Source: Candidatus Nomurabacteria bacterium (GTDB taxonomy: Bacteria > Patescibacteriota > Minisyncoccia > Phycocordibacterales > UBA2100). From it: 64,000 nucleotides of DNA. The stretch lies in the NCBI GenBank assembly GCA_943359395.1, contig CALRHH010000001.1, positions 20,121 through 84,120 of the forward strand. Direction: 5' to 3'. The notes beneath the pieces were generated by a model that had not been told where the DNA came from, did no database searches, and saw only the letters and a list, made by a program, of their open reading frames with translations. Positions 1 through 64,000 of this stretch are shown here, in pieces. Position 1 is the first letter of the stretch. Each line of letters begins with the position of its first letter. A program made the translations under genes and the position numbers.

Positions 1-117
1 GAAGAGGGGCGGGAGGCTAAGGTCACCGTCATCCGCTACCGCCAAAAGAGCCGCTATTTCAAGAAAAGAGGACATCGCCAATCGTTTGCAAAGATTCGTA
101 TTACGGCGCTATCGTAA
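1..117 (+). CDS. rplU: 50S ribosomal protein L21, 3' end only (gene begins upstream of the window)
   Basis: Frame 1 translates as EEGREAKVTVIRYRQKSRYFKKRGHRQSFAKIRITALS*. This matches the conserved L21 C-terminus (KxGHRQ..T.V.I). A TAA stop lies at 115-117. Confidence 0.6.
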   Translation, partial: EEGREAKVTVIRYRQKSRYFKKRGHRQSFAKIRITALS

Positions 118-119
118 GT

Positions 120-323
120 ATGGGAGTTGATAAGATCCCAACAATTTCAGGGGTCCCTAATCAATTCTCTCGTGACAAACGAAACCGTCTACCCAATAAC
201 CACGAAATACCTGAAGAAATTCAACGGCCTTCGGTTGTGGAAGCGGTGATACCGACTTCCGAGGAAGTAGAGGATGAGGAAAAGAGGAAAGGGATTGGTA
301 ACATCATCGATAAAAAAGCCTAG
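120..323 (+). CDS. hypothetical small acidic protein (67 aa)
   Basis: ORF starts 3 nt after the rplU stop. Low-complexity, Glu/Pro-rich product with no recognisable domain. It sits where rpmA or prp usually follows rplU. Confidence 0.3.
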   Translation: MGVDKIPTISGVPNQFSRDKRNRLPNNHEIPEEIQRPSVVEAVIPTSEEVEDEEKRKGIGNIIDKKA

Positions 324-922
324 CGCCTGCTCTCCAGGGCGTTTTTGATGGTCTCAGTGTCGGCGTATTCGAGCTCGCTTCCAGTCGAGAGTCCGCGACC
401 AAGTGAAGTTACTGTAAGTGATGGAGGGAGAATCTCCATCAGTTTTTCGCGTACTTGAATTGCGGTCGCGTCGCCTTCAGGATTTGCAGGGAATGCAAGA
501 ATTATTTCTTCCAGCCCCGTCTTGATTCGGGACGGAATGGATTCAAGGAGCTGTTTAATGCGCAAACCATTCGTTTTCTCCGATGCCAGCGAGATGGTGC
601 CCCCAAGGACAAAGTAGAATCCGCGATAGATACCACCGCGCTCGAGCGCCGCGATGTCAGCGTCTGCGGCTACAATGGCAAGTAACTTCGGATTCCGTTC
701 AAGATTTGAACACATACTACACATTTTTCCGCTGTTGGAGGAGAATCGCATGCATTGAGTGCATTGCTTCACCGAACCACCAAGTGACTGAAGGAGCTCA
801 ATGAGTTCGCGGCGAGTGGAAGAGGAACCGCGGAGCAGAAATTGGACGAAGCGCTGTGCCTGACGCGGACCGATACCGGGAAATTTCTGAAAGATGGCGG
901 TCAGGCGCTCAATGGTATCCAT
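320..922 (-). CDS. recR: recombination protein RecR
   Basis: 200 aa. N-terminal helix-hairpin-helix (LTAIFQKFPGIGPRQAQRFVQFLL), a C4 zinc finger (CTQC...CSMC) and a Toprim region, as expected for RecR. Confidence 0.9.
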   Translation of the reverse strand: MDTIERLTAIFQKFPGIGPRQAQRFVQFLLRGSSSTRRELIELLQSLGGSVKQCTQCMRFSSNSGKMCSMCSNLERNPKLLAIVAADADIAALERGGIYRGFYFVLGGTISLASEKTNGLRIKQLLESIPSRIKTGLEEIILAFPANPEGDATAIQVREKLMEILPPSLTVTSLGRGLSTGSELEYADTETIKNALESRR

Positions 923-988
923 ACGCTCGCCATCGTATCATAAGCCTCCGGAAGATAAATTTCTTTAGTTTGTCGCTCACATTCTTGC

Positions 989-1030
989 GCATACATAATA
1001 AAAGTACGGTCGTACTTTTATTATGTATGC
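989..1030. repeat. perfect 20-bp AT-rich palindrome (GCATACATAATAAAAGTACG / CGTACTTTTATTATGTATGC) between the dnaB stop and the recR start
   Basis: Read directly from the sequence. The arms are exact reverse complements separated by 2 nt. No U-tract follows on either strand, so it is more likely an operator-type site than an intrinsic terminator. Confidence 0.6.
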
Positions 1031-1032
1031 GG

Positions 1033-2421
1033 TCAAAACGGCGAAGAGCCTGGTTCTACTTCAGCCTCGGAATTAAAATCGCCAAAATCACTTTTATCGA
1101 CGGAGAGGAACGTGGTTTTCTCTTCGTCAAAACGCAGGTCTATCTTTCCCACAGGCCCGTTGCGGTGTTTTTCTATCAATATTTCCGCAATGCCCGGTCG
1201 GTCAGATGCATCATTCATTTTGTCTTCGCGGTGGATAAACATGACCACGTCTGCATCTTGTTCGATGGAACCTGAATCGCGGAGATCAGACAATCGAGGA
1301 CGTCCTCGGCGCTGTTCGACAGCGCGTGAGAGCTGAGAGAGCGCCAAAACGGGCACCTCCAAATCGCGTGCCATAGATTTGAGTGAGCGGGAAATTTCCG
1401 TAACCTGTTGGACGAGATTGTCGCTTCCCCGCGAGTGAGCTGGAGTGATGAGCTGTAGGTAGTCAACGATGATAAGACCAAGATCCTTTTCCATTTTGAG
1501 ACGGCGGGCAACCGAGCGCATGGCTAGAATGGTTGAGGAGGACTTGTCATCGATATAAATCGGCGCTTCAGCCAAAACACCCATACCTTGCTGGAGACGT
1601 TCAAACTCATCTTCGTCTTTTATCTTTCCTGTACGGAGGCGCCATGAATTGACGCCCGCCTGTGCCGCGAGCATGCGGTCGACGAGTTGCTGCGAACTCA
1701 TTTCGAGGGAAAATATGCCGACTGCCGTTCCGTGCTTTGTTGCGGTTTGCCGGGCGATATCCAGTGCAAGTGCGGTTTTACCCATTGAAGGACGTGCGGC
1801 GAGAATGATGAGGTCAGATTTTTGGAAGCCTGCAAGAAGATTGTCAAGTTGCGGAAAGCCGGTCGGAATGCCACGCATGGTACCTTTGTGCTTCTGCAAA
1901 CTCTCGAGACGCTCCCAGGCCTCGGCGAGCTCGTCTTTGATGGTCGTGAAGGTACGGAGCATTGGCGTCTGAGTTACGGAGAAAACCGCAGACTGCGCCT
2001 CGTCGAGAATAACCTCAATATCGCGGTCTTCTTCGAATCCAAGCTCACCAATTTTTGCTGCAGCATCTATAAGGCTGCGAAGAATAAATTTACTTTGTAC
2101 GCCCTGTGCGTAATGCCGCGCACTACCTGGGGACGCCGCGGCCCCAACCATCTCCGAGAGATAACTCGCGCCCCCGACTTCGTTTAGAAGCTTTCTCTCT
2201 TTGAGCTTGCTTGAAAGAGTAACGACGTCTATCGGTTCGCCCTTGGCGAAAAGGGCAAGCATCGCACCGAATATCGTACGGTGCTTGCCCGCATAAAAAG
2301 AATCTACACCAATCAAATCTGCCACCTCGTAAATAGCGTTCTGATTGAGCATCAGGGCGCCCAAGAGTGCGCGTTCCATTTCGATATCTTGGGGAGGGAC
2401 TTTAACGGCTGTGGTTGCCAT
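1033..2421 (-). CDS. dnaB: replicative DNA helicase DnaB
   Basis: 462 aa. DnaB N-terminal domain (ERALLGALMLNQNAIYEV), Walker A (ARPSMGKT), the IIVDYLQL motif and the RecA-like C-terminal domain. Confidence 0.95.
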   Translation of the reverse strand: MATTAVKVPPQDIEMERALLGALMLNQNAIYEVADLIGVDSFYAGKHRTIFGAMLALFAKGEPIDVVTLSSKLKERKLLNEVGGASYLSEMVGAAASPGSARHYAQGVQSKFILRSLIDAAAKIGELGFEEDRDIEVILDEAQSAVFSVTQTPMLRTFTTIKDELAEAWERLESLQKHKGTMRGIPTGFPQLDNLLAGFQKSDLIILAARPSMGKTALALDIARQTATKHGTAVGIFSLEMSSQQLVDRMLAAQAGVNSWRLRTGKIKDEDEFERLQQGMGVLAEAPIYIDDKSSSTILAMRSVARRLKMEKDLGLIIVDYLQLITPAHSRGSDNLVQQVTEISRSLKSMARDLEVPVLALSQLSRAVEQRRGRPRLSDLRDSGSIEQDADVVMFIHREDKMNDASDRPGIAEILIEKHRNGPVGKIDLRFDEEKTTFLSVDKSDFGDFNSEAEVEPGSSPF

Positions 2422-2705
2422 GAGATCATCCTAGCATTCCGTCTTTCTGAGTAGAGCCTCCAGGTGAGTGCCGTATATGTGCCTTATATGTGGACAACGG
2501 GGGTCGGTCGGCATAAACCTCTCGCATCGGCCTTCAGCCGACACTCGACTCGCCTGCGGCGGCACACTCTCGTGTGGGGTCATCCCCCAAGGGGACTGCG
2601 ATTTGTAGCTACGCTAGACGTAGACAAATCGGGAGCTTGACTATTACCCGTATATTTGATACAACGAAGCCACAGGAATCAAATATAGTCAATAACCAAG
2701 CATTT

Positions 2706-3728
2706 ATGCTATCTTTTCAGCCAAAATTGGTCACTAAAGAGCTCCTCTCTGGTCTGCCTGAGCGCTCTCGCCGCGTCCTTACAGACCGATTTGGGCTTGC
2801 GGGAAAGGGCGAGCGCAAGACGCTGGACGCCATAGGACAAGAGTATGGAATAACTCGCGAGCGCATCCGCCAAATAGAGAACCACAGCATCTCAGCCGTG
2901 CGCGATTCCGACGCGTACGTTGCTCTCACGCAACATTTGGAAAATCTCAAAGAGGCCGTCGCCGCTCTGGGCGCTTTTCTTTCGGAAGAGACTGTTCTGC
3001 GGGAGCTTGGCAAGAGTGACACGGATCGCAACCATCTCGTTTTTCTACTCACTGTAGGACATCAATTTGAGGACCGTCGCGAGGATAACGACTTTAGGGC
3101 TCGCTGGCATGTCGATGAACAGCTTGCAGAACAAATTGAGAATGCACTTTCTACTCTCTACGAATCTATTGAGCCTAATAAGCTCACTCCAGAGGAAGAA
3201 TTCTTGGAGCTTTTCGCAAAACATCTCAAACAAGCTGGCGTGAAAAATCGTACCAACGAGGTTCTTCCTCGGTGGCTTATGGTGTCGAAGCGGATTGGAA
3301 GAAATCCCCTCGGCGAGTGGGGCCGACAGGATTCCCCGCACGTCCGCATCAAGAATACACGCGATTTTGCTTACCTCACGCTCAAGCGCCACGGCTCCCC
3401 AATGCACTTCACTGAGGTCGCAAAAAACATAGAAAAGCTCTTTGGCCGCAAGACTCACCCAGCAACGACTCACAACGAACTCATCAAAGACGGACGATTC
3501 GTCCTCGTTGGTCGCGGACTCTATGCACTCAAGGAGTGGGGTTACGAGCCAGGTGTCGTGCGTGACGTAATCGCCGGAATACTAGAGCGCGAAGGCCCTC
3601 TTACACGAGATGAAATCATTGAGCGGGTAAAGCGCGAGCGGTATGTCAAAGATGCGACTATCGCAGTGAACTTGCAGAATGCAATGTTTACTCGCTTGCC
3701 TGAGGGTAAGTACTCTCTAACGAAGTAA
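2706..3728 (+). CDS. transcription-associated protein with an N-terminal sigma-70 region-4-like HTH and a C-terminal HARE-HTH domain
   Basis: N-terminus LPERSRRVLTDRFGLAGKGERKTLDAIGQEYGITRERIRQIE resembles sigma-70 region 4. The C-terminus ends in the HARE-HTH signature (IKDGRFVLVGRGLYALKEW). The six-frame ORF extends to 2574 with a GTG start; the first ATG (MLSFQP) at 2706 is the likelier start. Confidence 0.55.
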   Translation: MLSFQPKLVTKELLSGLPERSRRVLTDRFGLAGKGERKTLDAIGQEYGITRERIRQIENHSISAVRDSDAYVALTQHLENLKEAVAALGAFLSEETVLRELGKSDTDRNHLVFLLTVGHQFEDRREDNDFRARWHVDEQLAEQIENALSTLYESIEPNKLTPEEEFLELFAKHLKQAGVKNRTNEVLPRWLMVSKRIGRNPLGEWGRQDSPHVRIKNTRDFAYLTLKRHGSPMHFTEVAKNIEKLFGRKTHPATTHNELIKDGRFVLVGRGLYALKEWGYEPGVVRDVIAGILEREGPLTRDEIIERVKRERYVKDATIAVNLQNAMFTRLPEGKYSLTK

Positions 3729-3743
3729 CGGCAATTGCCAAAC

Positions 3744-3776
3744 AAAAGAGCTTCCCGATGGGAGCTCTTTTGTTAT
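3744..3776. terminator. rho-independent terminator hairpin (AAAAGAGCTTCCC-gatg-GGAGCTCTTTTG) after the HTH gene
   Basis: GC-rich stem of about 12 bp with a 4-nt loop and flanking A/T runs, which could act in both directions. Confidence 0.6.
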
Positions 3777-3835
3777 CAGCGCCAGTGTTGATATCACGAC
3801 GATTTCGTGTCGGTTAATGCTACAATTTCTCGGTG

Positions 3836-5257
3836 ATGGATGAATTTGAGCAAAAGGGGATTATCACCTCGGGCGACTTGCGTGCTTCTATTAGTGCCGT
3901 TACGAGTTTCGACATGCATGGGTTTGTCGACGGGTACATGGGCGGCTACTGGGGCATCTCGCGTTGTCTTGTTTTAAGCATCTTCTTTTGGGGCTTGTTC
4001 GCTGTGATGTGGGGCATGGTGCCAAGCTTGCCGCTCTTTGCCTTTGGGTGGCTCTTGGGAACGGCGCCCATCTGGCTCCCCGTCGCGGCACTCATAACGG
4101 CGTGGAAGGTGTGGGTGTGGTATGCGCATGCGGGATACATTTTCACTCGCGACTCCGTTCTTCTTGAAGTAAAAATGCCCCGGGATGTCACACGTTCACC
4201 ACGAGCCATGGAGAACGCTCTCTCCAAGCTTTGGACAGACTCTGGGGAGACAACTTTCCTAAATAGAATTTGGCAAGGCCAGGTGCGCCCTTACTTTTCA
4301 TTCGAGATAGCTTCTTTTGGCGGACAAATTCACTTTTATATCTGGTGCTGGCGCGCATGGCGACCGAATGTCGAGGCGATGATGTACGCATACTACCCAG
4401 AAGTCGAGATGGTGGAGGCGGAAGATTACGCGTCGAAATTCAGATTTGATCCCGAAACGCAGGACGCGTTTCCCACCGATTGGCGCTACGAGCCGCGCAA
4501 TGACGCGTACCCTATCCGTACCTACATCGAATTCGAACTAGACAAAGACCCTAAGGAGGAATACAAGATAGATCCACTTTCTGAAATATTAGAGAGGATG
4601 AGTATTCTTAAGCCCACGGAGCAGATGTGGATACAAATCATCATTACTCAGAGTCGAGATAAACGTCGCAAGAAAGGCGGTACGTGGCTTCAGCTCGAAG
4701 ATCGTTTCGTTGGTATGGTCAAGGAGGAAATCGACGCGCTGCGAAAGGAGACCGTCGGAAAGGGGGCTGATCCGAATCCTGATAATCCCGAGCGTTGGAA
4801 GTCGTTCGCGCGCGTACCGATGTATCGCTACACGGAGGTTATAAAGGCGATGGACCGCAATATGGGGAAGCATATATTTAATGTGGGTATGCGGGGTGTG
4901 TATATTGCCGATTCGAAGGACTTCAGTGCACCTGGATACACGGGTATCCGTTGGATATGGCGACCTGTTGGAAATCCGCAGTACATGAACCAGCTGCGCC
5001 CGCGTCGTTGGGGCAACCCATTCGACTGGCCGTGGCAAGACTTCAACAACATGCGTTGGAACCTTATGGTGCGACGCTACTTCGACACATATCGGCGCCG
5101 CTCTCATTTCTATGCTCCCTATCTCATGCCGCACAACATGATGTCTACAGAAGTGCTTGCCACCATATGGCATCCACCAAGTGCTGCAATCGGAGCTCCC
5201 GGTATTGCACGCATCCCTGCGAAGAAGGCGGAACCGCCGGCCAATTTGCCCAAGTAA
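3836..5257 (+). CDS. hypothetical membrane protein (473 aa): two N-terminal TM helices then a large Trp/Arg-rich soluble domain
   Basis: No nucleotide-binding or catalytic motifs recognised. A TACAAT -10 box lies 9 nt upstream of the ATG at 3836. The six-frame ORF begins 3 nt earlier with a GTG. Confidence 0.5.
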   Translation: MDEFEQKGIITSGDLRASISAVTSFDMHGFVDGYMGGYWGISRCLVLSIFFWGLFAVMWGMVPSLPLFAFGWLLGTAPIWLPVAALITAWKVWVWYAHAGYIFTRDSVLLEVKMPRDVTRSPRAMENALSKLWTDSGETTFLNRIWQGQVRPYFSFEIASFGGQIHFYIWCWRAWRPNVEAMMYAYYPEVEMVEAEDYASKFRFDPETQDAFPTDWRYEPRNDAYPIRTYIEFELDKDPKEEYKIDPLSEILERMSILKPTEQMWIQIIITQSRDKRRKKGGTWLQLEDRFVGMVKEEIDALRKETVGKGADPNPDNPERWKSFARVPMYRYTEVIKAMDRNMGKHIFNVGMRGVYIADSKDFSAPGYTGIRWIWRPVGNPQYMNQLRPRRWGNPFDWPWQDFNNMRWNLMVRRYFDTYRRRSHFYAPYLMPHNMMSTEVLATIWHPPSAAIGAPGIARIPAKKAEPPANLPK

Positions 5258-5286
5258 GGTTTTCGTGCCTAAGTAAAGCATATATT

Positions 5287-6324
5287 ATGCCCGAGTCTGA
5301 ACGACTTCTTGAAAAAATATTTGAAAGAGGACATGCTCTTCTTGAGAATCTCTCCGACCGTTGGGATTTGAATGTAAATCGTCGGACCGTCATAATTCTT
5401 CTCCTCGCAGGTGCCCTCGCGACCTTTCTCTACATCGACGTTATTCAGCCGCCAGCTAATTTTCCCTTGAATGAGCTCGTGGCCGTCTCAGGCGGACAAT
5501 CGTTGGCTGAAATCGCCGACACTCTCGAACAGGGTAACGTGGTCCGTTCCTCATTTGCCCTAAGAACCGTAATCAAGCTCATGGGCAACGAACGCAGAGT
5601 CCATGCGGGGGATTACATTTTTAAAGAGCCTCAAGATATCTTCAGCATTGCACACACTCTTGCTATTGGTGCATACGGGCTCGAACCCACGCGTGTCCGG
5701 GTCAACGAAGGGGCAACGACGTATGAGATGGCGACACTCTTCAAGGAGCGGTTTGAACGATTTGATGCAGAGAATTTTTTAGCCCAAACAAAGCTGCAAG
5801 AGGGATACCTGTTTCCTGATACCTATTTCTTTTTACCGAATGTTACCGAAGACACGGTGATTCAGGCCATGCGACAAAATTTTGATAGCAAAATTGCAGA
5901 GCTCGCGCCTCAGATTGCAAGCTCCACGCACTCGCTTTCCGATATCGTGATCATGGCGTCACTCATAGAGCGAGAGGCACACAACAGCGTCGACCGTCGG
6001 AAAATATCCGGAGTTTTGTGGAATCGGCTTGAGCGCAACATGTTGCTCCAAGTCGATGTGGCGTTTCTCTACACGATAGGAAAGGGGACCTACCAGCTCA
6101 CGGTAAAGGACCTCGCCAGTGATTCCCCCTACAACACATATAAGAACAAAGGCTTGCCGCCCACAGCTATCGGGAGCCCCTCGCTCGATTCCTTGAGGGC
6201 CGCGGTCGACCCCATCGAAAGTGATAATCTCTTCTATCTTGCCGACCGCAGTGGCGTAACATACTTTAGCAAGACGTATGCGGAACACCTTCGCAAGAAA
6301 AATTTGTATATTGGTAACTACTGA
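5287..6324 (+). CDS. mltG: endolytic murein transglycosylase MltG (YceG family)
   Basis: N-terminal TM anchor followed by a YceG-like domain (LEPTRVRVNEGATTYEMA, MASLIEREA, KGLPPTAIGSPSLDS). The six-frame ORF extends upstream to 4951 but overlaps the preceding gene in another frame. The ATG at 5287 is preferred. Confidence 0.85.
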   Translation: MPESERLLEKIFERGHALLENLSDRWDLNVNRRTVIILLLAGALATFLYIDVIQPPANFPLNELVAVSGGQSLAEIADTLEQGNVVRSSFALRTVIKLMGNERRVHAGDYIFKEPQDIFSIAHTLAIGAYGLEPTRVRVNEGATTYEMATLFKERFERFDAENFLAQTKLQEGYLFPDTYFFLPNVTEDTVIQAMRQNFDSKIAELAPQIASSTHSLSDIVIMASLIEREAHNSVDRRKISGVLWNRLERNMLLQVDVAFLYTIGKGTYQLTVKDLASDSPYNTYKNKGLPPTAIGSPSLDSLRAAVDPIESDNLFYLADRSGVTYFSKTYAEHLRKKNLYIGNY

Positions 6325-6349
6325 ACATCAGTAATGGTATTGTTGCCGT

Positions 6350-7429
6350 ATGAGGCAAGAGATATACGTAGGATTGTCAGGCGGTGTAGACAGTGCAGTT
6401 TCCGCGGCACTTCTAAAGGAACAGGGATATGACGTTGTTGGTGCATTCATCAAAATATGGCAGCCTGAATTTATTGAATGCACGTGGCGGGAAGAAAGAC
6501 TTGACGCAATGCGCGTATGCGCCGCCATCGGGATACCGTTCCGCGAAGTTGACTTCTCTCAGGAGTACAAGACGGAAGTGGTCGAGCGGATGGTCCGCGA
6601 TTATGCGCGCGGAGTCACTCCAAATCCCGACGTATTATGTAATCTACGCATAAAATTTGGTTCGTTTGCGCAGTGGGCGAAACGGGAAGGGGCCCACGGA
6701 ATAGCGACGGGGCACTACGCGCGTAAGAGGGAAGTCGGGGGCCACATGGAGCTCCTGCGTGCGCATGACCTTGCGAAAGACCAGTCGTATTTCCTCTACC
6801 GCATGACGCAGCTGGACCTCGCGCGCACCATGTTTCCGATTGGAGGAATGCTGAAGTCTGAAGTCCGTGCACTCGCCCATAAATTCAATTTACCAATAGC
6901 ACAGAAACCGGACAGCCAAGGATTGTGTTTTGTCGGAGAAGTCTCGATGGTAGATTTCCTTAAACGATTTATCCCCCTCTCCCCAGGAGTAGTTCTCTGT
7001 GGAGGAAAGGTCGTGGGTGAGCACGAAGGGGCGCCACTCTATACGATAGGTCAGCGGCATGGATTTTCGGTGTCGCAAGACTCGGCATCCCATCCGTACT
7101 ACGTAGTGGGTACTGATACCATTCAAAACCGTATCTATGTTTCTGCCCATCGGCAAGACGCGGAGCGTTCCGCCGTGACGCTTACCGATATCCACTGGGT
7201 ATACCGCGAACCAAAAATTCCACATTCTGTACAAGCACAAGCCCGCTATCACGAACGGACGGTGGGCGCGACGATTACGAAAGACGACAATACTTTCGCT
7301 GCCACATTCGACCGTCCGCACATGGCGTCTCCCGGTCAATCTCTCGTCTTCTACGCGTCGAGTTCATCCACGCAAGTCGAGGTTCCTCACGAAGACGATG
7401 TTTGTGTCGGAGGAGGCCTTATAAGATGA
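6350..7429 (+). CDS. mnmA: tRNA-specific 2-thiouridylase MnmA
   Basis: PP-loop SGGVDSAV at the N-terminus with conserved catalytic Cys context (GLCF) and the C-terminal barrel typical of MnmA. Confidence 0.9.
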   Translation: MRQEIYVGLSGGVDSAVSAALLKEQGYDVVGAFIKIWQPEFIECTWREERLDAMRVCAAIGIPFREVDFSQEYKTEVVERMVRDYARGVTPNPDVLCNLRIKFGSFAQWAKREGAHGIATGHYARKREVGGHMELLRAHDLAKDQSYFLYRMTQLDLARTMFPIGGMLKSEVRALAHKFNLPIAQKPDSQGLCFVGEVSMVDFLKRFIPLSPGVVLCGGKVVGEHEGAPLYTIGQRHGFSVSQDSASHPYYVVGTDTIQNRIYVSAHRQDAERSAVTLTDIHWVYREPKIPHSVQAQARYHERTVGATITKDDNTFAATFDRPHMASPGQSLVFYASSSSTQVEVPHEDDVCVGGGLIR

Positions 7430-7513
7430 TATTTGAAGGGAGGGTGCCAATTCACAAAATGGTTCATGTGGAGGCTCTTGAAGTGATGCGGGAGGCTATA
7501 CTGTAATGATTAT

Positions 7514-7933
7514 ATGGGCGCCATACTGTCACGCTTCCTGTGGTTCTTCGTGGTGGCAAGTCTTCTCTCGTATTCGACATTCCTCGTAGTGGGAAATATT
7601 GCAAACGCTCACGCCACGGGGAAGAATCTCCCCGTCGTTATCCGTGACGAGCTGGGTGTGGGCGTGCATCATTTATCGGGCATGGTCATGGTGGCCACGT
7701 CATGTGATCAGGTGTCCGTGCGTACCGAGGCGATTTCGGACACTACATTCGCACTCGTCTTTCGCACATGGCGCGAGCCGTCCGCCAAGTGTGCTCTCGA
7801 AGAAACACCCCGATACTTCCGAGCGATCCTTTTTGCACCTTCGGCGGGTGTTGAATTTGTGGCAACTCTCGATGATGTCAGTTTTCCTATAGTAGTTGCG
7901 CCTAATCTATCGAATCGGATTATTTTTGAATGA
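7514..7933 (+). CDS. hypothetical secreted or membrane-anchored small protein (139 aa)
   Basis: Hydrophobic N-terminal signal or TM segment (FLWFFVVASLLSYSTFLVVG). A TATACT -10 box lies 14 nt upstream of the ATG. No recognisable domain. Confidence 0.4.
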   Translation: MGAILSRFLWFFVVASLLSYSTFLVVGNIANAHATGKNLPVVIRDELGVGVHHLSGMVMVATSCDQVSVRTEAISDTTFALVFRTWREPSAKCALEETPRYFRAILFAPSAGVEFVATLDDVSFPIVVAPNLSNRIIFE

Positions 7934-8011
7934 TTGTTTTCTATGTCACATATCACACATCACCCGCATATCACTCCGCCTTCCAGAACAACCACGGCTC
8001 ACTCTCGGCAT

Positions 8012-8827
8012 ATGCTTATTACCAAGGCCGATGGTGAAAAAGAATCATTTGATCCTGCAAAACTCGAACACTCACTCGCCCTCTCGGGAGCGTCTTCCAC
8101 CATGCGGGCGAAGGTTTTAGCTCACGTCATGCACGAACTAAAAGACGGCATGATGACGGAAGAGATTTACCGCCGCGCATTTGAGATACTACGTCGCGAA
8201 GAGGTGACGCCTGTTGCAGCGCGCTATTCCATCAAACGTGCCGTTTTTGCGCTCGGTCCTTCAGGATTTCCCTTTGAGCAATTCCTTGCTGAGGTATTCA
8301 GGGGACACGGTTGGAAGGCACAAACGGGCGTGGCACTCAATGGACGATGCGCTCCGCACGAAGTTGATGTGCTTGCGGAAAAAAACGGCAAACGCATCGG
8401 AATTGAAGCAAAATTTCATAATGACCCGGGAGGGAAAACTGACATAAAAGACGCTCTTTATGTGCATGCGCGCTACGAAGATTTACGCAACACGCCCGAA
8501 GCGTCGTCACGGGTGGACGAGGGTTGGCTTGTCACGAATACCCGCTTTACACGCAACGCCATTAGATATGCTCAATGTTCAGGACTCTCGCTTGTGGGCT
8601 GGGATTACCCGCGTACCCGTAATTTGCTAACTTTGATTGAGGAAGCACGTGTCCATCCGCTCACATGCCTCACGACACTTACTGAGACCGAAAAACGCAG
8701 ATTTTTGGACCAGAAGATAGTACTCTGTAAGGACATGGGGGCCCCGCACCTCCTCAAGGAGTTCGGGGTGAAGCCCGAACGCGTTGCGGGAGTTGTACAA
8801 GAAGCTAAGCAGCTCTGTGGCGTGTAA
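8012..8827 (+). CDS. ATP-cone domain fused to an Mrr/restriction-endonuclease-like PD-(D/E)XK domain
   Basis: N-terminus LITKADGEKESFDPAKLEHSLALSGAS fits the ATP-cone pattern (V.KRDG..E.F...KI). C-terminus EVDVLAE...IGIEAKFH gives a D...E.K nuclease motif in an Mrr_cat-like arrangement. An alternative upstream start at 7934 directly abuts the previous gene. Confidence 0.65.
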   Translation: MLITKADGEKESFDPAKLEHSLALSGASSTMRAKVLAHVMHELKDGMMTEEIYRRAFEILRREEVTPVAARYSIKRAVFALGPSGFPFEQFLAEVFRGHGWKAQTGVALNGRCAPHEVDVLAEKNGKRIGIEAKFHNDPGGKTDIKDALYVHARYEDLRNTPEASSRVDEGWLVTNTRFTRNAIRYAQCSGLSLVGWDYPRTRNLLTLIEEARVHPLTCLTTLTETEKRRFLDQKIVLCKDMGAPHLLKEFGVKPERVAGVVQEAKQLCGV

Positions 8828-8856
8828 ATCTTTCTCAAATATCGTATACTGCAGCC

Positions 8857-9354
8857 ATGCTCGATCCCGCACTCTTCATGGATCCCACGATCGTCTTGTT
8901 TGCAAAGTTACTCTTGGCGATGCTCCTCGGCGGTATTATAGGTACGGAGCGAGCAGTTCTCGCAAAGCAGTCTGCGGGCACGCGAACATTCGGCCTCGTA
9001 TCTTTGGGAGCGTGTCTTTTCATTATTACGGGAAATTTCGTCGATACTGCCTACCTCAGTGTTCTTAATTCCGACCCCATGCGCACCGCCGCAGCAATTA
9101 TTATGGGTATAGGGTTCCTCGGGGGAGGGATAATCGTATTTCGCGGGGATACGGTGCACGGTACGACAACTGCCGCTGGTCTCTGGATAGCAGCCGGAGT
9201 CGGTATCGCGGTTGGCTTTGGAATGTATGCGATCGCTATCTTCACTACCACCCTTTCGCTTCTGATGTTTACGGGTATGTGGTATTTGGAAAATCGTTTC
9301 AAACACTGGTTTACCGAGCACGGACCTGATATGCGGGGAAGTGATGCGGCGTAG
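8857..9354 (+). CDS. mgtC: MgtC/SapB family membrane protein
   Basis: GTERAVLAKQSAGTRTFGLV followed by TTAAGLWIAAGVGIAVG; these are MgtC family signatures. Four to five TM helices. Confidence 0.8.
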   Translation: MLDPALFMDPTIVLFAKLLLAMLLGGIIGTERAVLAKQSAGTRTFGLVSLGACLFIITGNFVDTAYLSVLNSDPMRTAAAIIMGIGFLGGGIIVFRGDTVHGTTTAAGLWIAAGVGIAVGFGMYAIAIFTTTLSLLMFTGMWYLENRFKHWFTEHGPDMRGSDAA

Positions 9355-9364
9355 CTCCAGAGGG

Positions 9365-9444
9365 GAATGATATATCCCGTGAGATAGTGCCTCTCGCGCA
9401 GTGTTCGCTAACTCGAACCTTGTTATCTCACGGGGTATACTGCT
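9365..9444. repeat. inverted-repeat element, copy A: arms ATATATCCCGTGAGATAG and TTATCTCACGGGGTATACT flank about 40 nt
   Basis: The arms are near-perfect reverse complements. The right arm ends in a TATACT -10-like hexamer 6 nt before the ATG of the nuclease gene at 9448. A second copy lies at 12040-12116 and a single arm sits at the gltX start. Confidence 0.6.
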
Positions 9445-9447
9445 CGA

Positions 9448-10242
9448 ATGAGCGATTACTACAAGCCGGACAGAGGACCGAAATGGAATTACGGAGGCGA
9501 GAGCTGGAAGTTATCGCGTTCTAAAATAAGTTTGTTTCTGGAGTGTCCCCGGTGTTTTTATATAGACAATAAACTTGGCACAAAACGCCCCCCAGGCTTT
9601 CCTTTTAACCTCAACAGTGCCGTTGATTCACTATTGAAAAAGGAGTTCGACGTTCATCGTGCAGACGCAACGTCGCACCCGCTCATGAGTCAATACGGAG
9701 TCGATGCTGTGCCCTTTGCAGACGACCGCATGGACGCGTGGCGAGACGCACTGAAGCGAGGTGTTGAGTACACGCATACCGAGACAGGTTTTAGGATGAG
9801 TGGCGCAATCGATGATATCTGGGTTCGCCCCAACGGCGAATTGATAGTTGTAGACTATAAGGCCACCAGCAAGGATGGAAAAATTACTGAGCTGGACCAG
9901 GAGTGGCATACTGGGTACAAGCGCCAGTTGGAGGTCTATCAGTGGCTCCTGCGCAGAAACGGATTCAGTGTATCGAACACGGGGTACTGGGTGTATGCCA
10001 ATGCACATACGGATAGAAAAGCTTTTGATGGCCAGTTGGAATTTGAGGTTACGCTCGTCCCACACGAAGGCGATGATTCGTGGGTAGAGGGGACATTGTA
10101 CGATATAAAAAAATGTCTCGACAGCGAAGATATCCCCGCAGCGGCTCAGGATTGCGACTACTGTAGATATCGTGAGTATGCAGGAAAGAAACTGCAGGCG
10201 CTCGCCAAAAAGAAAAAAGAAACTAAATCGTTGGGGATATGA
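9448..10242 (+). CDS. PD-(D/E)XK nuclease, Cas4/RecB-like, with a predicted Fe-S cluster; not CRISPR-associated
   Basis: Nuclease motif D-x-EL(I/V)D-x-K in DDIWVRPNGELIVVDYKATSK. Cysteines at the N-terminus (CPRC) and C-terminus (C...CDYC) are arranged like the Cas4/AddB 4Fe-4S ligands. Confidence 0.7.
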   Translation: MSDYYKPDRGPKWNYGGESWKLSRSKISLFLECPRCFYIDNKLGTKRPPGFPFNLNSAVDSLLKKEFDVHRADATSHPLMSQYGVDAVPFADDRMDAWRDALKRGVEYTHTETGFRMSGAIDDIWVRPNGELIVVDYKATSKDGKITELDQEWHTGYKRQLEVYQWLLRRNGFSVSNTGYWVYANAHTDRKAFDGQLEFEVTLVPHEGDDSWVEGTLYDIKKCLDSEDIPAAAQDCDYCRYREYAGKKLQALAKKKKETKSLGI

Positions 10243-10305
10243 ACCCCGTTAGAAGCTTCGGGAAAAGGATTGTGATTCATACCATTGGCTTTTATACAAA
10301 AGAGT

Positions 10306-10575
10306 ATGGCTTCTAACGGGGTGAAGACCTTTACGGAGAAAGTCCGTGATATCGTGCGGAAAATCCCGAAAGGCACGTCGATGACCTACAAGGAAGTGGC
10401 GACCAAAGCGGGCAATCCGAAAGCCGCGCGCGGCGTCGGCGCCATCATGCGCTCGAGTTACAATCGCGACATTCCGTGTCATCGCGTCGTTAAATCAGAT
10501 GGTTCACTCGGAAGTTACAATCGCGGAGGCACTTCGCGCAAGAGGAAGCTCCTCGTCCAAGAAGGGGCGCTCTAG
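10306..10575 (+). CDS. methylated-DNA-[protein]-cysteine methyltransferase DNA-binding domain protein (YbaZ/Atl-like, 89 aa)
   Basis: HTH followed by the IPCHRVV active-site motif of O6-alkylguanine-DNA alkyltransferases. It lacks the N-terminal domain. A TATACA -10 box lies 7 nt upstream of this ATG; the six-frame ORF starts earlier at 10285. Confidence 0.7.
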   Translation: MASNGVKTFTEKVRDIVRKIPKGTSMTYKEVATKAGNPKAARGVGAIMRSSYNRDIPCHRVVKSDGSLGSYNRGGTSRKRKLLVQEGAL

Positions 10576-12011
10576 AGGTTGGGAGAAAAAAGGATATTCT
10601 TGAACTGCCACGGGTCTTTCTTGTCGACGTCTTCGACGAAAAGGTTCTGACGGTCTTTGAGCGGAGTCCAATCAGTGTAGCTGCCTGTCATGGTTCCGAG
10701 ATACGGCTCCATGACTTCCATGATGCGTTCGTAGTCCATTTCGTCAGCTTCGACGACTCCCTCATTCGGGTTCTCTATCGTCCACACCATCGCGCCCAAG
10801 ACGCCGACCGTCACCTGCAAGCCCGTCGCGTTCTGATACGGAGCAAGCTTTCGTGTCTCTTCGATGGTCAACTGCGAGCCGTACCAGTACGCGCCTTTCT
10901 TGTGCCCCATGAGAAGCACTCCGAGCTCGTCCATGCCGGTCTTGATGTCGTCCATGAGTATATATTGCTCCTTCTGAAGCTGCGAATTATTGCCGAAGCA
11001 CTCCTCAATAGAGAGAATGGATGCATCGCACGAACGATACGCGTAGTGCACGGTTGGGCGAAAGACCGCCTTTTTGCCCTTGCGGACGGTGTAATAATCC
11101 GCGATAGAAACGGATTCGTTGTGCGTGACGGCACGGCCGAGGAACGGTCCGTGCTTAGGCGTCCAAGTGCGCACCAAGGTCTTTGCACCCGGCTGGTCGA
11201 GGTAGATGGCGGCGTCGCAGCCATGCGGATGCCGGTGTCCGTTTTTGGGGAAGTACTTCTCATGCGTGCCCCAACCCATTTCACATGGCTGACAGATGCC
11301 TTCGGAATGGAAGCCGACGACGGACCACGTATTCTCGAAACGGCCTACCTTTTTCGGCTTGTCGGATACCTGAGAGTCGTACTCCGCGATGTGAACAGTT
11401 TTCACGCCAAGCTTGCTCATGAGGCCGGCCCACTCCTCGCGAGTCTGCGGCTTTTTGGCTTTGACGCCCGTATCGCGGGCGATATGCATAAGGGCTCGCT
11501 TCAAGAAGTGCGAAACGATGCCAGGATTCGCGCCGTGTGTGGAAACTGCCGTCGGTCCCTTGCCGAATTTTTTCTTCGTCGCGAGCATGGTCTCACGCAG
11601 ACCGTAGTTGGAGCGCTGTGTAGTAGAGAGCTTGGGATCGGTGTATCCGCCAAGCCACGGCTCCACGACGGTGTCGAGATACAGTATGTCGCGTTTGTTG
11701 CAGTACTCCATGAGCGCCACAGACGAGACGTCTACCGAGAGGTTCAAAAGGAAGTCTCCCTTGTCGAGATATTTGTCGAGGACTTTCTTGTAGTTGCCCC
11801 GCTTGAGCGGCTCTATTAAAAAAGGGATGCCTTCGATGCGCGCGACATCGCGGCCGAGTTCATCCGCCGTGATGATGCGGATATTCTTTCTGTCCATTCC
11901 GATATGACGCAAGATGAGAGGGAGTACACCCTGTCCGATAGAGCCGAAACCAACGATGAGCAACTTGCCACCAAACTGTACGTGAACGGAATATTTACTT
12001 TTTTTCTTCAT
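10572..12011 (-). CDS. hss: homospermidine synthase (bacterial type, EC 2.5.1.44)
   Basis: 479 aa. N-terminal Rossmann motif (IVGFGSIGQG) plus NLSVDVSS, DTVVEPW, NATGLQV and a C-terminal DPWQF. These are the motifs I recall for bacterial homospermidine synthases. The assignment is from memory of the family and was not searched. Confidence 0.7.
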   Translation of the reverse strand: MKKKSKYSVHVQFGGKLLIVGFGSIGQGVLPLILRHIGMDRKNIRIITADELGRDVARIEGIPFLIEPLKRGNYKKVLDKYLDKGDFLLNLSVDVSSVALMEYCNKRDILYLDTVVEPWLGGYTDPKLSTTQRSNYGLRETMLATKKKFGKGPTAVSTHGANPGIVSHFLKRALMHIARDTGVKAKKPQTREEWAGLMSKLGVKTVHIAEYDSQVSDKPKKVGRFENTWSVVGFHSEGICQPCEMGWGTHEKYFPKNGHRHPHGCDAAIYLDQPGAKTLVRTWTPKHGPFLGRAVTHNESVSIADYYTVRKGKKAVFRPTVHYAYRSCDASILSIEECFGNNSQLQKEQYILMDDIKTGMDELGVLLMGHKKGAYWYGSQLTIEETRKLAPYQNATGLQVTVGVLGAMVWTIENPNEGVVEADEMDYERIMEVMEPYLGTMTGSYTDWTPLKDRQNLFVEDVDKKDPWQFKNILFSPNL

Positions 12012-12039
12012 TCGACCGATGTTACCTTGATATATAAAA

Positions 12040-12116
12040 AAGTCTATACCCCGTGAGATAGAAACGGTCTACGTCGATAACAAAAAACAATTGATTTTAT
12101 CTCACGGGGTATACTT
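12040..12116. repeat. inverted-repeat element, copy B: arms GTCTATACCCCGTGAGATAG and TTATCTCACGGGGTATACT in the divergent hss/ung intergenic region
   Basis: Same terminal arms as copy A but a different internal sequence of about 40 nt. The right arm ends 6 nt before the ung ATG. The left arm, read on the minus strand, faces hss. Confidence 0.6.
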
Positions 12117-12121
12117 GGCAA

Positions 12122-12802
12122 ATGGGGGATAAAGAGGGGAATGTAAAGATAGAAGCCTCGTGGAAGAAAGTCTTGCAAGATGAGTTCGGCAAAGAGTATT
12201 TCACCAAGCTGCGGGAATTCGTGAAAGGGGAGTATCAGCACGCCATCGTGTATCCCGCGCCCAAGAATATTTTCCGCGCCTTCGACCTTTGTCCGTTCGA
12301 CAAAATAGAGGTGGTAATCCTCGGCCAAGACCCGTACCACGGTCCCAATCAAGCCAACGGCCTCTGCTTTGCGGTGAGCGAAGGCGTGCCTTTGCCTCCG
12401 TCGCTCCAAAATATATTTAAGGAATTGGCGACCGACATTGGACTCGTGAAAAACAAAACAGGGGACTTGGAGCGCTGGGCCAAGCAAGGCGTGCTGCTTT
12501 TGAACGCGACTCTCACCGTGCGCGCACGCACTGCAGGCTCACATCAAGGGAAAGGCTGGGAAGAATTCACCGACGCGGTCATCCGCAAACTTTCGGAAGA
12601 GCGCGAGAACCTCGTATTTATCCTCTGGGGCAATTACGCCAAATCCAAAGGCGCACACATCGACCGCACCAAGCATTTGGTAATCGAATCCGCTCACCCG
12701 TCCCCATTTTCAGCTGCGAATGGCTTCTTCGGCTCCAAACCCTTCAGCAAAACTAACGACTACCTGGCGGCCCATAACAAAAAACCGATCGATTGGCTTT
12801 AG
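12122..12802 (+). CDS. ung: uracil-DNA glycosylase (family 1)
   Basis: Hallmark motifs VVILGQDPYHGPNQANGLCFAV, LLLNATLTV and HPSPFSA. Confidence 0.95.
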   Translation: MGDKEGNVKIEASWKKVLQDEFGKEYFTKLREFVKGEYQHAIVYPAPKNIFRAFDLCPFDKIEVVILGQDPYHGPNQANGLCFAVSEGVPLPPSLQNIFKELATDIGLVKNKTGDLERWAKQGVLLLNATLTVRARTAGSHQGKGWEEFTDAVIRKLSEERENLVFILWGNYAKSKGAHIDRTKHLVIESAHPSPFSAANGFFGSKPFSKTNDYLAAHNKKPIDWL

Positions 12803-12879
12803 GAGTACGACGCGCCGCGGTTTTGTTATACAGACGATACTTGTTTATCTGATCCGACCGGACAAATTAAACAAGGGAG

Positions 12880-14151
12880 TTAGACTCGCAAGAGAGGATT
12901 AAGTTTTTCCTTGTGCAAATGTGGGCCGATGATGGCTAAATTGAGCTTTTCGGTCTTTAGTATTTCTCTTGCCACGCGCTGCACGTCCTCTGTCGTCACC
13001 GCGTCAATTCCTTTGATTACCTCCTCAAGCGGACGTACGCGACCGAGCGTGATGAGTGAGCTGGCTGCATGCTGGGCTACCGAATCGCTCGTTTCGAGAG
13101 CGAGCGTCATCGTACCCTTCATGTAGGACTTCGCTTTCTTGAGTTCAGTCGCTGACACTTTGACACGCTTTATTTTGCGGAATTCGGCGAGGATAGTCTC
13201 GACGGCTTTTTCCAACTTGCCGTGTTCTACTCCCGCCTGAACGATAAAGGAACCTGTATCGGGATACTTATCGACAGATGCGTGTACTGAGTAGGCGAGC
13301 CCGCGCTTTTCGCGGACTTCCATGAAGAGCCTGCTGCTCATACCGCCGCCGAGGATGGTCGAGAGGACGCTGAGTGCGTATTCATCTTTGTGCAAATAGG
13401 GAAATGCTGTGACACCGAGCATAAGCTGTGTCTGGTCGGTCTTCTTTTCCTTGATAGAGACGCGGGAGGAGGATTGCTCGGAAGAAAAAGTGATGTAATC
13501 GGGAGGATTGCCGTGAGGAAGCCTGCCGAAGTTCTTTGTAATCTTGACGAGTACTTTTTCAGAAGAAAACGAGCCTGAGATACAGACGATGGTATTGAGG
13601 GGTGTGTAGTTGCGCTTGAGGTACCCAGCGAATTCTTTGCGATTAAACGCGCGAATATTTTCCTTTGGCCCCAAAATCGTGCGGCCGAGCGGGTGCGTCT
13701 TGCCGTAAATGAGCGCATCGAAGACGTTGTCTATCGTGTGAATCGGCATGTCCTCATACATATCTATTTCCTGAATGATTGCTCCGCGCTCTTTTGTAAT
13801 TTCCTTCTGAGGCAGCGTCGAATTGAGAAAGATGTCGCTTATGACATCGAGCGCGGTGTCCACGTAGCGCCCGCTCACTTTGGCATAGTAGGCGGTACGA
13901 TCTTTTGCGGTAAACGCGTTGTAAATACTCCCCACCGCATCGAGTTCTTCGCTGATTACGCGAGCGCTTTTTCTTTTCTTGGTACCCTTGAAAAACATGT
14001 GCTCGAGGAAGTGCGCGAGCCCGTTCTCCTTTTCATTCTCATAGCGCGAGCCTGTGCCCGTCATCACGACCACTGTGGCAGTTGGCGTTTGTGGCATTGC
14101 GACGAGGACTACTCGCAAGCCATTTTTGAGTGTGTGGATATCGTACTTCAT
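12880..14151 (-). CDS. M16 family zinc peptidase (insulinase/pitrilysin-like)
   Basis: Inverted zinc-binding motif HFLEHM (HxxEH) near the N-terminus and a two-domain M16 architecture. 423 aa. Confidence 0.85.
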   Translation of the reverse strand: MKYDIHTLKNGLRVVLVAMPQTPTATVVVMTGTGSRYENEKENGLAHFLEHMFFKGTKKRKSARVISEELDAVGSIYNAFTAKDRTAYYAKVSGRYVDTALDVISDIFLNSTLPQKEITKERGAIIQEIDMYEDMPIHTIDNVFDALIYGKTHPLGRTILGPKENIRAFNRKEFAGYLKRNYTPLNTIVCISGSFSSEKVLVKITKNFGRLPHGNPPDYITFSSEQSSSRVSIKEKKTDQTQLMLGVTAFPYLHKDEYALSVLSTILGGGMSSRLFMEVREKRGLAYSVHASVDKYPDTGSFIVQAGVEHGKLEKAVETILAEFRKIKRVKVSATELKKAKSYMKGTMTLALETSDSVAQHAASSLITLGRVRPLEEVIKGIDAVTTEDVQRVAREILKTEKLNLAIIGPHLHKEKLNPLLRV

Positions 14152-14236
14152 TGTCCGCGCATAGTATCCTCTTGCCTCTGTTCCAGCAACGGATATAAGC
14201 TATACTCGCTTCGCTCGTTTAGCTCGCGCTCCCTCA

Positions 14237-14260
14237 GAAGCGAGAACAAGCTCTCGCTTC
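14237..14260. promoter_or_regulatory. 9-bp hairpin (GAAGCGAGA-acaagc-TCTCGCTTC) in the divergent M16-peptidase/alaS intergenic region
   Basis: Exact inverted repeat read from the sequence. No T-box or other known leader motif was recognised. Confidence 0.3.
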
Positions 14261-14290
14261 ACTCGGCTCGCTAAGTTATAATCTTTCCTT

Positions 14291-16207
14291 ATGACCATCA
14301 ACGAGATACGGACGAAGTACCTCGAATTCTTCAAGGCGAACGGGCACACCATCATTCCGTCTGCTCCCATAGTCCCGCAGAATGACCCGACGACGCTTTT
14401 TACGGGAAGTGGTATGCAGCCGCTCGTGCCGTATCTCCTCGGCGAACCACACCCACAAGGTAGTCGTTTGGTGAATAGTCAGAAGAGCTTTCGAGCGGAA
14501 GATATCGAAGAGGTGGGTGACAATCGACATACGACATTCTTTGAGATGCTCGGAAATTGGTCGCTCGGTGATTACTTTAAAGAAGAGCAGCTCCCGTTTT
14601 TCTTCAAATTCTTGACTGAAGAAATCGGTCTCGACCCGAAGAATCTATATGTAACCGCATTCATCGGCGATGAAAAAAATAATGTCCCGCAAGACGTCGA
14701 ATCGGCTACTATCTGGACAAAGCTTTTTTCAGAAAAAGGCATTGACGCCAAGGTCGTGTCTATCGGCTCTGAGGCCGACGGATACCGTCTCGGTATGCAG
14801 GGTGGTCGCATCTTTTTCTATGATGCGAAGAAAAATTGGTGGAGCAGAGCGGGAATTCCTGAAAACATGCCTGCGGGTGAGCCGGGAGGCCCTGATTCCG
14901 AGGTTTTCTACGACTTTGGTACACTGCATGACGTCAAGTTTGGTGCGGAATGTCATCCGAATTGTGATTGTGGACGCTTCCTTGAGATAGGAAACTCTGT
15001 GTTTATGCAGTACATCAAAAAGGAGGATGGTTCTTTTGCCCTACTCCCCAAACAAAACGTCGATTTCGGCGGAGGGCTCGAGCGCATTGCGGCGGCGGCG
15101 CAAGGAAACCCCGATGTCTTTGCCATCGACGTCTTTGCAGATACCATCGGCCTCCTCATTCATTTTTCGGGAAAAGAATACTTAGATAGTCGTTACCAAC
15201 GCTCCTTCCGCATCGTCGCCGACCATATGCGGGCGGCAATGTTTATGCTCGAAGCGGGAGTGCGGCCGAGCAATACAGAGCGCGGATACATACTTCGTCG
15301 CCTCATCCGGCGTGCAGCACAACATGCGCAGAAGTTGGGAGTGGAGCACGGACAAGGGACAGACAGTATGCTCGTAAAATGCGCTTCAATATTTATTGAG
15401 AAATACAAACAAGCTTATCCTGAGCTTCAAGGTGACGATGTGTACCGGCAGATAACTGAAGAAATTTGGAAGGAAGAGAGGCAATTTGCGCACACACTCG
15501 AAGCGGGGATGAAAGAATTTGAGAAAATTGCCGCGACAGGTCACATCGAGGCACAGGAAGCGTACACCCTTTTCACGACTCACGGCTTTCCGTTTGAAAT
15601 GACGCTCGAGCTTGCCAAGGAGCGCGGACTTGATGTGGATTCCGAAGGTTTCAAAAAAGAAATGGACAAACATCGCGCCATGTCACGCGCTGGAAGTGAG
15701 CAGAAGTTTAAGGGAGGACTTGCAGACCAATCCGAGAAAACAACACGTTTGCACACAGCCCACCATCTGTTGCTCAAGGCACTCCAGATGGTACTTGGAC
15801 CGATGGTGAAACAGCGAGGAAGTAACATTACTCAAGAGCGTCTGCGAATCGATTTTTCATACGGAAGCAAGATGACACCTGAGCAGAAAATAGAAGTCGA
15901 GCGCATCGTTAATAAAAAAATACAAGAACACCTTCCTATGATTCGCTCTACACTTCCTAAAGAAGAGGCGGAGCAGCTAGGCGCAGAGCACGAATTCGGC
16001 GCGAGGTATCCCGACATGGTTTCCGTGTATTCTCTCGGGCCGAAGAATGCCACGGCTGAAAATCCGCAATTCGACGAAGCCTTCTCTATAGAATTTTGCG
16101 GCGGTCCGCACGTTGCGAATACATCAGAGCTTGCGGGTACGTTTAAAATACAAAAAGAGGAAGCGGTAGCCGCAGGAATCCGTCGTATAAAAGCTGTCAT
16201 AGTCTGA
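14291..16207 (+). CDS. alaS: alanyl-tRNA synthetase, short form lacking the C-terminal C-Ala/DHHA1 domain
   Basis: Class II catalytic core (FTGSGMQPL, FFEMLGNWSLGDYF) and an editing domain with HxxxH (HTAHHLL) and CxxxH (CGGPHV) zinc motifs. It ends at 638 aa against about 870 in typical bacteria, with no downstream fragment. Confidence 0.9.
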   Translation: MTINEIRTKYLEFFKANGHTIIPSAPIVPQNDPTTLFTGSGMQPLVPYLLGEPHPQGSRLVNSQKSFRAEDIEEVGDNRHTTFFEMLGNWSLGDYFKEEQLPFFFKFLTEEIGLDPKNLYVTAFIGDEKNNVPQDVESATIWTKLFSEKGIDAKVVSIGSEADGYRLGMQGGRIFFYDAKKNWWSRAGIPENMPAGEPGGPDSEVFYDFGTLHDVKFGAECHPNCDCGRFLEIGNSVFMQYIKKEDGSFALLPKQNVDFGGGLERIAAAAQGNPDVFAIDVFADTIGLLIHFSGKEYLDSRYQRSFRIVADHMRAAMFMLEAGVRPSNTERGYILRRLIRRAAQHAQKLGVEHGQGTDSMLVKCASIFIEKYKQAYPELQGDDVYRQITEEIWKEERQFAHTLEAGMKEFEKIAATGHIEAQEAYTLFTTHGFPFEMTLELAKERGLDVDSEGFKKEMDKHRAMSRAGSEQKFKGGLADQSEKTTRLHTAHHLLLKALQMVLGPMVKQRGSNITQERLRIDFSYGSKMTPEQKIEVERIVNKKIQEHLPMIRSTLPKEEAEQLGAEHEFGARYPDMVSVYSLGPKNATAENPQFDEAFSIEFCGGPHVANTSELAGTFKIQKEEAVAAGIRRIKAVIV

Positions 16208-16268
16208 TTACTCACAGATAAATTGTCCATCTGGCTTACTCGCCCTGAATGCGCGATATACTTACGCG

Positions 16269-17429
16269 ATGTTTCGCATTCATCTCGGGCGGACGCGCGA
16301 GAAAATTTTTGCCGTCGCGGATATCGGAAGCGGAAGCGCCGCTCTCGCCGTTGTCGCGGTGCCCCCAAAAGGGCCAGCACGGGTACTTGTAGCCGAACGA
16401 AGTTTCCTACCGATGGAGGAAAGAACCCCGGAGGCCATTGCTACTGCTCTCGGTACGCACCTCATCGAAGTGGGAAAGAAAGTGCTTGACTCTCACTCTA
16501 AAAAAGGAGGTTCGCAGCCTCAGTCTGTGTATGCTGTTGTACGTGCGCCTTGGACGCATTCTAAAACAGTCGAGGCAAAGACCTCTTTTCCTAAGTCCGC
16601 TCGAATTACGGCACAGATGATAGGGAAGCTCGCCCAGCAGGCCCTCGCGAGCGATACGGAATTCGAGAAGGCAAACATCCTCGAAGCAGGGGTGATGCGG
16701 GTAGAGGTGAACGGCTACCCGACAAACGAGCCTGAAGATGCCTTGGGGCATTCACTCTCTGTTGCTGTCATTATCAGCGATTGTCAGCCGGGTTTCCGGG
16801 CATCGCTTACGCACGCTTTTCAAGAGTTGTTTGGAGGTCGGAAAATTTCTATGCGCTCAGGAGTACACGCGATACTCTCGGCGTTACGCAGTAAAGCAAA
16901 GACGGCTCACAGGGATTTTCTCGTCGTGGATATGGCGAGCGAGGGGACTAATTTCATCGTCATACGTGACGGCATTACAACTGACCATGCGACTATTCCC
17001 GAAGGCAAGAACTCTCTTTTAAAGCGAATTGGCGGTAGCGGTATGCCTGACAATACCCTGACGATGTTACGACTCTTGGCACGAGGTGAGTGTCATGACC
17101 CCGCATGTGAAGCGGTAAACGCCGCTATCGCAAAAACAGAGCCTGAGTTGGTACGTACTTTCGGTGAGGTGATAGCCAAGCTCGTAGTCCGTCAACGCCT
17201 CCCCAACCGCCTCATACTCGCATCGCACGGTGACCTCGTTCCGTGGCTTACCTCGTTTTTCTCTCGCATCGACTTTGCTCAATTCACGACGACGACGCAA
17301 CCTTTCTCCGTTACACCTCTCAAATCTGTCGACTTTGCGCATCTCGCTCTCCCAGAAACAGATGTTCAGGCTGATACTGGAATATTGATAGCTGCGGCAC
17401 TTGTTAACATCGAAGAAGGGCAAGCCTGA
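16269..17429 (+). CDS. actin-like ATPase domain protein (FtsA/PilM-like)
   Basis: Phosphate-1 motif AVADIGSGSAALAVV at the N-terminus and phosphate-2-like VVDMASEGTNFIVIRDG, similar to the FtsA/PilM layout. A TATACT -10 box lies 7 nt upstream of the ATG. Confidence 0.5.
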   Translation: MFRIHLGRTREKIFAVADIGSGSAALAVVAVPPKGPARVLVAERSFLPMEERTPEAIATALGTHLIEVGKKVLDSHSKKGGSQPQSVYAVVRAPWTHSKTVEAKTSFPKSARITAQMIGKLAQQALASDTEFEKANILEAGVMRVEVNGYPTNEPEDALGHSLSVAVIISDCQPGFRASLTHAFQELFGGRKISMRSGVHAILSALRSKAKTAHRDFLVVDMASEGTNFIVIRDGITTDHATIPEGKNSLLKRIGGSGMPDNTLTMLRLLARGECHDPACEAVNAAIAKTEPELVRTFGEVIAKLVVRQRLPNRLILASHGDLVPWLTSFFSRIDFAQFTTTTQPFSVTPLKSVDFAHLALPETDVQADTGILIAAALVNIEEGQA

Positions 17430-17459
17430 TACAGTGATGTAGAATAGACCAATCACACT

Positions 17460-18929
17460 ATGGCAAAAGATTATTTCCAAGACATTACGCCGTTATCCGA
17501 AGAGACGAACCCTCCTCGGCAACTGAAGCCGCTTCCCCCGGAACCAGACGAGCATACAGAATCCTCTGTAGCGCAGCCGGAGGCTCATGACGTACCCATA
17601 CGGGTGGATGATACATCGGCGGAGATTTCCGCGGGCGTAGGCCAAACTCCACGTGGTATTCGCAGCATATCAGCACCGATTCGTTCGCGACCAGTACATG
17701 TCGGCGGAGCACCCGGTCGTATGGACATGGATATCAGAGAATCTCCCTCTGCTATGAGTGGAATGCCTCCGCGTCCTCCGCATCGTTCTTCCCGCCTTTG
17801 GATATGGGCGGGTGCATCGGTCATCCTACTCTCTATTGTGGCGGTACTTATCATCTTCTTCAGCTCTACTACCGTTACCGTCACACCAAAATCGCGTGTC
17901 GCCGTACTCTCTTCTGCTTCAATCACAGCAAGAGAAGGAGCGAGCGCCCCTGAAGGGACTCTTTCGTACACACTTCAGACATTCGATCTCGAGGATTCTG
18001 AAGTTGTCGCGGCGGAAGGCACGACTCATATGGAGACAAAAGCCTCGGGAAGTATCACAGTCACCAATACGTACTCAGCATCTGCGGTAAAGTTGGTGAA
18101 GAACACTCGCTTCGAATCTTCCGACGGTCTTATTTTTAGAGCTCTCTCAGACATCGTAGTTCCCGGTAAGAAAGGTTCTACCGCGGGAACGGTAAATGTC
18201 ACCGTCGTAGCCGACCAACCGGGTGAGCAGTACAACATCGGACCTACGAAGAAATTCACTGTCCCGGGACTTAAGTCGACGGCGGATATGTTTGCGGGAG
18301 TGTACGCACATTCAAGCGCAGCGATGTCGGGCGGCTTTCTTGGAGAGAAACCGGGAACTGCGCCTGGGGCACTTGAGGCGGCAGTGGCACTCGTTCGCGG
18401 ACGACTTGAGGCGAAGTCTCGTGAAGCTCTTGCTTCCCAGACTAAAGACGACACCTTCGCCTTTCCTGAGCTTATCGTCATAACCTATCAATCGCTCCCC
18501 ACCACCAACGAGGCCGGAAATTCAGTAAGGATACATGAAAAGGCCCATATGGAAATTCCCGTATTTTCGAAAGATGCTTTTGCGCGAGCTGTAGCGCAGG
18601 CCGCATTCGCGGACTCCGACAATGCCGCTGTCAGCATGGAGCCCGCAGGAGACTTTACGGTGCACGCCCTGGCTTCGGGAGATCAGACGGAAGAAGGAAC
18701 TCTCAGTCTAGTCGCATCAGGACAAGCCCTCATCATCTGGACCGTCGATACCAACGCCCTCGCTACGGCACTTCAAGGCAAGGATGACTCGACGTTTCAA
18801 GCTATTGCCAACGGCTTCCCCAGTGTCCTTGAAGCCAAGGCCCGCATTGCTCCTTTCTGGAGAAGCAGCTTCCCAGATAGTCCCTCTGACATCAAGGTCA
18901 AGGTTGTCCGCCCGACCGCCGTGAAGTAG
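17460..18929 (+). CDS. hypothetical membrane protein: Pro-rich cytoplasmic N-terminus, one TM helix, about 350-aa extracytoplasmic Ser/Thr/Ala-rich domain
   Basis: Single hydrophobic segment WAGASVILLSIVAVLIIFF. No catalytic motifs. Directly downstream of the actin-like ATPase and probably co-transcribed. Confidence 0.4.
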   Translation: MAKDYFQDITPLSEETNPPRQLKPLPPEPDEHTESSVAQPEAHDVPIRVDDTSAEISAGVGQTPRGIRSISAPIRSRPVHVGGAPGRMDMDIRESPSAMSGMPPRPPHRSSRLWIWAGASVILLSIVAVLIIFFSSTTVTVTPKSRVAVLSSASITAREGASAPEGTLSYTLQTFDLEDSEVVAAEGTTHMETKASGSITVTNTYSASAVKLVKNTRFESSDGLIFRALSDIVVPGKKGSTAGTVNVTVVADQPGEQYNIGPTKKFTVPGLKSTADMFAGVYAHSSAAMSGGFLGEKPGTAPGALEAAVALVRGRLEAKSREALASQTKDDTFAFPELIVITYQSLPTTNEAGNSVRIHEKAHMEIPVFSKDAFARAVAQAAFADSDNAAVSMEPAGDFTVHALASGDQTEEGTLSLVASGQALIIWTVDTNALATALQGKDDSTFQAIANGFPSVLEAKARIAPFWRSSFPDSPSDIKVKVVRPTAVK

Positions 18930-18982
18930 TTTGGGGAGATTTGACTAACTCAAAGAGGCCTGCTATTCTGGACCGCGCAGAT

Positions 18983-19189
18983 ATGACCGAACAAGAGGTT
19001 GTTAATGGAGTCGTCGATGAGGCGCTTCCCAACACTCTTTTTCAAGTGAAGATTGAAGGCGGTGAGCGAGTGCTCGCGTATCTCGCTGGAAAAATGCGTC
19101 TGCATAGAATCAAAGTGCTCGTTGGCGACAAAGTTGAAGTGCGGCTCGATCCTTACGGAGGGCGGGCACGCATCGTCAGACGAACCTAA
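18983..19189 (+). CDS. infA: translation initiation factor IF-1
   Basis: S1-like OB fold (GVVDEALPNTLFQVKIEGGERVLAYLAGKMR...VGDKVEVRLDPY), similar to E. coli InfA. The six-frame ORF starts 14 codons upstream at 18941; MTEQEVV at 18983 matches canonical IF-1 length. Confidence 0.85.
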   Translation: MTEQEVVNGVVDEALPNTLFQVKIEGGERVLAYLAGKMRLHRIKVLVGDKVEVRLDPYGGRARIVRRT

Positions 19190-19262
19190 CCAAGTTGAAG
19201 TAGAGTCGCGCACTCCGAAGTTCGGGGACGGGATTCTCGTTACGTTTTGAAAAATTATATAC

Positions 19263-19376
19263 ATGAAAGTAAAGTCCTCAGTAAAAAAAATCTGCACACA
19301 CTGCCGCTCCGTGAAGCGTCGTGGGCGATTGTGGGTTATTTGCAAAAATCCAAGACATAAACAACGACAAGGATAA
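19263..19376 (+). CDS. rpmJ: 50S ribosomal protein L36
   Basis: 37-aa ORF below the ORF-track cutoff: [37 protein letters not shown]. It carries the L36 zinc-ribbon C-x2-C...C-x4-H and sits in the canonical infA-rpmJ-rpsM position. Confidence 0.85.
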
Positions 19377-19378
19377 TT

Positions 19379-19759
19379 ATGCGTATAGCTGGAATCACCA
19401 TACCCGAAGAAAAGCGCCTTGAGATAGGCCTCACCGCCATCTATGGCGTCGGTCGCCCTCGAGCGCTTTCCACGCTCGCGGCTCTCAAAATCGACGCGGG
19501 GAAAAAGCCCAAGGATGTATCGGAAAAGGAAGAGGCATCGCTCCGCGAAGCTATAGAGAAATTTGTAGTAGAAGGAGAGTTGCGTCGCGACATCAGCGCG
19601 AACATTCGTCGGCTCAAAGATATCAAATCCTACAGGGGAAGCCGCCACGCAAAGCATCTACCGGGAAGAGGCCAACGTTCAAAAACCAATTCACGCACAG
19701 TCCGTGGCAACGTTAGGAAGACGATGACCTCGGGCCGTCGCAAGTTGGAGAAAACATAA
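19379..19759 (+). CDS. rpsM: 30S ribosomal protein S13
   Basis: MRIAGITIPEEKRLEIGLTAIYGVG and the basic C-terminal tail typical of S13. Confidence 0.95.
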   Translation: MRIAGITIPEEKRLEIGLTAIYGVGRPRALSTLAALKIDAGKKPKDVSEKEEASLREAIEKFVVEGELRRDISANIRRLKDIKSYRGSRHAKHLPGRGQRSKTNSRTVRGNVRKTMTSGRRKLEKT

Positions 19760-19784
19760 TCAAAAAATTTATTTTTGTACAAGT

Positions 19785-20219
19785 ATGGGAAAAAAACGAA
19801 TCATCAGAAAATCGGGCGGAAGCGTGGACCAAGGGCTCAAATCGCGCTCGCTCGCGCGTATTGCCAAGAAAAACATCCTTGCAGGGACTCTCCATATTCA
19901 TGCGACGTACAACAATACAAAGGTGCTTCTTACGGACAAGAGTGGCAACGCGGTAGCATGGTCGTCATCTGGAGCACTCGGCTTTTCTGGCGCAAAGAAG
20001 GGTACCCCATTCGCAGCGGCAAAAGTCGGTGAGCTTGTCGGCGACAAAGCAGCCATTATCGGTGTCAAAGAAGTCGACGTGGTCATCCGAGGAGTGGGCG
20101 CTGGTCGTGAATCTGCGCTTCGCGGGTTTGCGGGGAAGGGAATTGATGTCACGCGTATTGCCGACGATACCCCCGTACCACATAACGGTCCTCGACCACC
20201 AAAACCCCGCCGCGTATAA
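19785..20219 (+). CDS. rpsK: 30S ribosomal protein S11
   Basis: HIHATYNNTKVLLTD...PHNGPRPPKPRRV matches the S11 core and C-terminus. Confidence 0.95.
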   Translation: MGKKRIIRKSGGSVDQGLKSRSLARIAKKNILAGTLHIHATYNNTKVLLTDKSGNAVAWSSSGALGFSGAKKGTPFAAAKVGELVGDKAAIIGVKEVDVVIRGVGAGRESALRGFAGKGIDVTRIADDTPVPHNGPRPPKPRRV

Positions 20220-20229
20220 ACATATTCAT

Positions 20230-20850
20230 ATGCTATTGGTAAAATCAAAATTTAAAATTGCGAAAAGGCTCGGTGCTGCCATTTTCGAAAAGACGCAGTC
20301 TCAGAAATTTGCGCTGTCAGAGGCGCGTTCCGCAGGCAACAAGAAGCATTCTCGCGGCGGTCGCGGAGGAAGCGATTACGGACGCCAACTTTTGGAGAAG
20401 CAGCGAGTACGCTTCACCTACGGGATTTCAGAAAGACAGCTCTCCAACTACGCAGGAGCTGCATACGAAGAAGCTGACCCTTCGACAGCTCTGCACAAGT
20501 CACTCGAAATGCGCGCCGATAGTGCGGTCTATCGCGCGGGACTTTTGCCTACGCGCCGTGCCGCTCGCCAGGCCGTCTCTCACGGTCACATCACGATAAA
20601 CGGCAAGCGCACGACCGTCCCTTCCTACCGCGTAAAGAAGGGGGATGTGCTTGGCATCCGCGAGGGTAGCCGGCAGAGCCCTCTTTTTGCCGGTCTTCTC
20701 GAGAATAAGGCAGAAAATACCCGCACCGTTCCCGCATGGCTCGCCGTGGATCTCAGCCTCCTTAAAGCGGAGGTAGTGGGAGAGCCCGCGTACAACACGG
20801 TTGAAACGGGGCTCGATTATCCAACGCTGTTTGAGTTCTACAGCAGATAA
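20230..20850 (+). CDS. rpsD: 30S ribosomal protein S4
   Basis: S4 N-terminal region and S4 RNA-binding domain (RRAARQAVSHGHITINGKRTTVPSYRVKKGDV). The six-frame ORF at 20029 overlaps rpsK in another frame; the internal ATG at 20230 is used. Confidence 0.9.
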   Translation: MLLVKSKFKIAKRLGAAIFEKTQSQKFALSEARSAGNKKHSRGGRGGSDYGRQLLEKQRVRFTYGISERQLSNYAGAAYEEADPSTALHKSLEMRADSAVYRAGLLPTRRAARQAVSHGHITINGKRTTVPSYRVKKGDVLGIREGSRQSPLFAGLLENKAENTRTVPAWLAVDLSLLKAEVVGEPAYNTVETGLDYPTLFEFYSR

Positions 20851-20932
20851 TGGTATACTGTTGCCCACTTTTGCGTCCGCAGGGATTTTTTATTTATTAG
20901 AAGCTATTAGATAAACGCCAACAGCTATTTAT

Positions 20933-21910
20933 ATGTCGGATTACCACATCGCACTCCCAAGCAAACCACGCGTCGTCTCTGAGTCAGAGCGAAGCGGTAC
21001 GTATGAAATTGACGGGCTTTACCCGGGTTATGGCTATACCTTGGGCAACTCGTTACGTCGTATAATCCTTTCCTCCTTACCGGGGGCGGCCGTCACGCAC
21101 GTTAAGCTCCCCGGAGTCGCCCATGAGTTCTCTACGATTGAAGGTGTCAAAGAAGATGTGGTGACTCTCCTCCTCAACGTCCGCAAGATTCGCCTCAAAC
21201 TCCTCACCGACGAGCCTCAAACAATTAGTCTTTCGGTAAAGGGTCCGAAGGAGGTAACCGCCGCGGACCTCAAGCTTCCCGGCCAAGTCGAAATACTGAA
21301 TCCCGAACAACACATTGCGGGTATTTCAGGGAAAGTGAATCTTGAAATTGAGCTACGTGCAGAGCGGGGGCTCGGCTACATTGCAAAGGAAATGCACCAG
21401 AAGGAACGTGTCGAGATAGGTACGATTGCCCTCGATGCAATATTTTCTCCGATACGCCGCGTCAATTACGAAGTCGAGAACATGCGCGTAGGTGACCGTA
21501 CAGACTTCAACCGCCTGAGAATCGTTATTGAGACTGACGGCACACTTGCACCTCGGGAGGCACTCGAGCGCTCCATAGAAACTATGATTCATCAACTTAA
21601 AGCCGTCGTTGGCTTCAAAGAAGATGAAGTCCCTGAAGCATTGATGGGTGCGCCCGAGGGCGGCAGCGGTGTACGGGAAGACAGGGGTGGGACACTCGAC
21701 GCCGAAGTATTGAAAACGCGTATTACAGAATTGAGCATGCCTCAGCGCGTTGAAATGGCGCTTGATAATGCGTCTATCCGAACCGTCGGCGGCTTGGTTC
21801 GCAAACGAGAAGACGACCTCCTTGCTATTGAAGGTCTCGGCCAGAAGGGCTTGCAGGATATTAAGCGCGCACTTTCCAACATGGGCCTCACTCTCCGCAA
21901 CGACAAATAA
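20933..21910 (+). CDS. rpoA: DNA-directed RNA polymerase subunit alpha
   Basis: N-terminal dimerisation/assembly domain (GYGYTLGNSLRRILLSSLPG) and a C-terminal alpha-CTD helix-hairpin-helix. Confidence 0.95.
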   Translation: MSDYHIALPSKPRVVSESERSGTYEIDGLYPGYGYTLGNSLRRIILSSLPGAAVTHVKLPGVAHEFSTIEGVKEDVVTLLLNVRKIRLKLLTDEPQTISLSVKGPKEVTAADLKLPGQVEILNPEQHIAGISGKVNLEIELRAERGLGYIAKEMHQKERVEIGTIALDAIFSPIRRVNYEVENMRVGDRTDFNRLRIVIETDGTLAPREALERSIETMIHQLKAVVGFKEDEVPEALMGAPEGGSGVREDRGGTLDAEVLKTRITELSMPQRVEMALDNASIRTVGGLVRKREDDLLAIEGLGQKGLQDIKRALSNMGLTLRNDK

Positions 21911-21918
21911 GACTGTAT

Positions 21919-22275
21919 ATGAGGCATCATCAAAAAAAGAGGAAATTGGGACGCGAGAAGGGCCAACGCACGGCACTTTTGCGTAGCCTCGCCCGCTCGC
22001 TGGTTCTCCAAGAGGGCATCACCACAACCGTTGCGAAGGCCAAAGAACTCCGCCCATTCATCGAGCGCATGGTCTCGATGAGCAAAAAGAATACTCTTGC
22101 TTCGCGCCGCATCATTGATACCCGAATGGGAGGCTCAAGCGAAGTCGTAAAGAAGCTGCATGAAGTGTACGGACCTCGATACGCCAAGCGCGCCGGCGGC
22201 TACACCCGCATCGTCCTTCTTGGTCGAGTCGGGAAACGCGTCCTCGAAGCCGCTCGAATTGAATTTGTAAAATAA
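21919..22275 (+). CDS. rplQ: 50S ribosomal protein L17
   Basis: MRHHQKKRKLGREKGQRTALLRSLARSL matches the L17 N-terminus. Confidence 0.95.
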   Translation: MRHHQKKRKLGREKGQRTALLRSLARSLVLQEGITTTVAKAKELRPFIERMVSMSKKNTLASRRIIDTRMGGSSEVVKKLHEVYGPRYAKRAGGYTRIVLLGRVGKRVLEAARIEFVK

Positions 22276-22276
22276 T

Positions 22277-22633
22277 ATGGAAGATAAAAAGACATACGAA
22301 ATAGACGCTGCGGGGAGGACTCTCGGACGAGTCGCTTCCGAGGCGGCAAAAGCTCTCATGGGTAAAATGCGCGCTGATTACACCCCAAACGTAAATTCAA
22401 ATATCAAGGTCACCGTCGCAAACGCGAGCAAACTCTATATCCGCGAACGTAAGCGATCGCGAACCATCTACACGACCTACTCGGGGTACCCAGGCGGTCT
22501 CAAGAAGGAGAGCCTTGCTTCACTTTCGGCGCGCAAGGGGAACGCTGAAATTGTCCGCCGGGCAGTCTCTCGAATGCTTCCACGCAACACCATGCACACA
22601 CCCCGTTTGAAGAATTTATCCGTTACAGAATAG
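22277..22633 (+). CDS. rplM: 50S ribosomal protein L13
   Basis: KTYEIDAAGRTLGRVASEAAKALMGK is typical of L13. It follows rplQ with a 1-nt gap. Confidence 0.95.
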   Translation: MEDKKTYEIDAAGRTLGRVASEAAKALMGKMRADYTPNVNSNIKVTVANASKLYIRERKRSRTIYTTYSGYPGGLKKESLASLSARKGNAEIVRRAVSRMLPRNTMHTPRLKNLSVTE

Positions 22634-22654
22634 TTCGACAAGCTCACTATACAT

Positions 22655-23050
22655 ATGGCAAAAGAGACACGGTACACAGAAGCAGTAGGACGACGCAAGA
22701 CCGCGACGGCACGCGTGCGTCTCACCGAAGCGAAGACCTCTTCCATGCTGGTCAACGGTAAAATGGCTGACGAATATTTTCCACTCGACGTCATGGTTAA
22801 GATGGCCTTTTCTCCGCTCGTCCTCATGGGGGCAACATACGCGGTTTCCGCGCATGTGCGGGGCGGAGGACTCAAGGCGCAGGCTGAGGCGGTTCGATTG
22901 GGGATTTCGCGCGCCATGATTGAAATCACTCCCGAGCAGCGCAAGGATCTCAAGATCCGCGGTTTCCTCAAGCGCGACCCACGAGCAAAGGAACGCAAGA
23001 AGTTCGGCCTCAAAGCGGCACGCCGTGCGCCGCAATGGAGCAAACGCTAA
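22655..23050 (+). CDS. rpsI: 30S ribosomal protein S9
   Basis: GRRKTATARVRL...GGGLKAQAEAVRLGISRAM...KRDPRAKERKKFGLKAARRAPQWSKR matches S9. Confidence 0.95.
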   Translation: MAKETRYTEAVGRRKTATARVRLTEAKTSSMLVNGKMADEYFPLDVMVKMAFSPLVLMGATYAVSAHVRGGGLKAQAEAVRLGISRAMIEITPEQRKDLKIRGFLKRDPRAKERKKFGLKAARRAPQWSKR

Positions 23051-23059
23051 ATTACAAAA

Positions 23060-23097
23060 GCAACGGCCGGTCCCACATTGGACCGGCCGTTTTCGTT
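23060..23097. terminator. strong bidirectional rho-independent terminator (AACGGCCGGTCC-cacatt-GGACCGGCCGTT-TTCGTT) between convergent rpsI and tctC
   Basis: 12-bp GC-rich perfect stem with a 6-nt loop and a T-rich tail. Confidence 0.8.
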
Positions 23098-23113
23098 AAC
23101 AATTCTCACATCG

Positions 23114-23980
23114 TTAGGGCTTGATGCCGAGGCGCGTAAGCTCCGGCAGGAAGTCTGCGTAATCCCTTTCGTGCAGGCGACGCAACTCGTTGCCACCCTT
23201 CCACACGACGAAGAAGCCAGCATTTTCGAGTTTCTTCTTTGATTTTTCCGCTGCTATACGGAACATTTCGGATAGCCGATGGATTTCTTCTACTGACGTC
23301 TTCGCCGGAGCAAAGACTCCCATCCAACCTTCAACCGCGATAGACTCGCCCGTCTTGGCAATCACGCGCAATCTGTTGTCACCCTTGTACCCGATGTAGT
23401 CGGGATAGGGCACGATGGCAAGCGCCACATGACCACCCAGTACTGTCAGAATTGCGTCTGCAGAACTGAGATAGGGGACGTGTAGGATCGGGACGTTATG
23501 GTCGCGGAAAAGTTTCTCCCCAAGAAGGTGAGACATCCCTCCCGCTCCCGAAGTTGCGACGCTTTGAAGCGACCGATTTTGCTTGGCGGCTTTAAAGTAC
23601 CCCGCGAGGGTGGCCGAGACATCTTTGCCCGTCACAACGAAATAGTCATACGTTGCGATAAGTGCCACGGGGATAAGTTCGTCACTCGGCGGAACACTCA
23701 AAGATGAGGCGGACGACATGAACAGAAGGGTTCGACCGTCAGGTTTCTGACGCTTTACCCATTCGGCCGCAATTAGCCCGGTCGCTCCGGGACGATTTTC
23801 AACAATCACCCGGTGCGCGGTCGTTTCTTCGATTGCTTGCGCGATGATGCGAGCAGAGGTGGAGGACGTCCCTCCTGCCTTAAAACCCACCACCAACGAA
23901 ATGGTAACGCCATTTTGAGCGGAGGCACTGACGCACTGAAGACTCAATGCGGCAATGAAAGCGAGTCGCAGAATCTTCAT
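23114..23980 (-). CDS. tctC: tripartite tricarboxylate transporter substrate-binding protein (TctC/Bug family), orphan
   Basis: Signal peptide (MKILRLAFIAALSLQCVSASA) followed by a Bug/TctC periplasmic receptor fold (RPGATGLIAAEWVKRQKPDGRTLL, VPYLSSADAILTVLGGHVALAIVPY). No tctA or tctB is nearby. Confidence 0.75.
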   Translation of the reverse strand: MKILRLAFIAALSLQCVSASAQNGVTISLVVGFKAGGTSSTSARIIAQAIEETTAHRVIVENRPGATGLIAAEWVKRQKPDGRTLLFMSSASSLSVPPSDELIPVALIATYDYFVVTGKDVSATLAGYFKAAKQNRSLQSVATSGAGGMSHLLGEKLFRDHNVPILHVPYLSSADAILTVLGGHVALAIVPYPDYIGYKGDNRLRVIAKTGESIAVEGWMGVFAPAKTSVEEIHRLSEMFRIAAEKSKKKLENAGFFVVWKGGNELRRLHERDYADFLPELTRLGIKP

Positions 23981-24104
23981 CGTTGTATCCTCGCATTATG
24001 GACGCATACTGCATGCGTCTTCTTGCCCCACTATTCCATACAGAGGTAGCGTGTCAATTCTGTTAAGTCCGAGCGCGGGGGGATTCTCTGTCCAAAACAA
24101 GAAC

Positions 24105-24133
24105 TTGCTTCCATTCTATTTTGATGTTATAAT
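24105..24133 (+). promoter_or_regulatory. sigma70-type promoter TTGCTT-N17-TATAAT upstream of the small gene at 24192
   Basis: -35 TTGCTT (24105-24110), exact 17-nt spacer, -10 TATAAT (24128-24133), all read from the sequence. Confidence 0.55.
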
Positions 24134-24191
24134 TTCAACAGGTGAGGCGTTGGATAGAGTTCAAACAGGGCCTAAACGTGTGGAGCACACA

Positions 24192-24479
24192 ATGAACCGT
24201 TCAACAGTACTTCGTTCTCTCGCAATCGTCACCATTCTGTCTCTCGGCGTCGTTGCCGTGATGTGCAGTAGAAAGTCTCCCCCTCGTGAGTTCCTGTTTG
24301 AAAAAACAGCGAATCTCATCACTGCCTATCCGATCGATGGCGGTTACGTGAGCGAAAACGAAAATGAAATCGCGCGCTCACAGTGGAGTGAGAAATTCGG
24401 GGCTTTCGGTCAGCCCGGACGATTCACGAGAATCACACGGGATGGTCGCGGACTTGCGTTCGCGATTCATCAAGACTGA
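24192..24479 (+). CDS. hypothetical exported small protein (96 aa)
   Basis: N-terminal signal or anchor (RSLAIVTILSLGVVAVMC) with no known domain. The six-frame ORF extends to 23955 but overlaps the tctC start region; the ATG at 24192 downstream of the promoter is preferred. Confidence 0.4.
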   Translation: MNRSTVLRSLAIVTILSLGVVAVMCSRKSPPREFLFEKTANLITAYPIDGGYVSENENEIARSQWSEKFGAFGQPGRFTRITRDGRGLAFAIHQD

Positions 24480-24596
24480 GGAAGAATCCTCACGGCGGCC
24501 GACTAGGAACACCTAGCGGTCGCTTTGATTTTGTAAAACCTCACGGAACTCCGCCTTCTTCTTTTGGGCAACGATATTTGCTATACTGCGCCTCCT

Positions 24597-25139
24597 ATGA
24601 GCGACTCGCCCGCAGACGAAGAAATCAATTTTGAACCCGATGAGGAGCTCGGTGAGATCGCATCCGCAGGTGTAAAAGTACAGAAACTCAAAGACGAACT
24701 TGCAAAAGTCAAAGTACAGCGGCAAGAATACCTTGACGGATGGCAACGCTGCAAGGCAGATAGCGTGAATTCCCGAAAAGAAACGCTTGCACAAGCAGAG
24801 AGACTCGGGGAGCGGGCGAAAGAAGGCTTTATTGAGGACATCATTCCGGCTCTTGATGGTTTCGATATGGCTGCTTCATCGCCTGCCTGGCAAAGCATTG
24901 ATGTGGGGTGGCGAAGCGGTATAGAGCAGATACGCGGGCAGCTTCTCGACACGCTTCAACGTCACGGTGTCGTACGTTTCGGTGAAGTTGGCGAACCCGT
25001 CGACCACTCCACGCACGAAACGGTAGGGGAATCCGACGAAATCTCTGGGAAACCCGGCACAGTCGCCAAAATTATCAGATACGGGTACAGAATGAACGGC
25101 AAAGTACTTCGACCGGCGCACGTCGTCGTAAAAAAGTAG
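24597..25139 (+). CDS. grpE: nucleotide exchange factor GrpE
   Basis: Coiled-coil N-terminus and the GrpE C-terminal beta domain (HEAVGESDEISGKPGTVAKIIRYGYRMNGKVLRPAHVVV). It sits directly upstream of dnaK. A TATACT -10 box lies 9 nt upstream of the ATG. Confidence 0.85.
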   Translation: MSDSPADEEINFEPDEELGEIASAGVKVQKLKDELAKVKVQRQEYLDGWQRCKADSVNSRKETLAQAERLGERAKEGFIEDIIPALDGFDMAASSPAWQSIDVGWRSGIEQIRGQLLDTLQRHGVVRFGEVGEPVDHSTHETVGESDEISGKPGTVAKIIRYGYRMNGKVLRPAHVVVKK

Positions 25140-25221
25140 CCCGGAGAATTTGACAAAACCTCATTAGAGGTGTATACAAATACCTTCAAGGACATTCAAT
25201 TATCAATTCACCACACATACT

Positions 25222-27093
25222 ATGTCAAAGATATTAGGAATAGACCTCGGTACTACGAACTCAGCGATTGCCATCGTAAGAGGAGGCGAACCGGAGATAA
25301 TCGAAAATGCAGAAGGAGGCCGCACGACGCCTTCTGTCGTCGCGATGTCAAAAACAGGCGAGCGTCTGGTGGGCCTGTTGGCCAAACGTCAAAGTGTCAC
25401 CAATCCGAAGAATACGATATATCAGATAAAGCGCTTCATTGGGCACAATTTCGATGAGCCTGCTGTTATCGCAGACCGTACAGCAGTCTCGTTTGAAACG
25501 CAGAAATCCTCGAACGGCGGTATTGAAATCAAAATGGCAGACAAGTGGTATCGCCCGGAGGAGCTGTCGGCGATGATTTTGCAGAAATTGAAGCAGGATG
25601 CGGAGACTCGCCTTGGGGAAACCATTACCGAAGCAGTTATTACGGTGCCCGCATACTTCAACGATTCTCAACGGCAGGCGACCAAGGATGCCGGCAAAAT
25701 TGCGGGATTGGATGTAAAACGCATCATCAACGAACCCACAGCAGCGGCGCTCGCCTATGGGTTCAATAAAAAGAAGAACGAAAAGATTGTCGTGTTCGAT
25801 TTCGGCGGCGGGACATTCGATATTTCAGTCCTCGAGGTAGGGGACGACGTCATCGAAGTCCGTTCGACCGACGGCGATGCACATTTGGGCGGCAAGGACA
25901 TCGACCAGAAAATAATGGGGTGGATTGCGGACGAATTCAAGAAGGATTCAGGAATCGACGTACGCAACGACGCGCTTGCGCGTCAACGCCTCGATGAAGC
26001 GGCGGAGAAGGCAAAAATCGAGCTCTCGACCGCGCTTGAAACTGAAATAAACATCCCATTCATTACGTCGACGGATGCGGGTCCGCAGCACCTACTCATC
26101 AAAATGACACGCGGGAAGCTCGAGGAACTTTCACGAGAGTATCTTGACCGCGCAATGACAATCACGAAGCGTGCAGTTGAAGCATCTCCGTTCAAAGTGA
26201 ATGATATCAACGAAGTAGTCCTCGTCGGCGGTCAGACGCGTATGCCTGCGATGCAGAAAGCCGTCGAAGATTTCTTTGGCAAAAAGCCGAATCTCAGCGT
26301 GAATCCTGACGAAGTTGTCGCCATCGGAGCAGCCATTCAGGGCGGCATATTGCAGGGTGATGTGAAAGACGTCCTTCTGCTCGATGTGATTCCGCTCTCG
26401 CTCGGCATCGAAACGATGGGCGGCGTTGCGACCAAGCTCATCGAGCGCAACACAACGATTCCGACATCGCGCTCGCAAACGTTTTCGACGGCTTCCGACA
26501 ATCAACCGTCGGTCGAAATACACGTGGTGCAAGGTGAACGCCCGATGGCGGGAGATAACAAATCACTCGGCCGCTTTAATCTCGACGGTATTCCGCCGGC
26601 TCCGCGCGGCGTACCACAAGTAGAGGTATCCTTCGATATCGATGCCAACGGCATTCTCTCGGTAAAAGCGAAAGACAAATCTACCAACAAGGAACAATCC
26701 ATTCGTATCGAGGCGGCGTCAGGTCTCTCCGATGCAGAAGTCGAGAAAATGCGTAAAGACGCCGAGATTAATGCCGATGCAGACGCGAAAAGGCGCGAAC
26801 TTGTAGAGGCACAAAATGCCACCGACCAAGTCGTCTACGCAGCGGAGAAAGCGCTCAAAGAGCACGGAGACAAGGTGAGTGAGGAAATAAAAAAGAATGT
26901 GCAAGAGAAGATAGATGCAGCAAAGGCAGCACGCAACAGTGCTGACGTTACGGCTGTAAAATCTGCATCGGAAGCACTCTCGACTGCCATGAGCGCAATC
27001 GGGGAAGCGATGTCAAAAAATCAGCAGCAGACGCCGCCCCAGGAACCTCCGAAAGAGGACGAGAAGCCGTCTGAGGGGCCTGCAAAAGAATAA
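25222..27093 (+). CDS. dnaK: molecular chaperone DnaK (Hsp70)
   Basis: [13 protein letters not shown], the DLGGGTFD motif ([15 protein letters not shown]), the Hsp70 substrate-binding domain and an acidic C-terminal lid. Confidence 0.97.
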
Positions 27094-27098
27094 ACGCA

Positions 27099-27126
27099 GA
27101 AGAGCCCTCCTAGGGAGCTCTTTTTG
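27099..27126 (+). terminator. putative rho-independent terminator after dnaK (AGAGCCCTCC-ta-GGGAGCTCT-TTTTG)
   Basis: Imperfect GC-rich inverted repeat followed by a T5 run. Confidence 0.5.
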
Positions 27127-27270
27127 CATTGCCATCCGTTTACGAGTAGTATGAAAAGCTTGTCGCGTTTATGATCGCGTAACAATAGACAGTACGCGAC
27201 ACGATTCTGCGGAATCGAATACGCGCGTGCGAATCAGTAGATTCAAAACTTCGTAATTTTACAAAATCAC

Positions 27271-28350
27271 ATGAAAAACTACTACGACATACTTGGAATT
27301 ACGAAGTCTGCAAGTGACGAGGACATTAAAAAAGCCTTCAGGAAACTTGCGCACAAATATCACCCGGACAAAAAAGGTGGTGACGAAGCGAAGTTCAAAG
27401 AAGTCAGCGAGGCGTACTCGGTCCTTTCCGACAAAAAGAAACGCGCCGAGTACGATACGTACGGCAAGGCATTCGCTGGGGGTGGTGGTCCGCAAGGAGG
27501 AGCAGCGGGCGGATTCGGCGGCTTTGATTTTTCAAATTTCCAAGGATTTAGCGGGCAGGGCGGCGGTGTGGAATTCGACCTCGGCGACATCTTTGGCGAC
27601 GTTTTCGGAGGCGGACAATCCCGTGCAAAGCGTGGCCGGGACATTTCAATAGATATCGAACTTTCTTTCCGTGAATCTATATTCGGAACCGAGCGCCGGG
27701 TACTTCTTTCTAAAACGAGTGGGTGCGATACGTGCGACGGTTCGGGCGCAAAGAAAGGTTCGAAACTCATTACCTGCTCAAGTTGCAACGGAAAAGGGGA
27801 TATCCGGGAATCCCGCAGCACATTCTTTGGGACATTCACCTCCGCACGCCCTTGCCCGCGCTGCCACGGGCGTGGACAGATACCTGAGACAGTTTGCGAA
27901 GCGTGCCGCGGCGAAGGTGTACGTAAGCGTCAGGAAGAAATCCACATTGTGGTACCCGCGGGTGTTGAAGATGGGGAGATGATACGTATGCCGGGCCGCG
28001 GCGAGGCGGTACAGGGCGGTGGAGCTGGCGACCTCTATGTGAAATTGCACATCAAGGCCGACGCCAAGTTCTCCCGGGAAGGTACTAACCTCCTCACATC
28101 GCTTCCAATAAAGCTCTCTGATGCTCTGCTAGGCGGCGAACACCACGTAACCACGCTCGACGGCGAAGAGGCGGTCAATGTCACTCCCGGTATCACACAC
28201 GGCGAAGTTATTCGCGTGCGGGGCAAGGGCGTACCACACGGACGAGGAGCCCGCGGTGACCTCTTGGTGCGTGTGGATATCCAGTTCCCCAAGAAACTTT
28301 CAAAGAGTTCGCGTGAATTAATCGAAAAGTTGCGAAAAGAGGGCTTGTAA
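27271..28350 (+). CDS. dnaJ: molecular chaperone DnaJ
   Basis: J-domain with HPD (YHPDKK), a Gly/Phe-rich region, four CxxCxGxG zinc-finger repeats and the C-terminal peptide-binding domains. Confidence 0.95.
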
Positions 28351-28375
28351 CGTAAGACGGACTCACAGGTTCTGC

Positions 28376-28828
28376 TTGCCAACCAAGACAGTGCGGAGTA
28401 CCCTTAATCGCATGATTGAGACTCGAGACTTACTTAGTCCTTTTTTCCGCGTGAGTTACATACCCCACTACTATGGGGACTATGTGCGTCAACTTTTTCT
28501 TGCCTCAGCGATACTCTCTGCAGTAGCAATTCCTATATGGGGCGACCTCATACCGTTTGGGACACTCTTTCAAATAACGTGTTCCGTTGTGCTTGTGGTG
28601 CTTGCAGGTCTCATGAATCCGCGCAGCAAGCTCCTCATGCTGAGCTGCATCATCTTTTCGACACTCGGAATACTAGTGCTTGAAAATGCCGCAATCTCTC
28701 TTTACTCTGTGCAGTCGTTTGCGCTATTCGTAGTGCGCGAGATAACGACTCTTTTGCTCGTCTTTGCCCTGTACTTCAGTGTAAAGACGTTCCGTGCGAT
28801 GTCTCTGGAAATCATAGGGAAGGTGTAA
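28376..28828 (+). CDS. hypothetical integral membrane protein (about 4 TM helices)
   Basis: Hydrophobic helices throughout with no known domain. The start is uncertain; an internal ATG at 28412 is possible. Confidence 0.4.
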   Translation: MPTKTVRSTLNRMIETRDLLSPFFRVSYIPHYYGDYVRQLFLASAILSAVAIPIWGDLIPFGTLFQITCSVVLVVLAGLMNPRSKLLMLSCIIFSTLGILVLENAAISLYSVQSFALFVVREITTLLLVFALYFSVKTFRAMSLEIIGKV

Positions 28829-28838
28829 GTCCTTTTAT

Positions 28839-29327
28839 ATGGATGTATCGTCCCTCTCCTTATTTTTTAGCCAATGGCCGACCGACTGGATACTTATCGG
28901 TGCTTTTGCCTCATTCGCCGCATTTGATGCAATGCGCTCGGGACCAGCGCGCGCAGCCGCTCTTGTTCTCAGTTTGCCCGCGGCGCTCCTTTTCATGGAA
29001 AAGTTACCTTCAGCATTGTTTCTCGGACCGCTAGCGGCGCAGTTTACAACTCCCCTTGACCAGCTCGCCACGTTTACCGCTCTCACCGCGGCACTCTATT
29101 TCGTTATACATAGGCTCATCTCCAAATATTCCAATGGGCTGGAGCCGATTCAGGCACTTCTCGCAGGACTCGCAGCCACTGCTGTACTCGTCGTCGTCTG
29201 GCTTCAAGTACCGAGCCTCGATGTCGTATGGGTTTTCGGCGACCAAGTACAAGCAGCCTTTGGTGCTGGATACCGTTTTTGGTGGCTCGTAGGTTCCTTC
29301 ATTGCCCTCGCCTCGGTCCGCAGTTGA
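28839..29327 (+). CDS. hypothetical integral membrane protein (about 5 TM helices)
   Basis: Repeated hydrophobic segments (LIGAFASFAAF, LAGLAATAVLVVVWL) with no known domain. Confidence 0.4.
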   Translation: MDVSSLSLFFSQWPTDWILIGAFASFAAFDAMRSGPARAAALVLSLPAALLFMEKLPSALFLGPLAAQFTTPLDQLATFTALTAALYFVIHRLISKYSNGLEPIQALLAGLAATAVLVVVWLQVPSLDVVWVFGDQVQAAFGAGYRFWWLVGSFIALASVRS

Positions 29328-29349
29328 GTCCCCGAGGTATACTTTAAGA

Positions 29350-29919
29350 ATGTTCAGGTGGATAGACGGAGTGCGGTCGTGGTTTCTCAGACACAAACAA
29401 CGTATCGGCACCGTCGTCGTTGGGCACACAGCAAAACGCATTGAGGAATATCTTTTTGACTGGCTTCTTTACGGAGCCGTGGTGTATCAATCAACCGCTC
29501 TCTGGGGGGTTGTATATGGCTCGCTCGCGAGCTTTCTCATCATGGCCCCCCTCTCCGCCCTTTTCTGTTGGACATATATCCGTCTCTACGATTGGGCCAA
29601 AATTGATTGGTTTGGATTCGAAGCACTTAAAGAGTTGCATGAGGTTGAGACACTTGGTTGGTTCGGCCGTCTGTTTCGAATGGTCGTACGCCTCGGTGAT
29701 GTCCCTGTTTTCGTTCTCCTCTCACTGCATAGCGACCCCTTCATGGTAACGGTATATTTTCGAAAAAAAGAAAATCAACACACGGGATTAACCGCTCGCG
29801 ATTGGAAGATATTCTGGGCCAGCGTATTTTTTTCAAACGCTTATTGGACACTTCGATGGACGTTCATACTCGTCGTGTTCAAAGTCATCTGGAGCTGGCT
29901 CATGCGCTCGTTCGCTTAA
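29350..29919 (+). CDS. hypothetical integral membrane protein
   Basis: Four predicted TM helices with no known domain. The six-frame ORF starts at 29302, overlapping the previous gene; the ATG at 29350 is preferred. Confidence 0.4.
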   Translation: MFRWIDGVRSWFLRHKQRIGTVVVGHTAKRIEEYLFDWLLYGAVVYQSTALWGVVYGSLASFLIMAPLSALFCWTYIRLYDWAKIDWFGFEALKELHEVETLGWFGRLFRMVVRLGDVPVFVLLSLHSDPFMVTVYFRKKENQHTGLTARDWKIFWASVFFSNAYWTLRWTFILVVFKVIWSWLMRSFA

Positions 29920-29977
29920 CCTATCTTCAGAGCCAGCTTAATCATCGTAGACATTAAAATGGCGTATACTATAGACC

Positions 29978-30352
29978 ATGGACGGACTAGTGGAGCCCTT
30001 GGCAAAAAAAGGTGGTTTTCCTCTCTATGAAATCTTACTCGTTGCAGTCGGCTTAGCTGTCGCCGCAAGTCTATACACGTACCTCTACGCCGAACGCTAC
30101 GACTTCGTCATTGAGGCGCCGTGTGACTCTACGCTTCAGCAGTGCTACACGCGCGATTGTTCAACGGGGGATTGCCCTCCCAACGAACTGTCGGAATACC
30201 GCGTGCTTCAGGTCTCAGCAAAGACATTTGATACCTGTACTGACAACGGATGTTCAAATATTTGCACAGCGCAAAATCCTGCCTGTATAGAAACTTTTTG
30301 CTCCTTAGAAGACGGGGAGGAGTGCGTGGGCCTCTCGAGTTCTAATGAATAG
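29978..30352 (+). CDS. small signal-anchored cysteine-rich protein (124 aa, 12 Cys in the extracytoplasmic part)
   Basis: TM anchor (LYEILLVAVGLAVAASLYTYLY) followed by a Cys-rich domain (CDSTLQQCYTRDCSTGDCPP...CTDNGCSNICTAQNPACIETFCS). A TATACT -10 box lies 8 nt upstream of the ATG. Confidence 0.5.
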   Translation: MDGLVEPLAKKGGFPLYEILLVAVGLAVAASLYTYLYAERYDFVIEAPCDSTLQQCYTRDCSTGDCPPNELSEYRVLQVSAKTFDTCTDNGCSNICTAQNPACIETFCSLEDGEECVGLSSSNE

Positions 30353-31211
30353 CAATACTATGCCTCTACCTCCCGCACCCATCGGGTCGACCCGAATCCA
30401 TAGAGTAATGCCTTCGGTCAAAGCCACTGAGGACGTGTTTACCCCGCAAGACGAGGCACGGCGAGAGCTCAAGAGACGGAGGAAGGATGCAGATTTGCAA
30501 GCCGAAGTGCGGGAGTTTATAGACACTAAGGCAAAAAAGGTTCTTGAGAAGTGTGAGGTGCCACGTGCTGTTATGTTTCGGCAACTAGCTAGCCCGACGC
30601 ATGAGCTCCTGCGTTTCCTACGTATTGCAAAGCATATGCACCTTACCCCGCTCCTCTTCGAATATCATGGAGACAAATTTGTCAGCGCAAACAACTCGTA
30701 CAAGCGCGCTCTTGGAAAAATGCCAATATACCAACACACTGGGATTGACGGGCGAGACATCGTCCGCTACAAGAATATCATCGACTTCAACACCTCTGCA
30801 GGAAAACCCCTTGACACCATACGATGCAGAGACGGGCAGTCGCTCATCGGTTTTCACCACAAGCTCCTTAAAAAAATGGCGCGTCTTAATGTCGAAGCGC
30901 ACTCTGTAGACGCCACCCCTTGGTTTAGAGGCATCGGAGGGAACGCCATCGGATACTACGAACAATTCTTAAGCCTTTTCATCAGAGATGGGATTCTCTT
31001 CGAACAATTTGAGCCCACAAAGTCGGAACAACGTTTTACCCGTGAAGTTGTTATGCCTGCATTTAAGCGAGTGTTGACTCGGTTCAAGCTCCGCCCACTC
31101 ATTGTGCGCGTTGTTCCAAAAAATAAAGAAGGGTTAAGTTTCTGGGATTCATACCCAACTCGTATTGAAAAATTCCTTGAAGAATCGAAACGGAGGAGGG
31201 ATACTACATGA
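30345..31211 (+). CDS. hypothetical cytoplasmic protein (288 aa)
   Basis: No recognisable domain. Its start overlaps the preceding gene and its stop overlaps the histidine-kinase start (ATGA), suggesting co-transcription. Confidence 0.45.
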   Translation: MNSNTMPLPPAPIGSTRIHRVMPSVKATEDVFTPQDEARRELKRRRKDADLQAEVREFIDTKAKKVLEKCEVPRAVMFRQLASPTHELLRFLRIAKHMHLTPLLFEYHGDKFVSANNSYKRALGKMPIYQHTGIDGRDIVRYKNIIDFNTSAGKPLDTIRCRDGQSLIGFHHKLLKKMARLNVEAHSVDATPWFRGIGGNAIGYYEQFLSLFIRDGILFEQFEPTKSEQRFTREVVMPAFKRVLTRFKLRPLIVRVVPKNKEGLSFWDSYPTRIEKFLEESKRRRDTT

Positions 31212-32824
31212 GTATGGACGTGAACACTTGTTTTGCAACGACAGCAAGCATACGCGACCTTGCGCTGTACGCACACCTGATACCAGCCTCGGCAGTTATC
31301 CTCCTCTCAGTATTTGTACTTTGGAAAGCCGTCAATCGTTTCAAAGCGTGGACCTTCGCGAGTTTTTGTGCCACCTTTGCACTCTGGCTTTTTTCCGACC
31401 TCGTCTTGTGGACATCAAACAACTACCATCTCGTTGCCGCGCTCTGGGCTCCCATAGACTTTGTTGAAATAGTGTTTTTTCTTCTTCTTCTTGAATTCGT
31501 CTGTATCGACCTCTTCCCGGAGGGGCGTCCGAGGTGGGTATCATCATTCATTCTCATCTCTGCGGCTATACCACTCGCCATTACCTTGTTGGGTCAATCG
31601 GTGCATGGACTCAATCACGCAGTGTGCGAGATGATCAACAACGACTTCATCCAGACGTATAAACTCTCTCTTGAAATGTTTGTACTCGGCGTGATACTCT
31701 ATTTCGGCACTCAAAGAATACTCACGCAGCACGATAGGCAAGAGCGTACTCGCATCGCGCTCGTAGTCGCAGCAGTAGTGCTGTTCTTGGGTATATTTGC
31801 AGGAAGTGAATTTTATGCGAGCTACACCTACATATACGAGGTTGAGCTCTACTCCTTCTTCACTCTTCCAATTTTCGTTCTCCTCCTTACCATCGCCGTC
31901 ACAAGCTACGGCACCTTCAAACTTGGCGACGCGGCAGTGAAAACACTCTTCTACATCTTCCTCCTCCTCGCCGCCACTCAATTCTTCTTCGTGCAAACTG
32001 TTACAGACTTCCTTCTCGCGGGTATGAGCTTCACTGTTGTTCTTACACTCGGTATCATGCTTTTCAGACTTTCCGAAAGGGAAATAACGCAGCTACACCT
32101 TATCGAAATACAAGAACAGGAGCTCGAAGTTATCAACGCACAGCAGATAAACCTCCTTCACTTCATCAGTCACGAGATTAAGGGCTACCTAACCAAAAGC
32201 GAGGCGGGATTCGCCGCCATCACGGAAGGGGACTACGGGGTAGTACCGGAGCAATTGAAGACAATGGCGAGGTCGGCACTGGCAGACGTGCGCAAGGGCG
32301 TCTCCACCGTCATGGACATACTCTCCGCCTCAAACCTTAAGAAAGGTACCGTCACCTTCAAAAAAGTGGCGTTTGATTTCCGTCTCGCTGTCGAGACCAT
32401 TGTCAAAGAACAACGAGTGCCCGCACGCGAGAAGAACCTTACGATTGACGTGCAGATGGCCGAAGGGAAATACCGCATGGAAGGTGACGAAGAAAAAATC
32501 CGCGAGCACGTGATACGCAATCTCATCGACAACGCTATCCGGTACACTCCCACGGGAGCCATCCACGTCCAGTTATCCGATGGCGACGGCAAGATTCATT
32601 TCTCCGTCAAAGACAGCGGCGTCGGTATCACACCTGAAGACATGGGCCACCTTTTCACCGAAGGCGGACATGGTAAGGATTCCATCAAGGTCAACGTGCA
32701 TTCCACGGGCTACGGCCTCTTCATCGCAAAAGAAGTCGTCGAGGCCGAGGGCGGGAAGATTTGGGCGGAATCAGAAGGCGCAGGCAAAGGCTCGCGGTTC
32801 ATAGTCGAGTTGCCCGCTTTATAG
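31208..32824 (+). CDS. sensor histidine kinase with an N-terminal 7-TM sensor region (orphan; no response regulator in the window)
   Basis: About 7 predicted TM helices, then HisKA (LHFISHEIKGYL with the phospho-accepting His) and HATPase_c N, G1 and G2 boxes (NLIDNAIRYT, DSGVGI, GYGLFIAKE). Confidence 0.85.
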   Translation: MSMDVNTCFATTASIRDLALYAHLIPASAVILLSVFVLWKAVNRFKAWTFASFCATFALWLFSDLVLWTSNNYHLVAALWAPIDFVEIVFFLLLLEFVCIDLFPEGRPRWVSSFILISAAIPLAITLLGQSVHGLNHAVCEMINNDFIQTYKLSLEMFVLGVILYFGTQRILTQHDRQERTRIALVVAAVVLFLGIFAGSEFYASYTYIYEVELYSFFTLPIFVLLLTIAVTSYGTFKLGDAAVKTLFYIFLLLAATQFFFVQTVTDFLLAGMSFTVVLTLGIMLFRLSEREITQLHLIEIQEQELEVINAQQINLLHFISHEIKGYLTKSEAGFAAITEGDYGVVPEQLKTMARSALADVRKGVSTVMDILSASNLKKGTVTFKKVAFDFRLAVETIVKEQRVPAREKNLTIDVQMAEGKYRMEGDEEKIREHVIRNLIDNAIRYTPTGAIHVQLSDGDGKIHFSVKDSGVGITPEDMGHLFTEGGHGKDSIKVNVHSTGYGLFIAKEVVEAEGGKIWAESEGAGKGSRFIVELPAL

Positions 32825-32838
32825 TGCTCCGCAGGAGA

Positions 32839-33930
32839 CTATATATCCAGATACCCCTTCTTGAAGGCTAGTTCTGCATTCAAAATCCCTCCTCCCGCAG
32901 CGCCGCGGACAGTATTGTGCGAGAGTGCGACAAAGCGATAGTCGAGCACGGGGCATTCGCGTAGACGCCCGGCAATAACGGCCATTCCCTTGTCGGTGTC
33001 GCGGTCGCGCTTGGGCTGCGGCCGGTCGTCCTCATTACGATAGTGGATGGGCTGTTTCGGTGCGAACGGCAAGTCGAGCTTCTGCGGCTCTCCGCGAAAC
33101 GACTTCCAGATATTGAGAATTGTGTCACGCCGCGGTTTCTTCTTGCCGAATTCAAGCGAGATGATAGCTGTGTGACCGTCGGAAACCGGTACCCGTGTGC
33201 ATGTCGCGGAGATGTTGATACCCTCCCAAGGAATAATCTGGCCACCCTTTACGTGCCCCAATATCTTGTAGGGCTCGGATTGTGTTTTCTCCTCTTCGCC
33301 TCCAATGTATGGAATGACATTGTCGATGACGTCCCAGCTCGATACGCCAGGGTATCCCGCGCCTGAAACAGCCTGCATCGTAGTCACGACAATGCGCTTG
33401 ATATCGTAGCCTTTTTGTAACAATGCGTGGATGGGAGCGATATAGCTCTGGATACTGCAATTCGGCTTCACCACAATGAATCCTTTTTTCCAGCCACGCG
33501 CTTTTTGCTGTTGCGGGATGATGTCGAGATGGTGTGCATTTATCTCGGGAATAAGCATCGGTACGTCTTCTGTCCCGCGATGGGCGGACGCATTTGAGAA
33601 GACAGGTATGTCGGCGGCCGCATACACTTCTTCCAATTTTCGTATCATGTCTTTATCTGGCATTTCAAAGGCCGAAAAGACAAACGCACATTCCGCTTTT
33701 GCCCGCTCCACATCCGCGACATCCTGAACAACGAGCTTAGCGACGTCGGACGGTATTTCTCCTGCCACTATCCACCCGCTCCTGAGTGCGTCTTTATACT
33801 TCTTTCCCGCTGACTGCGGCGAAGCCGCGACGTACGCGACTCGGAACCACGGGTGATCCGCCAGCAGGTGAACATATTGCTGACCGACCATACCGGTCGC
33901 ACCCAATATTCCCACGGGGATTTCCTTCAT
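32839..33930 (-). CDS. asd: aspartate-semialdehyde dehydrogenase
   Basis: N-terminal NAD(P)-binding motif [12 protein letters not shown], a catalytic Cys region and the ASD dimerisation domain. It lies downstream of lysC on the same strand. Confidence 0.9.
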
Positions 33931-33939
33931 ATTGATACG

Positions 33940-35307
33940 TTACGCCTCAATGTACTCTTTGTGAAGGACTTTGAGTGCCTTTTCGGCGTCGCGTGTATTC
34001 ACAACAAACGTCATGCTTACTCCTGAAGAGGCCTGCGATATCATCTCCACGGCAATCTTGTTTTGCCCGAGTACCGTAAACATTCTTCCCGCGACGCCGG
34101 CCGCGTTCACGCCGCCTCCGACCGCACAAATGATGGCTTTGCCGCGGTCTACCGATACATCACCGAGTTCCCGCAAAGCCTTGGTAATCTTCGGAAGGTT
34201 CTTCTCGTCATCGATAGTGACCGATACGCTCGTTACCGATGTCGCAACGACGTCGATACTTGTTCGGTGTGCGTTGAATATCTCGAATATGCGTGCGATA
34301 AAACCACTTCCGTCGTAAAACTTGGGGGAATTGACATGTACCGCAATGACGGGGCTTTTGAACGTGAGCGCATCGACAGTGTGACTCTCTTTGCGGCGTT
34401 GCGCAAAATTCGGGACGATGGTCGTACCAGAATCATCTGGCTTGAACGTGTTGAGTACCTTAACGGGAATACTCTTGCGCATGGCCGGCAATATGGTTTT
34501 CGGATGGAGCACCTTCGCGCCGAAATACGCAAGCTCGCCGGCTTCCTCAAATGAAAGTTCTGGGACCACTTGTGCTTCCGGTACACGACGCGGATCGGCC
34601 GTCATGATGCCGGATACGTCCGTCCATATTTCGATTGCTTTTGCGCCCAACGCAGAGCCCACGATGGCTGCACTGTAATCGCTCCCGCCGCGACCAAGCG
34701 TCGTCGTCTTTCCGTCTGGAGTCGCGCCGATGAATCCTGTGACAATCTGTAAAGGGGTGTGCTTCTTGAAATGCGCGCGAATACTCTTCTCCGTGCTGAC
34801 AAAATCGACGGCGGCAGATTCAAATTGTTCGTCGGTTGTAATGACGCGTCGCGCATTCAGGTACTCACATCGCACGCGACGATGCAGAAGTGCTCCCGTA
34901 AGGATATGTCCCGACAGCCGTTCTCCGAAGCTCATGATATAGGCCATACCCGCAGGTGAAAGTTCTTGTAAACGATACGTCCCTTCCACAATGCTCTCTA
35001 GCTGACGGAAGAGATCATCGACTAACGCCAGCGTTTTTGCGCGATACCGAGAACCTACGAGCTCACGTGCGACCTCAATGTGCCGGCGCTCGAGATTCTT
35101 GAGAACTACCCTGTACTTTGGTTCTTTGGTACTTGCCAGCTTGGCGATTTTGATAAGGTCATTGGTAACTCCAGACATCGCGGAAACGATGATTGCTACA
35201 ATCCGCGCGTCTTGTCGAGGTCTCTTGATAATAGCAATGACTTTTTGTATCGCGTCCGCCGACCCCATGGACGTTCCGCCGAATTTCAGTACTTTTATCC
35301 GTTTCAT
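33940..35307 (-). CDS. lysC: aspartate kinase
   Basis: VLKFGGTSMGSADAI, which is the amino-acid kinase family N-terminus, plus two C-terminal ACT domains. The six-frame ORF extends 3 codons further to 35316. Confidence 0.9.
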   Translation of the reverse strand: MKRIKVLKFGGTSMGSADAIQKVIAIIKRPRQDARIVAIIVSAMSGVTNDLIKIAKLASTKEPKYRVVLKNLERRHIEVARELVGSRYRAKTLALVDDLFRQLESIVEGTYRLQELSPAGMAYIMSFGERLSGHILTGALLHRRVRCEYLNARRVITTDEQFESAAVDFVSTEKSIRAHFKKHTPLQIVTGFIGATPDGKTTTLGRGGSDYSAAIVGSALGAKAIEIWTDVSGIMTADPRRVPEAQVVPELSFEEAGELAYFGAKVLHPKTILPAMRKSIPVKVLNTFKPDDSGTTIVPNFAQRRKESHTVDALTFKSPVIAVHVNSPKFYDGSGFIARIFEIFNAHRTSIDVVATSVTSVSVTIDDEKNLPKITKALRELGDVSVDRGKAIICAVGGGVNAAGVAGRMFTVLGQNKIAVEMISQASSGVSMTFVVNTRDAEKALKVLHKEYIEA

Positions 35308-35399
35308 TCGTCGCACGCTACCACACGCACATCAACACGTCAAAAATCGAAAGGTGTTCCGCCGGCCTTTTTTCAAGGTCTTTCGCACGCTCTATGATT

Positions 35400-35432
35400 T
35401 AAAAAAAATGCCCCGACATCACATCGGGGCGA
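35400..35432 (-). terminator. rho-independent terminator on the minus strand (GCCCCGA-tgtgatg-TCGGGGCA-TTTTTTTT) after the small minus-strand gene
   Basis: 7-bp GC stem plus an A8 run on the plus strand, which is U8 on the minus strand. It lies between ORF 35465-35731 and the lysC promoter region. Confidence 0.7.
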
Positions 35433-35464
35433 GGCTTGGGCCTCTATAATATGCCTCGCCCGAC

Positions 35465-35731
35465 TTAATTTGCGGTGAGGGTTTTTTTGGAAGTCGTCGA
35501 ATGCGATTCATCGACGAGTTCGGTAAGCAGCTCGATGACGGCGGTGGTGGAGTTGGTAAAGGACCCACCCCGCTGGCCATTTTCGAGGTCGATTCGATAC
35601 ATCGCTCCGGGCTTGCCCTTCGCGAATATCGCATCGAGTTCGCGGCGTACCTGCCGTAGGTACTCTCCCGCGTTTACGTCACTCGGAGGCAGGATTTTGA
35701 TGTTTCCTTCCTCCACGCGCAGATACTGCAT
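35465..35731 (-). CDS. hypothetical small protein (88 aa)
   Basis: No recognisable domain. Last gene of a three-gene minus-strand unit ending at the terminator above. Confidence 0.35.
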   Translation of the reverse strand: MQYLRVEEGNIKILPPSDVNAGEYLRQVRRELDAIFAKGKPGAMYRIDLENGQRGGSFTNSTTAVIELLTELVDESHSTTSKKTLTAN

Positions 35732-35753
35732 GGTCGTTCTCCCTTGATTGGGC

Positions 35754-35933
35754 CTATTCCCAGCGCAGAAACTGGATGTTTGGCCCGCCGCAACTGTGAC
35801 AGCTCGTGGGCTTAATCTCGCACACGAACTCCTTCCCGTTACACGGATGCGGGATGCATCCGTAAACCATCTTCGGCTTTGGTTTCGAGCCGTTGTCCGC
35901 CGCTTTCGCGACGTCAGGAGTGGTTATAAGCAT
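35754..35933 (-). CDS. hypothetical small Cys-rich protein (59 aa; MLITTPDVAKAADNGSKPKPKMVYGCIPHPCNGKEFVCEIKPTSCHSCGGPNIQFLRWE)
   Basis: Internal ATG of a longer six-frame ORF whose 5' part overlaps the upstream gene. A GGAGA Shine-Dalgarno lies 7 nt upstream. Five Cys sit in a zinc-ribbon-like spacing. Confidence 0.35.
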   Translation of the reverse strand: MLITTPDVAKAADNGSKPKPKMVYGCIPHPCNGKEFVCEIKPTSCHSCGGPNIQFLRWE

Positions 35934-36072
35934 GGCTTTCTCCCTATGGGGGTGCAGATGCTCACCTGAGCATTTCCCCCGAGGCAGTATGAACTTCCCA
36001 GATTCTGTATGCAAGCAAAAGCCCTCCACCCCTTGCCACGATATATGGGTTGGGGAGGAGGACTTAGCAACG

Positions 36073-36552
36073 CTACGGAACAAGGAAGACGCAGCCTTTA
36101 GCCCATGAGTGCGAGCGGCCGAAGGGGCCGGACTCGATGTGGAGTCCGCCCTGCGTCCATCCGGCATGAACGCCATAGAGCTTGCCTTCTACCAGTACAT
36201 AGCAGGTATACCAACGCGCGCGGTCAGCACGCGTAAGATGGTACCAGTACTGGCCGAAGGTGATGTTGACCTTATCCCGCCCACCGAGCTCGTCAACAAT
36301 TCCTGGTTGGTTGACGTAGCGCGAGCGTATAGGAAGGTCACAGCCTTCGATACCGAGCACGTGCTCGTAGAGAGTCGTTTCAAGCGTCGGCCCTTCGCGC
36401 GCATGTAGCACATGCTCGCGGAAGTGTTTGCCGGCCCAGACGATCATTACGCCGTCCACCATTTCACCGGGTCGGATAACAGTGTCTACGGTGAACGCAT
36501 CGAGCGGCGGGATATTCGCAGGCGTGCGATTATCAAGGAACATTTTGGTCAT
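36073..36552 (-). CDS. hypothetical protein (160 aa)
   Basis: No domain recognised. The six-frame ORF extends to 36618; the internal ATG (MTKMFLD) at 36552 is preferred. Confidence 0.45.
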   Translation of the reverse strand: MTKMFLDNRTPANIPPLDAFTVDTVIRPGEMVDGVMIVWAGKHFREHVLHAREGPTLETTLYEHVLGIEGCDLPIRSRYVNQPGIVDELGGRDKVNITFGQYWYHLTRADRARWYTCYVLVEGKLYGVHAGWTQGGLHIESGPFGRSHSWAKGCVFLVP

Positions 36553-36640
36553 GTCGAACCTCTCTGTTTCAGCTGCATTGAACCTGGATATATAAGCACA
36601 TACGCGACTGGCATGCAAAATACGTCAGCCGTGGGCTATA

Positions 36641-37876
36641 ATGCTCGGAATGATAAAAACTGTGCCTTTCTCCAAGGATGAGCTTGAGAAGTTGCTTCGC
36701 CTGCACCCCACCCCTCTGTACATATACGATGAGCAGGGTATACGACAAACAGCACAACGTCTTCTGAAAGCGTTTTCGTGGTCGCCGGAATTCAAGGAGT
36801 ACTTCGCGGTGAAAGCAACGCCGAATCATCACATACTTTCTATACTCAAAGACGAGGGTTGTGGCGCCGATTGCAGTTCTTTAGCGGAACTACTTCTCGC
36901 AGAGCGAATCGGCCTATCGAAAGAAGACGTCATGTTCACCTCGAATGACACGCCCGCGGGTGAATACATAAAGGCAAAAGCGCTTGGAGCAATAATCAAT
37001 CTCGACGCATTTGAGGATATCGCTTTTCTCGAGGAGCATGCGGGTCTGCCTGAGATGTTGTCATTCCGATATAACCCGGGCCCAGTACGCGACGGCAACG
37101 TCATCATCGGAAAACCCGAAGAAGCGAAATTCGGCATGACGCACGGCCAGCTCATTGAAGCGTATCGTGTCGCGAGCGCAAAGGGCGTCAAGCGCTTCGG
37201 TCTCCACACCATGGTCGCGTCGAACGAGCGGCAGGTAGAGTATTTCGTGGAGACTGCGCGGATGCTCTTCGATATCGTACGGGAAGTGCGCGACGAACTT
37301 GGCATTACGATTGAGCTCGTAAATTTCGGCGGCGGCATCGGAATTCCGTACAGGCCGGAAGATAAGGAGGTGGACATCGAGGCGCTCGCCATGAGCGTGA
37401 AAAATCTCTACGAGTCATACCAACTCGCCCCTCTCAAACTCGCGATGGAGTGCGGACGCTACATTACAGGGCCACACGGATACCTGGTATCCCGCGTCCG
37501 GCATCTCAAGGAAACATACCGGAAATACGTCGGTCTTGACGCGACGATGGCGAATCTCATGCGGCCCGGCATGTATGGCGCCTATCACCACATCACGGTT
37601 CTCGGCAAGGAGAATGCCCCGACCGACGAGATATACGATGTCGTCGGCTCTCTCTGCGAGAACAACGACAAATTCGCCATAGAGCGGAAGCTGCCTCACA
37701 TGGAGTTGGATGACGTCATTGTCATTCACGATGCGGGCGCACATGGACACGCGATGGGATTCAACTACAACGGGAAACTCCGCTCGGCAGAATTTCTTAT
37801 GAAGCCTGACCAGAGCTTTACCATGATTCGCCGTGCGGAGACGATGGAAGACCTGTTTGCTACCTTGGTGGATTGA
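36641..37876 (+). CDS. lysA: diaminopimelate decarboxylase
   Basis: Fold-III PLP decarboxylase (Orn/DAP/Arg decarboxylase family 2): YFAVKATPNHHIL with the PLP-binding Lys and a C-terminal beta-barrel domain. A TATAAT -10 box lies just upstream of the ATG. Confidence 0.9.
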   Translation: MLGMIKTVPFSKDELEKLLRLHPTPLYIYDEQGIRQTAQRLLKAFSWSPEFKEYFAVKATPNHHILSILKDEGCGADCSSLAELLLAERIGLSKEDVMFTSNDTPAGEYIKAKALGAIINLDAFEDIAFLEEHAGLPEMLSFRYNPGPVRDGNVIIGKPEEAKFGMTHGQLIEAYRVASAKGVKRFGLHTMVASNERQVEYFVETARMLFDIVREVRDELGITIELVNFGGGIGIPYRPEDKEVDIEALAMSVKNLYESYQLAPLKLAMECGRYITGPHGYLVSRVRHLKETYRKYVGLDATMANLMRPGMYGAYHHITVLGKENAPTDEIYDVVGSLCENNDKFAIERKLPHMELDDVIVIHDAGAHGHAMGFNYNGKLRSAEFLMKPDQSFTMIRRAETMEDLFATLVD

Positions 37877-37937
37877 TTCACTCTTGATAAGATGGCGTTA
37901 TGCTACCGAGAGCAGCAAACGTATAATCCGAAAGAAT

Positions 37938-38702
37938 ATGAATATCGCACTCATAGGGTATGGCGGAATGGGACACTCGCTCGCGAGTGCTGCAGGGACG
38001 CGTGGACATCGTATAGTGGCCATCATAGACCGTAGTGCGCCCGAGGCATCTGCGAAGTCTCTCGATGCCCAATCCCTCGCCGATGCCGATGTCGCTATTG
38101 ACTTTTCAAGCCCTGCGGAGGTGATGACCTCAGTGCAATCGTGTGTCGAAGCGGGTATCCCACTCGTCGTCGGCACGACGGGATGGTACGATCGGGTAGA
38201 CGAAGTCCGTCAAGTCGTAGAAGCGGCTCCGGACTCGAGACGCATCGGTTTTTTATGGTCGTCGAACTTTTCTGTTGGCGTTCACATGTATTTTCGCATC
38301 ATCGCGGAGGCGGCGCGCCTCGTAAACAGACTCGATGAATACGACATTTGGGGACACGAGATACACCATGCGGGCAAGGCGGACAGCCCTTCAGGTACGG
38401 CAAAGACACTCGAGAAGATACTGCTCGACGCCGTCCACCGCAAGGAGTCCGTTGTGGAGGAGAGACTCAACCGTAAGCGTGCGGATTCGGAAATACATTT
38501 CTCCTCGGTACGCGGAGGTGCGGTAAATTTTGGGCATACCGTTGGCTTCGATTCTGCGGCAGACAGAATTCTTATTACTCATGAAGCGCGGAACCGTGAC
38601 GGCTACGCGCAAGGCGCAATAAAAGCGGCGGAATGGCTTGTGGGAAAAACCGGCTTCTATAGTATGGATGAATACATACGCGATATTTTCCCCGCATCAT
38701 AA
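37938..38702 (+). CDS. dapB: 4-hydroxy-tetrahydrodipicolinate reductase
   Basis: MNIALIGYGGMG Rossmann N-terminus, DFSSPAEV, and HHAGKADSPSGTA, which matches the DapB EHHxxKxDxPSGTA motif. The six-frame ORF begins at 37833, overlapping the lysA end. Confidence 0.85.
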   Translation: MNIALIGYGGMGHSLASAAGTRGHRIVAIIDRSAPEASAKSLDAQSLADADVAIDFSSPAEVMTSVQSCVEAGIPLVVGTTGWYDRVDEVRQVVEAAPDSRRIGFLWSSNFSVGVHMYFRIIAEAARLVNRLDEYDIWGHEIHHAGKADSPSGTAKTLEKILLDAVHRKESVVEERLNRKRADSEIHFSSVRGGAVNFGHTVGFDSAADRILITHEARNRDGYAQGAIKAAEWLVGKTGFYSMDEYIRDIFPAS

Positions 38703-38716
38703 ATTTCTAAATCAAT

Positions 38717-39613
38717 ATGACTACAAAGAAATACGCAGGCACGTGGACAGCACTCATCACTCCATTCAAAAAAGACGGGGGGTTGGATGAAGCGGCCTTA
38801 CGAATACTGGTGCGCAGGCAGATTGAGGGTGGCGTAACTGGTATCGTTCCCATCGGTACAACGGGGGAATCGCCGACGACACTTGCAGCAGAAGACCGAC
38901 GAGCCATCGAGATTGTGGTAGAAGAGGCGGCCGGCAAGGTTCAGGTCATGGCGGGTACTGGGAGCAATAGCACCCGAGAAGCCGTGACGTACACCAAAGC
39001 GGCAAAAGAAGTTGGCGCAGGCTCATGTCTTGTCGTCGCTCCGTATTACAACAAACCGACGCCCGACGGGCTAAAACTACACTACGCGGCAATTGCTGAT
39101 GTCGGTCTTCCTGTCATTGTTTACAACATCAAGGGCCGAACGGGCATCAACATAGATACTGACACGCTCATGGAAATGGCACAGAACCCGATGATAGTAG
39201 GAGTGAAAGAAGCAAGCGGAGACATTGCCCAGATGAAAGATGTGCTCGCGCGAAGACCCGACGATTTTACCGTGCTGTGCGGTGACGACGCCATGACCCT
39301 CGACTTGATGCGGGCGGGTGGAGACGGTGTTATCTCGGTTGCGTCCAACATCGTACCCCGTGAGGTATCCACCTTAGTGCGTCATGCGGCGGCGGGCGAA
39401 TGGGATGAAGCGGAAAAAGTCAACGAGCATCTGGCGGACATGTTCAAAAAACTATTCATCGAATCCAACCCCATCCCGGTGAAATACTGTGCGGCGCGTA
39501 TGGGTACTTGCGAGCTTGTCTACCGTCTTCCTCTGTGTCCGCCAACCGCCACGTCGCAGACAGTTCTCGACACTCTGCTGAAAGACTACGGATTGCTCAA
39601 AGACACCACGTAA
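38717..39613 (+). CDS. dapA: 4-hydroxy-tetrahydrodipicolinate synthase
   Basis: GTWTALITPF, GTTGESPTL and a Schiff-base Lys in the IVYNIKGRTG context, all typical of DapA. Confidence 0.9.
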   Translation: MTTKKYAGTWTALITPFKKDGGLDEAALRILVRRQIEGGVTGIVPIGTTGESPTTLAAEDRRAIEIVVEEAAGKVQVMAGTGSNSTREAVTYTKAAKEVGAGSCLVVAPYYNKPTPDGLKLHYAAIADVGLPVIVYNIKGRTGINIDTDTLMEMAQNPMIVGVKEASGDIAQMKDVLARRPDDFTVLCGDDAMTLDLMRAGGDGVISVASNIVPREVSTLVRHAAAGEWDEAEKVNEHLADMFKKLFIESNPIPVKYCAARMGTCELVYRLPLCPPTATSQTVLDTLLKDYGLLKDTT

Positions 39614-39621
39614 TTCTTCTC

Positions 39622-40797
39622 ATGGATATCAACCCGTCGAAAAGACTGGCGTCATTGCCTCCGTACGCGTTTGCGGAGATAGACAAAAAGGTGGAAGCTC
39701 TCCGAGCACAGGGCGTTACCCCTATTGATTTCGGCGTGGGCGACCCGACAGAACCGACGCCGGACTATGTAGCGGAGTGCCTTACACCATCGGCCCGTGC
39801 ACATGCGGTGAGCGGATATCCGAACTATAACGGAAGCAAGAAATTCCGCTCCGCCGCGGCCGATTATATGCTTCGCAGGTTCGGAGTGACGCTCAATCCA
39901 GAAACAGAGATTTCTTCGAACGCAGGTTCGAAGGAGGCTATTTTTAACTTTCCCGAGGCCATTCTGGAACCAGCTGATACGGTACTCTGTCCCTCTCCGG
40001 GATATCCACCGATGAAAACAGGCACCATCTTTGCCGAGAGCCAACCCTATTTCGTCCCTCTTCTTGAGAAAAACGGATTTCTTATCGACTACGCCGCCAT
40101 TCCCAAGGACATCGCACAACGCGCAAAGATGATTTGGCTGAACTACCCGAATTCTCCCACGGGTGCCGTAGCCTCGCGCGAGTATTACAAAGGACTTGTC
40201 GAGTGGGCTCACCGCAATAACATCATCATTGCGGCGGATGAAGGCTGCTATATTGATATTTACTTCGACGACAAACCACCCTCTATTCTTGAGGTGGACC
40301 GCGAAGGCATCGTCGCTTTTTATTCCTTGTCCAAACGCAACAACATGACCGGCTATCGCGTCGGCTTCGTGTGCGGCGACGAGAAACTCGTAAATATTTA
40401 CAAGCGCTTGAAGACGAATGTCGATTCAGGCGTCCCAAATATTATTCAGGATGCGGCTATCGTCGCACTTGCCGATGATGCGCACGTCGAAAGTATGCGC
40501 CGTCTCTACAAAGAAAAACGGGATATTCTGCTTCCTGCACTTCGTTCTATCGGACTCTCAACGACAGAAGCGGGAGCCACCTTCTATGTATGGCAGAAGG
40601 TCCCTGGAAGCGACGTCGAGTTTGCAAAGAAACTCCTCGATCCTTCCATTGGCATCGTCGTGACACCGGGCAGTCTGATTTCGGATGTATGTGAAGGAGG
40701 TTTGAATCCGGGAGAGGGGTACGTGCGCTTTGCCTTAGTTCCGTCTCTAGAACAAGTCCGAGAAGCCGCAAAAAGGTTGCTTTCACTGCGATCGTAA
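39622..40797 (+). CDS. dapL: class I/II aminotransferase, probable LL-diaminopimelate aminotransferase
   Basis: Fold-type I aminotransferase (NYPNSPTG, SLSKRNNMTGYRVGF with the PLP Lys). It sits in an asd-lysC/lysA-dapB-dapA cluster with no dapD or dapE, which fits the DapL route. The specific assignment rests on context. Confidence 0.65.
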   Translation: MDINPSKRLASLPPYAFAEIDKKVEALRAQGVTPIDFGVGDPTEPTPDYVAECLTPSARAHAVSGYPNYNGSKKFRSAAADYMLRRFGVTLNPETEISSNAGSKEAIFNFPEAILEPADTVLCPSPGYPPMKTGTIFAESQPYFVPLLEKNGFLIDYAAIPKDIAQRAKMIWLNYPNSPTGAVASREYYKGLVEWAHRNNIIIAADEGCYIDIYFDDKPPSILEVDREGIVAFYSLSKRNNMTGYRVGFVCGDEKLVNIYKRLKTNVDSGVPNIIQDAAIVALADDAHVESMRRLYKEKRDILLPALRSIGLSTTEAGATFYVWQKVPGSDVEFAKKLLDPSIGIVVTPGSLISDVCEGGLNPGEGYVRFALVPSLEQVREAAKRLLSLRS

Positions 40798-40881
40798 ACA
40801 TTTCGATATCCTGATTCTCCCGCTACGAAATACCATTTTATTCATAGTTTGTGGTTTAATTTCTGTTACAATACAGCCCAT

Positions 40882-41823
40882 ATGGGCAAAAAGCGGCTTT
40901 TTACGGGACTTCAGCCATCGGGCTCGCTCCACATCGGCAATTACTTGGGCACACTCAAGCAGACGGTGGGATTGCTCAAAGATACTGATGGACTCGTCAT
41001 GATTGCCGATTATCATGCGCTTACCACACTGAAGGATACCGGAGGATTGCGGAAAAATATCATGGATGTCGCGCGCGACTTTATCGCTGTCGGAGTCGAC
41101 CCCAAGAAAACTGTCATTTTCCAGCAGTCCACTGTATTGCAGCATACGGAACTCGCGTGGATATTCGATTGTCTCGTCACGGTACCATTTCTTATGCAGG
41201 CGCACGCGTATAAGGACAAAGTCGCAAAAGGACTGGAAGCGAATGCGGGGCTCTTCACATACCCAATGCTCATGGCGGCGGATATTTTGCTCTACGATAC
41301 CGACGTCGTGCCCGTAGGTGCTGACCAAAGGCAGCATGTGGAATACGCCCGCGAAGCGGCAACCAAATTCAACGTCGTATTCGGCGAGACCTTCAAGACG
41401 CCGCAGGAAAAAATTCTAGAGTCTGTCGCAGTCGTTCCCGGTACCGACGGCAAAAAGATGAGCAAGAGTTATGGCAATACTATTCCTCTTTTTGGCACAA
41501 AAGAAGAGACGCAAAAAGCAGTTATGAGTATCGTTACTGACTCAACAGGGGATAGACCGGAAAACGTCTACAATATTCACCGCCTCTTCAAAAGCGAGGA
41601 GCAGCTTTCCTCTCTCTACGCGGAAAACAAGGGCAAATACAAAGCACTCAAAGATACGCTCGTCGAAGACATCGAAGCGGTGATTAGCCCGATGCGGGAG
41701 AAGCGTGCGAGCCTGAGTGACGCCGATGTAAAAAACATTCTGAAGGATGGCACTGAGAGAGCACGCGAACAAGCTGAAAAGAAAATGGTAGACGTGAGAA
41801 ATAAAGTGGGCGTCACAATTTAG
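40882..41823 (+). CDS. trpS: tryptophanyl-tRNA synthetase
   Basis: Class I HIGH (GSLHIGNY) and KMSKS (KMSKSYGN) motifs at a TrpRS-typical length of 313 aa. Confidence 0.95.
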   Translation: MGKKRLFTGLQPSGSLHIGNYLGTLKQTVGLLKDTDGLVMIADYHALTTLKDTGGLRKNIMDVARDFIAVGVDPKKTVIFQQSTVLQHTELAWIFDCLVTVPFLMQAHAYKDKVAKGLEANAGLFTYPMLMAADILLYDTDVVPVGADQRQHVEYAREAATKFNVVFGETFKTPQEKILESVAVVPGTDGKKMSKSYGNTIPLFGTKEETQKAVMSIVTDSTGDRPENVYNIHRLFKSEEQLSSLYAENKGKYKALKDTLVEDIEAVISPMREKRASLSDADVKNILKDGTERAREQAEKKMVDVRNKVGVTI

Positions 41824-41825
41824 AT

Positions 41826-43229
41826 ATGGAACGAACATTCATTAAAGACTTGGCAGAGCACGTAGGGGAGTCGGTCCTCATTAAGGGCTGGGTATCGGTT
41901 CGGCGCGACCAGGGCAAAATGGTTTTTTTCGACTTCAGAGACATGACAGGCGTGGTTCAAGGTCTCGTGATTCCGGGAGCTGCCGCGATGGAAACCGCCA
42001 AAAATACTTCCCGCGAATCCGTGGTCGCAGTCACCGCTACCGTGCAGGAGCGACCGGGCAAGAACGCCCAAACGGGCAAAATGAACGGTGGCATCGAACT
42101 ACTGATTGAATCAATCGAGGTTTTGAGTCCCGCAGCGGTTCTGCCGTTTGAAGTCAACGAAGATACCTCAGGCATCGGGGAGGAGACACGTCTCGCTCAC
42201 CGCTACTTGGACTTACGCAGCGAACGTATGCAACGCAACATCCGGCTCCGCAGCGAGCTTGTGCAACGCTGCAGAGAATACCTTTTTGGTAAGCTATTTA
42301 CGGAAATTGAAACTCCACTTCTTACAGAATCGACGCCGGAGGGTTCGCGCGATTTCGTCGTACCGTCCCGGCTCCACCCCGGTAAATTCTACGCGCTTCC
42401 GCAATCTCCCCAGCAATACAAACAGCTTCTTATGGCCGGCGGATTCGAACGGTACTTCCAAATAGCGCGTGCGGTGCGTGACGAGGATCTTCGCGCGGAC
42501 CGCGGATTCGAACATACGCAAATAGATATCGAGATGTCTTTCGTCGCACAAGAAGAGGTGATGCAGACTGTCGAAGATATGATTACGGTTTCAGTCGAAG
42601 CGATGGGCTTTACGATAAAAGAAAAGCCCTTTCCCCGATTCACCTACGCGGAAGCGATGGAAAAATTCGGCGCGGATAAATTTGACCTCCGCACACCCGA
42701 AGATAAGGAGAACAACGTCATGGCATACGCATGGGTATACAAATTTCCGTTTTTCGAAAAGACAGAGGACGGCGGATGGACGTTTACACACAATCCATTT
42801 TCAATGCCGATACGCGAGCATGTGGAACAGCTTCTCGAAAAGAAAAATATCGGAGATATTCTCACCACGCAATATGATTTGGTATGCAACGGATACGAGG
42901 CGGGGGGTGGAAGCATCCGCGCACACAAGCCTGAGATTCTCAAAGCCGCATACGAGGTCATGGGATACAATGAAGAGGAGATACAGGGGCGTATCGGACA
43001 TATGCTCACCGCCTTTGGATTCGGCGTACCGCCTCACGGCGGCATCGCACTCGGCGTAGAACGCCTTACCATGAATCTGACGGGGGAATCGCAGCTTCGC
43101 GAAGTTCAGGCCTTTCCAATGACACGCGGCGGACAGACGTCTGTCATGAGAGCGCCGAAAGAACTTACCATTGAGCAACTCACCGAACTTGGCATCCAGA
43201 TACAACCAAAAAAGAAACATGATGAGTGA
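41826..43229 (+). CDS. aspS: aspartyl-tRNA synthetase, short form without the bacterial GAD insertion
   Basis: N-terminal OB anticodon-binding domain and class II motifs (FYALPQSPQQYKQ, GGSIR, GFGVPPHGG). 467 aa. Confidence 0.9.
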   Translation: MERTFIKDLAEHVGESVLIKGWVSVRRDQGKMVFFDFRDMTGVVQGLVIPGAAAMETAKNTSRESVVAVTATVQERPGKNAQTGKMNGGIELLIESIEVLSPAAVLPFEVNEDTSGIGEETRLAHRYLDLRSERMQRNIRLRSELVQRCREYLFGKLFTEIETPLLTESTPEGSRDFVVPSRLHPGKFYALPQSPQQYKQLLMAGGFERYFQIARAVRDEDLRADRGFEHTQIDIEMSFVAQEEVMQTVEDMITVSVEAMGFTIKEKPFPRFTYAEAMEKFGADKFDLRTPEDKENNVMAYAWVYKFPFFEKTEDGGWTFTHNPFSMPIREHVEQLLEKKNIGDILTTQYDLVCNGYEAGGGSIRAHKPEILKAAYEVMGYNEEEIQGRIGHMLTAFGFGVPPHGGIALGVERLTMNLTGESQLREVQAFPMTRGGQTSVMRAPKELTIEQLTELGIQIQPKKKHDE

Positions 43230-43947
43230 ACGATTCGCATTGAGTACTGAAACATTTGAGGGGCCATTGGAAACGCTTCTCAATATGATTGAAGCGAGGA
43301 AGCTGTCTATCTCTGACATCTCTTTGGCCGAGGTAACGGACGCGTACCTCGCATACGTCGAAAAACTTCCCGAACTTCCCCTCGGGGAAACCGCTCAGTT
43401 CATTTTGGTTGCCTCCACGCTCCTTCTGATAAAATCCCGAACGCTTCTCCCCACATTGGACCTTTCTGCAGATGAGCGCGAAAGCGTTGAAGAGCTTGAG
43501 CGCCGGCTCGCGCGATACGCACTGGTACGGAAGTCAGCCAAGCTTCTTCGTGGCACATGGGGTAAAAGCCCTTTTCTCCTTGCGCATCGAACGCCTCTTC
43601 GTACCCCCGTCTTCAGTCCCGCCAACGCGGCACTTTCTACAATTGCCAATGCGGCTGCACGTCTCGTCAGTATCTTGCCCAAGCCTGAAGCAATGATGCA
43701 GGCGGCGGTGGCCCCAATATTGGCGCTAGAAGATGTTATACAGAGTGTCCGCTCCCGCCTCATCACCGCCCTTCGAGCGAGCTTCCGTGAGCTTACGAGG
43801 TCACGCGATAGGAACGATGTAATCGTCTATTTTCTTGCGACGCTCGAATTAGTACGTTCGGGGAGCGCGAGCGTGACTCAAGAACGCCTTTTCGAAGACA
43901 TCACGATTGAGTTGGAGAACGCCACTGCTCCACGTTACGGTACATAA
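43219..43947 (+). CDS. scpA: segregation and condensation protein A
   Basis: FEGPLETLLNMIEARKLSISDISLAEVTDAYLAYV is the ScpA N-terminus. The six-frame ORF starts at 43171, overlapping the aspS end. Confidence 0.85.
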   Translation: MMSERFALSTETFEGPLETLLNMIEARKLSISDISLAEVTDAYLAYVEKLPELPLGETAQFILVASTLLLIKSRTLLPTLDLSADERESVEELERRLARYALVRKSAKLLRGTWGKSPFLLAHRTPLRTPVFSPANAALSTIANAAARLVSILPKPEAMMQAAVAPILALEDVIQSVRSRLITALRASFRELTRSRDRNDVIVYFLATLELVRSGSASVTQERLFEDITIELENATAPRYGT

Positions 43948-43950
43948 TAT

Positions 43951-44514
43951 ATGCACAATGAAACCTCAGCGCGCGCGGAAGCGTTCCTCTTTAGTGAAGG
44001 AGGGATGCTTACCTTACACAAACTGGCTCAATTACTCGAGGTAGATGAGCCGCAGTTGCGGGAGGCGCTCCAGACACTTTCGGAGCGCCTGGAAGGCACG
44101 GGCCTGACACTTATCCGGACGGAGACCGAGGTCTCGCTCGCGGTGGCAAAGGAAACTTCCTCAGCAGTTCAACGGGCGTACGAGCGGGAGCTGGGACACG
44201 AAATAGGGGATGCGGGCCTAGAGGTTTTAGCAGTTGTCCTCTATAGAGGTCCCTCGACTCGTGCGCAAATCGATTATATTCGTGGTGTAAATACAAGCTC
44301 GAGTATCCGTAATCTTCTCGCACGCGGGCTCCTTGAACGCACGGGCAATCCTGAAGACGGACGTGAATACCTATACCGTCCGACTGTCGAGCTCCTCTCT
44401 CACCTCGGCGTGCGTGACGTTACAGAACTTCCGAATTACGCCGAGATAGTTGCGGAACTTAGAGCTTTCGAATCACAGCCTACCGAGTCCTCTTCAGAAA
44501 ATACGCAGGTATGA
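43951..44514 (+). CDS. scpB: segregation and condensation protein B
   Basis: Tandem winged-helix ScpB domains (AEAFLFSEGGMLTLHKLAQLL...LEVLAVVLYRGPSTRAQIDYIRGV). Confidence 0.85.
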   Translation: MHNETSARAEAFLFSEGGMLTLHKLAQLLEVDEPQLREALQTLSERLEGTGLTLIRTETEVSLAVAKETSSAVQRAYERELGHEIGDAGLEVLAVVLYRGPSTRAQIDYIRGVNTSSSIRNLLARGLLERTGNPEDGREYLYRPTVELLSHLGVRDVTELPNYAEIVAELRAFESQPTESSSENTQV

Positions 44515-45566
44515 CGGACGGACCATTGGCTCAAGATGAAATTTCTTACACCGGAGACGCGCGACAGCAGGAGCCTGTTTCTCCGCTCGTACTTTTGCCT
44601 GAGCGCACAGGCGGACACCGTCTCTCGACACAATACCTTTCGGGTGTCGCCACACTCGCGCTCATCTTTTTCGCGAGTGCGTTCGTAACAGTGGCATTTC
44701 TCTCCTCTTACGATGAGCTCAACGTGGGCGTTCCTCAAACCGCTTCTGCGGCGGCCTCATTGGAAAATCCCTTCGACTCAATATCACTTATGGCTGAGGG
44801 GGCTTACGTGCTCGACCTCACGACGAATCGCGTTCTTTATTCGAAAAACCCAGACTCGCGGCTGCCTCTCGCCTCTCTCGTCAAAGTGCCGCTCGTCCTC
44901 GCGGTCTCCGAAGCGTTTCCCTCCGGTACGTCCATAACGATACCTTCACACGTACCGCCCGATGGCGCGGGAATTCGTCTCCCGGCAGGGATGCAATTCG
45001 CAGCACAAGACATCATCGCCTTCACTCTCGTTGCGTCCTCAAACGAAGGAGCCGCTATTCTCTCTAACGCGGCGGGGGAAGCTCTTCATAAAAAGTATCC
45101 GTCGTCGACAGAAGGCGCTGCTGTCTTGTGGCGTATGAACGACATCGCACAAAACCTCGGCCTGAGTACGGTGACCTTTCTCAACACCAATGGCCTTGAC
45201 TTGAGCGACACTGAAGCGAGCGCCTTCGGCTCTGCGCACGATGTAGCACTTCTCTTTGGGTATGCCGCATCGACTGCCCCCGCCTCTTTTGGGCAAACCT
45301 CTCGCACGAGTATCAAGATACGGGCAACAACGGGAGAAACGGTGACGGCAACAAATACCGACGAAGCATTACCGGCGATACCGGGCATCGTCATGGGAAA
45401 AACGGGCTTCACAAGACTTGCGGGAGGAAACCTCGCCGTAGTATTTGAGGTGGGACCAACCCGTCCGGTCGTTGCAGTCGTACTGAATTCAACGCAGGAC
45501 GGCCGTTTTGACGACATGAAAAAGCTCGTAACAGCTACGGTGGAATCCATCTCAACGGGCCAGTAA
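44511..45566 (+). CDS. dacA: D-alanyl-D-alanine carboxypeptidase (serine-type, peptidase S11/PBP5-like)
   Basis: SxxK (ASLVK), SxN (SSNEGA) and KTG (GKTGFT) motifs after an N-terminal membrane anchor. Confidence 0.8.
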   Translation: MTDGPLAQDEISYTGDARQQEPVSPLVLLPERTGGHRLSTQYLSGVATLALIFFASAFVTVAFLSSYDELNVGVPQTASAAASLENPFDSISLMAEGAYVLDLTTNRVLYSKNPDSRLPLASLVKVPLVLAVSEAFPSGTSITIPSHVPPDGAGIRLPAGMQFAAQDIIAFTLVASSNEGAAILSNAAGEALHKKYPSSTEGAAVLWRMNDIAQNLGLSTVTFLNTNGLDLSDTEASAFGSAHDVALLFGYAASTAPASFGQTSRTSIKIRATTGETVTATNTDEALPAIPGIVMGKTGFTRLAGGNLAVVFEVGPTRPVVAVVLNSTQDGRFDDMKKLVTATVESISTGQ

Positions 45567-45602
45567 TTTCGGGTCCTAAAATCAACGTAGTACAATCACT
45601 GT

Positions 45603-46667
45603 ATGATTCCGCCGCTTGTTCACGTACTCCTTCCTGCGGCGATAGCATTCCTCGTGGGGATGGCAATCACACCACTGATTTCTCACTACTTATACGCGTT
45701 CAAGGCGTGGAAAAAACGTCCCGGTAAACTCGCGCTCAACGGAGAATCTGCGCACGAATTCAACCGGCTTCATGGCCTGAATGAGGTACGCGCGCCCCGC
45801 ATGGGAGGCATGGTCGTGTGGGGAAGCGTCCTCCTTACTATTTTAGGTCTCTCCGCACTGACACGCATTTTTCCGGCGCTGACTAGTCTAGACTTCTTGA
45901 GTCGTAATCAGACGTGGCTGCCATTCGCGACACTTATGACAGGTGCCTTAGTTGGACTCGTCGATGACCTTATGGTTATTCGGGAGAGTGCTGAGGGTTT
46001 ACGTCTACGTCACCGCATCGTTATTGTCGTGGCGTTGTCCTCTTTCATAGGATGGTGGTTCTGGGAAAAACTTTCCATAACTGCCGTCAATATCCCATAT
46101 ACCGTCCCGCTTGAAATAGGTTGGCTCATCATTCCTCTATTTGTCATAGTATCGCTCGCCCTGTACGCTTCAGGCGTCATTGACGGCATTGACGGACTCT
46201 CAGGTGGAGTATTCGCCTCAATTTTTGCCTCTTACACCATCATCGCATTTTCGCAGAACCAAGTAGACCTCGCAGCATTTACCGCCTGCATTATGGGAGG
46301 ACTCCTCGCGTTTTTGTGGTTCAATATTCCTCCTGCGCGATTTTACATGAGCGACACGGGCACCATGGCATTAACCTTGACCATCGGTACCGTTGCGTTC
46401 ATGACTGACAGTCTCGGGGGTGGTGTTGGCATATTCGTATTACCTATCATCGGAGGTCTTCTCGTTGTGACTGTTTTGTCTGACATAGCACAAGTCATCT
46501 CAAAAAGATTCTTCGGCCGCAAGCTCTTGCGCATTGCGCCACTGCACCACCACTTTGAAGCCATCGGTTGGCCGGGACAGAAAGTTGTTATGCGGTATTG
46601 GGTGCTCTCCGTTGCATGTGCGTTCGCGGGCGTCATCCTTGCGCTCTCTGCATTACCCATACAATGA
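45603..46667 (+). CDS. mraY: phospho-N-acetylmuramoyl-pentapeptide transferase
   Basis: Ten predicted TM helices with MraY motifs (GLVDDLMVI, NAVNIPYT...IDGIDGL, HHHFE). Confidence 0.9.
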   Translation: MIPPLVHVLLPAAIAFLVGMAITPLISHYLYAFKAWKKRPGKLALNGESAHEFNRLHGLNEVRAPRMGGMVVWGSVLLTILGLSALTRIFPALTSLDFLSRNQTWLPFATLMTGALVGLVDDLMVIRESAEGLRLRHRIVIVVALSSFIGWWFWEKLSITAVNIPYTVPLEIGWLIIPLFVIVSLALYASGVIDGIDGLSGGVFASIFASYTIIAFSQNQVDLAAFTACIMGGLLAFLWFNIPPARFYMSDTGTMALTLTIGTVAFMTDSLGGGVGIFVLPIIGGLLVVTVLSDIAQVISKRFFGRKLLRIAPLHHHFEAIGWPGQKVVMRYWVLSVACAFAGVILALSALPIQ

Positions 46668-47758
46668 GGCAGCGCATCGACAAACCCCTCGCCTTTCTCA
46701 TCGCGTCCCTCGTTTTGGGAGGCGCCATGATATTCGTATCGGCAGCTTTCGGCGTTCTCGGCCGCGGATTTTCGGGAATCACCTCTGTTGCATTCAGTCA
46801 TCTGGTGTTGGGGGTGGGAGGCGGATGTATCTTGCTCCTCATAACCCTTAATTTCAATTACCGTCACTGGCGAAAATTTGCACCCTATATCTTCGCACTC
46901 GCTCTTGTGGGCATGCTCCTTGTTTTCATTCCCAACCTCGGCTTTGCACATGGTGGGGGACAGCGATGGATTGTCATATTTGGCGTCTCATTTCAACCTT
47001 CTGAGTTCTTAAAGATTGCCGCCATTCTCATCGCGGCGGCGTATTATTCGACCATTCGCGCAAAAGTCGAAAGTTTTTTATGGGGTGTCGGCGGCCTCGT
47101 TGTCATACTTGCCGCGCCCATCGTTCTCCTCGTCATGCAACCAGATATCGGTACGCTTGGCATCATCTGTATCACCGTATTTGGCGTCTTCTTCGCCGCC
47201 GGTGCGCGTGTCCGCGATATCGCGATACTGCTGTGCATTGCTTTGCTCTCGCTCGGTATACTTGTGTACGAAAAGCCCCACGTGAGAGATCGTGTCCTCA
47301 CATTCTTTAACCCCGCCGAAAACCAGTTGGCGGAAGGGTACCAAATATCTCAATCTCTCATGGCGATAGGCTCAGGTCAGGTCTTCGGGCGCGGTTACGG
47401 CCAAAGCATCCAGAAATTCACATACCTGCCGGAGCCCATGGGGGATTCCGTATTTGCCGTAGCGGGGGAGGAGCTTGGATTCGTTGGTTCGACAGTCATC
47501 GTCCTCATGTTCTTAGCCCTTGCCTTACGCGGGTATGTAGTCGCTGCCCGTACAACAGACCTTTTCGGGGGACTGCTTGCGGTAGGAATCTCGACCTACT
47601 TGGCTGGAGAGGCATTTATCAACATTGCGGCGATGCTCGGCCTCGCACCGCTGACAGGGGTGCCTCTCACATTCGTGAGCCAAGGGGGAAGTGCGATGCT
47701 CATATCACTCGCAAGCGCAGGCATTTTGCTTAACATTTCCCGATCCCGCCGCGTATAA
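46664..47758 (+). CDS. ftsW: SEDS family peptidoglycan glycosyltransferase FtsW/RodA
   Basis: Ten predicted TM helices and conserved SEDS motifs (IGSGQVFGRGYGQS, SQGGSAML). Start overlaps the mraY stop (ATGA). The six-frame ORF begins earlier at 46568. Confidence 0.85.
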   Translation: MRQRIDKPLAFLIASLVLGGAMIFVSAAFGVLGRGFSGITSVAFSHLVLGVGGGCILLLITLNFNYRHWRKFAPYIFALALVGMLLVFIPNLGFAHGGGQRWIVIFGVSFQPSEFLKIAAILIAAAYYSTIRAKVESFLWGVGGLVVILAAPIVLLVMQPDIGTLGIICITVFGVFFAAGARVRDIAILLCIALLSLGILVYEKPHVRDRVLTFFNPAENQLAEGYQISQSLMAIGSGQVFGRGYGQSIQKFTYLPEPMGDSVFAVAGEELGFVGSTVIVLMFLALALRGYVVAARTTDLFGGLLAVGISTYLAGEAFINIAAMLGLAPLTGVPLTFVSQGGSAMLISLASAGILLNISRSRRV

Positions 47759-47798
47759 CTCTTTTTGTGATTGCGCAAGAGGACGATAGAATGGGGCG

Positions 47799-48941
47799 AT
47801 GCGTATCGTATTGGCCGGTGGTGGAACAGGCGGACATTTTTATCCGCTCATCGCGGTGGCAGAGGCCATTGAAGACGTGTGCCTGGAGCGCACCCTCATC
47901 GAACCTGACCTCTACTACATCGGCCCGCCAGCATTCGATGCCGAAGCGCTCCTTGAGCATGACATTACATATCTCCCAAGCACTGCGGGAAAAGTTCGCA
48001 GATACAGGAGCATTCTGAATGTGCTAAGCGTCTTTACCAACGGCATCGGCATCATACGATCTACCCTCCAACTCTTCCGCCTCTACCCCGATGCAGTTTT
48101 CTCGACTGGCGGATACGCAGCATTCCCGACGCTCTTTGCGGCACGACTCCTTCAAATCCCCGTGATAATTTATGATGCCGATGCGTCGCCGGGACGCGTC
48201 TCTCTCTGGTCATCAAAATTCGCGCAGTGGATAGCCGTTGCACATCCGACAGCCGCCGCGAAATTCCCTCCGAAAGTACGGGACAGAATCGCTGCAGTAG
48301 GGCATCCTGTCCGCAAAGAAATAATTCAGCCTTCGAAAGAGGGTGGGCACGAATTCCTCAAGCTTGATTCCTCAGTCCCTACGGTATTCGTGATGGGTGG
48401 CTCTCAAGGCGCACGCTCTATCAACGAAGTCATTCTCGATGCGCTTCCTTTACTCCTTTCGGAATTCAACGTCGTACACCAAGTCGGTGCGGCAAACCTC
48501 ACAGAGATCAGCGGTATTACCTCAGTGATTCTCAAAAACTCCCGTTATGCAGAACGCTACAAGATTTTTGGACTTCTTAATACCCTTGCGCTGCGCATGG
48601 CCGCTGGTATCACAACGGTAATCGTAGCCCGTGCGGGCTCGGGCACTATCTTTGAGATAGCCAACTGGGGACTACCGTCAATACTCGTCCCGATACCCGA
48701 GGACGTCTCTCACGACCAGACCGAGAATGCATTCTCTTATGCCCGCTCAGGCGCGGCTGTCGTCATAGAACAGCGCAACCTCTCGCCTCACCTTCTCCTC
48801 GCCGAAATTCAGCGCGTAGTCGGAGATTCGGCTTTGCGTTCGAAAATGTCCGAAGCTGCACGGACATTCGCACGCCCCGATGCGGCACGGAAGATTGCAC
48901 TCTCACTCCTTGAGACCGCTATCGAGCATGAACCCGTATGA
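47799..48941 (+). CDS. murG: UDP-N-acetylglucosamine--N-acetylmuramyl-(pentapeptide) pyrophosphoryl-undecaprenol N-acetylglucosamine transferase
   Basis: MRIVLAGGGTGGHFYPLIAV N-terminus and the C-terminal GT-B domain (GGSQGARSIN). Confidence 0.9.
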   Translation: MRIVLAGGGTGGHFYPLIAVAEAIEDVCLERTLIEPDLYYIGPPAFDAEALLEHDITYLPSTAGKVRRYRSILNVLSVFTNGIGIIRSTLQLFRLYPDAVFSTGGYAAFPTLFAARLLQIPVIIYDADASPGRVSLWSSKFAQWIAVAHPTAAAKFPPKVRDRIAAVGHPVRKEIIQPSKEGGHEFLKLDSSVPTVFVMGGSQGARSINEVILDALPLLLSEFNVVHQVGAANLTEISGITSVILKNSRYAERYKIFGLLNTLALRMAAGITTVIVARAGSGTIFEIANWGLPSILVPIPEDVSHDQTENAFSYARSGAAVVIEQRNLSPHLLLAEIQRVVGDSALRSKMSEAARTFARPDAARKIALSLLETAIEHEPV

Positions 48942-49038
48942 CCCCATGAGAGAATGGATCATTTATGTTCAATATATCTACATCACCGCAATCATTACAA
49001 ACTTCGCTGATTCATTTGGCGTTTCTCTCTCACGGGGT

Positions 49039-50388
49039 ATGAACATTCGCGTACGATTTCCTCCGAGCCCAACGGGATTTTGTCATGTCGGCACCGCTCG
49101 AATGGCAATTCTCAATTACCTGTTTGCGAAGAAGCACGGTGGCATTATCGTTTTCCGCAGCGAAGACACCGATAAGGAGCGGAGCACCAAGGAATTTGAA
49201 GCCGATATTATCGACAACCTCACCTGGCTTGGAATTTCGTGGGACGAATTTTACCGTCAATCCGAACGCACAGAAATATACCGCGCCGCGATTCACACAC
49301 TTATTGTCCAAGGAAAAGCATACGTATCCGAAGAAGAGAGCAAGAAGGAAGCCGGCGTCATGGTAAAAATAATTCGCCTCAAGAACCCAGGGACGACGAT
49401 TACGTTTACTGACGCGATACGCGGAGATATTACCTTTGATACGACGGAGCTTGGAGATTTTGCAATTGCACGTGCGGAAGATGACCCGCTCTATCACCTC
49501 GCCGTAGTCGTAGACGACGCCGACATGAGAATCACGCACGTCATCCGCGGAGAAGACCACATATCGAATACTCCGCGACAAATCCTTATCCAAGAAGCTC
49601 TCGGACTCCCACGCCCTCTCTATGCACACTACCCGCTGCACCTAGCAGCCGACAGGTCCAAGCTCTCCAAGCGAAAGGGTGATGTGGCAGTGCGTTCGTA
49701 CAGAGAGAAAGGCTATCTCGCACCCGCACTCCTCAATTACCTTGCGACACTCGGCTGGACAGCTCCGTCTGGAAAAGAGATTCTCTCCCTTGATGAAATG
49801 ATAGGGGAGTTTGAGCTTGCCGACGTCCACAAAAACGGAGCGGTTTTTGATATTGAGAAATTGAATTGGTTCAACCGCCACTATCTCCAAGCTCTCCCGC
49901 TCCGCGACTTTGCACTGGAATCAGACAAGATACTACAGACGTCTCTCCATGCACGGGGTGTTGCGTGGAATGAGCGAATAGCGACGTCCCTCGCTCCGCT
50001 CATACGCGAGCGTATAGCCGTGTGGGAGGAGCTCCGGACTTTTGCTGATGCCGGAGAGTTTGATTTCTTTTTTGCGGAACCAAAACTTGAGCCTACATAT
50101 ATCGCTCAAAAGAAAGTAAGTACGGAGGATACCGTGCGTCATCTGCAGAGTGTGAAGAAATTACTTTCTGATGCTCCCGAAGGGGCTTACAACGACACCG
50201 AAAACATCAAAGCGCTCGTCTGGGAGTATGCAAGCCGTGAAGGGCGTGGGGCGGTACTCTGGCCTCTTCGGTACGCACTTACAGGACAAGAGCGCAGCCC
50301 CGACCCATTTGAAGTCATTCACCTCATCGGCAAGGAGGCGAGTCTCAGGCGCATTGGTACTGCACTCGCTCTGCTTTCACATATATGA
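49039..50388 (+). CDS. gltX: glutamyl-tRNA synthetase
   Basis: MNIRVRFPPSPTGFCHVGTAR carries the HIGH-class motif and KLSKR stands in for KMSKS. A single arm of the TCTCACGGGGTAT motif abuts the start codon. The six-frame ORF starts upstream at 48880. Confidence 0.9.
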   Translation: MNIRVRFPPSPTGFCHVGTARMAILNYLFAKKHGGIIVFRSEDTDKERSTKEFEADIIDNLTWLGISWDEFYRQSERTEIYRAAIHTLIVQGKAYVSEEESKKEAGVMVKIIRLKNPGTTITFTDAIRGDITFDTTELGDFAIARAEDDPLYHLAVVVDDADMRITHVIRGEDHISNTPRQILIQEALGLPRPLYAHYPLHLAADRSKLSKRKGDVAVRSYREKGYLAPALLNYLATLGWTAPSGKEILSLDEMIGEFELADVHKNGAVFDIEKLNWFNRHYLQALPLRDFALESDKILQTSLHARGVAWNERIATSLAPLIRERIAVWEELRTFADAGEFDFFFAEPKLEPTYIAQKKVSTEDTVRHLQSVKKLLSDAPEGAYNDTENIKALVWEYASREGRGAVLWPLRYALTGQERSPDPFEVIHLIGKEASLRRIGTALALLSHI

Positions 50389-51683
50389 ACATACGTCTGA
50401 GAAAAGCAACCACGATAGTGGCTAGCGCTATTTTGTGTATCTTTGCCGTCTCACCGTTTATATCTCACGCACAGAGCACCCCGTCGGAGGTGCAGGCGCT
50501 CATCGACGCCCAGAATTCGCAAATTGCCCAGCTGGATAAGGAGATCGCCGAGTACGAAAAGCAACTGAACGCGGTAGGCACTCAAAAGAAAACTCTTCAA
50601 AACACCCTCGCAGAAATCAACCTTTCACTCAAAAAGGCCGCCGCCTCAGTGGCGGCATCGAAGAGCAAGATAAATGCGACTCAATTGCAGATTCAGCAGC
50701 TCGCGCGTGGCATAGCGGTGAAGCAAGATTCCATCGATGTTGAGGCCGCAGGTCTTGCACAATCGTTCCGTAAGATGAATGAGTCCGATGCATCGTCGCT
50801 TGCCATACAAATTTTCGCTTCCGACGATATTGCCGCTGTATGGCATGACCTTGATTCACATGCGACTCTCCGTGAAGCAATCACCGAGCAGGTGGAGAAA
50901 CTATCAACCGAGAAGCAATCCCTTGCTGATGTAAAGAAGAACACCGAGCAGAAGAGGGCTGAACTGCTTGCGGAGCAAAAGAACCTCCTCGCGCAGCAAA
51001 GCTCGCTCAGTGCGGCGAAAAAGGCGCAGAGTGACCTCCTTACCGAAACGAAATCGCAGGAGTCGACGTACCAAAAAATATTGACGCAGAAAATCGCAGG
51101 AAAAGCGGCGTCTGAGGCGGAGCTGAATAACCTTAAAGCGCAGTACCTACAGGCGGTTGACCCGTCTCAAATTCCGACAGCCAAGAAAGGCATCTTCCAG
51201 TGGCCACTCGATAAGTTTCGCATAACCCAGACCTTCGGACAGTCTGAATTCGCCCTCAGTGGCGCGTACAACGGAAAGGGCCATAACGGCATTGACTTGG
51301 GCGCACCGACGGGCGCGCCCGTCAAAGCCGCTCTATCCGGCATTGTTATCGGGACGGGAAACACAGACGCTTACAAGGGTTGCTACTCAGCGGGAAAATG
51401 GATAATGATAAAGCATACAAACGGCCTCTCGACGATGTACGGACACCTCTCGGTCATAGGCGTAAGCACGGGCCAAGCGGTCGCGACAGGACAGATAATC
51501 GGCAACGTTGGGGCTACGGGCTATGCGACGGGACCTCATCTCCACATTAGCGTGTATGTGACCTCCGTGACCAAAATCATCACTTTCCAAGAGGCGACAG
51601 GGCGGGTATCCGCTTGTGCGAAAGCGCTGATTCCAATCACTCCTCCCGCAGGATTCCTCAACCCTCTCGCGTACCTGCCTTAA
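50385..51683 (+). CDS. M23 family metallopeptidase with an N-terminal coiled coil (EnvC/NlpD-like murein endopeptidase)
   Basis: Signal peptide, about 250 aa of coiled coil, then an M23 domain (HNGIDLGAPTGAPV, GATGYATGPHLHISV). Confidence 0.8.
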   Translation: MNIRLRKATTIVASAILCIFAVSPFISHAQSTPSEVQALIDAQNSQIAQLDKEIAEYEKQLNAVGTQKKTLQNTLAEINLSLKKAAASVAASKSKINATQLQIQQLARGIAVKQDSIDVEAAGLAQSFRKMNESDASSLAIQIFASDDIAAVWHDLDSHATLREAITEQVEKLSTEKQSLADVKKNTEQKRAELLAEQKNLLAQQSSLSAAKKAQSDLLTETKSQESTYQKILTQKIAGKAASEAELNNLKAQYLQAVDPSQIPTAKKGIFQWPLDKFRITQTFGQSEFALSGAYNGKGHNGIDLGAPTGAPVKAALSGIVIGTGNTDAYKGCYSAGKWIMIKHTNGLSTMYGHLSVIGVSTGQAVATGQIIGNVGATGYATGPHLHISVYVTSVTKIITFQEATGRVSACAKALIPITPPAGFLNPLAYLP

Positions 51684-52312
51684 TATTTTTTCCACTCTTC
51701 GAGATCAAGTGCTTTCATCTCAATCTTTGACGCCTTGCGGAGTGTCTTCAGGTTTTTCTTTGGTGCGATAGGGAAGTGACGGGCGCTATCGAGCGCCTCG
51801 ACGAGCCAGTGCAAATCTTCGTCCGCCGTGAGCCATCGCTCAGGGGCAAGCCGCGTGAGGTCAATCGGATTTGAATATTCCCGCAGGGATTTTCTGGCAT
51901 TTAATTCTATGTACTCATGGAAATACGACATCGCGAGCTCGCGAGGGGAGCGGTAGACGGCGTCGCGGTAGCGGAGAATGACGTGATTCGTTTTGCTGAT
52001 TGCACCCCAGAGTCCGTTGACCTGAAATAATGTAATCACGTGGTCTTCGTACGCCGCAGCGGTCCGCAAATCCATGAGGAGCGGCTTCTCGCCGTGGTAT
52101 GCAAACGCTGCTGCGGCAAAGACGGCCGCTTCGAAACAATGCGCGGTTTTCGCTTTAATCATGCGGCGCGGCGACATGTACGTCTCTCCGCCATGCTCGT
52201 AATTTATCGGAATCGTATCGAGATAATCCTGTATCTTTTGTGGTGTCGAAAGTTTTTGAAAAATCTTGCGTTCGGAAGGGGAGAGGTGTGCTTTTATCTT
52301 ATCGGCGTACAT
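51680..52312 (-). CDS. hypothetical protein (210 aa), possibly a papain-like or transglutaminase-like fold
   Basis: Conserved Cys (TAHCFEAAVF) and downstream His/Asp residues hint at a thiol-enzyme fold, but this is speculative. No clear family assignment. Confidence 0.35.
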   Translation of the reverse strand: MYADKIKAHLSPSERKIFQKLSTPQKIQDYLDTIPINYEHGGETYMSPRRMIKAKTAHCFEAAVFAAAAFAYHGEKPLLMDLRTAAAYEDHVITLFQVNGLWGAISKTNHVILRYRDAVYRSPRELAMSYFHEYIELNARKSLREYSNPIDLTRLAPERWLTADEDLHWLVEALDSARHFPIAPKKNLKTLRKASKIEMKALDLEEWKKY

Positions 52313-52888
52313 ATGCAGAAGTATAGTCCAGAAAAAACAGAGGCTCGGTTTCCTGAGCTTTGTCGCTTTCGTTGCCCACTTAAGGGTAAGGGTGGACTTT
52401 TTTGAGGTCCGACTCCCCCGGATTTCGCGGTTTTTTGGTGTAGGGGAGTCAGGTCAACAGAAAGCTTGACTAGATTGGGAAAACGGGTGGCCCGAGGCTT
52501 GGGGAAGACTCGGCAAACAAACCTCCACCAGAGGCGCTTTTGACCTCTTATACGCCTCTAGGAGACATGGGAGCGGACTGAGTCGAGGCTTTGCTCGCGG
52601 CAGGATGCGGAGTCTAGGCGGGCGCTTTATTTGTATCTAGCCATACGTCGCAAAACAAACATTGTGCGACGTCCCCGTATTAGAACATAAGTCCGCATTA
52701 GACCACTACCCTGTCAATACCCGCTTCACTCCATGTACTGACAATTATTTATTGCTGGCGGCGTTTCCTCCCTAGCGTTGCCGATTCAACCATTACTGCG
52801 GGATCGGATCGGAATCACTGGTTGTGCCAATTAATGATGAATGGCAGGGGGAATGCCTTTCATCACTCTCTCCCCTGTTTTGATGATA
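52313..52888. other. about 575-nt region lacking any ORF of 60 codons or more that does not overlap a flanking gene; possible structured ncRNA or degenerate sequence
   Basis: It is unusually long for this dense window. It contains a long-range inverted repeat (GAGGTC...GACCTC spanning about 150 nt), a GTCGCA...TGCGAC hairpin and a weak SRP-RNA-like CAGGTC...AAGC segment. No tRNA, tmRNA or RNase P signature was found by eye. Confidence 0.3.
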
Positions 52889-53383
52889 TCACCACTTTCC
52901 GGCTTCGTGTCGCAGCCCATTTCGATACGCCTCAATGCGTCGACGGTTTGACGGCGAAATCTCTTCGGGAAGACTGTCGATGAGAAACCATCTTCGCGCC
53001 ATAATCTCAATATTCGTGGTGAGCGAGAGCGAGCCTTGGAAGTCGTTCGCATAGTAGACTGTTACCATATCCCCTCTTCCCCAAGTTCCCACGTATGTTC
53101 CAACCTCGCCGCCAAGCGATTTTATAATTAATCCTGTTTCTTCTTTCGTCTCGCGAATCGCTGCGTCTTCCGGAGATTCTTTTTTATTCACGCCTCCGCC
53201 CGGCAAAGTCCACGTCCACGGGGCGTACCAATGGGAGACGAGGAGGACATGCCCATCTTTAATAAGGATTACGCGTACGCCCTGAATGCTACTCTTTCGG
53301 AAATCTGTCCAGTATCGTAGCGCGTGTACTGCAGACATAACCGAGAGCGAAAGGTACATCCCGACTCTCCGGACGGTACGCAT
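52889..53383 (-). CDS. NUDIX hydrolase
   Basis: Perfect Nudix box GGGVNKKESPEDAAIRETKEETGL (Gx5Ex7REUxEExGU). The six-frame ORF extends to 53512, overlapping the upstream exonuclease gene; the internal ATG at 53383 is preferred. Confidence 0.7.
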   Translation of the reverse strand: MRTVRRVGMYLSLSVMSAVHALRYWTDFRKSSIQGVRVILIKDGHVLLVSHWYAPWTWTLPGGGVNKKESPEDAAIRETKEETGLIIKSLGGEVGTYVGTWGRGDMVTVYYANDFQGSLSLTTNIEIMARRWFLIDSLPEEISPSNRRRIEAYRNGLRHEAGKW

Positions 53384-53402
53384 ACTACTTGAGGTGAAAG
53401 AC

Positions 53403-53999
53403 CTAGGCCTTTTTCCAGGGTATTTCGAATTGCATGAACTCAGGCAAAAGCTTGCGTCCGTATAGAAGTCGCGCGATGACCTCCGCATGCGACAGAGCTC
53501 CCGTGAGTGCATTGTGCGGCGATGGCTCCTCAGGTATGCCGCAATAATTGAGCACAGCGTCGAGATTGAGCGCCGAACGGCGATATTTGACCGGTGGCTG
53601 CAGTCCTTTGTGCACCATATGCATGAAGCACATCGTGTGCGTGTCGAGGGTGCGATGCGCGAAAGGCCAATTCGTGTGCCCCGCCCGCTCTGCGGCTTCT
53701 TTCAAGAAATCGCGGTCGAAAGACACGTTCTGTCCTGCGAATGTCCTCTCCTCTACACTCTCGCTCCATTCAAGAAAAGCGTGTGTGAGGTCTGCTTCGG
53801 AAGGTTTGGAAGCGTCGGTCACCTGCTCTCTCGTAAAGCCGTTGACTGCGAGAGCTTCGTCCATTATGTGTGCACCCTCCCACGCGCGGCACTCCATGTA
53901 GAAACGGTTCGTGGGATTGGCGAGGTCAAGTGCGCCCAAGCTGACTATAGAGTGTTTCTTGGGCTCCACGCCCGTTGCTTCGACATCGAGGACAATCAT
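53403..53999 (-). CDS. DEDD-family 3'-5' exonuclease (DnaQ/oligoribonuclease-like)
   Basis: Exo I motif MIVLDVEATG, an Exo II-like FAGQNVSFDRDFL and an Exo III-like HNALTGALSHAEV. The start MIVLDVE is taken at 53999; the six-frame ORF extends to 54092. Confidence 0.65.
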   Translation of the reverse strand: MIVLDVEATGVEPKKHSIVSLGALDLANPTNRFYMECRAWEGAHIMDEALAVNGFTREQVTDASKPSEADLTHAFLEWSESVEERTFAGQNVSFDRDFLKEAAERAGHTNWPFAHRTLDTHTMCFMHMVHKGLQPPVKYRRSALNLDAVLNYCGIPEEPSPHNALTGALSHAEVIARLLYGRKLLPEFMQFEIPWKKA

Positions 54000-54018
54000 G
54001 GCTTTATTGTAGCCTGAA

Positions 54019-54399
54019 TTACTGCGGAGCCAAACCTTTGCAATTTTTGGCGGGAGCGTATCCCGCTCTTTTGGCCGCAGCCTCGGTTTCAAACCACACC
54101 GTATTCGTTGCCTTTATTTTGCTCGCGCTCGTGCACCAGGGATAGTAGTAGACGCTCCCGCTTCTCGCGGCCACGAAGAGACCGCCGAGCGCCATTGCCC
54201 GCGGCGAGGTATCCCTGGGCGCTTCCCTAATGGATACGGGCGGCCTTACCTCTTCGAGAATGGAGAGCCTTCCGAGACCAAACGACGCTAAAGCCACAAG
54301 AAATATGATAGCCGCTATGCCCCATTCGGCCATCCATCCCTCTCCCGCATTCTTGCCTGTTTGCTTGATTTTTTGACTCCATTCGTGTATATTCTGCAT
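54019..54399 (-). CDS. hypothetical membrane-anchored small protein with a conserved C-terminal YYYPWC...WFETEAAAKRAGYAPAKNC motif
   Basis: One TM helix (WGIAAIIFLVALASFGLG). The C-terminal Cys-containing motif looks like a small metal-binding module. First gene of a minus-strand three-gene unit with the exonuclease and Nudix genes. Confidence 0.4.
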   Translation of the reverse strand: MQNIHEWSQKIKQTGKNAGEGWMAEWGIAAIIFLVALASFGLGRLSILEEVRPPVSIREAPRDTSPRAMALGGLFVAARSGSVYYYPWCTSASKIKATNTVWFETEAAAKRAGYAPAKNCKGLAPQ

Positions 54400-54426
54400 G
54401 TTAGTTAATCATACAACGATACCACC

Positions 54427-54699
54427 ATGGCACATGTAAAAGCGGGCGGAACAGCCCATAACCTAACAGATTCGAATCCAAAATACCTTGGCGTTAAGCG
54501 CGCGGACGGCCAAAAGGTCACCGTCGGCGAGATAATCGTACGCCAGCGAGGCACAGCCATTATGGCAGGCAAAAATATCGGTGTCGGCGTAGACCACACA
54601 CTTTTCGCACGTACTGCAGGTACTGTGCACTTCCGCTCCAAGCGCAAAACAAACTTCGACGGTCGCAGCGTCCGCCGCCGCATCGTTGACGTGATTTAG
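54427..54699 (+). CDS. rpmA: 50S ribosomal protein L27
   Basis: [31 protein letters not shown] matches the L27 N-terminus. Confidence 0.9.
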
Positions 54700-55142
54700 G
54701 AACTCGCGAGTATCGCAAGAGTCATCTCCACCTTTATCGCCCCGAAAGCGATAGGTATCACGTGTTCCCCCACCTCCTTGATAGGCTTCGCGAGTGTAAT
54801 CGTCTCGAGTGGAATGCTTATCTTCCGTTGCTCATGAACCGCTCGTACGATATCTGCCACTGTAATCGATTTAAATAGCCCGCCCTTTTCCGTAGCTTTT
54901 GCGGAGATTTCGACTCGTCCACCCTTCAAGCCGTGCACTGCATTAGCAATCATTTTGTTCTGCTGCTCCTTCGCCTCCCCTTCCCTCTTTTGCGCTGCGA
55001 GGTGTGCCGCCACTTTGTCGGGAGTCGCTTGCATCGCAAGTTTGCGCGGAATTAAGAAATTGAGCGCATAACCATCAGACACCTCTTTCATGGTTCCATG
55101 CTGCCCAACCTTCGCGACGTCTTTAAGGAAAATGACTTTCAT
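54696..55142 (-). CDS. rplI: 50S ribosomal protein L9
   Basis: [36 protein letters not shown] matches the L9 N-domain. Convergent with rpmA, with a 4-nt overlap. Confidence 0.9.
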
Positions 55143-55144
55143 AT

Positions 55145-56413
55145 CTACATTGCCAATAGTATCTCGACAGCCTTATCCATCTGAGGGTCCTTGCCTGCTT
55201 TTATTTCCTCGTCAGTTATCTTCACTTCGACGTCGGGCGTTATCCCCTCTTGTGGGATGTGTACGCCGTTGGGAGCAAGCCATCGCGCAACTGTGATTTT
55301 GAGTGCCGTATCGGGAGTAATCTCAACGAGTTCTTGCACAGAGCCCTTGCCGAAAGTATTAGTACCCACGAGCTTTGCCACGCCGTGGTCGTGGAGAGCG
55401 TCGGCGAGAATCTCGGACGCTGACGCCGATCCTCGGTCAACAAGTATCACCATCTTCAAATTACTGTTGAATATGTTGTACCCGAGCGAACGATGCACTA
55501 CGTTTGGCGCATGCCCCGCGTAGTCCTCCGTAACGACAATTTTACCCAGCGGCAAAAACCAACTCGCCATATCTACCGCAGCTCCCAAATATCCCCCTGG
55601 ATTGCCCCGTAAATCAAGGACGAGTCTTGTATCCCCAGACAGAACAAACTGACGGAGGGCGTTGCGGAAAAGGTCCGGTGAGGAAGAAGTGAAGGTGGAC
55701 ACCGCGATGACGTACACACCGTCCGGGCGCGCAGTTGGCGTAACCACGGGAACGTTGATGACTTCGCGTATGACTTTTATTTCCCGGGATTCAGCCCAGC
55801 CTTCTCGTATGACCTCAAAAGCGACCGCCGTACCCTTTGGTCCACGAATCTTTTTTACAGCTTGGGTGACATCCAATCCTTGAGTGGTTGCGCCATCAAT
55901 CTTAAGAATACGGTCGCCGCTTTTCATTCCCGCCCTCTCTGCGGGAGTTCCCTTCAAAGGAGAGACGACCGTCAGCACCTGATCCCGTACCGCGATTTCC
56001 ATACCGACACCCTCGAAGCTTCCGCTCATCTCGGTAGCGAATTGCTCGTTTTCGGTGGGCGGCAAGAAGAATGTATACGGGTCATCGAGCGAGGCTGCCA
56101 AGCCTTGAATCATGCCCCAGACGCGTTCCTGACTTCCGCTTGAGCTTGAACTTGAACTTGTTGCGACGGGAGTGGAGCTCGCGACCGACACGGGCACGAA
56201 TTTTTCATCTATAACACTCCACGCTTTCCAGACGGGAGAAAAGTCTACACCGGGGGGCGGCGCAGTATTGAGAGAGAGGGCGGCTGCCGCTTGCATACCT
56301 GCCCTATCCCCGCCCACCAAAAATCCTCCCCCAAATGCGGCTGCCGCAATGAGGAGACCCGCTACAATTGCATATGAAAGAGAGAGACTGCGTCCGTCGC
56401 TCGTATCGTGCAT
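55145..56413 (-). CDS. ctpA: carboxy-terminal processing protease (peptidase S41, Ctp/Prc family)
   Basis: PDZ domain (GMEIAVRDQVLTVVSPLKGTPAERAGMKSGDRILKIDG) and an S41 catalytic region (GNPGGYL, TFGKGSVQ with the Ser/Lys dyad). Confidence 0.85.
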   Translation of the reverse strand: MHDTSDGRSLSLSYAIVAGLLIAAAAFGGGFLVGGDRAGMQAAAALSLNTAPPPGVDFSPVWKAWSVIDEKFVPVSVASSTPVATSSSSSSSGSQERVWGMIQGLAASLDDPYTFFLPPTENEQFATEMSGSFEGVGMEIAVRDQVLTVVSPLKGTPAERAGMKSGDRILKIDGATTQGLDVTQAVKKIRGPKGTAVAFEVIREGWAESREIKVIREVINVPVVTPTARPDGVYVIAVSTFTSSSPDLFRNALRQFVLSGDTRLVLDLRGNPGGYLGAAVDMASWFLPLGKIVVTEDYAGHAPNVVHRSLGYNIFNSNLKMVILVDRGSASASEILADALHDHGVAKLVGTNTFGKGSVQELVEITPDTALKITVARWLAPNGVHIPQEGITPDVEVKITDEEIKAGKDPQMDKAVEILLAM

Positions 56414-56469
56414 AGAGGCAAGTATCTCACGGCGGCGGGCTGGCGCAAAATTAGATGTATAATTGAACC

Positions 56470-57381
56470 ATGCACACCCGCTACGAGCATAACGGCTTGG
56501 TATGGATAGACCTAGAATCTCCGAGCCGGGAGGAAGTTCAGGATATAATGGACCAATTTGCGGTTGCCCCTCTCATCGCAGAAGAGCTACTGCTCCCGGC
56601 TACGAAACCTCGAGTGGAATTTTACGACGCGTACGTGTACCTGGTCCTCCACTTTCCCGCCCTTCGCCATAGCCATAAGACGCGCGAGCAGGAAATTGAC
56701 TTTATTGTCGGACGTAATTTCCTCATCACTACCCACTATGACACCATCGACCCCCTGCATAAATTTTCCAAGGTTTTCGAGGTTAATTCTCTCCTCGACA
56801 AGAGCAACCTCGGCGACCACGCAGGATACATGCTCTACTACATGCTCAAGAAACTCTATGGCGCAGTCGAGCATGAAGTCGAATACGTGCGACATGACCT
56901 CGACACGATAGAAGAACACATTTTCTCCGGACACGAGGTTGCCATGGTTACCAGTATTTCCCGCAGCGCGCGGGATTTGCTCAATCTGAGGCAGCGCATT
57001 GAACCTCACCGCGAGGTCTTGCGTGATTTTGAGTCAAGCGGCCCCAAATTTTTTGGAGCCGATTTTTCCGCGTACGTGCGCTCGATTTCAGACGAATACT
57101 ACCGCGTACACAATCACATCATGCGCGCGACGGAATCTCTTCACGAACTACGCGAAACCAATAATTCCCTCCTTTCTACCAAGCAGAATGAAACGATGCG
57201 TATCCTGACCATTATGGCGCTTCTCACGTTTCCGCTGGCACTCTTCGTCGCCATTTTGGATATCAACGCACAATCCAATCCTATTATCGGTCTGCCGTAT
57301 GACTTCTGGATAATTGTAACGGCGGTTCTCACGATGGGTGCGGGTATGCTCTTGTACTTCAAGCACAAAAAGTGGCTATAA
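56470..57381 (+). CDS. CorA-like divalent cation transporter family protein (divergent; canonical GMN motif not evident)
   Basis: Large cytoplasmic N-domain and two C-terminal TM helices ending in a basic KHKKWL tail, as in CorA/ZntB. DINA replaces the usual GMN loop. Confidence 0.55.
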   Translation: MHTRYEHNGLVWIDLESPSREEVQDIMDQFAVAPLIAEELLLPATKPRVEFYDAYVYLVLHFPALRHSHKTREQEIDFIVGRNFLITTHYDTIDPLHKFSKVFEVNSLLDKSNLGDHAGYMLYYMLKKLYGAVEHEVEYVRHDLDTIEEHIFSGHEVAMVTSISRSARDLLNLRQRIEPHREVLRDFESSGPKFFGADFSAYVRSISDEYYRVHNHIMRATESLHELRETNNSLLSTKQNETMRILTIMALLTFPLALFVAILDINAQSNPIIGLPYDFWIIVTAVLTMGAGMLLYFKHKKWL

Positions 57382-57479
57382 TGCCTATGACGATTCCGGC
57401 TAACCGCTAGTCATTTGACTCTAATAGAATATTCGATATGTGGCTTCCGTCGTTTTTAAGAAAAAAGAAAGCCGGCGCG

Positions 57480-58916
57480 ATGCCCCTCTATCTACACAAC
57501 ACCCTCGGTAACGAGAAGCAGCGTTTCTTGCCCGCGCCACACGCCAAAGAGGTCCGTATGTACAATTGTGGACCCACTGTCTATGGACGTCAGCACATCG
57601 GAAACCTTTCTATGTTTGTCTTTACCGATACTCTCCGGCGTACGCTTGAATTCAATTCCTTCAGTGTTAAGCAAGTCATCAACTTCACGGACTTCGGACA
57701 TCTGACCTCCGATGGCGACGAAGGCGCCGACAAAATGACTGCAGGTCTTAAGAGAGAAGGACTCAAACCTACCCTCGAGAACATGCGTACGCTGGGAGAA
57801 AAATATGCGAATCTTTTCCTCGAAGATATCCGCAGTTTGAATGTCGAAGTCGACAAGATAACCTTTCCTCGCGCAAGCGACTACATTCCCGCTCAAATAG
57901 CCATGGTACAAGCTCTTGAGGAGAAGGGGTACGCCTATCGGGGGGATGTTGGCGTCTACTTCGATACTTCCCGCTTCCCTGAATACGGTGCTTTGGGCGA
58001 TATCAATCTCGAAGGCTTGAGAGTGGGCGCCCGTGTCGAGGCAAACATCGAAAAACGCAACCCTACGGATTTCCTGTTGTGGAAATCTAACAAAAAATTG
58101 GGTTGGGAAAGTCCTTGGGGGCGGGGTTTTCCTGGGTGGCACATTGAGTGCTCTGCGATGATACGCGCAATACTAGGAAACCAAATAGATATTCACACGG
58201 GCGGTATCGAACACATCCCCGTGCATCACAACAACGAAATAGCCCAATCGGAATCCGCAACGGGCAAGAAGCCGCTCGCGCGCTTCTGGCTGCATCGCGC
58301 ACACCTGCAACTCGGAGGAGCAAAGATTGCGAAATCGGGAGGTAATGTCGTGTACTTGTCGGACATCATCGAGCGAGGGTTTCATCCGCTCGCCCTCCGC
58401 TATCTTCTCCTTGGAGCACACTATCGCACCAACTCAAACTTCACATGGGAGGCTCTCGCGGCCGCACAGACCGCTTACGCCAAACTTGTGGCGTTCCGCC
58501 TTTCTTATGCCGACGTGACGCCCGGCAACGTATCTCAATACTGGGGAGTACAGATTATGCGCCACATAAACGACGACCTCGATACTCCCGGAGCACTCGC
58601 TCTCATCTGGGAGATGACAAAGGACGGTTCAGTACCACCGGCCGATTTCTTGGCGACACTCTTTTATGCAGACAGGGTGCTCGGGCTTAGACTCAAGGAA
58701 CCCGACGGAGAAGCCCGTAAGCTTGCTCTACCGCACATCCAGCAGGAAGTCGTTGATTCAGACTTACCACCAGAGATTCAAGCTCTTCTCAAAGAACGCG
58801 ATGAGGCCCGGCTTGAGAAAAATTGGCAACGCGCAGATGAGCTTCGCTCTCACATAGAAGCTGCCGGCTACACTTTGGAGGACACAGGGGGCTCTTCGCG
58901 CGTATTCAAACAGTAG
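57480..58916 (+). CDS. cysS: cysteinyl-tRNA synthetase
   Basis: MYNCGPTVYGRQHIGN carries the HIGH motif; KIAKSGGN sits at the KMSKS position; anticodon-binding C-terminus present. The six-frame ORF begins at 57438. Confidence 0.9.
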   Translation: MPLYLHNTLGNEKQRFLPAPHAKEVRMYNCGPTVYGRQHIGNLSMFVFTDTLRRTLEFNSFSVKQVINFTDFGHLTSDGDEGADKMTAGLKREGLKPTLENMRTLGEKYANLFLEDIRSLNVEVDKITFPRASDYIPAQIAMVQALEEKGYAYRGDVGVYFDTSRFPEYGALGDINLEGLRVGARVEANIEKRNPTDFLLWKSNKKLGWESPWGRGFPGWHIECSAMIRAILGNQIDIHTGGIEHIPVHHNNEIAQSESATGKKPLARFWLHRAHLQLGGAKIAKSGGNVVYLSDIIERGFHPLALRYLLLGAHYRTNSNFTWEALAAAQTAYAKLVAFRLSYADVTPGNVSQYWGVQIMRHINDDLDTPGALALIWEMTKDGSVPPADFLATLFYADRVLGLRLKEPDGEARKLALPHIQQEVVDSDLPPEIQALLKERDEARLEKNWQRADELRSHIEAAGYTLEDTGGSSRVFKQ

Positions 58917-58918
58917 CT

Positions 58919-61900
58919 TTACTCTTGAACGACGAAATTCACAAGCCTGCCCGGCACCACAATTGTGCGTAGAATTTTCTTACCCTCGAGGCGGACTGCC
59001 ACAGCATCGCGCCCGGCGCTTTCGATACCTCCCTTGTCCGCATCAGCCGGCACTTCTACGCCTCCACGCGTCTTGCCGTTAATCTGTATAGCAATCTTCA
59101 CGGTCTCTCCCACGAGACGACTCTCCTCATAGACCGGCCAGGTTGTTTGGTGAATCGATTTTTTTTGTCCACTTGCCGCCCACAATTCTTCCGCAATATG
59201 CGGCGCGAATGGCGCAAGCAATTTTAAGAAACTCTCCCATTGCTTTTTCCCGAGAGATCTCTCTTTCTCTGCTGCGTTGAGGAATATCATCAGGGCACTG
59301 ATAGCTGTATTGAATTTCATGGCGGTAATATCCTCCCCTACCTTCTTGATAGTTTTATGAAGAAGATTCTCAAGTGCGACATTCTCCGTTTTTCCCACAT
59401 GCTCTTGCGCCCTCCATACACGCTCCAAAAAGCGTCTCACGCCAACGACACTGTCGGGGTTCCACGGGAAGCTCGAAACCTCATTGTACGGTCCGATAAA
59501 GGCGAGATACATGCGTACAGTATCCGCCCCAAGTCGCCTGACGACCTCATCTGGGTCGACGACGTTACCCCTCGATTTGCTCATTTTTTGTCCATCCGGT
59601 CCGAGAATAATACTTCTGTTCATGCGCCTCCGGTACGGCTCAGGCTCTTTTACCAACCCGAGGTCGAAAAGGGCCTTATGCCAAAAACGACTGTAAAGCA
59701 GGTGCATGGTCGTATGCTCCGCACCGCCGGAGTACAAGTCGACCGGCATCCAGGGTTCCATCTTTTTTGCATCGGCAAACTTCTTACTGTTCTTCGAATC
59801 CGTGTAGCGTAAGAAATACCACGAGGAATCGACGAATGTATCGAGAGTGTCCGTCTCGCGCTCTGCCTTCCCTTTGCATTGCGGGCATCTCACCTGTACC
59901 CACTTCTCCGCTTTTGCGAGGGGCGATTTGCCACTTCCCTCAGGAAGGTAGTCTTTGACCTCCGGAAGCTTCACCGGTAGCTCGCTGTCTTTAACCGCCA
60001 CAGGACCACACGATGAGCAGTGCACGACCGGTATGGGAACTCCCCAGTAGCGTTGGCGCGAGACGATCCAATCGCGTAGCTTATACGTTATCTTAATCTG
60101 ACCAAACGTATCAGTTATCGCTTTCCGAGCCTCATCTGTTCTCATTCCGGTAAACGCATCGGAATTCGCAAGGATTCCCTCTCCTGTGTAATTTTCGGTG
60201 CCATTCAATCTATCCCACGCAACCTGCATCTCTGGCCTATTGAGGAACTGACGTACTTCCGTTCGTTTGAGCCAAACGACGTCGTGAAGCGCTCTCTCTT
60301 CAGCAGACATCTCATCGCGCTCTCCATCTTTCAACTCATAATACATGGGAACGTAGTGACCGAATCGATTCTCCTGTTTTGAAACAGAATAAAACTGCGC
60401 ATGTACCTTATCGCCAAGTGCTCGAATGAATTTCGCGTTTTTATATCCGGTCTCTTCTTGAATTTCCCGCAAGCCACATTCAACGACATCCTCCCCCTTT
60501 TCGATGCCACCCGTAACAAACCCGCGCATCGGCTGATCTTTCCACTGCAGGCAGATGAACTTATCCTCGGCCCAATGTTTTATCACAGCAACAACAGCGT
60601 CGCGCTCTACGAGCATTTCTCTCGGGCGAAGTGCGTCCATTCCTGTCGTTCGAATACTCAGGGGCTGGACAACCTTCACAACTGGGAGCTTATACTTTTT
60701 TGCAAATTCATTATCCCGCGCATCGTGCGCTGGGACGCCCATGACCGCACCTGTACCATAGTGTCCGAGCACATAATCGGCAACGTATACAGCGATTTCT
60801 TTGCCCGTTGCGGGATTCACGGCCTCCACGCCAGCGAGACGTATCCCTGTCTTTTCCTTCCCTTCCGCCGATCGCTCTATCTCAGTTCGCCCCTTTGCCT
60901 TTTCGACGTATTCCTGAACCTCTCCCCTGTTCTTCAATGCGTCGTCCTTTCCTTCAAGCGCATGAGTCACCCAGGGATGCTCCGGGGCCAGCACAAGGTA
61001 CGTGCCTCCGTACAAGGTATCCGCACGCGTCGTGAAGACGCGAATTGTCGGACGCAGCCACATCAGTACCGTCATTTCTTTATCACCTGTGAAGTGCGGT
61101 GTCTCCGCCACAACCCGTTCGGCTTTTATGCCCAAAGTTTTTTCAAGGTTGGTAATTTGTTGTTCACTTATAGCAGTATCGTGTATATCGTGCAGAATCG
61201 TTATAGATTTTGTATTTTTCTTTATTCTTGCTGTATCAAATTTCCATATGAACCGTTTATCGAAATTACGCGGTTTGTCTTTAAAGTTCCTGTCGACAAA
61301 TCCTCCGGCAAGCACCAGGTGCGCTATGGGGTTTTTTAGTTGTTCCACAACTTTCATTGCTATAACAGCACCCAAGCTGCCGCCAAAAAGAACGGTGTTC
61401 TCATCGTAATCAGCAGCGGCGAGCGCCGCCGCGACCTGTTCGTCTTCTGAGGGATGATCGGGGTTTGGCAAGGCTGGAATAACGACCTTATGCCCCTGTT
61501 TTTCAAGCTCAGCCTTCCAGTAGTGGAAACGCGGACGGTCCGGGCTTCCCTGGAAGCCATGCAAAATGACGTACGTGTATTTCTTTTCGTTAAATACCAA
61601 AGGAAAGTCTATCTCTGCACCCTCACTCCGCCCTATCCAATTTTTTTGCGATTCTTTTATCTCCTTCGGCCAATCGAGAGGTTCGAGGTCCTCGGTGAGT
61701 CTGTCGGCGTAGTCGGTGATTTTGATATTCCACTGAAGCATTTGCTTTTGGACGACTTCGCTATCACAGCGCTCACACTTACCGTTTACGACTTGCTCAT
61801 TGGCGAGAACGGTTTTATCTTTCGGACACCAGTTCACGGCCGTTTCCTTTCTGTACACCAACCCAGCTTTGAAGAGTTGCAGAAAGAGCCACTGCGTCCA

Positions 61901-62302
61901 TTTGTAGTATGCAGGGTCGCACGTCACGACTTCGCGTGACCAATCAAATGAAGTACCCATCGAGCGAATCTGATTCTTCATGTACTCGATGTTGCTCAAT
62001 GTCCATATGCGCGGGTTGAGCTTGTTTTTTATAGCTGCGTTTTCGGCAGGAAGACCGAACGCGTCAAATCCTATCGGATAGAGGACATTTTTCCCGCGCA
62101 TGCGCTGGAAGCGAGCGAGAATATCGGGTACCGCAAAAGCGTACCAGTGGCCTACGTGGAGGTTGCCCGAGGGGTATGGGAACTCGACAAGGAGGTAGAA
62201 GTTGTCCTTGCCCTTCGCCTTGTCGGAGGTTTCGTAGAGACCGTTTTTCTGCCACTCTTTTGGCCACTTCTTTTCTATCTTCGCGTGGTCATATCCCTTC
62301 AT
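58919..62302 (-). CDS. leuS: leucyl-tRNA synthetase with two in-frame inserted catalytic domains (alpha/beta serine hydrolase and Nudix)
   Basis: 1127 aa against about 820-860 typical. Canonical LeuRS HIGH (PYPSGNLHVGH), the CP1 editing-domain landmarks (TTRADTLYGGTY, GTGAVMGVPAHDARDNEF) and KMSKS are all present. See findings for the two insertions. Confidence 0.9.
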   Translation of the reverse strand: MKGYDHAKIEKKWPKEWQKNGLYETSDKAKGKDNFYLLVEFPYPSGNLHVGHWYAFAVPDILARFQRMRGKNVLYPIGFDAFGLPAENAAIKNKLNPRIWTLSNIEYMKNQIRSMGTSFDWSREVVTCDPAYYKWTQWLFLQLFKAGLVYRKETAVNWCPKDKTVLANEQVVNGKCERCDSEVVQKQMLQWNIKITDYADRLTEDLEPLDWPKEIKESQKNWIGRSEGAEIDFPLVFNEKKYTYVILHGFQGSPDRPRFHYWKAELEKQGHKVVIPALPNPDHPSEDEQVAAALAAADYDENTVLFGGSLGAVIAMKVVEQLKNPIAHLVLAGGFVDRNFKDKPRNFDKRFIWKFDTARIKKNTKSITILHDIHDTAISEQQITNLEKTLGIKAERVVAETPHFTGDKEMTVLMWLRPTIRVFTTRADTLYGGTYLVLAPEHPWVTHALEGKDDALKNRGEVQEYVEKAKGRTEIERSAEGKEKTGIRLAGVEAVNPATGKEIAVYVADYVLGHYGTGAVMGVPAHDARDNEFAKKYKLPVVKVVQPLSIRTTGMDALRPREMLVERDAVVAVIKHWAEDKFICLQWKDQPMRGFVTGGIEKGEDVVECGLREIQEETGYKNAKFIRALGDKVHAQFYSVSKQENRFGHYVPMYYELKDGERDEMSAEERALHDVVWLKRTEVRQFLNRPEMQVAWDRLNGTENYTGEGILANSDAFTGMRTDEARKAITDTFGQIKITYKLRDWIVSRQRYWGVPIPVVHCSSCGPVAVKDSELPVKLPEVKDYLPEGSGKSPLAKAEKWVQVRCPQCKGKAERETDTLDTFVDSSWYFLRYTDSKNSKKFADAKKMEPWMPVDLYSGGAEHTTMHLLYSRFWHKALFDLGLVKEPEPYRRRMNRSIILGPDGQKMSKSRGNVVDPDEVVRRLGADTVRMYLAFIGPYNEVSSFPWNPDSVVGVRRFLERVWRAQEHVGKTENVALENLLHKTIKKVGEDITAMKFNTAISALMIFLNAAEKERSLGKKQWESFLKLLAPFAPHIAEELWAASGQKKSIHQTTWPVYEESRLVGETVKIAIQINGKTRGGVEVPADADKGGIESAGRDAVAVRLEGKKILRTIVVPGRLVNFVVQE

Positions 62303-62341
62303 TGGAATAGCGTATCACATGGCTGCAAACCTCGAAAATCT

Positions 62342-63316
62342 TTACCTGACAGCTTTCACCGCGGAGTATGGAGGATACATCTCTGGATCTATGGTGCGTT
62401 CAAAGCAAACTTCGCCTGCCCCATGCTGCCAATTGTCCAGTGCGCCCTTACTTTCAAGTCCCATAGGCTCTGGTATGGTTGCGATTGTACGCACTTGCGT
62501 ACCGTTCATACCCCCGCCTTCACTTGCAAACGTCGCGCAAATCTTGAATGACAGTGCCCCCGTTGCCTCATACCGATATCCGGCGCTGGTCTGCGGGTCG
62601 AGTGGCATGACGTTGTTGCTAAGAGGATCATTGAGCTCGGCGAGCGACGCAGGCATTTTTTCTTTCTGTTGCCAGTAATTGACTATCTGCCACTGAATAT
62701 TCTGGAGGTCCTGCACGCGAATAGCGTCCTGTTTTAGCGCACGTATCTGCTGCGGAGTGCCTACAATAAAGAATCCGGAAACGATAGTGACGAGGACAAG
62801 TGCGCCTACGCCCCAATTGACCATACGTGCACGTGCTTTCTCACGCTCCCAGTATCCCCAGAGGTCGGCAATAAAGTGCATGAATCCGAGTCCCGCGACG
62901 AGTAAGACCGTCAAGACTTTGAGCAGGAATCCAGTCGTCATGTCTTCGCCCTGGAGAAAGGTGTTCAACAAGACGATGAGGTCAACAACAATGGTCGTCC
63001 CCGCCAAGAAAAGCGTAAGGAAGAGTGCCCAACGACGTACCCAAATTTCGCTGCGCGAAGCGTCGGCGGCAATGTCGCGACGTATGAGGCGCATGAGGAT
63101 AAGGAAGACCGGCGTAAGTACTATGAGCGACGCCATCTCGTAGCTGATACTATTTGAGTACGGGTCTACATAATACGAAGCGGAGACGGGGTTTGGGAAC
63201 GCGTGATTAATATATTCAAAGATGAGCGTAATAAAAGCCACGACTCCCGCATACAGCGAAATCATGGCACCCGCCCAGAAGACAAAGTCCTTCGGCGTTA
63301 CCTTTGGTTTATCCAT
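62342..63316 (-). CDS. hypothetical integral membrane protein (324 aa, about 6 TM helices)
   Basis: No catalytic motifs. Hydrophobic helices with a C-terminal soluble segment. Confidence 0.45.
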   Translation of the reverse strand: MDKPKVTPKDFVFWAGAMISLYAGVVAFITLIFEYINHAFPNPVSASYYVDPYSNSISYEMASLIVLTPVFLILMRLIRRDIAADASRSEIWVRRWALFLTLFLAGTTIVVDLIVLLNTFLQGEDMTTGFLLKVLTVLLVAGLGFMHFIADLWGYWEREKARARMVNWGVGALVLVTIVSGFFIVGTPQQIRALKQDAIRVQDLQNIQWQIVNYWQQKEKMPASLAELNDPLSNNVMPLDPQTSAGYRYEATGALSFKICATFASEGGGMNGTQVRTIATIPEPMGLESKGALDNWQHGAGEVCFERTIDPEMYPPYSAVKAVR

Positions 63317-63354
63317 ACCTTGTATGCTATAGGTAACGCGGCATTAGTCAAAGC

Positions 63355-63383
63355 TTGACTATTATCGGTAATCTAGTTATAAC
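63355..63383 (+). promoter_or_regulatory. sigma70-type promoter TTGACT-N17-TATAAC upstream of the gene at 63450
   Basis: Exact 17-nt spacer. A GGAG Shine-Dalgarno lies 9 nt upstream of the ATG, so this gene has a conventional leader, unlike most genes here. Confidence 0.5.
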
Positions 63384-63449
63384 CTCGATGGATCATAGTG
63401 GTCCATACGCCCCTAGCGGGCGCTTCACTCCAAACCTGGAGTTAAAGGC

Positions 63450-63944
63450 ATGCGCGTTTCGCATAGAATACCACTAACGGGAACACCCGTCGTGGCAACC
63501 CAAATTGCCGGTTTGCAAGGAGCCTACTATTGGTGGACTCCCGCAAGTCGGATATTCCTGCTCAAGCACTTTGGCAGGCCGGTTCAGGTTGAAGACGTTC
63601 CCCGCCGTGCAATTGCGATGCTCATCGTGCACAGCGGCGACGTCGAGACGCCAAACGTAACGCCGCTCATACCACCCAAGCAGCCGTACCGCCGAGCCGC
63701 GTGGGATTTCGGTTTCTCGGCGCCTAAGCGGAAACCAACTATTGAGCGTGCACGCAACGCAATTCGTGCGGCGGAGGCGTCTAGCGGGATACCCCCGCTT
63801 GTGATCGAGCGTGACGAGTTCATTTTCATCTATGCGTCAGAGCAGCGGCCGAACGGCCGAGTGTGGGTGCCCTATGCGTGGGCAACCATCCGCGGGGCAA
63901 CCGCTGTCGCTATCCGTGAAGCCCTGAAGGACGTCACGCGGTAA
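63450..63944 (+). CDS. hypothetical protein (164 aa)
   Basis: No recognisable domain. Preceded by a promoter and Shine-Dalgarno and followed by a strong terminator. Confidence 0.4.
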   Translation: MRVSHRIPLTGTPVVATQIAGLQGAYYWWTPASRIFLLKHFGRPVQVEDVPRRAIAMLIVHSGDVETPNVTPLIPPKQPYRRAAWDFGFSAPKRKPTIERARNAIRAAEASSGIPPLVIERDEFIFIYASEQRPNGRVWVPYAWATIRGATAVAIREALKDVTR

Positions 63945-63964
63945 CGCATCTCAAGAAGTCTACG

Positions 63965-63996
63965 AAACCCCGGGCGTCAAGCCCGGGGTTTTTGAT
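63965..63996 (+). terminator. rho-independent terminator AAACCCCGGGC-gtcaa-GCCCGGGGTTTTTGA
   Basis: 11-bp perfect GC-rich stem plus a T-run, read from the sequence. Confidence 0.85.
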
Positions 63997-64000
63997 ATTT

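Follow-up and report, generated by a model that had tools for sequence, protein, structure and literature searches.

Introduction

The ATP-cones of NrdR and of the ribonucleotide reductases bind ATP or dATP. A ligand sensor also stands at the N-terminus of Can2/Card1 and Cdn1, the CARF nucleases of type III CRISPR signalling, in which it is joined to a PD-(D/E)XK effector. The Mrr_cat catalytic domain is that of Mrr-type (type IV) restriction endonucleases, and it is followed by an AF1548-like_C domain in AF1548 of Archaeoglobus fulgidus, a structural-genomics entry (1Y88) that is only a predicted restriction endonuclease (PMC1821046). Here, we describe a gene, g2, in which an ATP-cone precedes these two domains. 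It represents a large, widespread and uncharacterised family of fixed architecture (about 280 aa), and it lies in the window, by which we mean the whole 64-kb stretch of DNA that was analysed. The region around g2 is a conserved backbone segment of the Candidatus Kaiserbacteria (Patescibacteria) chromosome that consists of separately transcribed units, and it is not a defence island.

Gene content and transcription units

An earlier note, made from the letters of this DNA, had reported five genes, and all of their open reading frames were confirmed on the + strand at the positions given there, as was mnmA as the upstream flank (Pfam). Its calls of an ATP-cone fused to a PD-(D/E)XK nuclease, of MgtC and of an MGMT domain were all right, as judged by Pfam and, for g2, by AlphaFold and fold comparison. 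The features are as follows.

6350..7429, +, mnmA, tRNA 2-thiouridine synthase (Pfam tRNA_Me_trans, 241 bits)
7514..7933, +, g1, small protein with an N-terminal hydrophobic, signal-like segment (direct sequence reading)
7943..8827, +, g2 (open reading frame 7934-8827), ATP-cone, Mrr_cat PD-(D/E)XK nuclease and AF1548-like C-terminal domain
8012..8239, +, ATP-cone of g2 (PF03477, 27.9 bits against a cut-off of 25.8)
8264..8596, +, Mrr_cat nuclease core of g2 (PF04471, 37.3 bits against a cut-off of 21)
8366-8368, 8405-8407 and 8411-8413, +, predicted catalytic D, E and K of g2 (invariant in 32 homologues)
8699..8815, +, AF1548-like C-terminal helical domain of g2, its third domain (PF22357, AF1548-like_C)
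8857..9354, +, g3, MgtC/SapB-family membrane protein with its own promoter (PF02308, 106 bits)
9371..9439, no strand, inverted-repeat element 1, before g4 (16-nt arms, 37-nt spacer)
9448..10242, +, g4, standalone PD-(D/E)XK nuclease of the Cas4/RecB/Exo5/MGME1 superfamily (PDDEXK_1, 62.4 bits)
10243..10322, no strand, inverted-repeat element 2, from the g4 stop to the first g5 codons (14-nt perfect arms, 52-nt spacer)
10306..10575, +, g5, one-domain O6-alkylguanine-DNA alkyltransferase, MGMT C-terminal domain (PF01035, 94 bits; TIGR00589, 72.5 bits)
12045..12113, no strand, inverted-repeat element 3, between hss (-) and UDG (+) (19-nt arms, 31-nt spacer)
12122..12802, +, uracil-DNA glycosylase (UDG), outside the cluster coordinates (PF03167, 62.5 bits)

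Two gene starts differ from those of the open reading frames: g2 most likely begins at the ATG at 7943 rather than at 7934, giving 294 aa, and g5 (open reading frame 10285-10575) probably at the ATG at 10306, with the TTG at 10285 as an alternative. The flanking gene called 'hss' encodes a saccharopine-dehydrogenase-family protein of 479 aa.

How are these genes transcribed? A TATACT box at 7497-7502 precedes the ATG of g1, whose stop is separated by 9 nt from the ATG of g2; in one related locus (L003) there is a 4-nt overlap instead, and the pair is probably co-transcribed. MgtC (box at 8845), g4 and UDG are each preceded by their own TATACT-N6-9-ATG promoter, and therefore the five genes do not form one operon. 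The hydrophobic N-terminal stretch of g1 ends in ANA-HA as read from the sequence, and no family match to this protein was found in Pfam, NCBIfam or PADLOC. It is optional in relatives, being missing from locus L005 and many others, with a median identity of 47%. The g3 protein comprises the membrane domain only, the NCBIfam match spanning positions 5-137 of 215. The MgtC family has been linked to Mg2+ and ATP homeostasis, and the association of g2 with MgtC recurs in Bacteroidota.

The Cas4/RecB-like assignment of g4 in the earlier note was right as well, the fold matching those of Cas4, MGME1, AdnAB, RecE and Exo5; g4 falls below the Cas4 cut-offs (22.3 bits against 22.7 for Cas_Cas4 and 40.7 against 65 for TIGR00372 cas4), and its cysteines are arranged 2+2 (CxxC...CxxC) rather than in the 1+3 pattern of Cas4. 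These four cysteines are invariant, as are the motifs DD.W, DYK and Q..YQWL. Most g4 homologues outside Kaiserbacteria end in (T/S)LF, with a Lys-rich linker before it. The stated lack of a CRISPR array or cas genes near g4 was borne out, with no cas context and no CRISPR array, tandem repeat, tRNA or Rfam match within the 64-kb window. The PCHR cysteine of g5, also seen earlier, is kept within IPCHRVV in an alignment to Ada and human MGMT.

The palindromic promoter element previously seen before g4 proved to be real (element 1) and recurs before g5 and UDG, with CCCCGT(G/T)AGA...TCT(C/A)ACGGGG in common (8 matches against 1.9 expected). The right arms of elements 1 and 3 overlap the TATACT boxes of g4 and UDG, respectively, and a direct repeat of 34 nt is common to element 1 and the UDG promoter. 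As RNA, element 1 folds with -32.1 kcal/mol (z -5.5), and elements 2 and 3 have z values of -4.1 and -6.3. The same motif precedes the counterparts of g4, g5 and UDG in some relatives, in which UDG is syntenic; it was not found before g2. The best reading of these sequences is that g4, g5 and UDG would form a DNA-repair set with a related upstream palindromic element.

Architecture of the ATP-cone nuclease

The ATP-cone score of g2 barely exceeds the Pfam cut-off. In an hhalign comparison the domain matches residues 1-96 of E. coli NrdA with 94% probability, and an AlphaFold model of g2 (pLDDT 95, pTM 0.90) superimposes on the ATP-cones of NrdR and ribonucleotide reductases with an rmsd of 1.5-1.7 Å over 80 residues. 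Among the equivalents of NrdA contact residues, K9, E15, K21 and T55 are kept; because R10 is replaced by Ala and H59 by Tyr, the ligand could differ from ATP/dATP. Conserved cone residues in the g2 family are K5, G8 and K17. The conserved core of g2 begins at 8012, where the Met of the window is replaced by Ile or Val in close relatives.

The nuclease part resembles AF1548 both in structure (1Y88; Foldseek E 2e-15, TM 0.80) and in sequence (E 1.9e-30 over g2 residues 91-270). D119, E132 and K134 of g2 are invariant in 32 diverse homologues that are 35-59% identical to the window protein, and they correspond to the predicted D38, E51 and K53 of AF1548 (PMC1821046). PF22357 matches nine of ten scanned family members, five of them above the cut-off of 23.9 bits, the window copy being weak (15 bits). 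The proposal of the earlier note that an ATP-cone could gate the nuclease is structurally plausible. By fold comparison, the nuclease core is also similar to the effector parts of Can2 and Cdn1, two nucleases under ligand control.

A conserved segment of the chromosome

Is this cluster accessory, as the earlier note had it? That label is an interpretation rather than an observation, and it is wrong. Core status was measured within the Kaiserbacteria-level clade, in 80 loci from metagenomes that were seeded by mnmA, the adjacent gene, only; some of their contigs share sampling sites, and they include at least two duplicate pairs. Among evaluable loci, g2 follows mnmA in 52 of 53, MgtC in 44 of 48, g4 in 38 of 39 and g5 in 33 of 37. 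The order g2, MgtC, g4, g5 is constant across these mnmA-seeded loci, and the median identity to the window is 75.6% for g2, 71.3% for g5, 70.1% for g4 and 68.6% for MgtC; mnmA (58%) is less conserved than g2 and than g4. Uniform presence as core genes is the very result that the earlier note had named as speaking against its reading, and an accessory status is rejected for the mnmA-seeded loci. Base composition matches that of the flanks, with no compositional anomaly. Of the "defence or repair" theme formerly suggested, repair fits g4, g5 and UDG, but defence is not supported: PADLOC gave no system-level match for the cluster, its matches being to generic Cas4 models and, at the domain level, to the ZorD nuclease (20 bits), and no phage copies of g2 were found (0 of 50,697 phage records and no IMG/VR contigs).

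The g2 family comprises 436 clusters at 50% identity with E<1e-30, all being full-length matches of about 270-290 aa. Relatives occur in at least 597 GTDB species of Patescibacteria and Bacteroidota, and the family is also present in Chlamydiota; full-length matches were found on two of 72,556 plasmids. In nearly all Patescibacteria loci mnmA lies directly upstream of g2 and is its most constant upstream neighbour, and in other Patescibacteria the whole stretch is bounded by two housekeeping genes, mnmA and AlaRS, with an HD/YfbR-like 5'-deoxynucleotidase directly after g2 in six of the nine loci having one nearby. This synteny may reflect slow genome rearrangement rather than functional linkage. 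A comparison of relatives for co-occurrence of g2 and g4, proposed in the earlier note, found them linked in Patescibacteria only, where the pairing tracks inherited synteny; neither g4 nor g5 stands beside g2 in any of 23 loci of Bacteroidota and Chlamydiota.

In these 23 loci, g2 heads a cassette of genes for a beta-CASP MBL nuclease (13 loci), a thymidine-phosphorylase-like protein (8) and a PRPP-synthetase-like protein (8). Other neighbours are a P-type cation ATPase (11) and GAPDH-like, 2-hydroxyacid dehydrogenase, Usp and MgtC+DUF4010 genes; cassette and neighbour genes often overlap and lie on the same strand as g2. The neighbourhoods are heterogeneous, the beta-CASP gene being missing in 10 of the 23 loci and chromosomal Pontibacter loci having no cassette gene. 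A trio of MBL, PRPP-synthetase and thymidine-phosphorylase-family genes (bll3115-3117) is part of the core proteome that microoxia induces in Bradyrhizobium diazoefficiens (PMC6515984, Table 2); it is likened to the g2 cassette by product names alone and serves as a published lead.

What does g2 do?

We give about an even chance to the following explanation as a whole: a core segment of separate units, with a nucleotide-gated g2 and a repair set. The first unit, g1-g2, would provide an adenine-nucleotide-gated housekeeping nuclease for nucleic-acid turnover and nucleotide economy; the second would be the MgtC membrane protein, and the third the repair set of the Cas4/RecB-superfamily nuclease g4, the minimal alkyltransferase g5 and the uracil glycosylase. 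Initially, the ATP-cone of g2 would bind adenine nucleotides (ATP/dATP), as its fold and partly conserved contact residues suggest. By analogy, nucleotide occupancy may then shift the conformation or oligomeric state of g2 and switch the nuclease on or off. When energy or nucleotides are limiting, the nuclease would cut nucleic acid of the cell (DNA or RNA), and neighbourhoods in three phyla point to a physiological role in nucleic-acid turnover and nucleotide/pentose recycling. As cues to the substrate, mnmA and AlaRS point to RNA, and DNA would be in keeping with the repair neighbours and the helical C-terminal domain.

Alternatively, g2 might be a structure-specific DNA repair or recombination nuclease (Hjc/RecU/NucS-like) that works with g4, g5 and UDG, its ATP-cone coupling cutting to the availability of dNTPs, which we consider unlikely, if the best of the alternatives. 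Its fold matches NucS/EndoMS (2vld, 5gkj), but the likeness does not extend beyond the generic core of the nuclease (TM 0.3-0.4). Some sources call homologues 'Holliday junction resolvase-like', and in Patescibacteria g2 is no more than 1-3 kb away from g4, MGMT and UDG, adjoining g4 in eight loci; however, g2 lacks the palindromic element of the repair genes, and repair genes neighbour g2 in none of the 23 loci outside Patescibacteria.

Rather unlikely, too, is an RNA-directed nuclease for tRNA/rRNA processing or decay under the control of ATP level, a reading that overlaps with the housekeeping nuclease favoured above, which allows either substrate. It draws on mnmA, often only 20-130 nt upstream in Patescibacteria, on AlaRS downstream, and on the next gene in Bacteroidota and Chlamydiota, a beta-CASP/RMMBL 'RNA specificity domain' nuclease. 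However, those Mrr_cat and AF1548 relatives whose activity is known cut DNA, g2 showed no RNA-binding domain, and its place next to mnmA may be no more than synteny.

It is improbable that g2 is an anti-phage effector, that is, a type IV-like or abortive-infection nuclease, possibly acting with g4, whose ATP-cone, in line with the earlier note, senses that ATP/dATP pools collapse or shift in an infected cell. The sensor-effector layout resembles that of Can2, Cdn1 and further defence nucleases under ligand control, there is a domain-level match between the nuclease core and the Mrr-like nuclease domain of ZorD, and a Criblamydia plasmid carries a copy at a distance of 8 kb from an AbiE toxin-antitoxin pair. 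Against this, g2 is near-universal, fixed in position and conserved above mnmA in Kaiserbacteria, is absent from the phage collections and almost absent from plasmids, shows neither a PADLOC system match nor anomalous composition, and has metabolic, transport and housekeeping neighbours in three phyla. An NrdR-like nucleotide-responsive regulator using the nuclease fold for DNA binding only is most improbable: NrdR is the closest match to the cone fold, but invariant D, E and K residues are unexpected in a dead nuclease, the Zn-ribbon is absent, and no conserved operator was found.

Comparison with known systems

The nuclease g4 shares its fold and RecB motifs (D, DxK, QxxxY) with Cas4, the AddB/AdnAB nuclease domains, Exo5 and MGME1, as well as a four-cysteine cluster spanning the N and C termini; it differs from them in being a core gene in Kaiserbacteria. 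The g5 protein has the C-terminal DNA-binding/active-site domain of Ogt, Ada and MGMT with its PCHR motif but not the N-terminal domain of Ogt and MGMT, and it differs from ATL proteins in keeping the acceptor cysteine.

AF1548 has the nuclease core, the C-terminal helical domain and the D/E/K triad of g2 but no ATP-cone. With NrdR and class I/III ribonucleotide reductases, g2 shares the N-terminal fold, and by analogy the same logic would be expected, in which adenine-nucleotide occupancy controls the attached module: a nuclease in g2, a Zn-ribbon DNA binder in NrdR and the reductase itself in the reductases. Mrr-type enzymes share the catalytic domain above the Pfam cut-off; g2 lacks their N-terminal modified-DNA-binding domain, and it is core, syntenic and highly conserved rather than a patchy island gene. 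The nuclease domains of Can2/Card1 and Cdn1 align with that of g2, in which an ATP-cone replaces CARF outside any CRISPR/cyclase context, and the putative ligand is a primary metabolite.

Domain structure of the g2 protein

Five plus-strand open reading frames (g1 to g5) are present as the earlier note had described them. According to Pfam, they are flanked by mnmA, a minus-strand gene of the saccharopine dehydrogenase family (previously called hss) and a uracil-DNA glycosylase (UDG) gene.

3833-5257, 474-aa protein with no Pfam match at the threshold used, called DUF8128 from one relative's precomputed table
7514-7933, plus strand, g1, small protein
7943-8827, plus strand, g2, ATP-cone, Mrr_cat and AF1548-like_C domains
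8857-9354, plus strand, g3, MgtC
9448-10242, plus strand, g4, PD-(D/E)XK nuclease
10306-10575, plus strand, g5, one-domain MGMT protein
10572-12011, minus strand, 479-aa saccharopine-dehydrogenase-family protein
12122-12802, plus strand, UDG

The central protein of the locus is g2, which had been described as an ATP-cone fused to a PD-(D/E)XK nuclease. This fusion is real. Both Pfam matches exceed their cut-offs (ATP-cone PF03477, 27.9 bits versus 25.8; Mrr_cat, 37.3 bits versus 21) and agree with the predicted fold and the D/E/K residues, and the C-terminal 60 residues match AF1548-like_C; in the precomputed tables of some homologues the PF03477 match is weak or missing. D119, E132 and K134 (271-aa numbering; nt 8366-8368, 8405-8407 and 8411-8413) are invariant in an alignment of 32 homologues having 35-59% identity to the window protein, as are K5 and G8 of the ATP-cone, while K17 in the cone region is invariant in a second alignment. 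In the AlphaFold model (pLDDT 95, pTM 0.90), the predicted cone has a beta-hairpin and four-helix fold that superposes on NrdR (9fvr, 9fxk) at 1.5-1.7 Å over 80 residues. Foldseek searches with the model superpose the N-terminus also on the cones of NrdA and NrdD, and give AF1548 (TM 0.80) followed by the nuclease cores of NucS, MspJI, AspBHI, Can2 and Cdn1. AF1548 (1Y88) is the only solved relative of g2 by sequence (E 1.9e-30 over g2 residues 91-270). This structural-genomics protein has been predicted to act as a restriction enzyme, D38, E51 and K53 being the corresponding residues, and nothing beyond this prediction in the GOS paper was found in the AF1548 literature (PMC1821046). No published function or phosphodiester cleavage assay was found for any member of the g2 family, nor such an assay for AF1548, and the searchable part of the full-text literature gave no description of a fusion between an ATP-cone and a nuclease, the apparent matches proving irrelevant on inspection. 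Neither PADLOC nor NCBIfam names a family for g1 or g2.

When the cone region was searched as a profile against PDB sequences, most matches were designed helical repeats, and hhalign to the E. coli NrdA cone was used instead (probability 94%). Among the NrdA residues taken to contact the nucleotide (K9, R10, E15, K21, T55 and H59), K9, E15, K21 and T55 align with K5, E11, K17 and T49 of g2, and R10 and H59 are replaced by A6 and Y53. The conserved D/E/K residues, the relation to AF1548, the cone fold and the hhalign result together support the fusion and make the nuclease look active; judging from alignment and model, ligand binding by the cone is plausible. Since the position of Met-8012 is occupied by Ile or Val in close relatives, translation of g2 must begin further upstream, most likely at ATG 7943, 9 nt past the stop codon of g1, which would give a protein of 294 aa whose first 23 residues form a poorly conserved tail.

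Conservation and mobility of the locus

Contigs carrying g2 relatives at 77-83% identity have their genes in the same order as the window: mnmA, g1 (in some), g2, MgtC, PDDEXK_1, MGMT and, further on, UDG and an M16 peptidase gene. An unbiased sample was obtained by using the window mnmA protein as the only query, which retrieved 80 metagenome loci at 52-79% identity. Among those with enough downstream sequence, mnmA is followed by g2 in 52 of 53, MgtC in 44 of 48, g4 in 38 of 39 and g5 in 33 of 37. Median identity to the window in these mnmA-seeded loci is 75.6% for g2, 71.3% for g5, 70.1% for g4, 68.6% for MgtC, 58% for mnmA and 47% for g1, so that g2 is under stronger constraint than a tRNA-modification enzyme. 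In the mnmA-seeded loci g2 has a fixed position, and synteny from DUF8128 to alanyl-tRNA synthetase holds across Patescibacteria.

Signs of mobility were also sought. The g2 family has no match among 50,697 phage records or 2.9 million IMG/VR contigs and two full-length matches among 72,556 plasmids, and GC content is flat over the region. At the level of whole systems PADLOC matched nothing; its hits were a 20-bit match of g2 to the nuclease domain of ZorD, confined to that domain, and, for g4, generic Cas4 models. CRISPR arrays, tandem repeats, tRNAs and Rfam matches are all absent from the 64-kb window.

The cluster is therefore core and not accessory, three independent lines agreeing: the conserved order in relatives, the unbiased mnmA sample and the non-mobility of g2. 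The earlier note had considered it accessory, and uniform presence as core genes is the very outcome that it had named beforehand as speaking against this. Its defence premise fails with the core status, the PADLOC result and the near absence from mobile elements, and we regard a core, non-defence locus as highly probable; the repair half of its theme survives for g4, g5 and UDG, which share an upstream element (see below). Defence-like domain content, such as a nuclease with a sensor or a "Cas4-like" protein, can thus belong to core housekeeping genes, and conservation and neighbourhood tests tell the two apart.

For g1, no family hit was obtained and a hydrophobic signal-like N-terminus was read straight from the sequence; it overlaps g2 by 4 nt in one relative and is missing in others. 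The third gene is MgtC as had been stated, with an MgtC/SapB membrane domain (PF02308, 106 bits); it lacks the C-terminal soluble domain of enterobacterial MgtC, the match spanning only positions 5-137 of 215. Across Patescibacteria, the DUF8128 protein is conserved at 31-73% identity ahead of yceG and mnmA, in the same syntenic backbone. The slot between g5 and UDG varies among genomes (for example, the homologous loci L001, L005 and L012). The 479-aa, homospermidine-synthase-like gene fills it in the window and in 8 of the 80 mnmA-seeded loci; other genomes have there a plus-strand Orn/DAP/Arg-decarboxylase gene together with another Sacchrp_dh gene, a combination resembling polyamine synthesis of the carboxyspermidine type, and in still others the slot is empty.

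Distribution and neighbourhoods of the g2 family

In an exhaustive HMMER search of 1.84 billion cluster representatives, relatives of g2 numbered 1,191 at E<=1e-3, and 436 of these reached E<=1e-30. The best 150 of the 1,191 are about 270-290 aa long and match end to end, except for a few fragments and longer proteins matching in two stretches. Scanning one genome per GTDB species confirmed at least 597 loci, of which 80 were kept, from Patescibacteria (Kaiser-, Zambryski-, Yonath-, Lloyd- and Taylorbacteria, among others) and Bacteroidota, the latter including cultured Cyclobacterium, Pontibacter and Kaistella. Psychroserpens and Chitinophaga are further cultured Bacteroidota with the family, and Chlamydiota also carry it.

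In 46 patescibacterial loci from outside Candidatus Kaiserbacteria, the clade in which the names of its best database hits place the window, g2 constantly has mnmA directly upstream and DUF8128 further up. The downstream set is variable: MgtC in 18 loci, g4 in 18, g5 in 14, a UDG-family gene in 14 and DUF7282 in 11. An HD/YfbR-like 5'-deoxynucleotidase gene lies downstream in 9 of the 46, directly after g2 in six of these nine, and alanyl-tRNA synthetase follows in 25. This arrangement is a syntenic backbone stretch bounded by housekeeping genes, with insertions and deletions particular to each lineage.

None of the 23 loci from Bacteroidota and Chlamydiota has g4, g5, mnmA or UDG near g2. The genes after g2 there encode a beta-CASP/RMMBL metallo-hydrolase (13/23 loci), a thymidine-phosphorylase-family protein (8/23) and a ribose-phosphate-pyrophosphokinase-like protein (8/23), and the stop codon of one gene often overlaps the start codon of the next. 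P-type cation ATPases are nearby in 11 of the 23. Other neighbours are GAPDH-like proteins, 2-hydroxyacid dehydrogenases, Usp, phosphofructokinase, phosphoketolase, glycogen phosphorylase and acetate kinase. In Psychroserpens, a protein with MgtC and DUF4010 domains lies within the co-directional array of g2; the association of g2 with MgtC thus recurs in a second phylum, whereas that with g4 does not. Co-occurrence of g2 and g4, which the earlier note had suggested checking, is limited to Patescibacteria (g4 in 38/39 mnmA-seeded loci and in 18/46 loci outside Kaiserbacteria), with 0/23 in the other two phyla.

Tightly packed cassettes headed by the g2 orthologue occur in the Bacteroidota and Chlamydiota loci L047, L059, L070, L166, L167 and L171 (e.g., L167:9001-13608). 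In these, the ATP-cone nuclease gene precedes genes for the beta-CASP MBL hydrolase, the thymidine-phosphorylase-family protein and the ribose-phosphate pyrophosphokinase-like protein, in that order, with P-type ATPase, Usp, phosphoketolase, acetate kinase and glycogen phosphorylase genes around the cassette. The 64-kb window contains no beta-CASP, thymidine-phosphorylase-like, Prs-like or P-type ATPase gene. In Bradyrhizobium diazoefficiens, bll3115-3117, encoding MBL, PRPP-synthetase and thymidine-phosphorylase-family proteins, belong to the core microoxia-induced proteome and transcriptome (PMC6515984, Table 2). The likeness of this trio to the cassette is one of product names and serves as a lead.

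Promoters, inverted repeats and a putative repair set

Two kinds of upstream element were found in the window.

7497, 8845, 9436, 12110, 16257, 24582, 29338, 29965 and, on the minus strand, 52325: TATACT motifs from a motif scan
9371-9439, inverted repeat before g4, fold z -5.5
10243-10322, inverted repeat before g5, fold z -4.1
12045-12113, inverted repeat before UDG, fold z -6.3

TATACT followed after 6-9 nt by ATG occurs nine times in the window versus 1.8 expected, which suggests that many mRNAs of this organism may be leaderless or near-leaderless. A generic scan of the window for sigma-70 promoters and terminators gave counts at or below shuffle expectation. The TATACT motif precedes g1, MgtC, g4 and UDG and not g2, a distribution implying several transcription units: g1-g2, MgtC, g4, questionably g5, and UDG. 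A single five-gene operon is ruled out, as MgtC, g4 and UDG each have their own promoter.

The palindromic element noticed earlier ahead of g4 is the first of the three inverted repeats, which have in common the arm core CCCCGT(G/T)AGA...TCT(C/A)ACGGGG with spacers of 31-52 nt. The arm-core motif occurs eight times in the window versus 1.9 expected, and the right arm of each repeat runs into a TATACT box or a start codon. The g4 and UDG promoters also share a 34-nt direct repeat, and the same arms precede the same three genes in some relatives. The palindromes are not merely a general promoter consensus, since other TATACT promoters in the window are without the TCTCACGGGG extension. The repeats match no Rfam family; the element may act as an operator, form an RNA hairpin or be a small mobile repeat. 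That g4, g5 and UDG share it suggests that they are controlled together as a small DNA-repair set, apart from g2 and MgtC.

Two other elements of the window may be recorded here. A lone half-site, TCTCACGGGGT-ATG (49028-49036), directly adjoins what is probably the true start of gltX. At 988-1031, two 21-nt arms separated by 2 nt (CGCATACATAATAAAAGTACG / CGTACTTTTATTATGTATGCG) form a perfect inverted repeat just past the 3' end of a 462-aa ORF (1033-2421, minus strand) and before another ORF (320-922, minus strand); by position, these ORFs would correspond to dnaB and recR in L001.

Of the set members, g4 had been called a Cas4-like Fe-S nuclease. The RecB motifs DD.W, DYK and Q..YQWL and four cysteines are all invariant in it. 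Profile and fold place it in the Cas4-RecB-Exo5-MGME1 superfamily: PDDEXK_1 (PF12705) matches at 62.4 bits versus a cut-off of 22, and the nearest folds of a moderate model (pLDDT 83) are Cas4, MGME1, AdnAB, RecE and Exo5 (Foldseek matches 7mi4, 8d3l, 4r5q, 6ppu, 3h4r, 7lw9 and 5zyt; E 1e-6 to 1e-3). The Cas4 profiles, however, stay below cut-off (PF01930, 22.3 versus 22.7; TIGR00372, 40.7 versus 65), and the invariant cysteines form CxxC...CxxC, whereas the Cas4 pattern is C...CxxCx5C. That no CRISPR array or cas gene is nearby was correct: there are no arrays in the 64 kb, and no cas Pfam families in the neighbourhoods of relatives. A stray Cas4 is thus ruled out by the sub-cut-off scores, the lack of cas context and the core status of g4 in its clade; g4 is a superfamily relative of Cas4 and has thousands of homologues named "PD-(D/E)XK nuclease family protein". 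Outside Kaiserbacteria, g4 homologues (L025-L076) mostly end in a Lys-rich low-complexity linker and a conserved C-terminal (T/S)LF (e.g., L026:9863-10699 and L049:2721-3581), resembling a sliding-clamp-binding tail; window g4 instead ends in ...KETKSLGI (10200-10242). As for g5, the MGMT domain (PF01035, 94.1 bits; TIGR00589 of the ogt superfamily in NCBIfam, 72.5 bits) is confirmed, and its IPCHRVV aligns with the active sites of Ada and human MGMT, with the PCHR acceptor cysteine present.

Possible role of g2

What does a core nuclease with an ATP-cone do? We give about an even chance to the reading, taken as a whole, that g2 is an adenine-nucleotide-gated housekeeping nuclease, and its specific physiological role is proposed more tentatively. 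We infer its ligand, substrate (DNA or RNA) and physiology as follows: the cone would sense ATP or dATP, nucleotide occupancy of the cone would switch the PD-(D/E)XK core, and cleavage would serve nucleic-acid turnover and nucleotide/pentose recycling when energy or nucleotides are scarce. This mechanism fits the core status of g2 in Patescibacteria, reduced-genome symbionts that are known, as a group, to lack de novo nucleotide synthesis. It also fits the 5'-nucleotidase adjoining g2 in some of them, the nuclease/phosphorylase/PRPP-synthetase cassette in two other phyla, and the MgtC, P-type ATPase and Usp genes near g2. Salmonella MgtC lowers ATP by acting on F1Fo ATP synthase.

Possible, though rather doubtful, is a fuller version in which the g2 family is a previously unrecognised adenylate-sensing nuclease: a fall in ATP or in the ATP/dATP balance would make it begin to degrade nucleic acid, either the cell's own or imported, in a controlled way, and the products would be salvaged. 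In Bacteroidota and Chlamydiota they would pass through the beta-CASP nuclease, a nucleoside/nucleotide phosphorylase and the PRPP-synthetase-like enzyme, and in the nucleotide-auxotrophic Patescibacteria, where g2 is core, through 5'-nucleotidase salvage routes.

Other functions can be considered. It is unlikely that g2 is a repair or recombination nuclease; it neighbours the putative repair set in Patescibacteria, and the inverted repeat shared by that set is apart from g2. Slightly less likely again is an RNA-directed nuclease, which partly overlaps the housekeeping reading, RNA being one of its two candidate substrates. A defence effector acting by type IV restriction or abortive infection, for which the domain content might speak, is improbable, as g2 is at a fixed position rather than patchy, matches no catalogued defence-system protein beyond the ZorD domain and is not associated with mobile elements. 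A non-catalytic regulator, in a protein with invariant D/E/K residues, is the least probable of all.

The locus itself is not new: every gene is in a catalogued family and near-identical sequences exist in public MAGs. The g2 family, found in hundreds of species, is highly constrained, core in a reduced-genome symbiont lineage and experimentally tractable, and its cultured Bacteroidota hosts make the gated-nuclease hypothesis accessible to genetics and biochemistry. Ribonucleotide reductases and the repressor NrdR have the ATP-cone as their allosteric switch. On an intact nuclease, it would show that cells couple nucleic-acid cleavage to adenine-nucleotide status; the g2 family would be a ligand-gated nuclease through which ATP-cone allostery gains a new output and, if this is true, reaches past deoxyribonucleotide synthesis into nucleic-acid catabolism.

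What the first reader, a model, noticed from the sequence alone, without database searches (positions are those of the whole stretch)
32839..40797. Complete DapL-type lysine biosynthesis cluster interrupted by a three-gene insert of unknown function
asd and lysC (minus strand) and lysA, dapB, dapA and a class I aminotransferase best explained as dapL (plus strand) form a divergent cluster. It would encode nearly the whole aminotransferase route from aspartate to lysine; only dapF is not in the window. Between lysC and lysA sits a minus-strand unit of three small ORFs (160 aa; a 59-aa Cys-rich protein with an upstream Shine-Dalgarno; 88 aa) with its own strong terminator at 35400-35432. None has a recognisable domain. 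The Cys-rich peptide has zinc-ribbon-like cysteine spacing and ends in ...FLRWE. Their insertion inside a biosynthetic cluster suggests a regulatory or accessory role tied to lysine/DAP metabolism.
Basis: partly seen in the sequence, partly recalled or inferred. Interest (0 to 1): 0.5.

Follow-up and report, generated by a model that had tools for sequence, protein, structure and literature searches.

The report
Lysine genes flanking a frozen hypervariable-protein relative
A Patescibacteria (CPR) genome carries a real lysine-synthesis gene cluster, but the three small genes inside it are separate transcription units, and the largest is a no-longer-diversifying relative of proteins that a retroelement (a DGR) hypermutates in related bacteria, so nothing beyond position ties the three to lysine.

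Summary
Between lysC and lysA lie ORFs of 159, 59 and 88 aa, followed by a strong terminator. All three are conserved in related Patescibacteria contigs and are under purifying selection (dN/dS 0.17-0.57).

The interpretation that they serve lysine/DAP metabolism is not supported.
- ORF A belongs to a ~150-aa family with no Pfam model (116 representatives).
- Other members of that family are targets of diversity-generating retroelements. Their 3' variable repeats pair with template repeats, the mismatches fall at template adenines, and an Avd gene and a reverse transcriptase follow.
- The window's ORF A has no template repeat, RT or Avd within 64 kb. Its variable-site residues are nearly invariant among relatives, so its binding site is frozen.
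- Conserved promoter-like motifs and hairpin terminators split the region into A | B-C | lysC-asd.
- lysC appears leaderless. No riboswitch was found.
- ORF B, a zinc-ribbon protein, is missing in one close relative, and its C-terminus is not conserved.
- Family members elsewhere sit in unrelated contexts.

The functions of B and C remain unknown. dapF is not in the window.

The parts
32839..33930 (-). asd, aspartate-semialdehyde dehydrogenase (363 aa)
   Evidence: NF006416 at 460 bits and TIGR00978 at 382 bits, both above cutoff. Pfam Semialdhyde_dh and Semialdhyde_dhC.
33940..35307 (-). lysC, monofunctional aspartokinase with C-terminal ACT domains. The probable start is the ATG at 35307 (MKRIKVLKFGG); the mechanical ORF runs on to a GTG at 35316.
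   Evidence: AA_kinase E 3.7e-48 and ACT_9. TIGR00657 at 383 bits, above cutoff. The start is inferred from the conserved promoter geometry.
35315..35343 (-). Promoter-like element for lysC-asd: TTGACG (35343-35338), a 17-nt spacer, TAGCGT (35320-35315), then 7 nt to the ATG. This implies a leaderless or near-leaderless lysC mRNA with no room for a riboswitch.
   Evidence: The motif TTTTTGACG...TGGTAgcGTGCG is conserved in window, L004, L006, L009 and L011. No Rfam hit. This is inference from sequence; no transcript data.
35401..35462 (-). Tandem-hairpin intrinsic terminator ending the B-C unit. Hairpin alpha pairs 35461-35453 with 35435-35427. Hairpin beta pairs 35430-35424 with 35416-35410. 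A T8 run follows at 35408-35401.
   Evidence: Terminator scan, sequence and conservation in L004, L006, L009 and L035. L011 has an equivalent hairpin followed by a T-run.
35465..35731 (-). ORF C, an 88-aa protein of unknown fold. Conserved motifs are ILPP, YLRxV, G.RGG.F and ELLTELVDAS. It always lies immediately upstream of the lysC promoter.
   Evidence: 14 homologue clusters, all Patescibacteria or unclassified metagenome. Alignments A3 and A5. dN/dS 0.33-0.57. No Pfam or PDB sequence hit.
35754..35933 (-). ORF B, a 59-aa zinc-ribbon-like protein. It has a Lys/Pro-rich N-terminal tail and the core motif C-x2-H-P-C-N-G...F-x-C-E...P-T-S-C-H-x-C-G-G. The C-terminus is variable.
   Evidence: 10 homologue clusters. 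H29, C31, C45 and C48 are invariant, and C26 nearly so. dN/dS 0.17-0.54. Only scattered weak single-member hits to Zn-ribbon Pfam families. Absent in L035-L037.
35948..35980 (-). Hairpin 2 in the 5' UTR of B-C (GGGGG-AAATGCTC...GAGCAT-CTGCA-CCCCC), immediately 5' of the Shine-Dalgarno GGGAGA.
   Evidence: Folding and alignment. Conserved in window, L007, L008, L009 and L035. L004 and L006 have a different hairpin at the same place. Function not established.
35986..36014 (-). Promoter-like element for B-C: TTGCAT (36014-36009), a 17-nt spacer, CATACT (35991-35986).
   Evidence: TTGC(A/G)(T/C)-17-CATACT is conserved in all six aligned relatives and in L035. Inference from sequence only.
36016..36063 (-). 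Hairpin 1, a compound stem-loop with a 10-bp outer stem and a 4-bp inner stem. It begins about 10 nt after the ORF A stop codon and is followed by TTTTG. Probable terminator of the ORF A transcript.
   Evidence: RNAalifold consensus with compensatory changes at 3 of this hairpin's stem pairs (4 of 25 pairs across the whole spacer). A hairpin with a T-run lies at the same place in L011. Active DGR target genes of the family have a compound hairpin of the same architecture followed by TTTTGTTATAC.
36073..36552 (-). ORF A, 159 aa. A non-diversifying member of a Patescibacteria DGR variable-protein family. The C-terminal approximately 36 residues correspond to the variable repeat of active members.
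36590..36618 (-). Promoter-like element for ORF A: TTGCAT (36618-36613), a 17-nt spacer, TTATAT (36595-36590). It lies in the 88-nt divergent region shared with lysA.
   Evidence: TTGCA...GTGCTTATAT is conserved in six relatives. Inference from sequence only.
36641..37876 (+). lysA, diaminopimelate decarboxylase (411 aa). A possible leaderless start lies at 36650.
   Evidence: TIGR01048 at 299.6 bits against a cutoff of 297.9. Pfam Orn_Arg_deC_N and Orn_DAP_Arg_deC.
37938..38702 (+). dapB, 4-hydroxy-tetrahydrodipicolinate reductase (254 aa)
   Evidence: TIGR00036 at 141.7 bits against a cutoff of 122. The called gene is 254 aa.
38717..39613 (+). dapA, 4-hydroxy-tetrahydrodipicolinate synthase (298 aa)
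   Evidence: TIGR00674 at 317.7 bits against a cutoff of 206.
39622..40797 (+). Class I aminotransferase, the probable LL-diaminopimelate aminotransferase (DapL-like, 391 aa).
   Evidence: Best NCBIfam hits are PRK09276 (419.5 bits) and TIGR03540 (400.1 bits), both below the cutoffs of 507 and 593. The succinyl-DAP transaminase model is next. The closest solved chains are unnamed aminotransferases. The assignment rests on similarity ranking plus position after dapA.

Best explanation
The region holds two different things side by side.

(1) A divergent lysine/DAP cluster in a Patescibacteria genome: asd-lysC on one strand and lysA-dapB-dapA-dapL-like on the other. It is expressed from its own promoters. 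lysC, and possibly lysA, appear to be leaderless, and no riboswitch is present.

(2) Lodged in the divergent intergenic space are two independent small transcription units that are not part of the pathway.
- Unit one is ORF A. It is a cytoplasmic ligand-binding protein of about 150 aa, weakly C-type-lectin-like, from a family whose other members are the variable (target) proteins of Patescibacteria diversity-generating retroelements.
- In this lineage ORF A has no template repeat, Avd or reverse transcriptase nearby. The residues that are hypermutated in active members are fixed. It therefore acts as a 'frozen' binder of one particular, still unknown, ligand.
- Unit two is the bicistron ORF B (zinc ribbon with a basic tail, dispensable in one relative) plus ORF C (88 aa). 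It has its own promoter, a structured 5' UTR and a strong terminator.

Shown: gene identities; family membership of ORF A; DGR association of the family; absence of DGR parts from this window; fixation of the variable sites; purifying selection; conservation of gene order.

Inferred: the promoters, terminators and leaderless starts (sequence conservation only); cytoplasmic location (no signal or TM segment seen by eye); and that adjacency to the lysine genes is historical rather than functional.
For: Lysine genes.

Organism: a Patescibacteria MAG contig shows the same arrangement, as do other contigs.

ORF A family: 116 representatives, with no Pfam model for any of 63 members.

DGR association of the family:
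- L016/L023: VR 6519-6627 against TR 6944-7052, 109 nt, 19 mismatches, all at TR adenines.
- L031: 19 of 19 mismatches at TR adenines. L024 and L025 show the same bias across the aligned repeat (22 of 28 and 13 of 22 mismatches at TR adenines).
- RVT_1 reverse transcriptases (E 1e-22 to 1e-23) and a bAvd-like protein just under the Pfam cutoff (39.8 vs 40 bits, E 7e-10) lie directly downstream.

Frozen state:
- No TR-like repeat of the ORF A 3' end in the 64-kb window or in relatives' loci.
- No RT or Avd remnants by tblastn, and none in the Pfam-scanned ORFs.
- Most of the TR-Asn positions are invariant (6 of 9; at most 2 residue types) among seven ORF A-clade sequences that are 58-88% identical to the window's ORF A. 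The rest of the family shows 11-16 residue types at these positions.

Separate transcription units: conserved -35/-10 motifs with 17-nt spacers before A, B-C and lysC, and conserved hairpins with T-runs after A and after C.

Looser constraint than the pathway genes: dN/dS is 0.17-0.57 for the trio against 0.03-0.10 for lysA and lysC.

Module not fixed: ORF B is cleanly absent in L035-L037.

Family not tied to lysine genes elsewhere; one exception.
Against: - The order A-(B)-C-lysC-asd is kept even in a relative whose ORF C is only 45% identical.
- A 38%-identical ORF A homologue lies beside a dapL-like gene in another contig. A functional link to lysine genes is therefore not excluded.
- All relatives with the full arrangement are fairly close and share flanking genes such as trpS, aspS and scpAB, so synteny is weak evidence either way.
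- Promoters, terminators and leaderless starts are predictions only.
- Only 64 kb of the genome was seen, so a distant DGR cannot be ruled out from sequence presence alone.
- B and C have no assigned function.
Confidence: 0.6

Rival explanations
1. The three genes are an accessory or regulatory module for lysine/DAP synthesis. For example, ORF A could be a small-molecule sensor with a fixed pocket for lysine or DAP. ORF B could be a zinc-ribbon nucleic-acid binder, and ORF C a partner of aspartokinase. Together they would stand in for the missing lysine riboswitch.
For: - Adjacency to lysC-asd and lysA is conserved in every contig that carries them, including a distant one.
- An ORF A homologue lies next to a dapL-like gene in L015.
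- No riboswitch is present and lysC has no leader, so regulation must come from proteins or from allostery.
- The fixed His/Arg-rich binding surface of ORF A suggests one defined ligand.
Against: - The units have separate promoters and terminators.
- Other ORF A-clade proteins sit between an M23 peptidase gene and grpE-dnaK, or after nusA, with no lysine genes and no B or C.
- B is lost in one lineage.
- The three genes evolve 3-10 times faster than the pathway genes.
- No shared operator-like motif was evident by eye in the two promoter-region alignments, apart from ordinary -35/-10 boxes.
Confidence: 0.2
2. B-C, with or without A, is a small selfish or conflict module such as a toxin-antitoxin-like pair or a phage-defence accessory. 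It would have inserted into a permissive divergent intergenic region.
For: - It is a compact bicistron with a 22-nt gap and its own promoter and terminator.
- It is lineage-restricted, with only 10-14 clusters among 5.8 billion proteins.
- Selection is relaxed.
- Gene content varies and the locus looks mosaic: in L035, ORF A is close to the window's, while ORF C and lysC are of the L009 type.
Against: - No PADLOC or PHROG hit.
- No Pfam toxin or antitoxin family.
- The position is stable across relatives rather than patchy.
- No mobility genes nearby.
Confidence: 0.1
3. ORF A is still an active DGR target, diversified in trans by a DGR elsewhere in the genome.
For: - Its family members are DGR targets.
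- A compound hairpin follows its stop codon, as in active targets.
- Only 64 kb of the genome was available.
Against: - The sites that vary in active members are nearly invariant across seven diverged orthologues.
- dN/dS is 0.22-0.31 over the whole gene.
- No TR, RT or Avd in the window or in the 17-19 kb loci of relatives.
Confidence: 0.04
4. One or more of the small proteins replaces the missing DapF (diaminopimelate epimerase).
For: dapF was not found among the window ORFs scanned, and the pathway needs an epimerase between DapL and LysA. The pathway logic is established knowledge.
Against: - ORF A is a lectin-like binder from a DGR target family. It has no conserved Cys pair of the kind used by PLP-independent racemases, which is established knowledge.
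- B is dispensable.
- dapF may simply lie elsewhere in the genome.
Confidence: 0.02

Closest known systems
DGR variable (target) proteins with a C-type-lectin-fold variable region, for example Bordetella phage Mtd and Treponema denticola TvpA, and the Patescibacteria-restricted DGR clade 2 targets of Roux et al. 2021 (PMC8144416)
   Same: ORF A is a sequence homologue (E down to 1e-20 to 1e-31 in a profile search) of proteins with a C-terminal VR. In those proteins the VR is paired with a TR by adenine-specific mismatches, and Avd and RT follow. Like other CPR targets, ORF A has no recognisable domain or membrane segment. Its model resembles C-type lectin/FGE folds, including TvpA, more than anything else. 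A compound hairpin follows its stop codon, as in active targets.
DapL (LL-diaminopimelate aminotransferase) variant of the diaminopimelate/lysine pathway
   Same: lysC, asd, dapA, dapB, an aminotransferase closest to DapL models, and lysA are all present and clustered.
   Different: The aminotransferase scores below the curated DapL cutoffs. dapF is not in the window. One relative (L004) has no aminotransferase after dapA and instead carries an unknown 297-aa gene and an Amidohydro_3 gene.
LysW / amino-group carrier proteins (zinc-ribbon proteins whose C-terminal Glu carries the substrate in the alpha-aminoadipate lysine route; own knowledge)
   Same: ORF B is a small Cys-rich zinc-ribbon-like protein next to lysine genes. 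In the window it ends in ...WE.
   Different: The C-terminal residue is not conserved: E, D, L or Q in relatives. The protein has a basic rather than acidic tail. There is no Pfam LysW zinc-ribbon hit. The pathway here is DAP, not alpha-aminoadipate. B is absent in a close relative.
Lysine riboswitch (L box, RF00168)
   Same: A regulatory element commonly found upstream of lysC, dapA or lysA in bacteria.
   Different: No match at gathering score or at E<=10. The conserved lysC promoter leaves only about 7 nt before the ATG.

Membership tests
DGR variable (target) protein | Homology to proteins that carry a variable repeat matched by a template repeat | tested here: met
   Profile search and alignment A4. 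Family members P0039 (L016/L023) and the L024, L025/26 and L031/32 proteins have VR/TR pairs.
DGR variable (target) protein | Own VR with a cognate TR nearby, with mismatches at TR adenines | tested here: not met
   No repeat of the ORF A 3' 150-260 nt anywhere in the 64-kb window or in relatives' loci.
DGR variable (target) protein | DGR reverse transcriptase (and usually Avd) in the vicinity | tested here: not met
   No RVT_1 in the Pfam-scanned window ORFs. tblastn with family-associated RT and Avd found nothing in the window or in relatives. The rest of the genome was not available.
DGR variable (target) protein | Hypervariability at AAY-templated positions | tested here: not met
   These positions show 1-2 residue types in seven ORF A-clade sequences, against 11-16 types in the rest of the family.
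DGR variable (target) protein | C-type-lectin fold of the VR-bearing domain | tested here: inconclusive
DapL-type lysine pathway | lysC, asd, dapA, dapB and lysA present | tested here: met
   Equivalog or subfamily models above cutoff for asd, dapA, dapB and lysA, and an aspartokinase subfamily-domain model above cutoff.
DapL-type lysine pathway | Aminotransferase is an LL-DAP aminotransferase | tested here: inconclusive
   The best-ranked models are DapL (PRK09276 at 419.5 bits, TIGR03540 at 400.1 bits), but both are below the cutoffs of 507 and 593. The DapC succinyl-type model is next at 355 bits, also below its cutoff of 453.6.
DapL-type lysine pathway | DapF epimerase present; dapD and dapE absent | not testable with these tools
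   None was found among about 50 window ORFs scanned.
Lysine riboswitch | Match to RF00168 upstream of a lysine gene | tested here: not met
LysW-type amino-group carrier protein | Conserved C-terminal Glu on an acidic tail after a zinc ribbon | tested here: not met
   C-termini are E, D, E, L, L, L and Q across homologues. No Pfam hit.
Zinc-ribbon small protein (generic) | Two conserved pairs of Cys/His ligands | tested here: met
   C26 (H in one sequence), H29, C31, C45 and C48 are invariant or nearly so. Metal binding itself was not tested.

The most novel reading that the evidence does not exclude
A DGR variable protein has been domesticated. After losing its retroelement, its once-hypervariable C-type-lectin-like pocket was fixed on a single cytoplasmic ligend, possibly lysine, DAP or aspartokinase itself. 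The protein would now serve, perhaps with the zinc-ribbon ORF B and ORF C, as a sensor or regulator of the only amino-acid pathway this reduced Patescibacteria genome retains. That would be a route from hypermutation cassette to housekeeping regulator.
Probability: 0.1. Interest if true: 0.7.

Novelty: new variant of a known kind. Interest (0 to 1): 0.35.

Why it matters
- It turns an 'unknown three-gene insert' into something more specific. One gene is a retroelement-free, sequence-fixed descendant of the Patescibacteria DGR target family, a family with no Pfam model and no known ligand.
- Fixed orthologues offer a tractable way to find out what these otherwise hypervariable CPR proteins bind.
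- A clustered DAP/lysine pathway exists in a lineage generally regarded as biosynthetically poor (own knowledge). It seems to run from leaderless mRNAs without a riboswitch.
- It is a caution against inferring function from position inside a biosynthetic cluster.

Tried and rejected
- LysW-like carrier protein for ORF B: rejected. The C-terminus is not conserved and there is no profile hit.
- Lysine riboswitch, T-box or other Rfam element: none found.
- DapF replacement: no support.
- Active DGR in the window: no TR, RT or Avd.
- Defence or phage families for A, B and C: no PADLOC or PHROG hits.
- First AF2 run of ORF A with 7 sequences: unusable, pLDDT 44. The 63-sequence alignment fixed this.
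- PDB sequence searches with profiles of A, B and C: chance-level only.
- Foldseek against PDB and BFVD: nothing significant. The AFDB library was not available.
A 5-sequence alignment worked.
- The 140-aa reading of ORF B (from 36176) was rejected. Conservation, the Shine-Dalgarno sequence and the promoter point to the 59-aa start. The upstream frame is closed in L004 and L006.

Full report
**What is at the coordinates.** The ORF list and profile scans confirm the cluster.
- asd, 32839-33930(-).
- lysC, 33940-35316(-).
- lysA, 36641-37876(+).
- dapB, about 37938-38702(+).
- dapA, 38717-39613(+).
- A class I aminotransferase, about 39622-40797(+).

asd, dapA, dapB and lysA pass curated NCBIfam cutoffs, and lysC passes the aspartokinase subfamily model. 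The aminotransferase ranks LL-DAP aminotransferase models first (PRK09276 at 419.5 bits, TIGR03540 at 400.1 bits). It stays below their cutoffs of 507 and 593, so 'DapL' is the best reading but is not proven. Its closest solved chains are unnamed aminotransferases.

Between lysC and lysA lie three minus-strand ORFs, each with a Shine-Dalgarno sequence.
- ORF A, 36073-36552, 159 aa.
- ORF B, 35754-35933, 59 aa.
- ORF C, 35465-35731, 88 aa.

A strong terminator follows at 35410-35430 with a T8 run. None of the three hits Pfam, NCBIfam, PHROGs or PADLOC. No Rfam family, including the lysine riboswitch, matches.

**Organism and conservation.** The same gene order, lysA<- ->A,B,C,lysC,asd, recurs in independent metagenomic contigs. 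It also occurs in a MAG contig titled Patescibacteria group bacterium.
- ORF A has 6 close homologue clusters at 58-88% identity.
- ORF C has 14 homologue clusters and ORF B has 10.
- A more distant relative (L010/L011, ORF C 45% identical) still shows A(partial)-B-C-lysC-asd.
- dN/dS against five relatives is 0.22-0.31 for A, 0.17-0.54 for B and 0.33-0.57 for C. For lysA and lysC it is 0.03-0.10.

All three are therefore real genes, but they are much less constrained than the pathway genes.

**What ORF A is.** An exhaustive profile search found 116 representatives at E<=1e-3. Most are 150-220 aa, and many carry an N-terminal extension of about 60 aa. None of 63 aligned members matches any Pfam family.

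The decisive clue came from a family member's locus, L016. Downstream of the gene lies a 109-nt copy of its 3' end that differs at 19 positions, all of them adenines in the downstream copy. That is the signature of a template repeat/variable repeat pair of a diversity-generating retroelement.

A metagenome scan gave more examples.
- L031/L032: 19 of 19 mismatches at TR adenines.
- L024 and L025/L026: most mismatches at TR adenines.

These loci also carry an RVT_1 reverse transcriptase (E about 1e-23) and a bAvd-like protein just under the Pfam cutoff (39.8 vs 40 bits) immediately downstream. This fits the literature. Roux et al. 2021 (PMC8144416) describe a Patescibacteria-restricted DGR clade whose targets lack recognisable domains and probably carry novel C-Lec variants.

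**ORF A is not being diversified.**
- No TR-like copy of its 3' end exists in the 64-kb window or in the loci of relatives.
- tblastn with the family-associated RT and Avd finds nothing.
- No scanned ORF is an RT.
- Most of the positions templated by Asn codons in an active TR are invariant (6 of 9; the rest show 2 residue types) across seven ORF A-clade sequences that are 58-88% identical to the window's ORF A. The residues there are H129, G131, T133, H138, G142, R146, H/Y148, A151 and C/S154. The rest of the family shows 11-16 residue types at these positions.

ORF A is therefore a 'frozen' member of a DGR target family.

**Transcription architecture (predicted).** Alignments of the intergenic regions show three conserved sigma-70-like promoters with 17-nt spacers.
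- Before ORF A: TTGCAT/TTATAT, 36618-36590.
- Before ORF B: TTGCAT/CATACT, 36014-35986.
- Before lysC: TTGACG/TAGCGT, 35343-35315.

The lysC promoter leaves only 7 nt before the ATG at 35307. That implies a leaderless lysC message and no room for a riboswitch.

A compound hairpin with some compensatory changes, followed by TTTTG, lies 10 nt after the ORF A stop codon. Active DGR target genes of the family carry a hairpin of the same architecture. A tandem hairpin plus T-run follows ORF C. The likely units are therefore A | B-C | lysC-asd, not one operon.

**ORF B and ORF C.** ORF B has an invariant core, H-P-C-N-G...F-x-C-E...P-T-S-C-H-x-C-G-G, with five conserved Cys/His, consistent with a zinc ribbon. 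Its C-terminal residues vary among E, D, L and Q. That removes the resemblance to LysW-type carrier proteins. In L035-L037 ORF B is cleanly missing, and hairpin 2 and the Shine-Dalgarno sequence lead directly into ORF C. ORF C has no detectable relatives outside this clade and no PDB or Pfam similarity.

**Is the trio linked to lysine metabolism?**

For a link:
- Adjacency persists, including in the distant L010/L011.
- A 38%-identical ORF A homologue lies convergent with a dapL-like gene (73% identical to the window's) in L015.

Against a link:
- The transcription units are separate.
- The trio evolves fast.
- B has been lost in one lineage.
- Other ORF A-clade genes lie between an M23 peptidase gene and grpE-dnaK (L019-L022) or after nusA (L016), without B, C or lysine genes.

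I judge the link historical rather than functional, at about 0.6 to 0.2, and I keep the regulatory reading as the novel case.

**Verdict.** The pathway reading is largely right, although DapL is unproven and dapF was not found. The 'accessory to lysine metabolism' reading is unsupported. The new result is the identity of ORF A as a retroelement-free, fixed member of a Patescibacteria DGR variable-protein family.

Noticed in passing
window 35305-35343 (-): lysC seems to be leaderless. A conserved TTGACG-17-TAGCGT promoter ends 7 nt before the ATG at 35307. Public gene calls for this contig start lysC further in (442 aa) and so cut off the conserved KFGGTS N-terminus.
   Followed up: partly
window 36630-36652 (+): TATAAT overlaps the annotated lysA ATG at 36641, and a second in-frame ATG lies 7 nt after that hexamer, at 36650. 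lysA may also be leaderless and start at Met4. Some relatives annotate a form 7 aa longer instead.
   Followed up: no
L035 940-1090 (also L036, L037): A close relative lacks ORF B entirely. Its ORF A is very close to the window's, while its ORF C and lysC region are of the L009 type. This suggests recombination within the trio.
   Followed up: partly
L004 4091-6594: In this relative the aminotransferase after dapA is replaced by an unknown 297-aa gene (no Pfam hit) and a 503-aa Amidohydro_3 protein. A class I LysRS and a second class II aaRS gene (tRNA-synt_2, probably Asp/Asn type) follow asd. This may be a different way of closing the DAP pathway.
   Followed up: no
L012/L013/L014 11797-14970 and L035 2884-6057: Some relatives carry an extra 1057-aa aspartokinase / homoserine dehydrogenase fusion between lysC and asd. 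In L012, dapA is split into two ORFs, by a frameshift or an assembly error.
   Followed up: no
window 10572-12011 (-): A 479-aa saccharopine-dehydrogenase-family protein (Sacchrp_dh_NADP plus the C-terminal domain) lies 21 kb from the lysine cluster. It could act in polyamine or lysine-related metabolism.
   Followed up: no
window 58919-62302 (-): The leucyl-tRNA synthetase is 1127 aa and appears to carry inserted NUDIX and alpha/beta-hydrolase-like segments.
   Followed up: no
window 7934-8827 (+): A protein combines an ATP-cone with an Mrr_cat restriction-endonuclease domain.
   Followed up: no
L020 3617-4511 (also L021, L022): A stretch of about 900 nt with no called gene follows the ORF A-clade gene P0033, before grpE. 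No TR-like repeat of the gene's 3' end was found. It could be a decayed DGR or a structured RNA.
   Followed up: partly
L016 6519-7423; L024 5815-8278; L032 6001-8266: These are complete Patescibacteria DGR cassettes. The order is target gene, compound hairpin, a spacer of about 300 nt, TR, an Avd-like gene on the opposite strand overlapping or adjoining the TR (seen in L016 and L032), and RT. The target family has no Pfam model.
   Followed up: yes
window 35754-36176 (-): The frame of ORF B stays open upstream through the spacer and into the 3' end of ORF A, giving a 140-aa ORF. Similar long frames occur in L007, L008 and L009 but are closed in L004 and L006. This is probably a by-product of the GC-rich hairpins and of ORF A coding constraint.
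   Followed up: partly
window 45603-48941 (+) and 44511-45566 (+): mraY-like, ftsW and murG genes and a D-Ala-D-Ala carboxypeptidase gene lie just downstream. The organism therefore makes peptidoglycan, which gives a use for DAP or lysine beyond protein synthesis.
   Followed up: no
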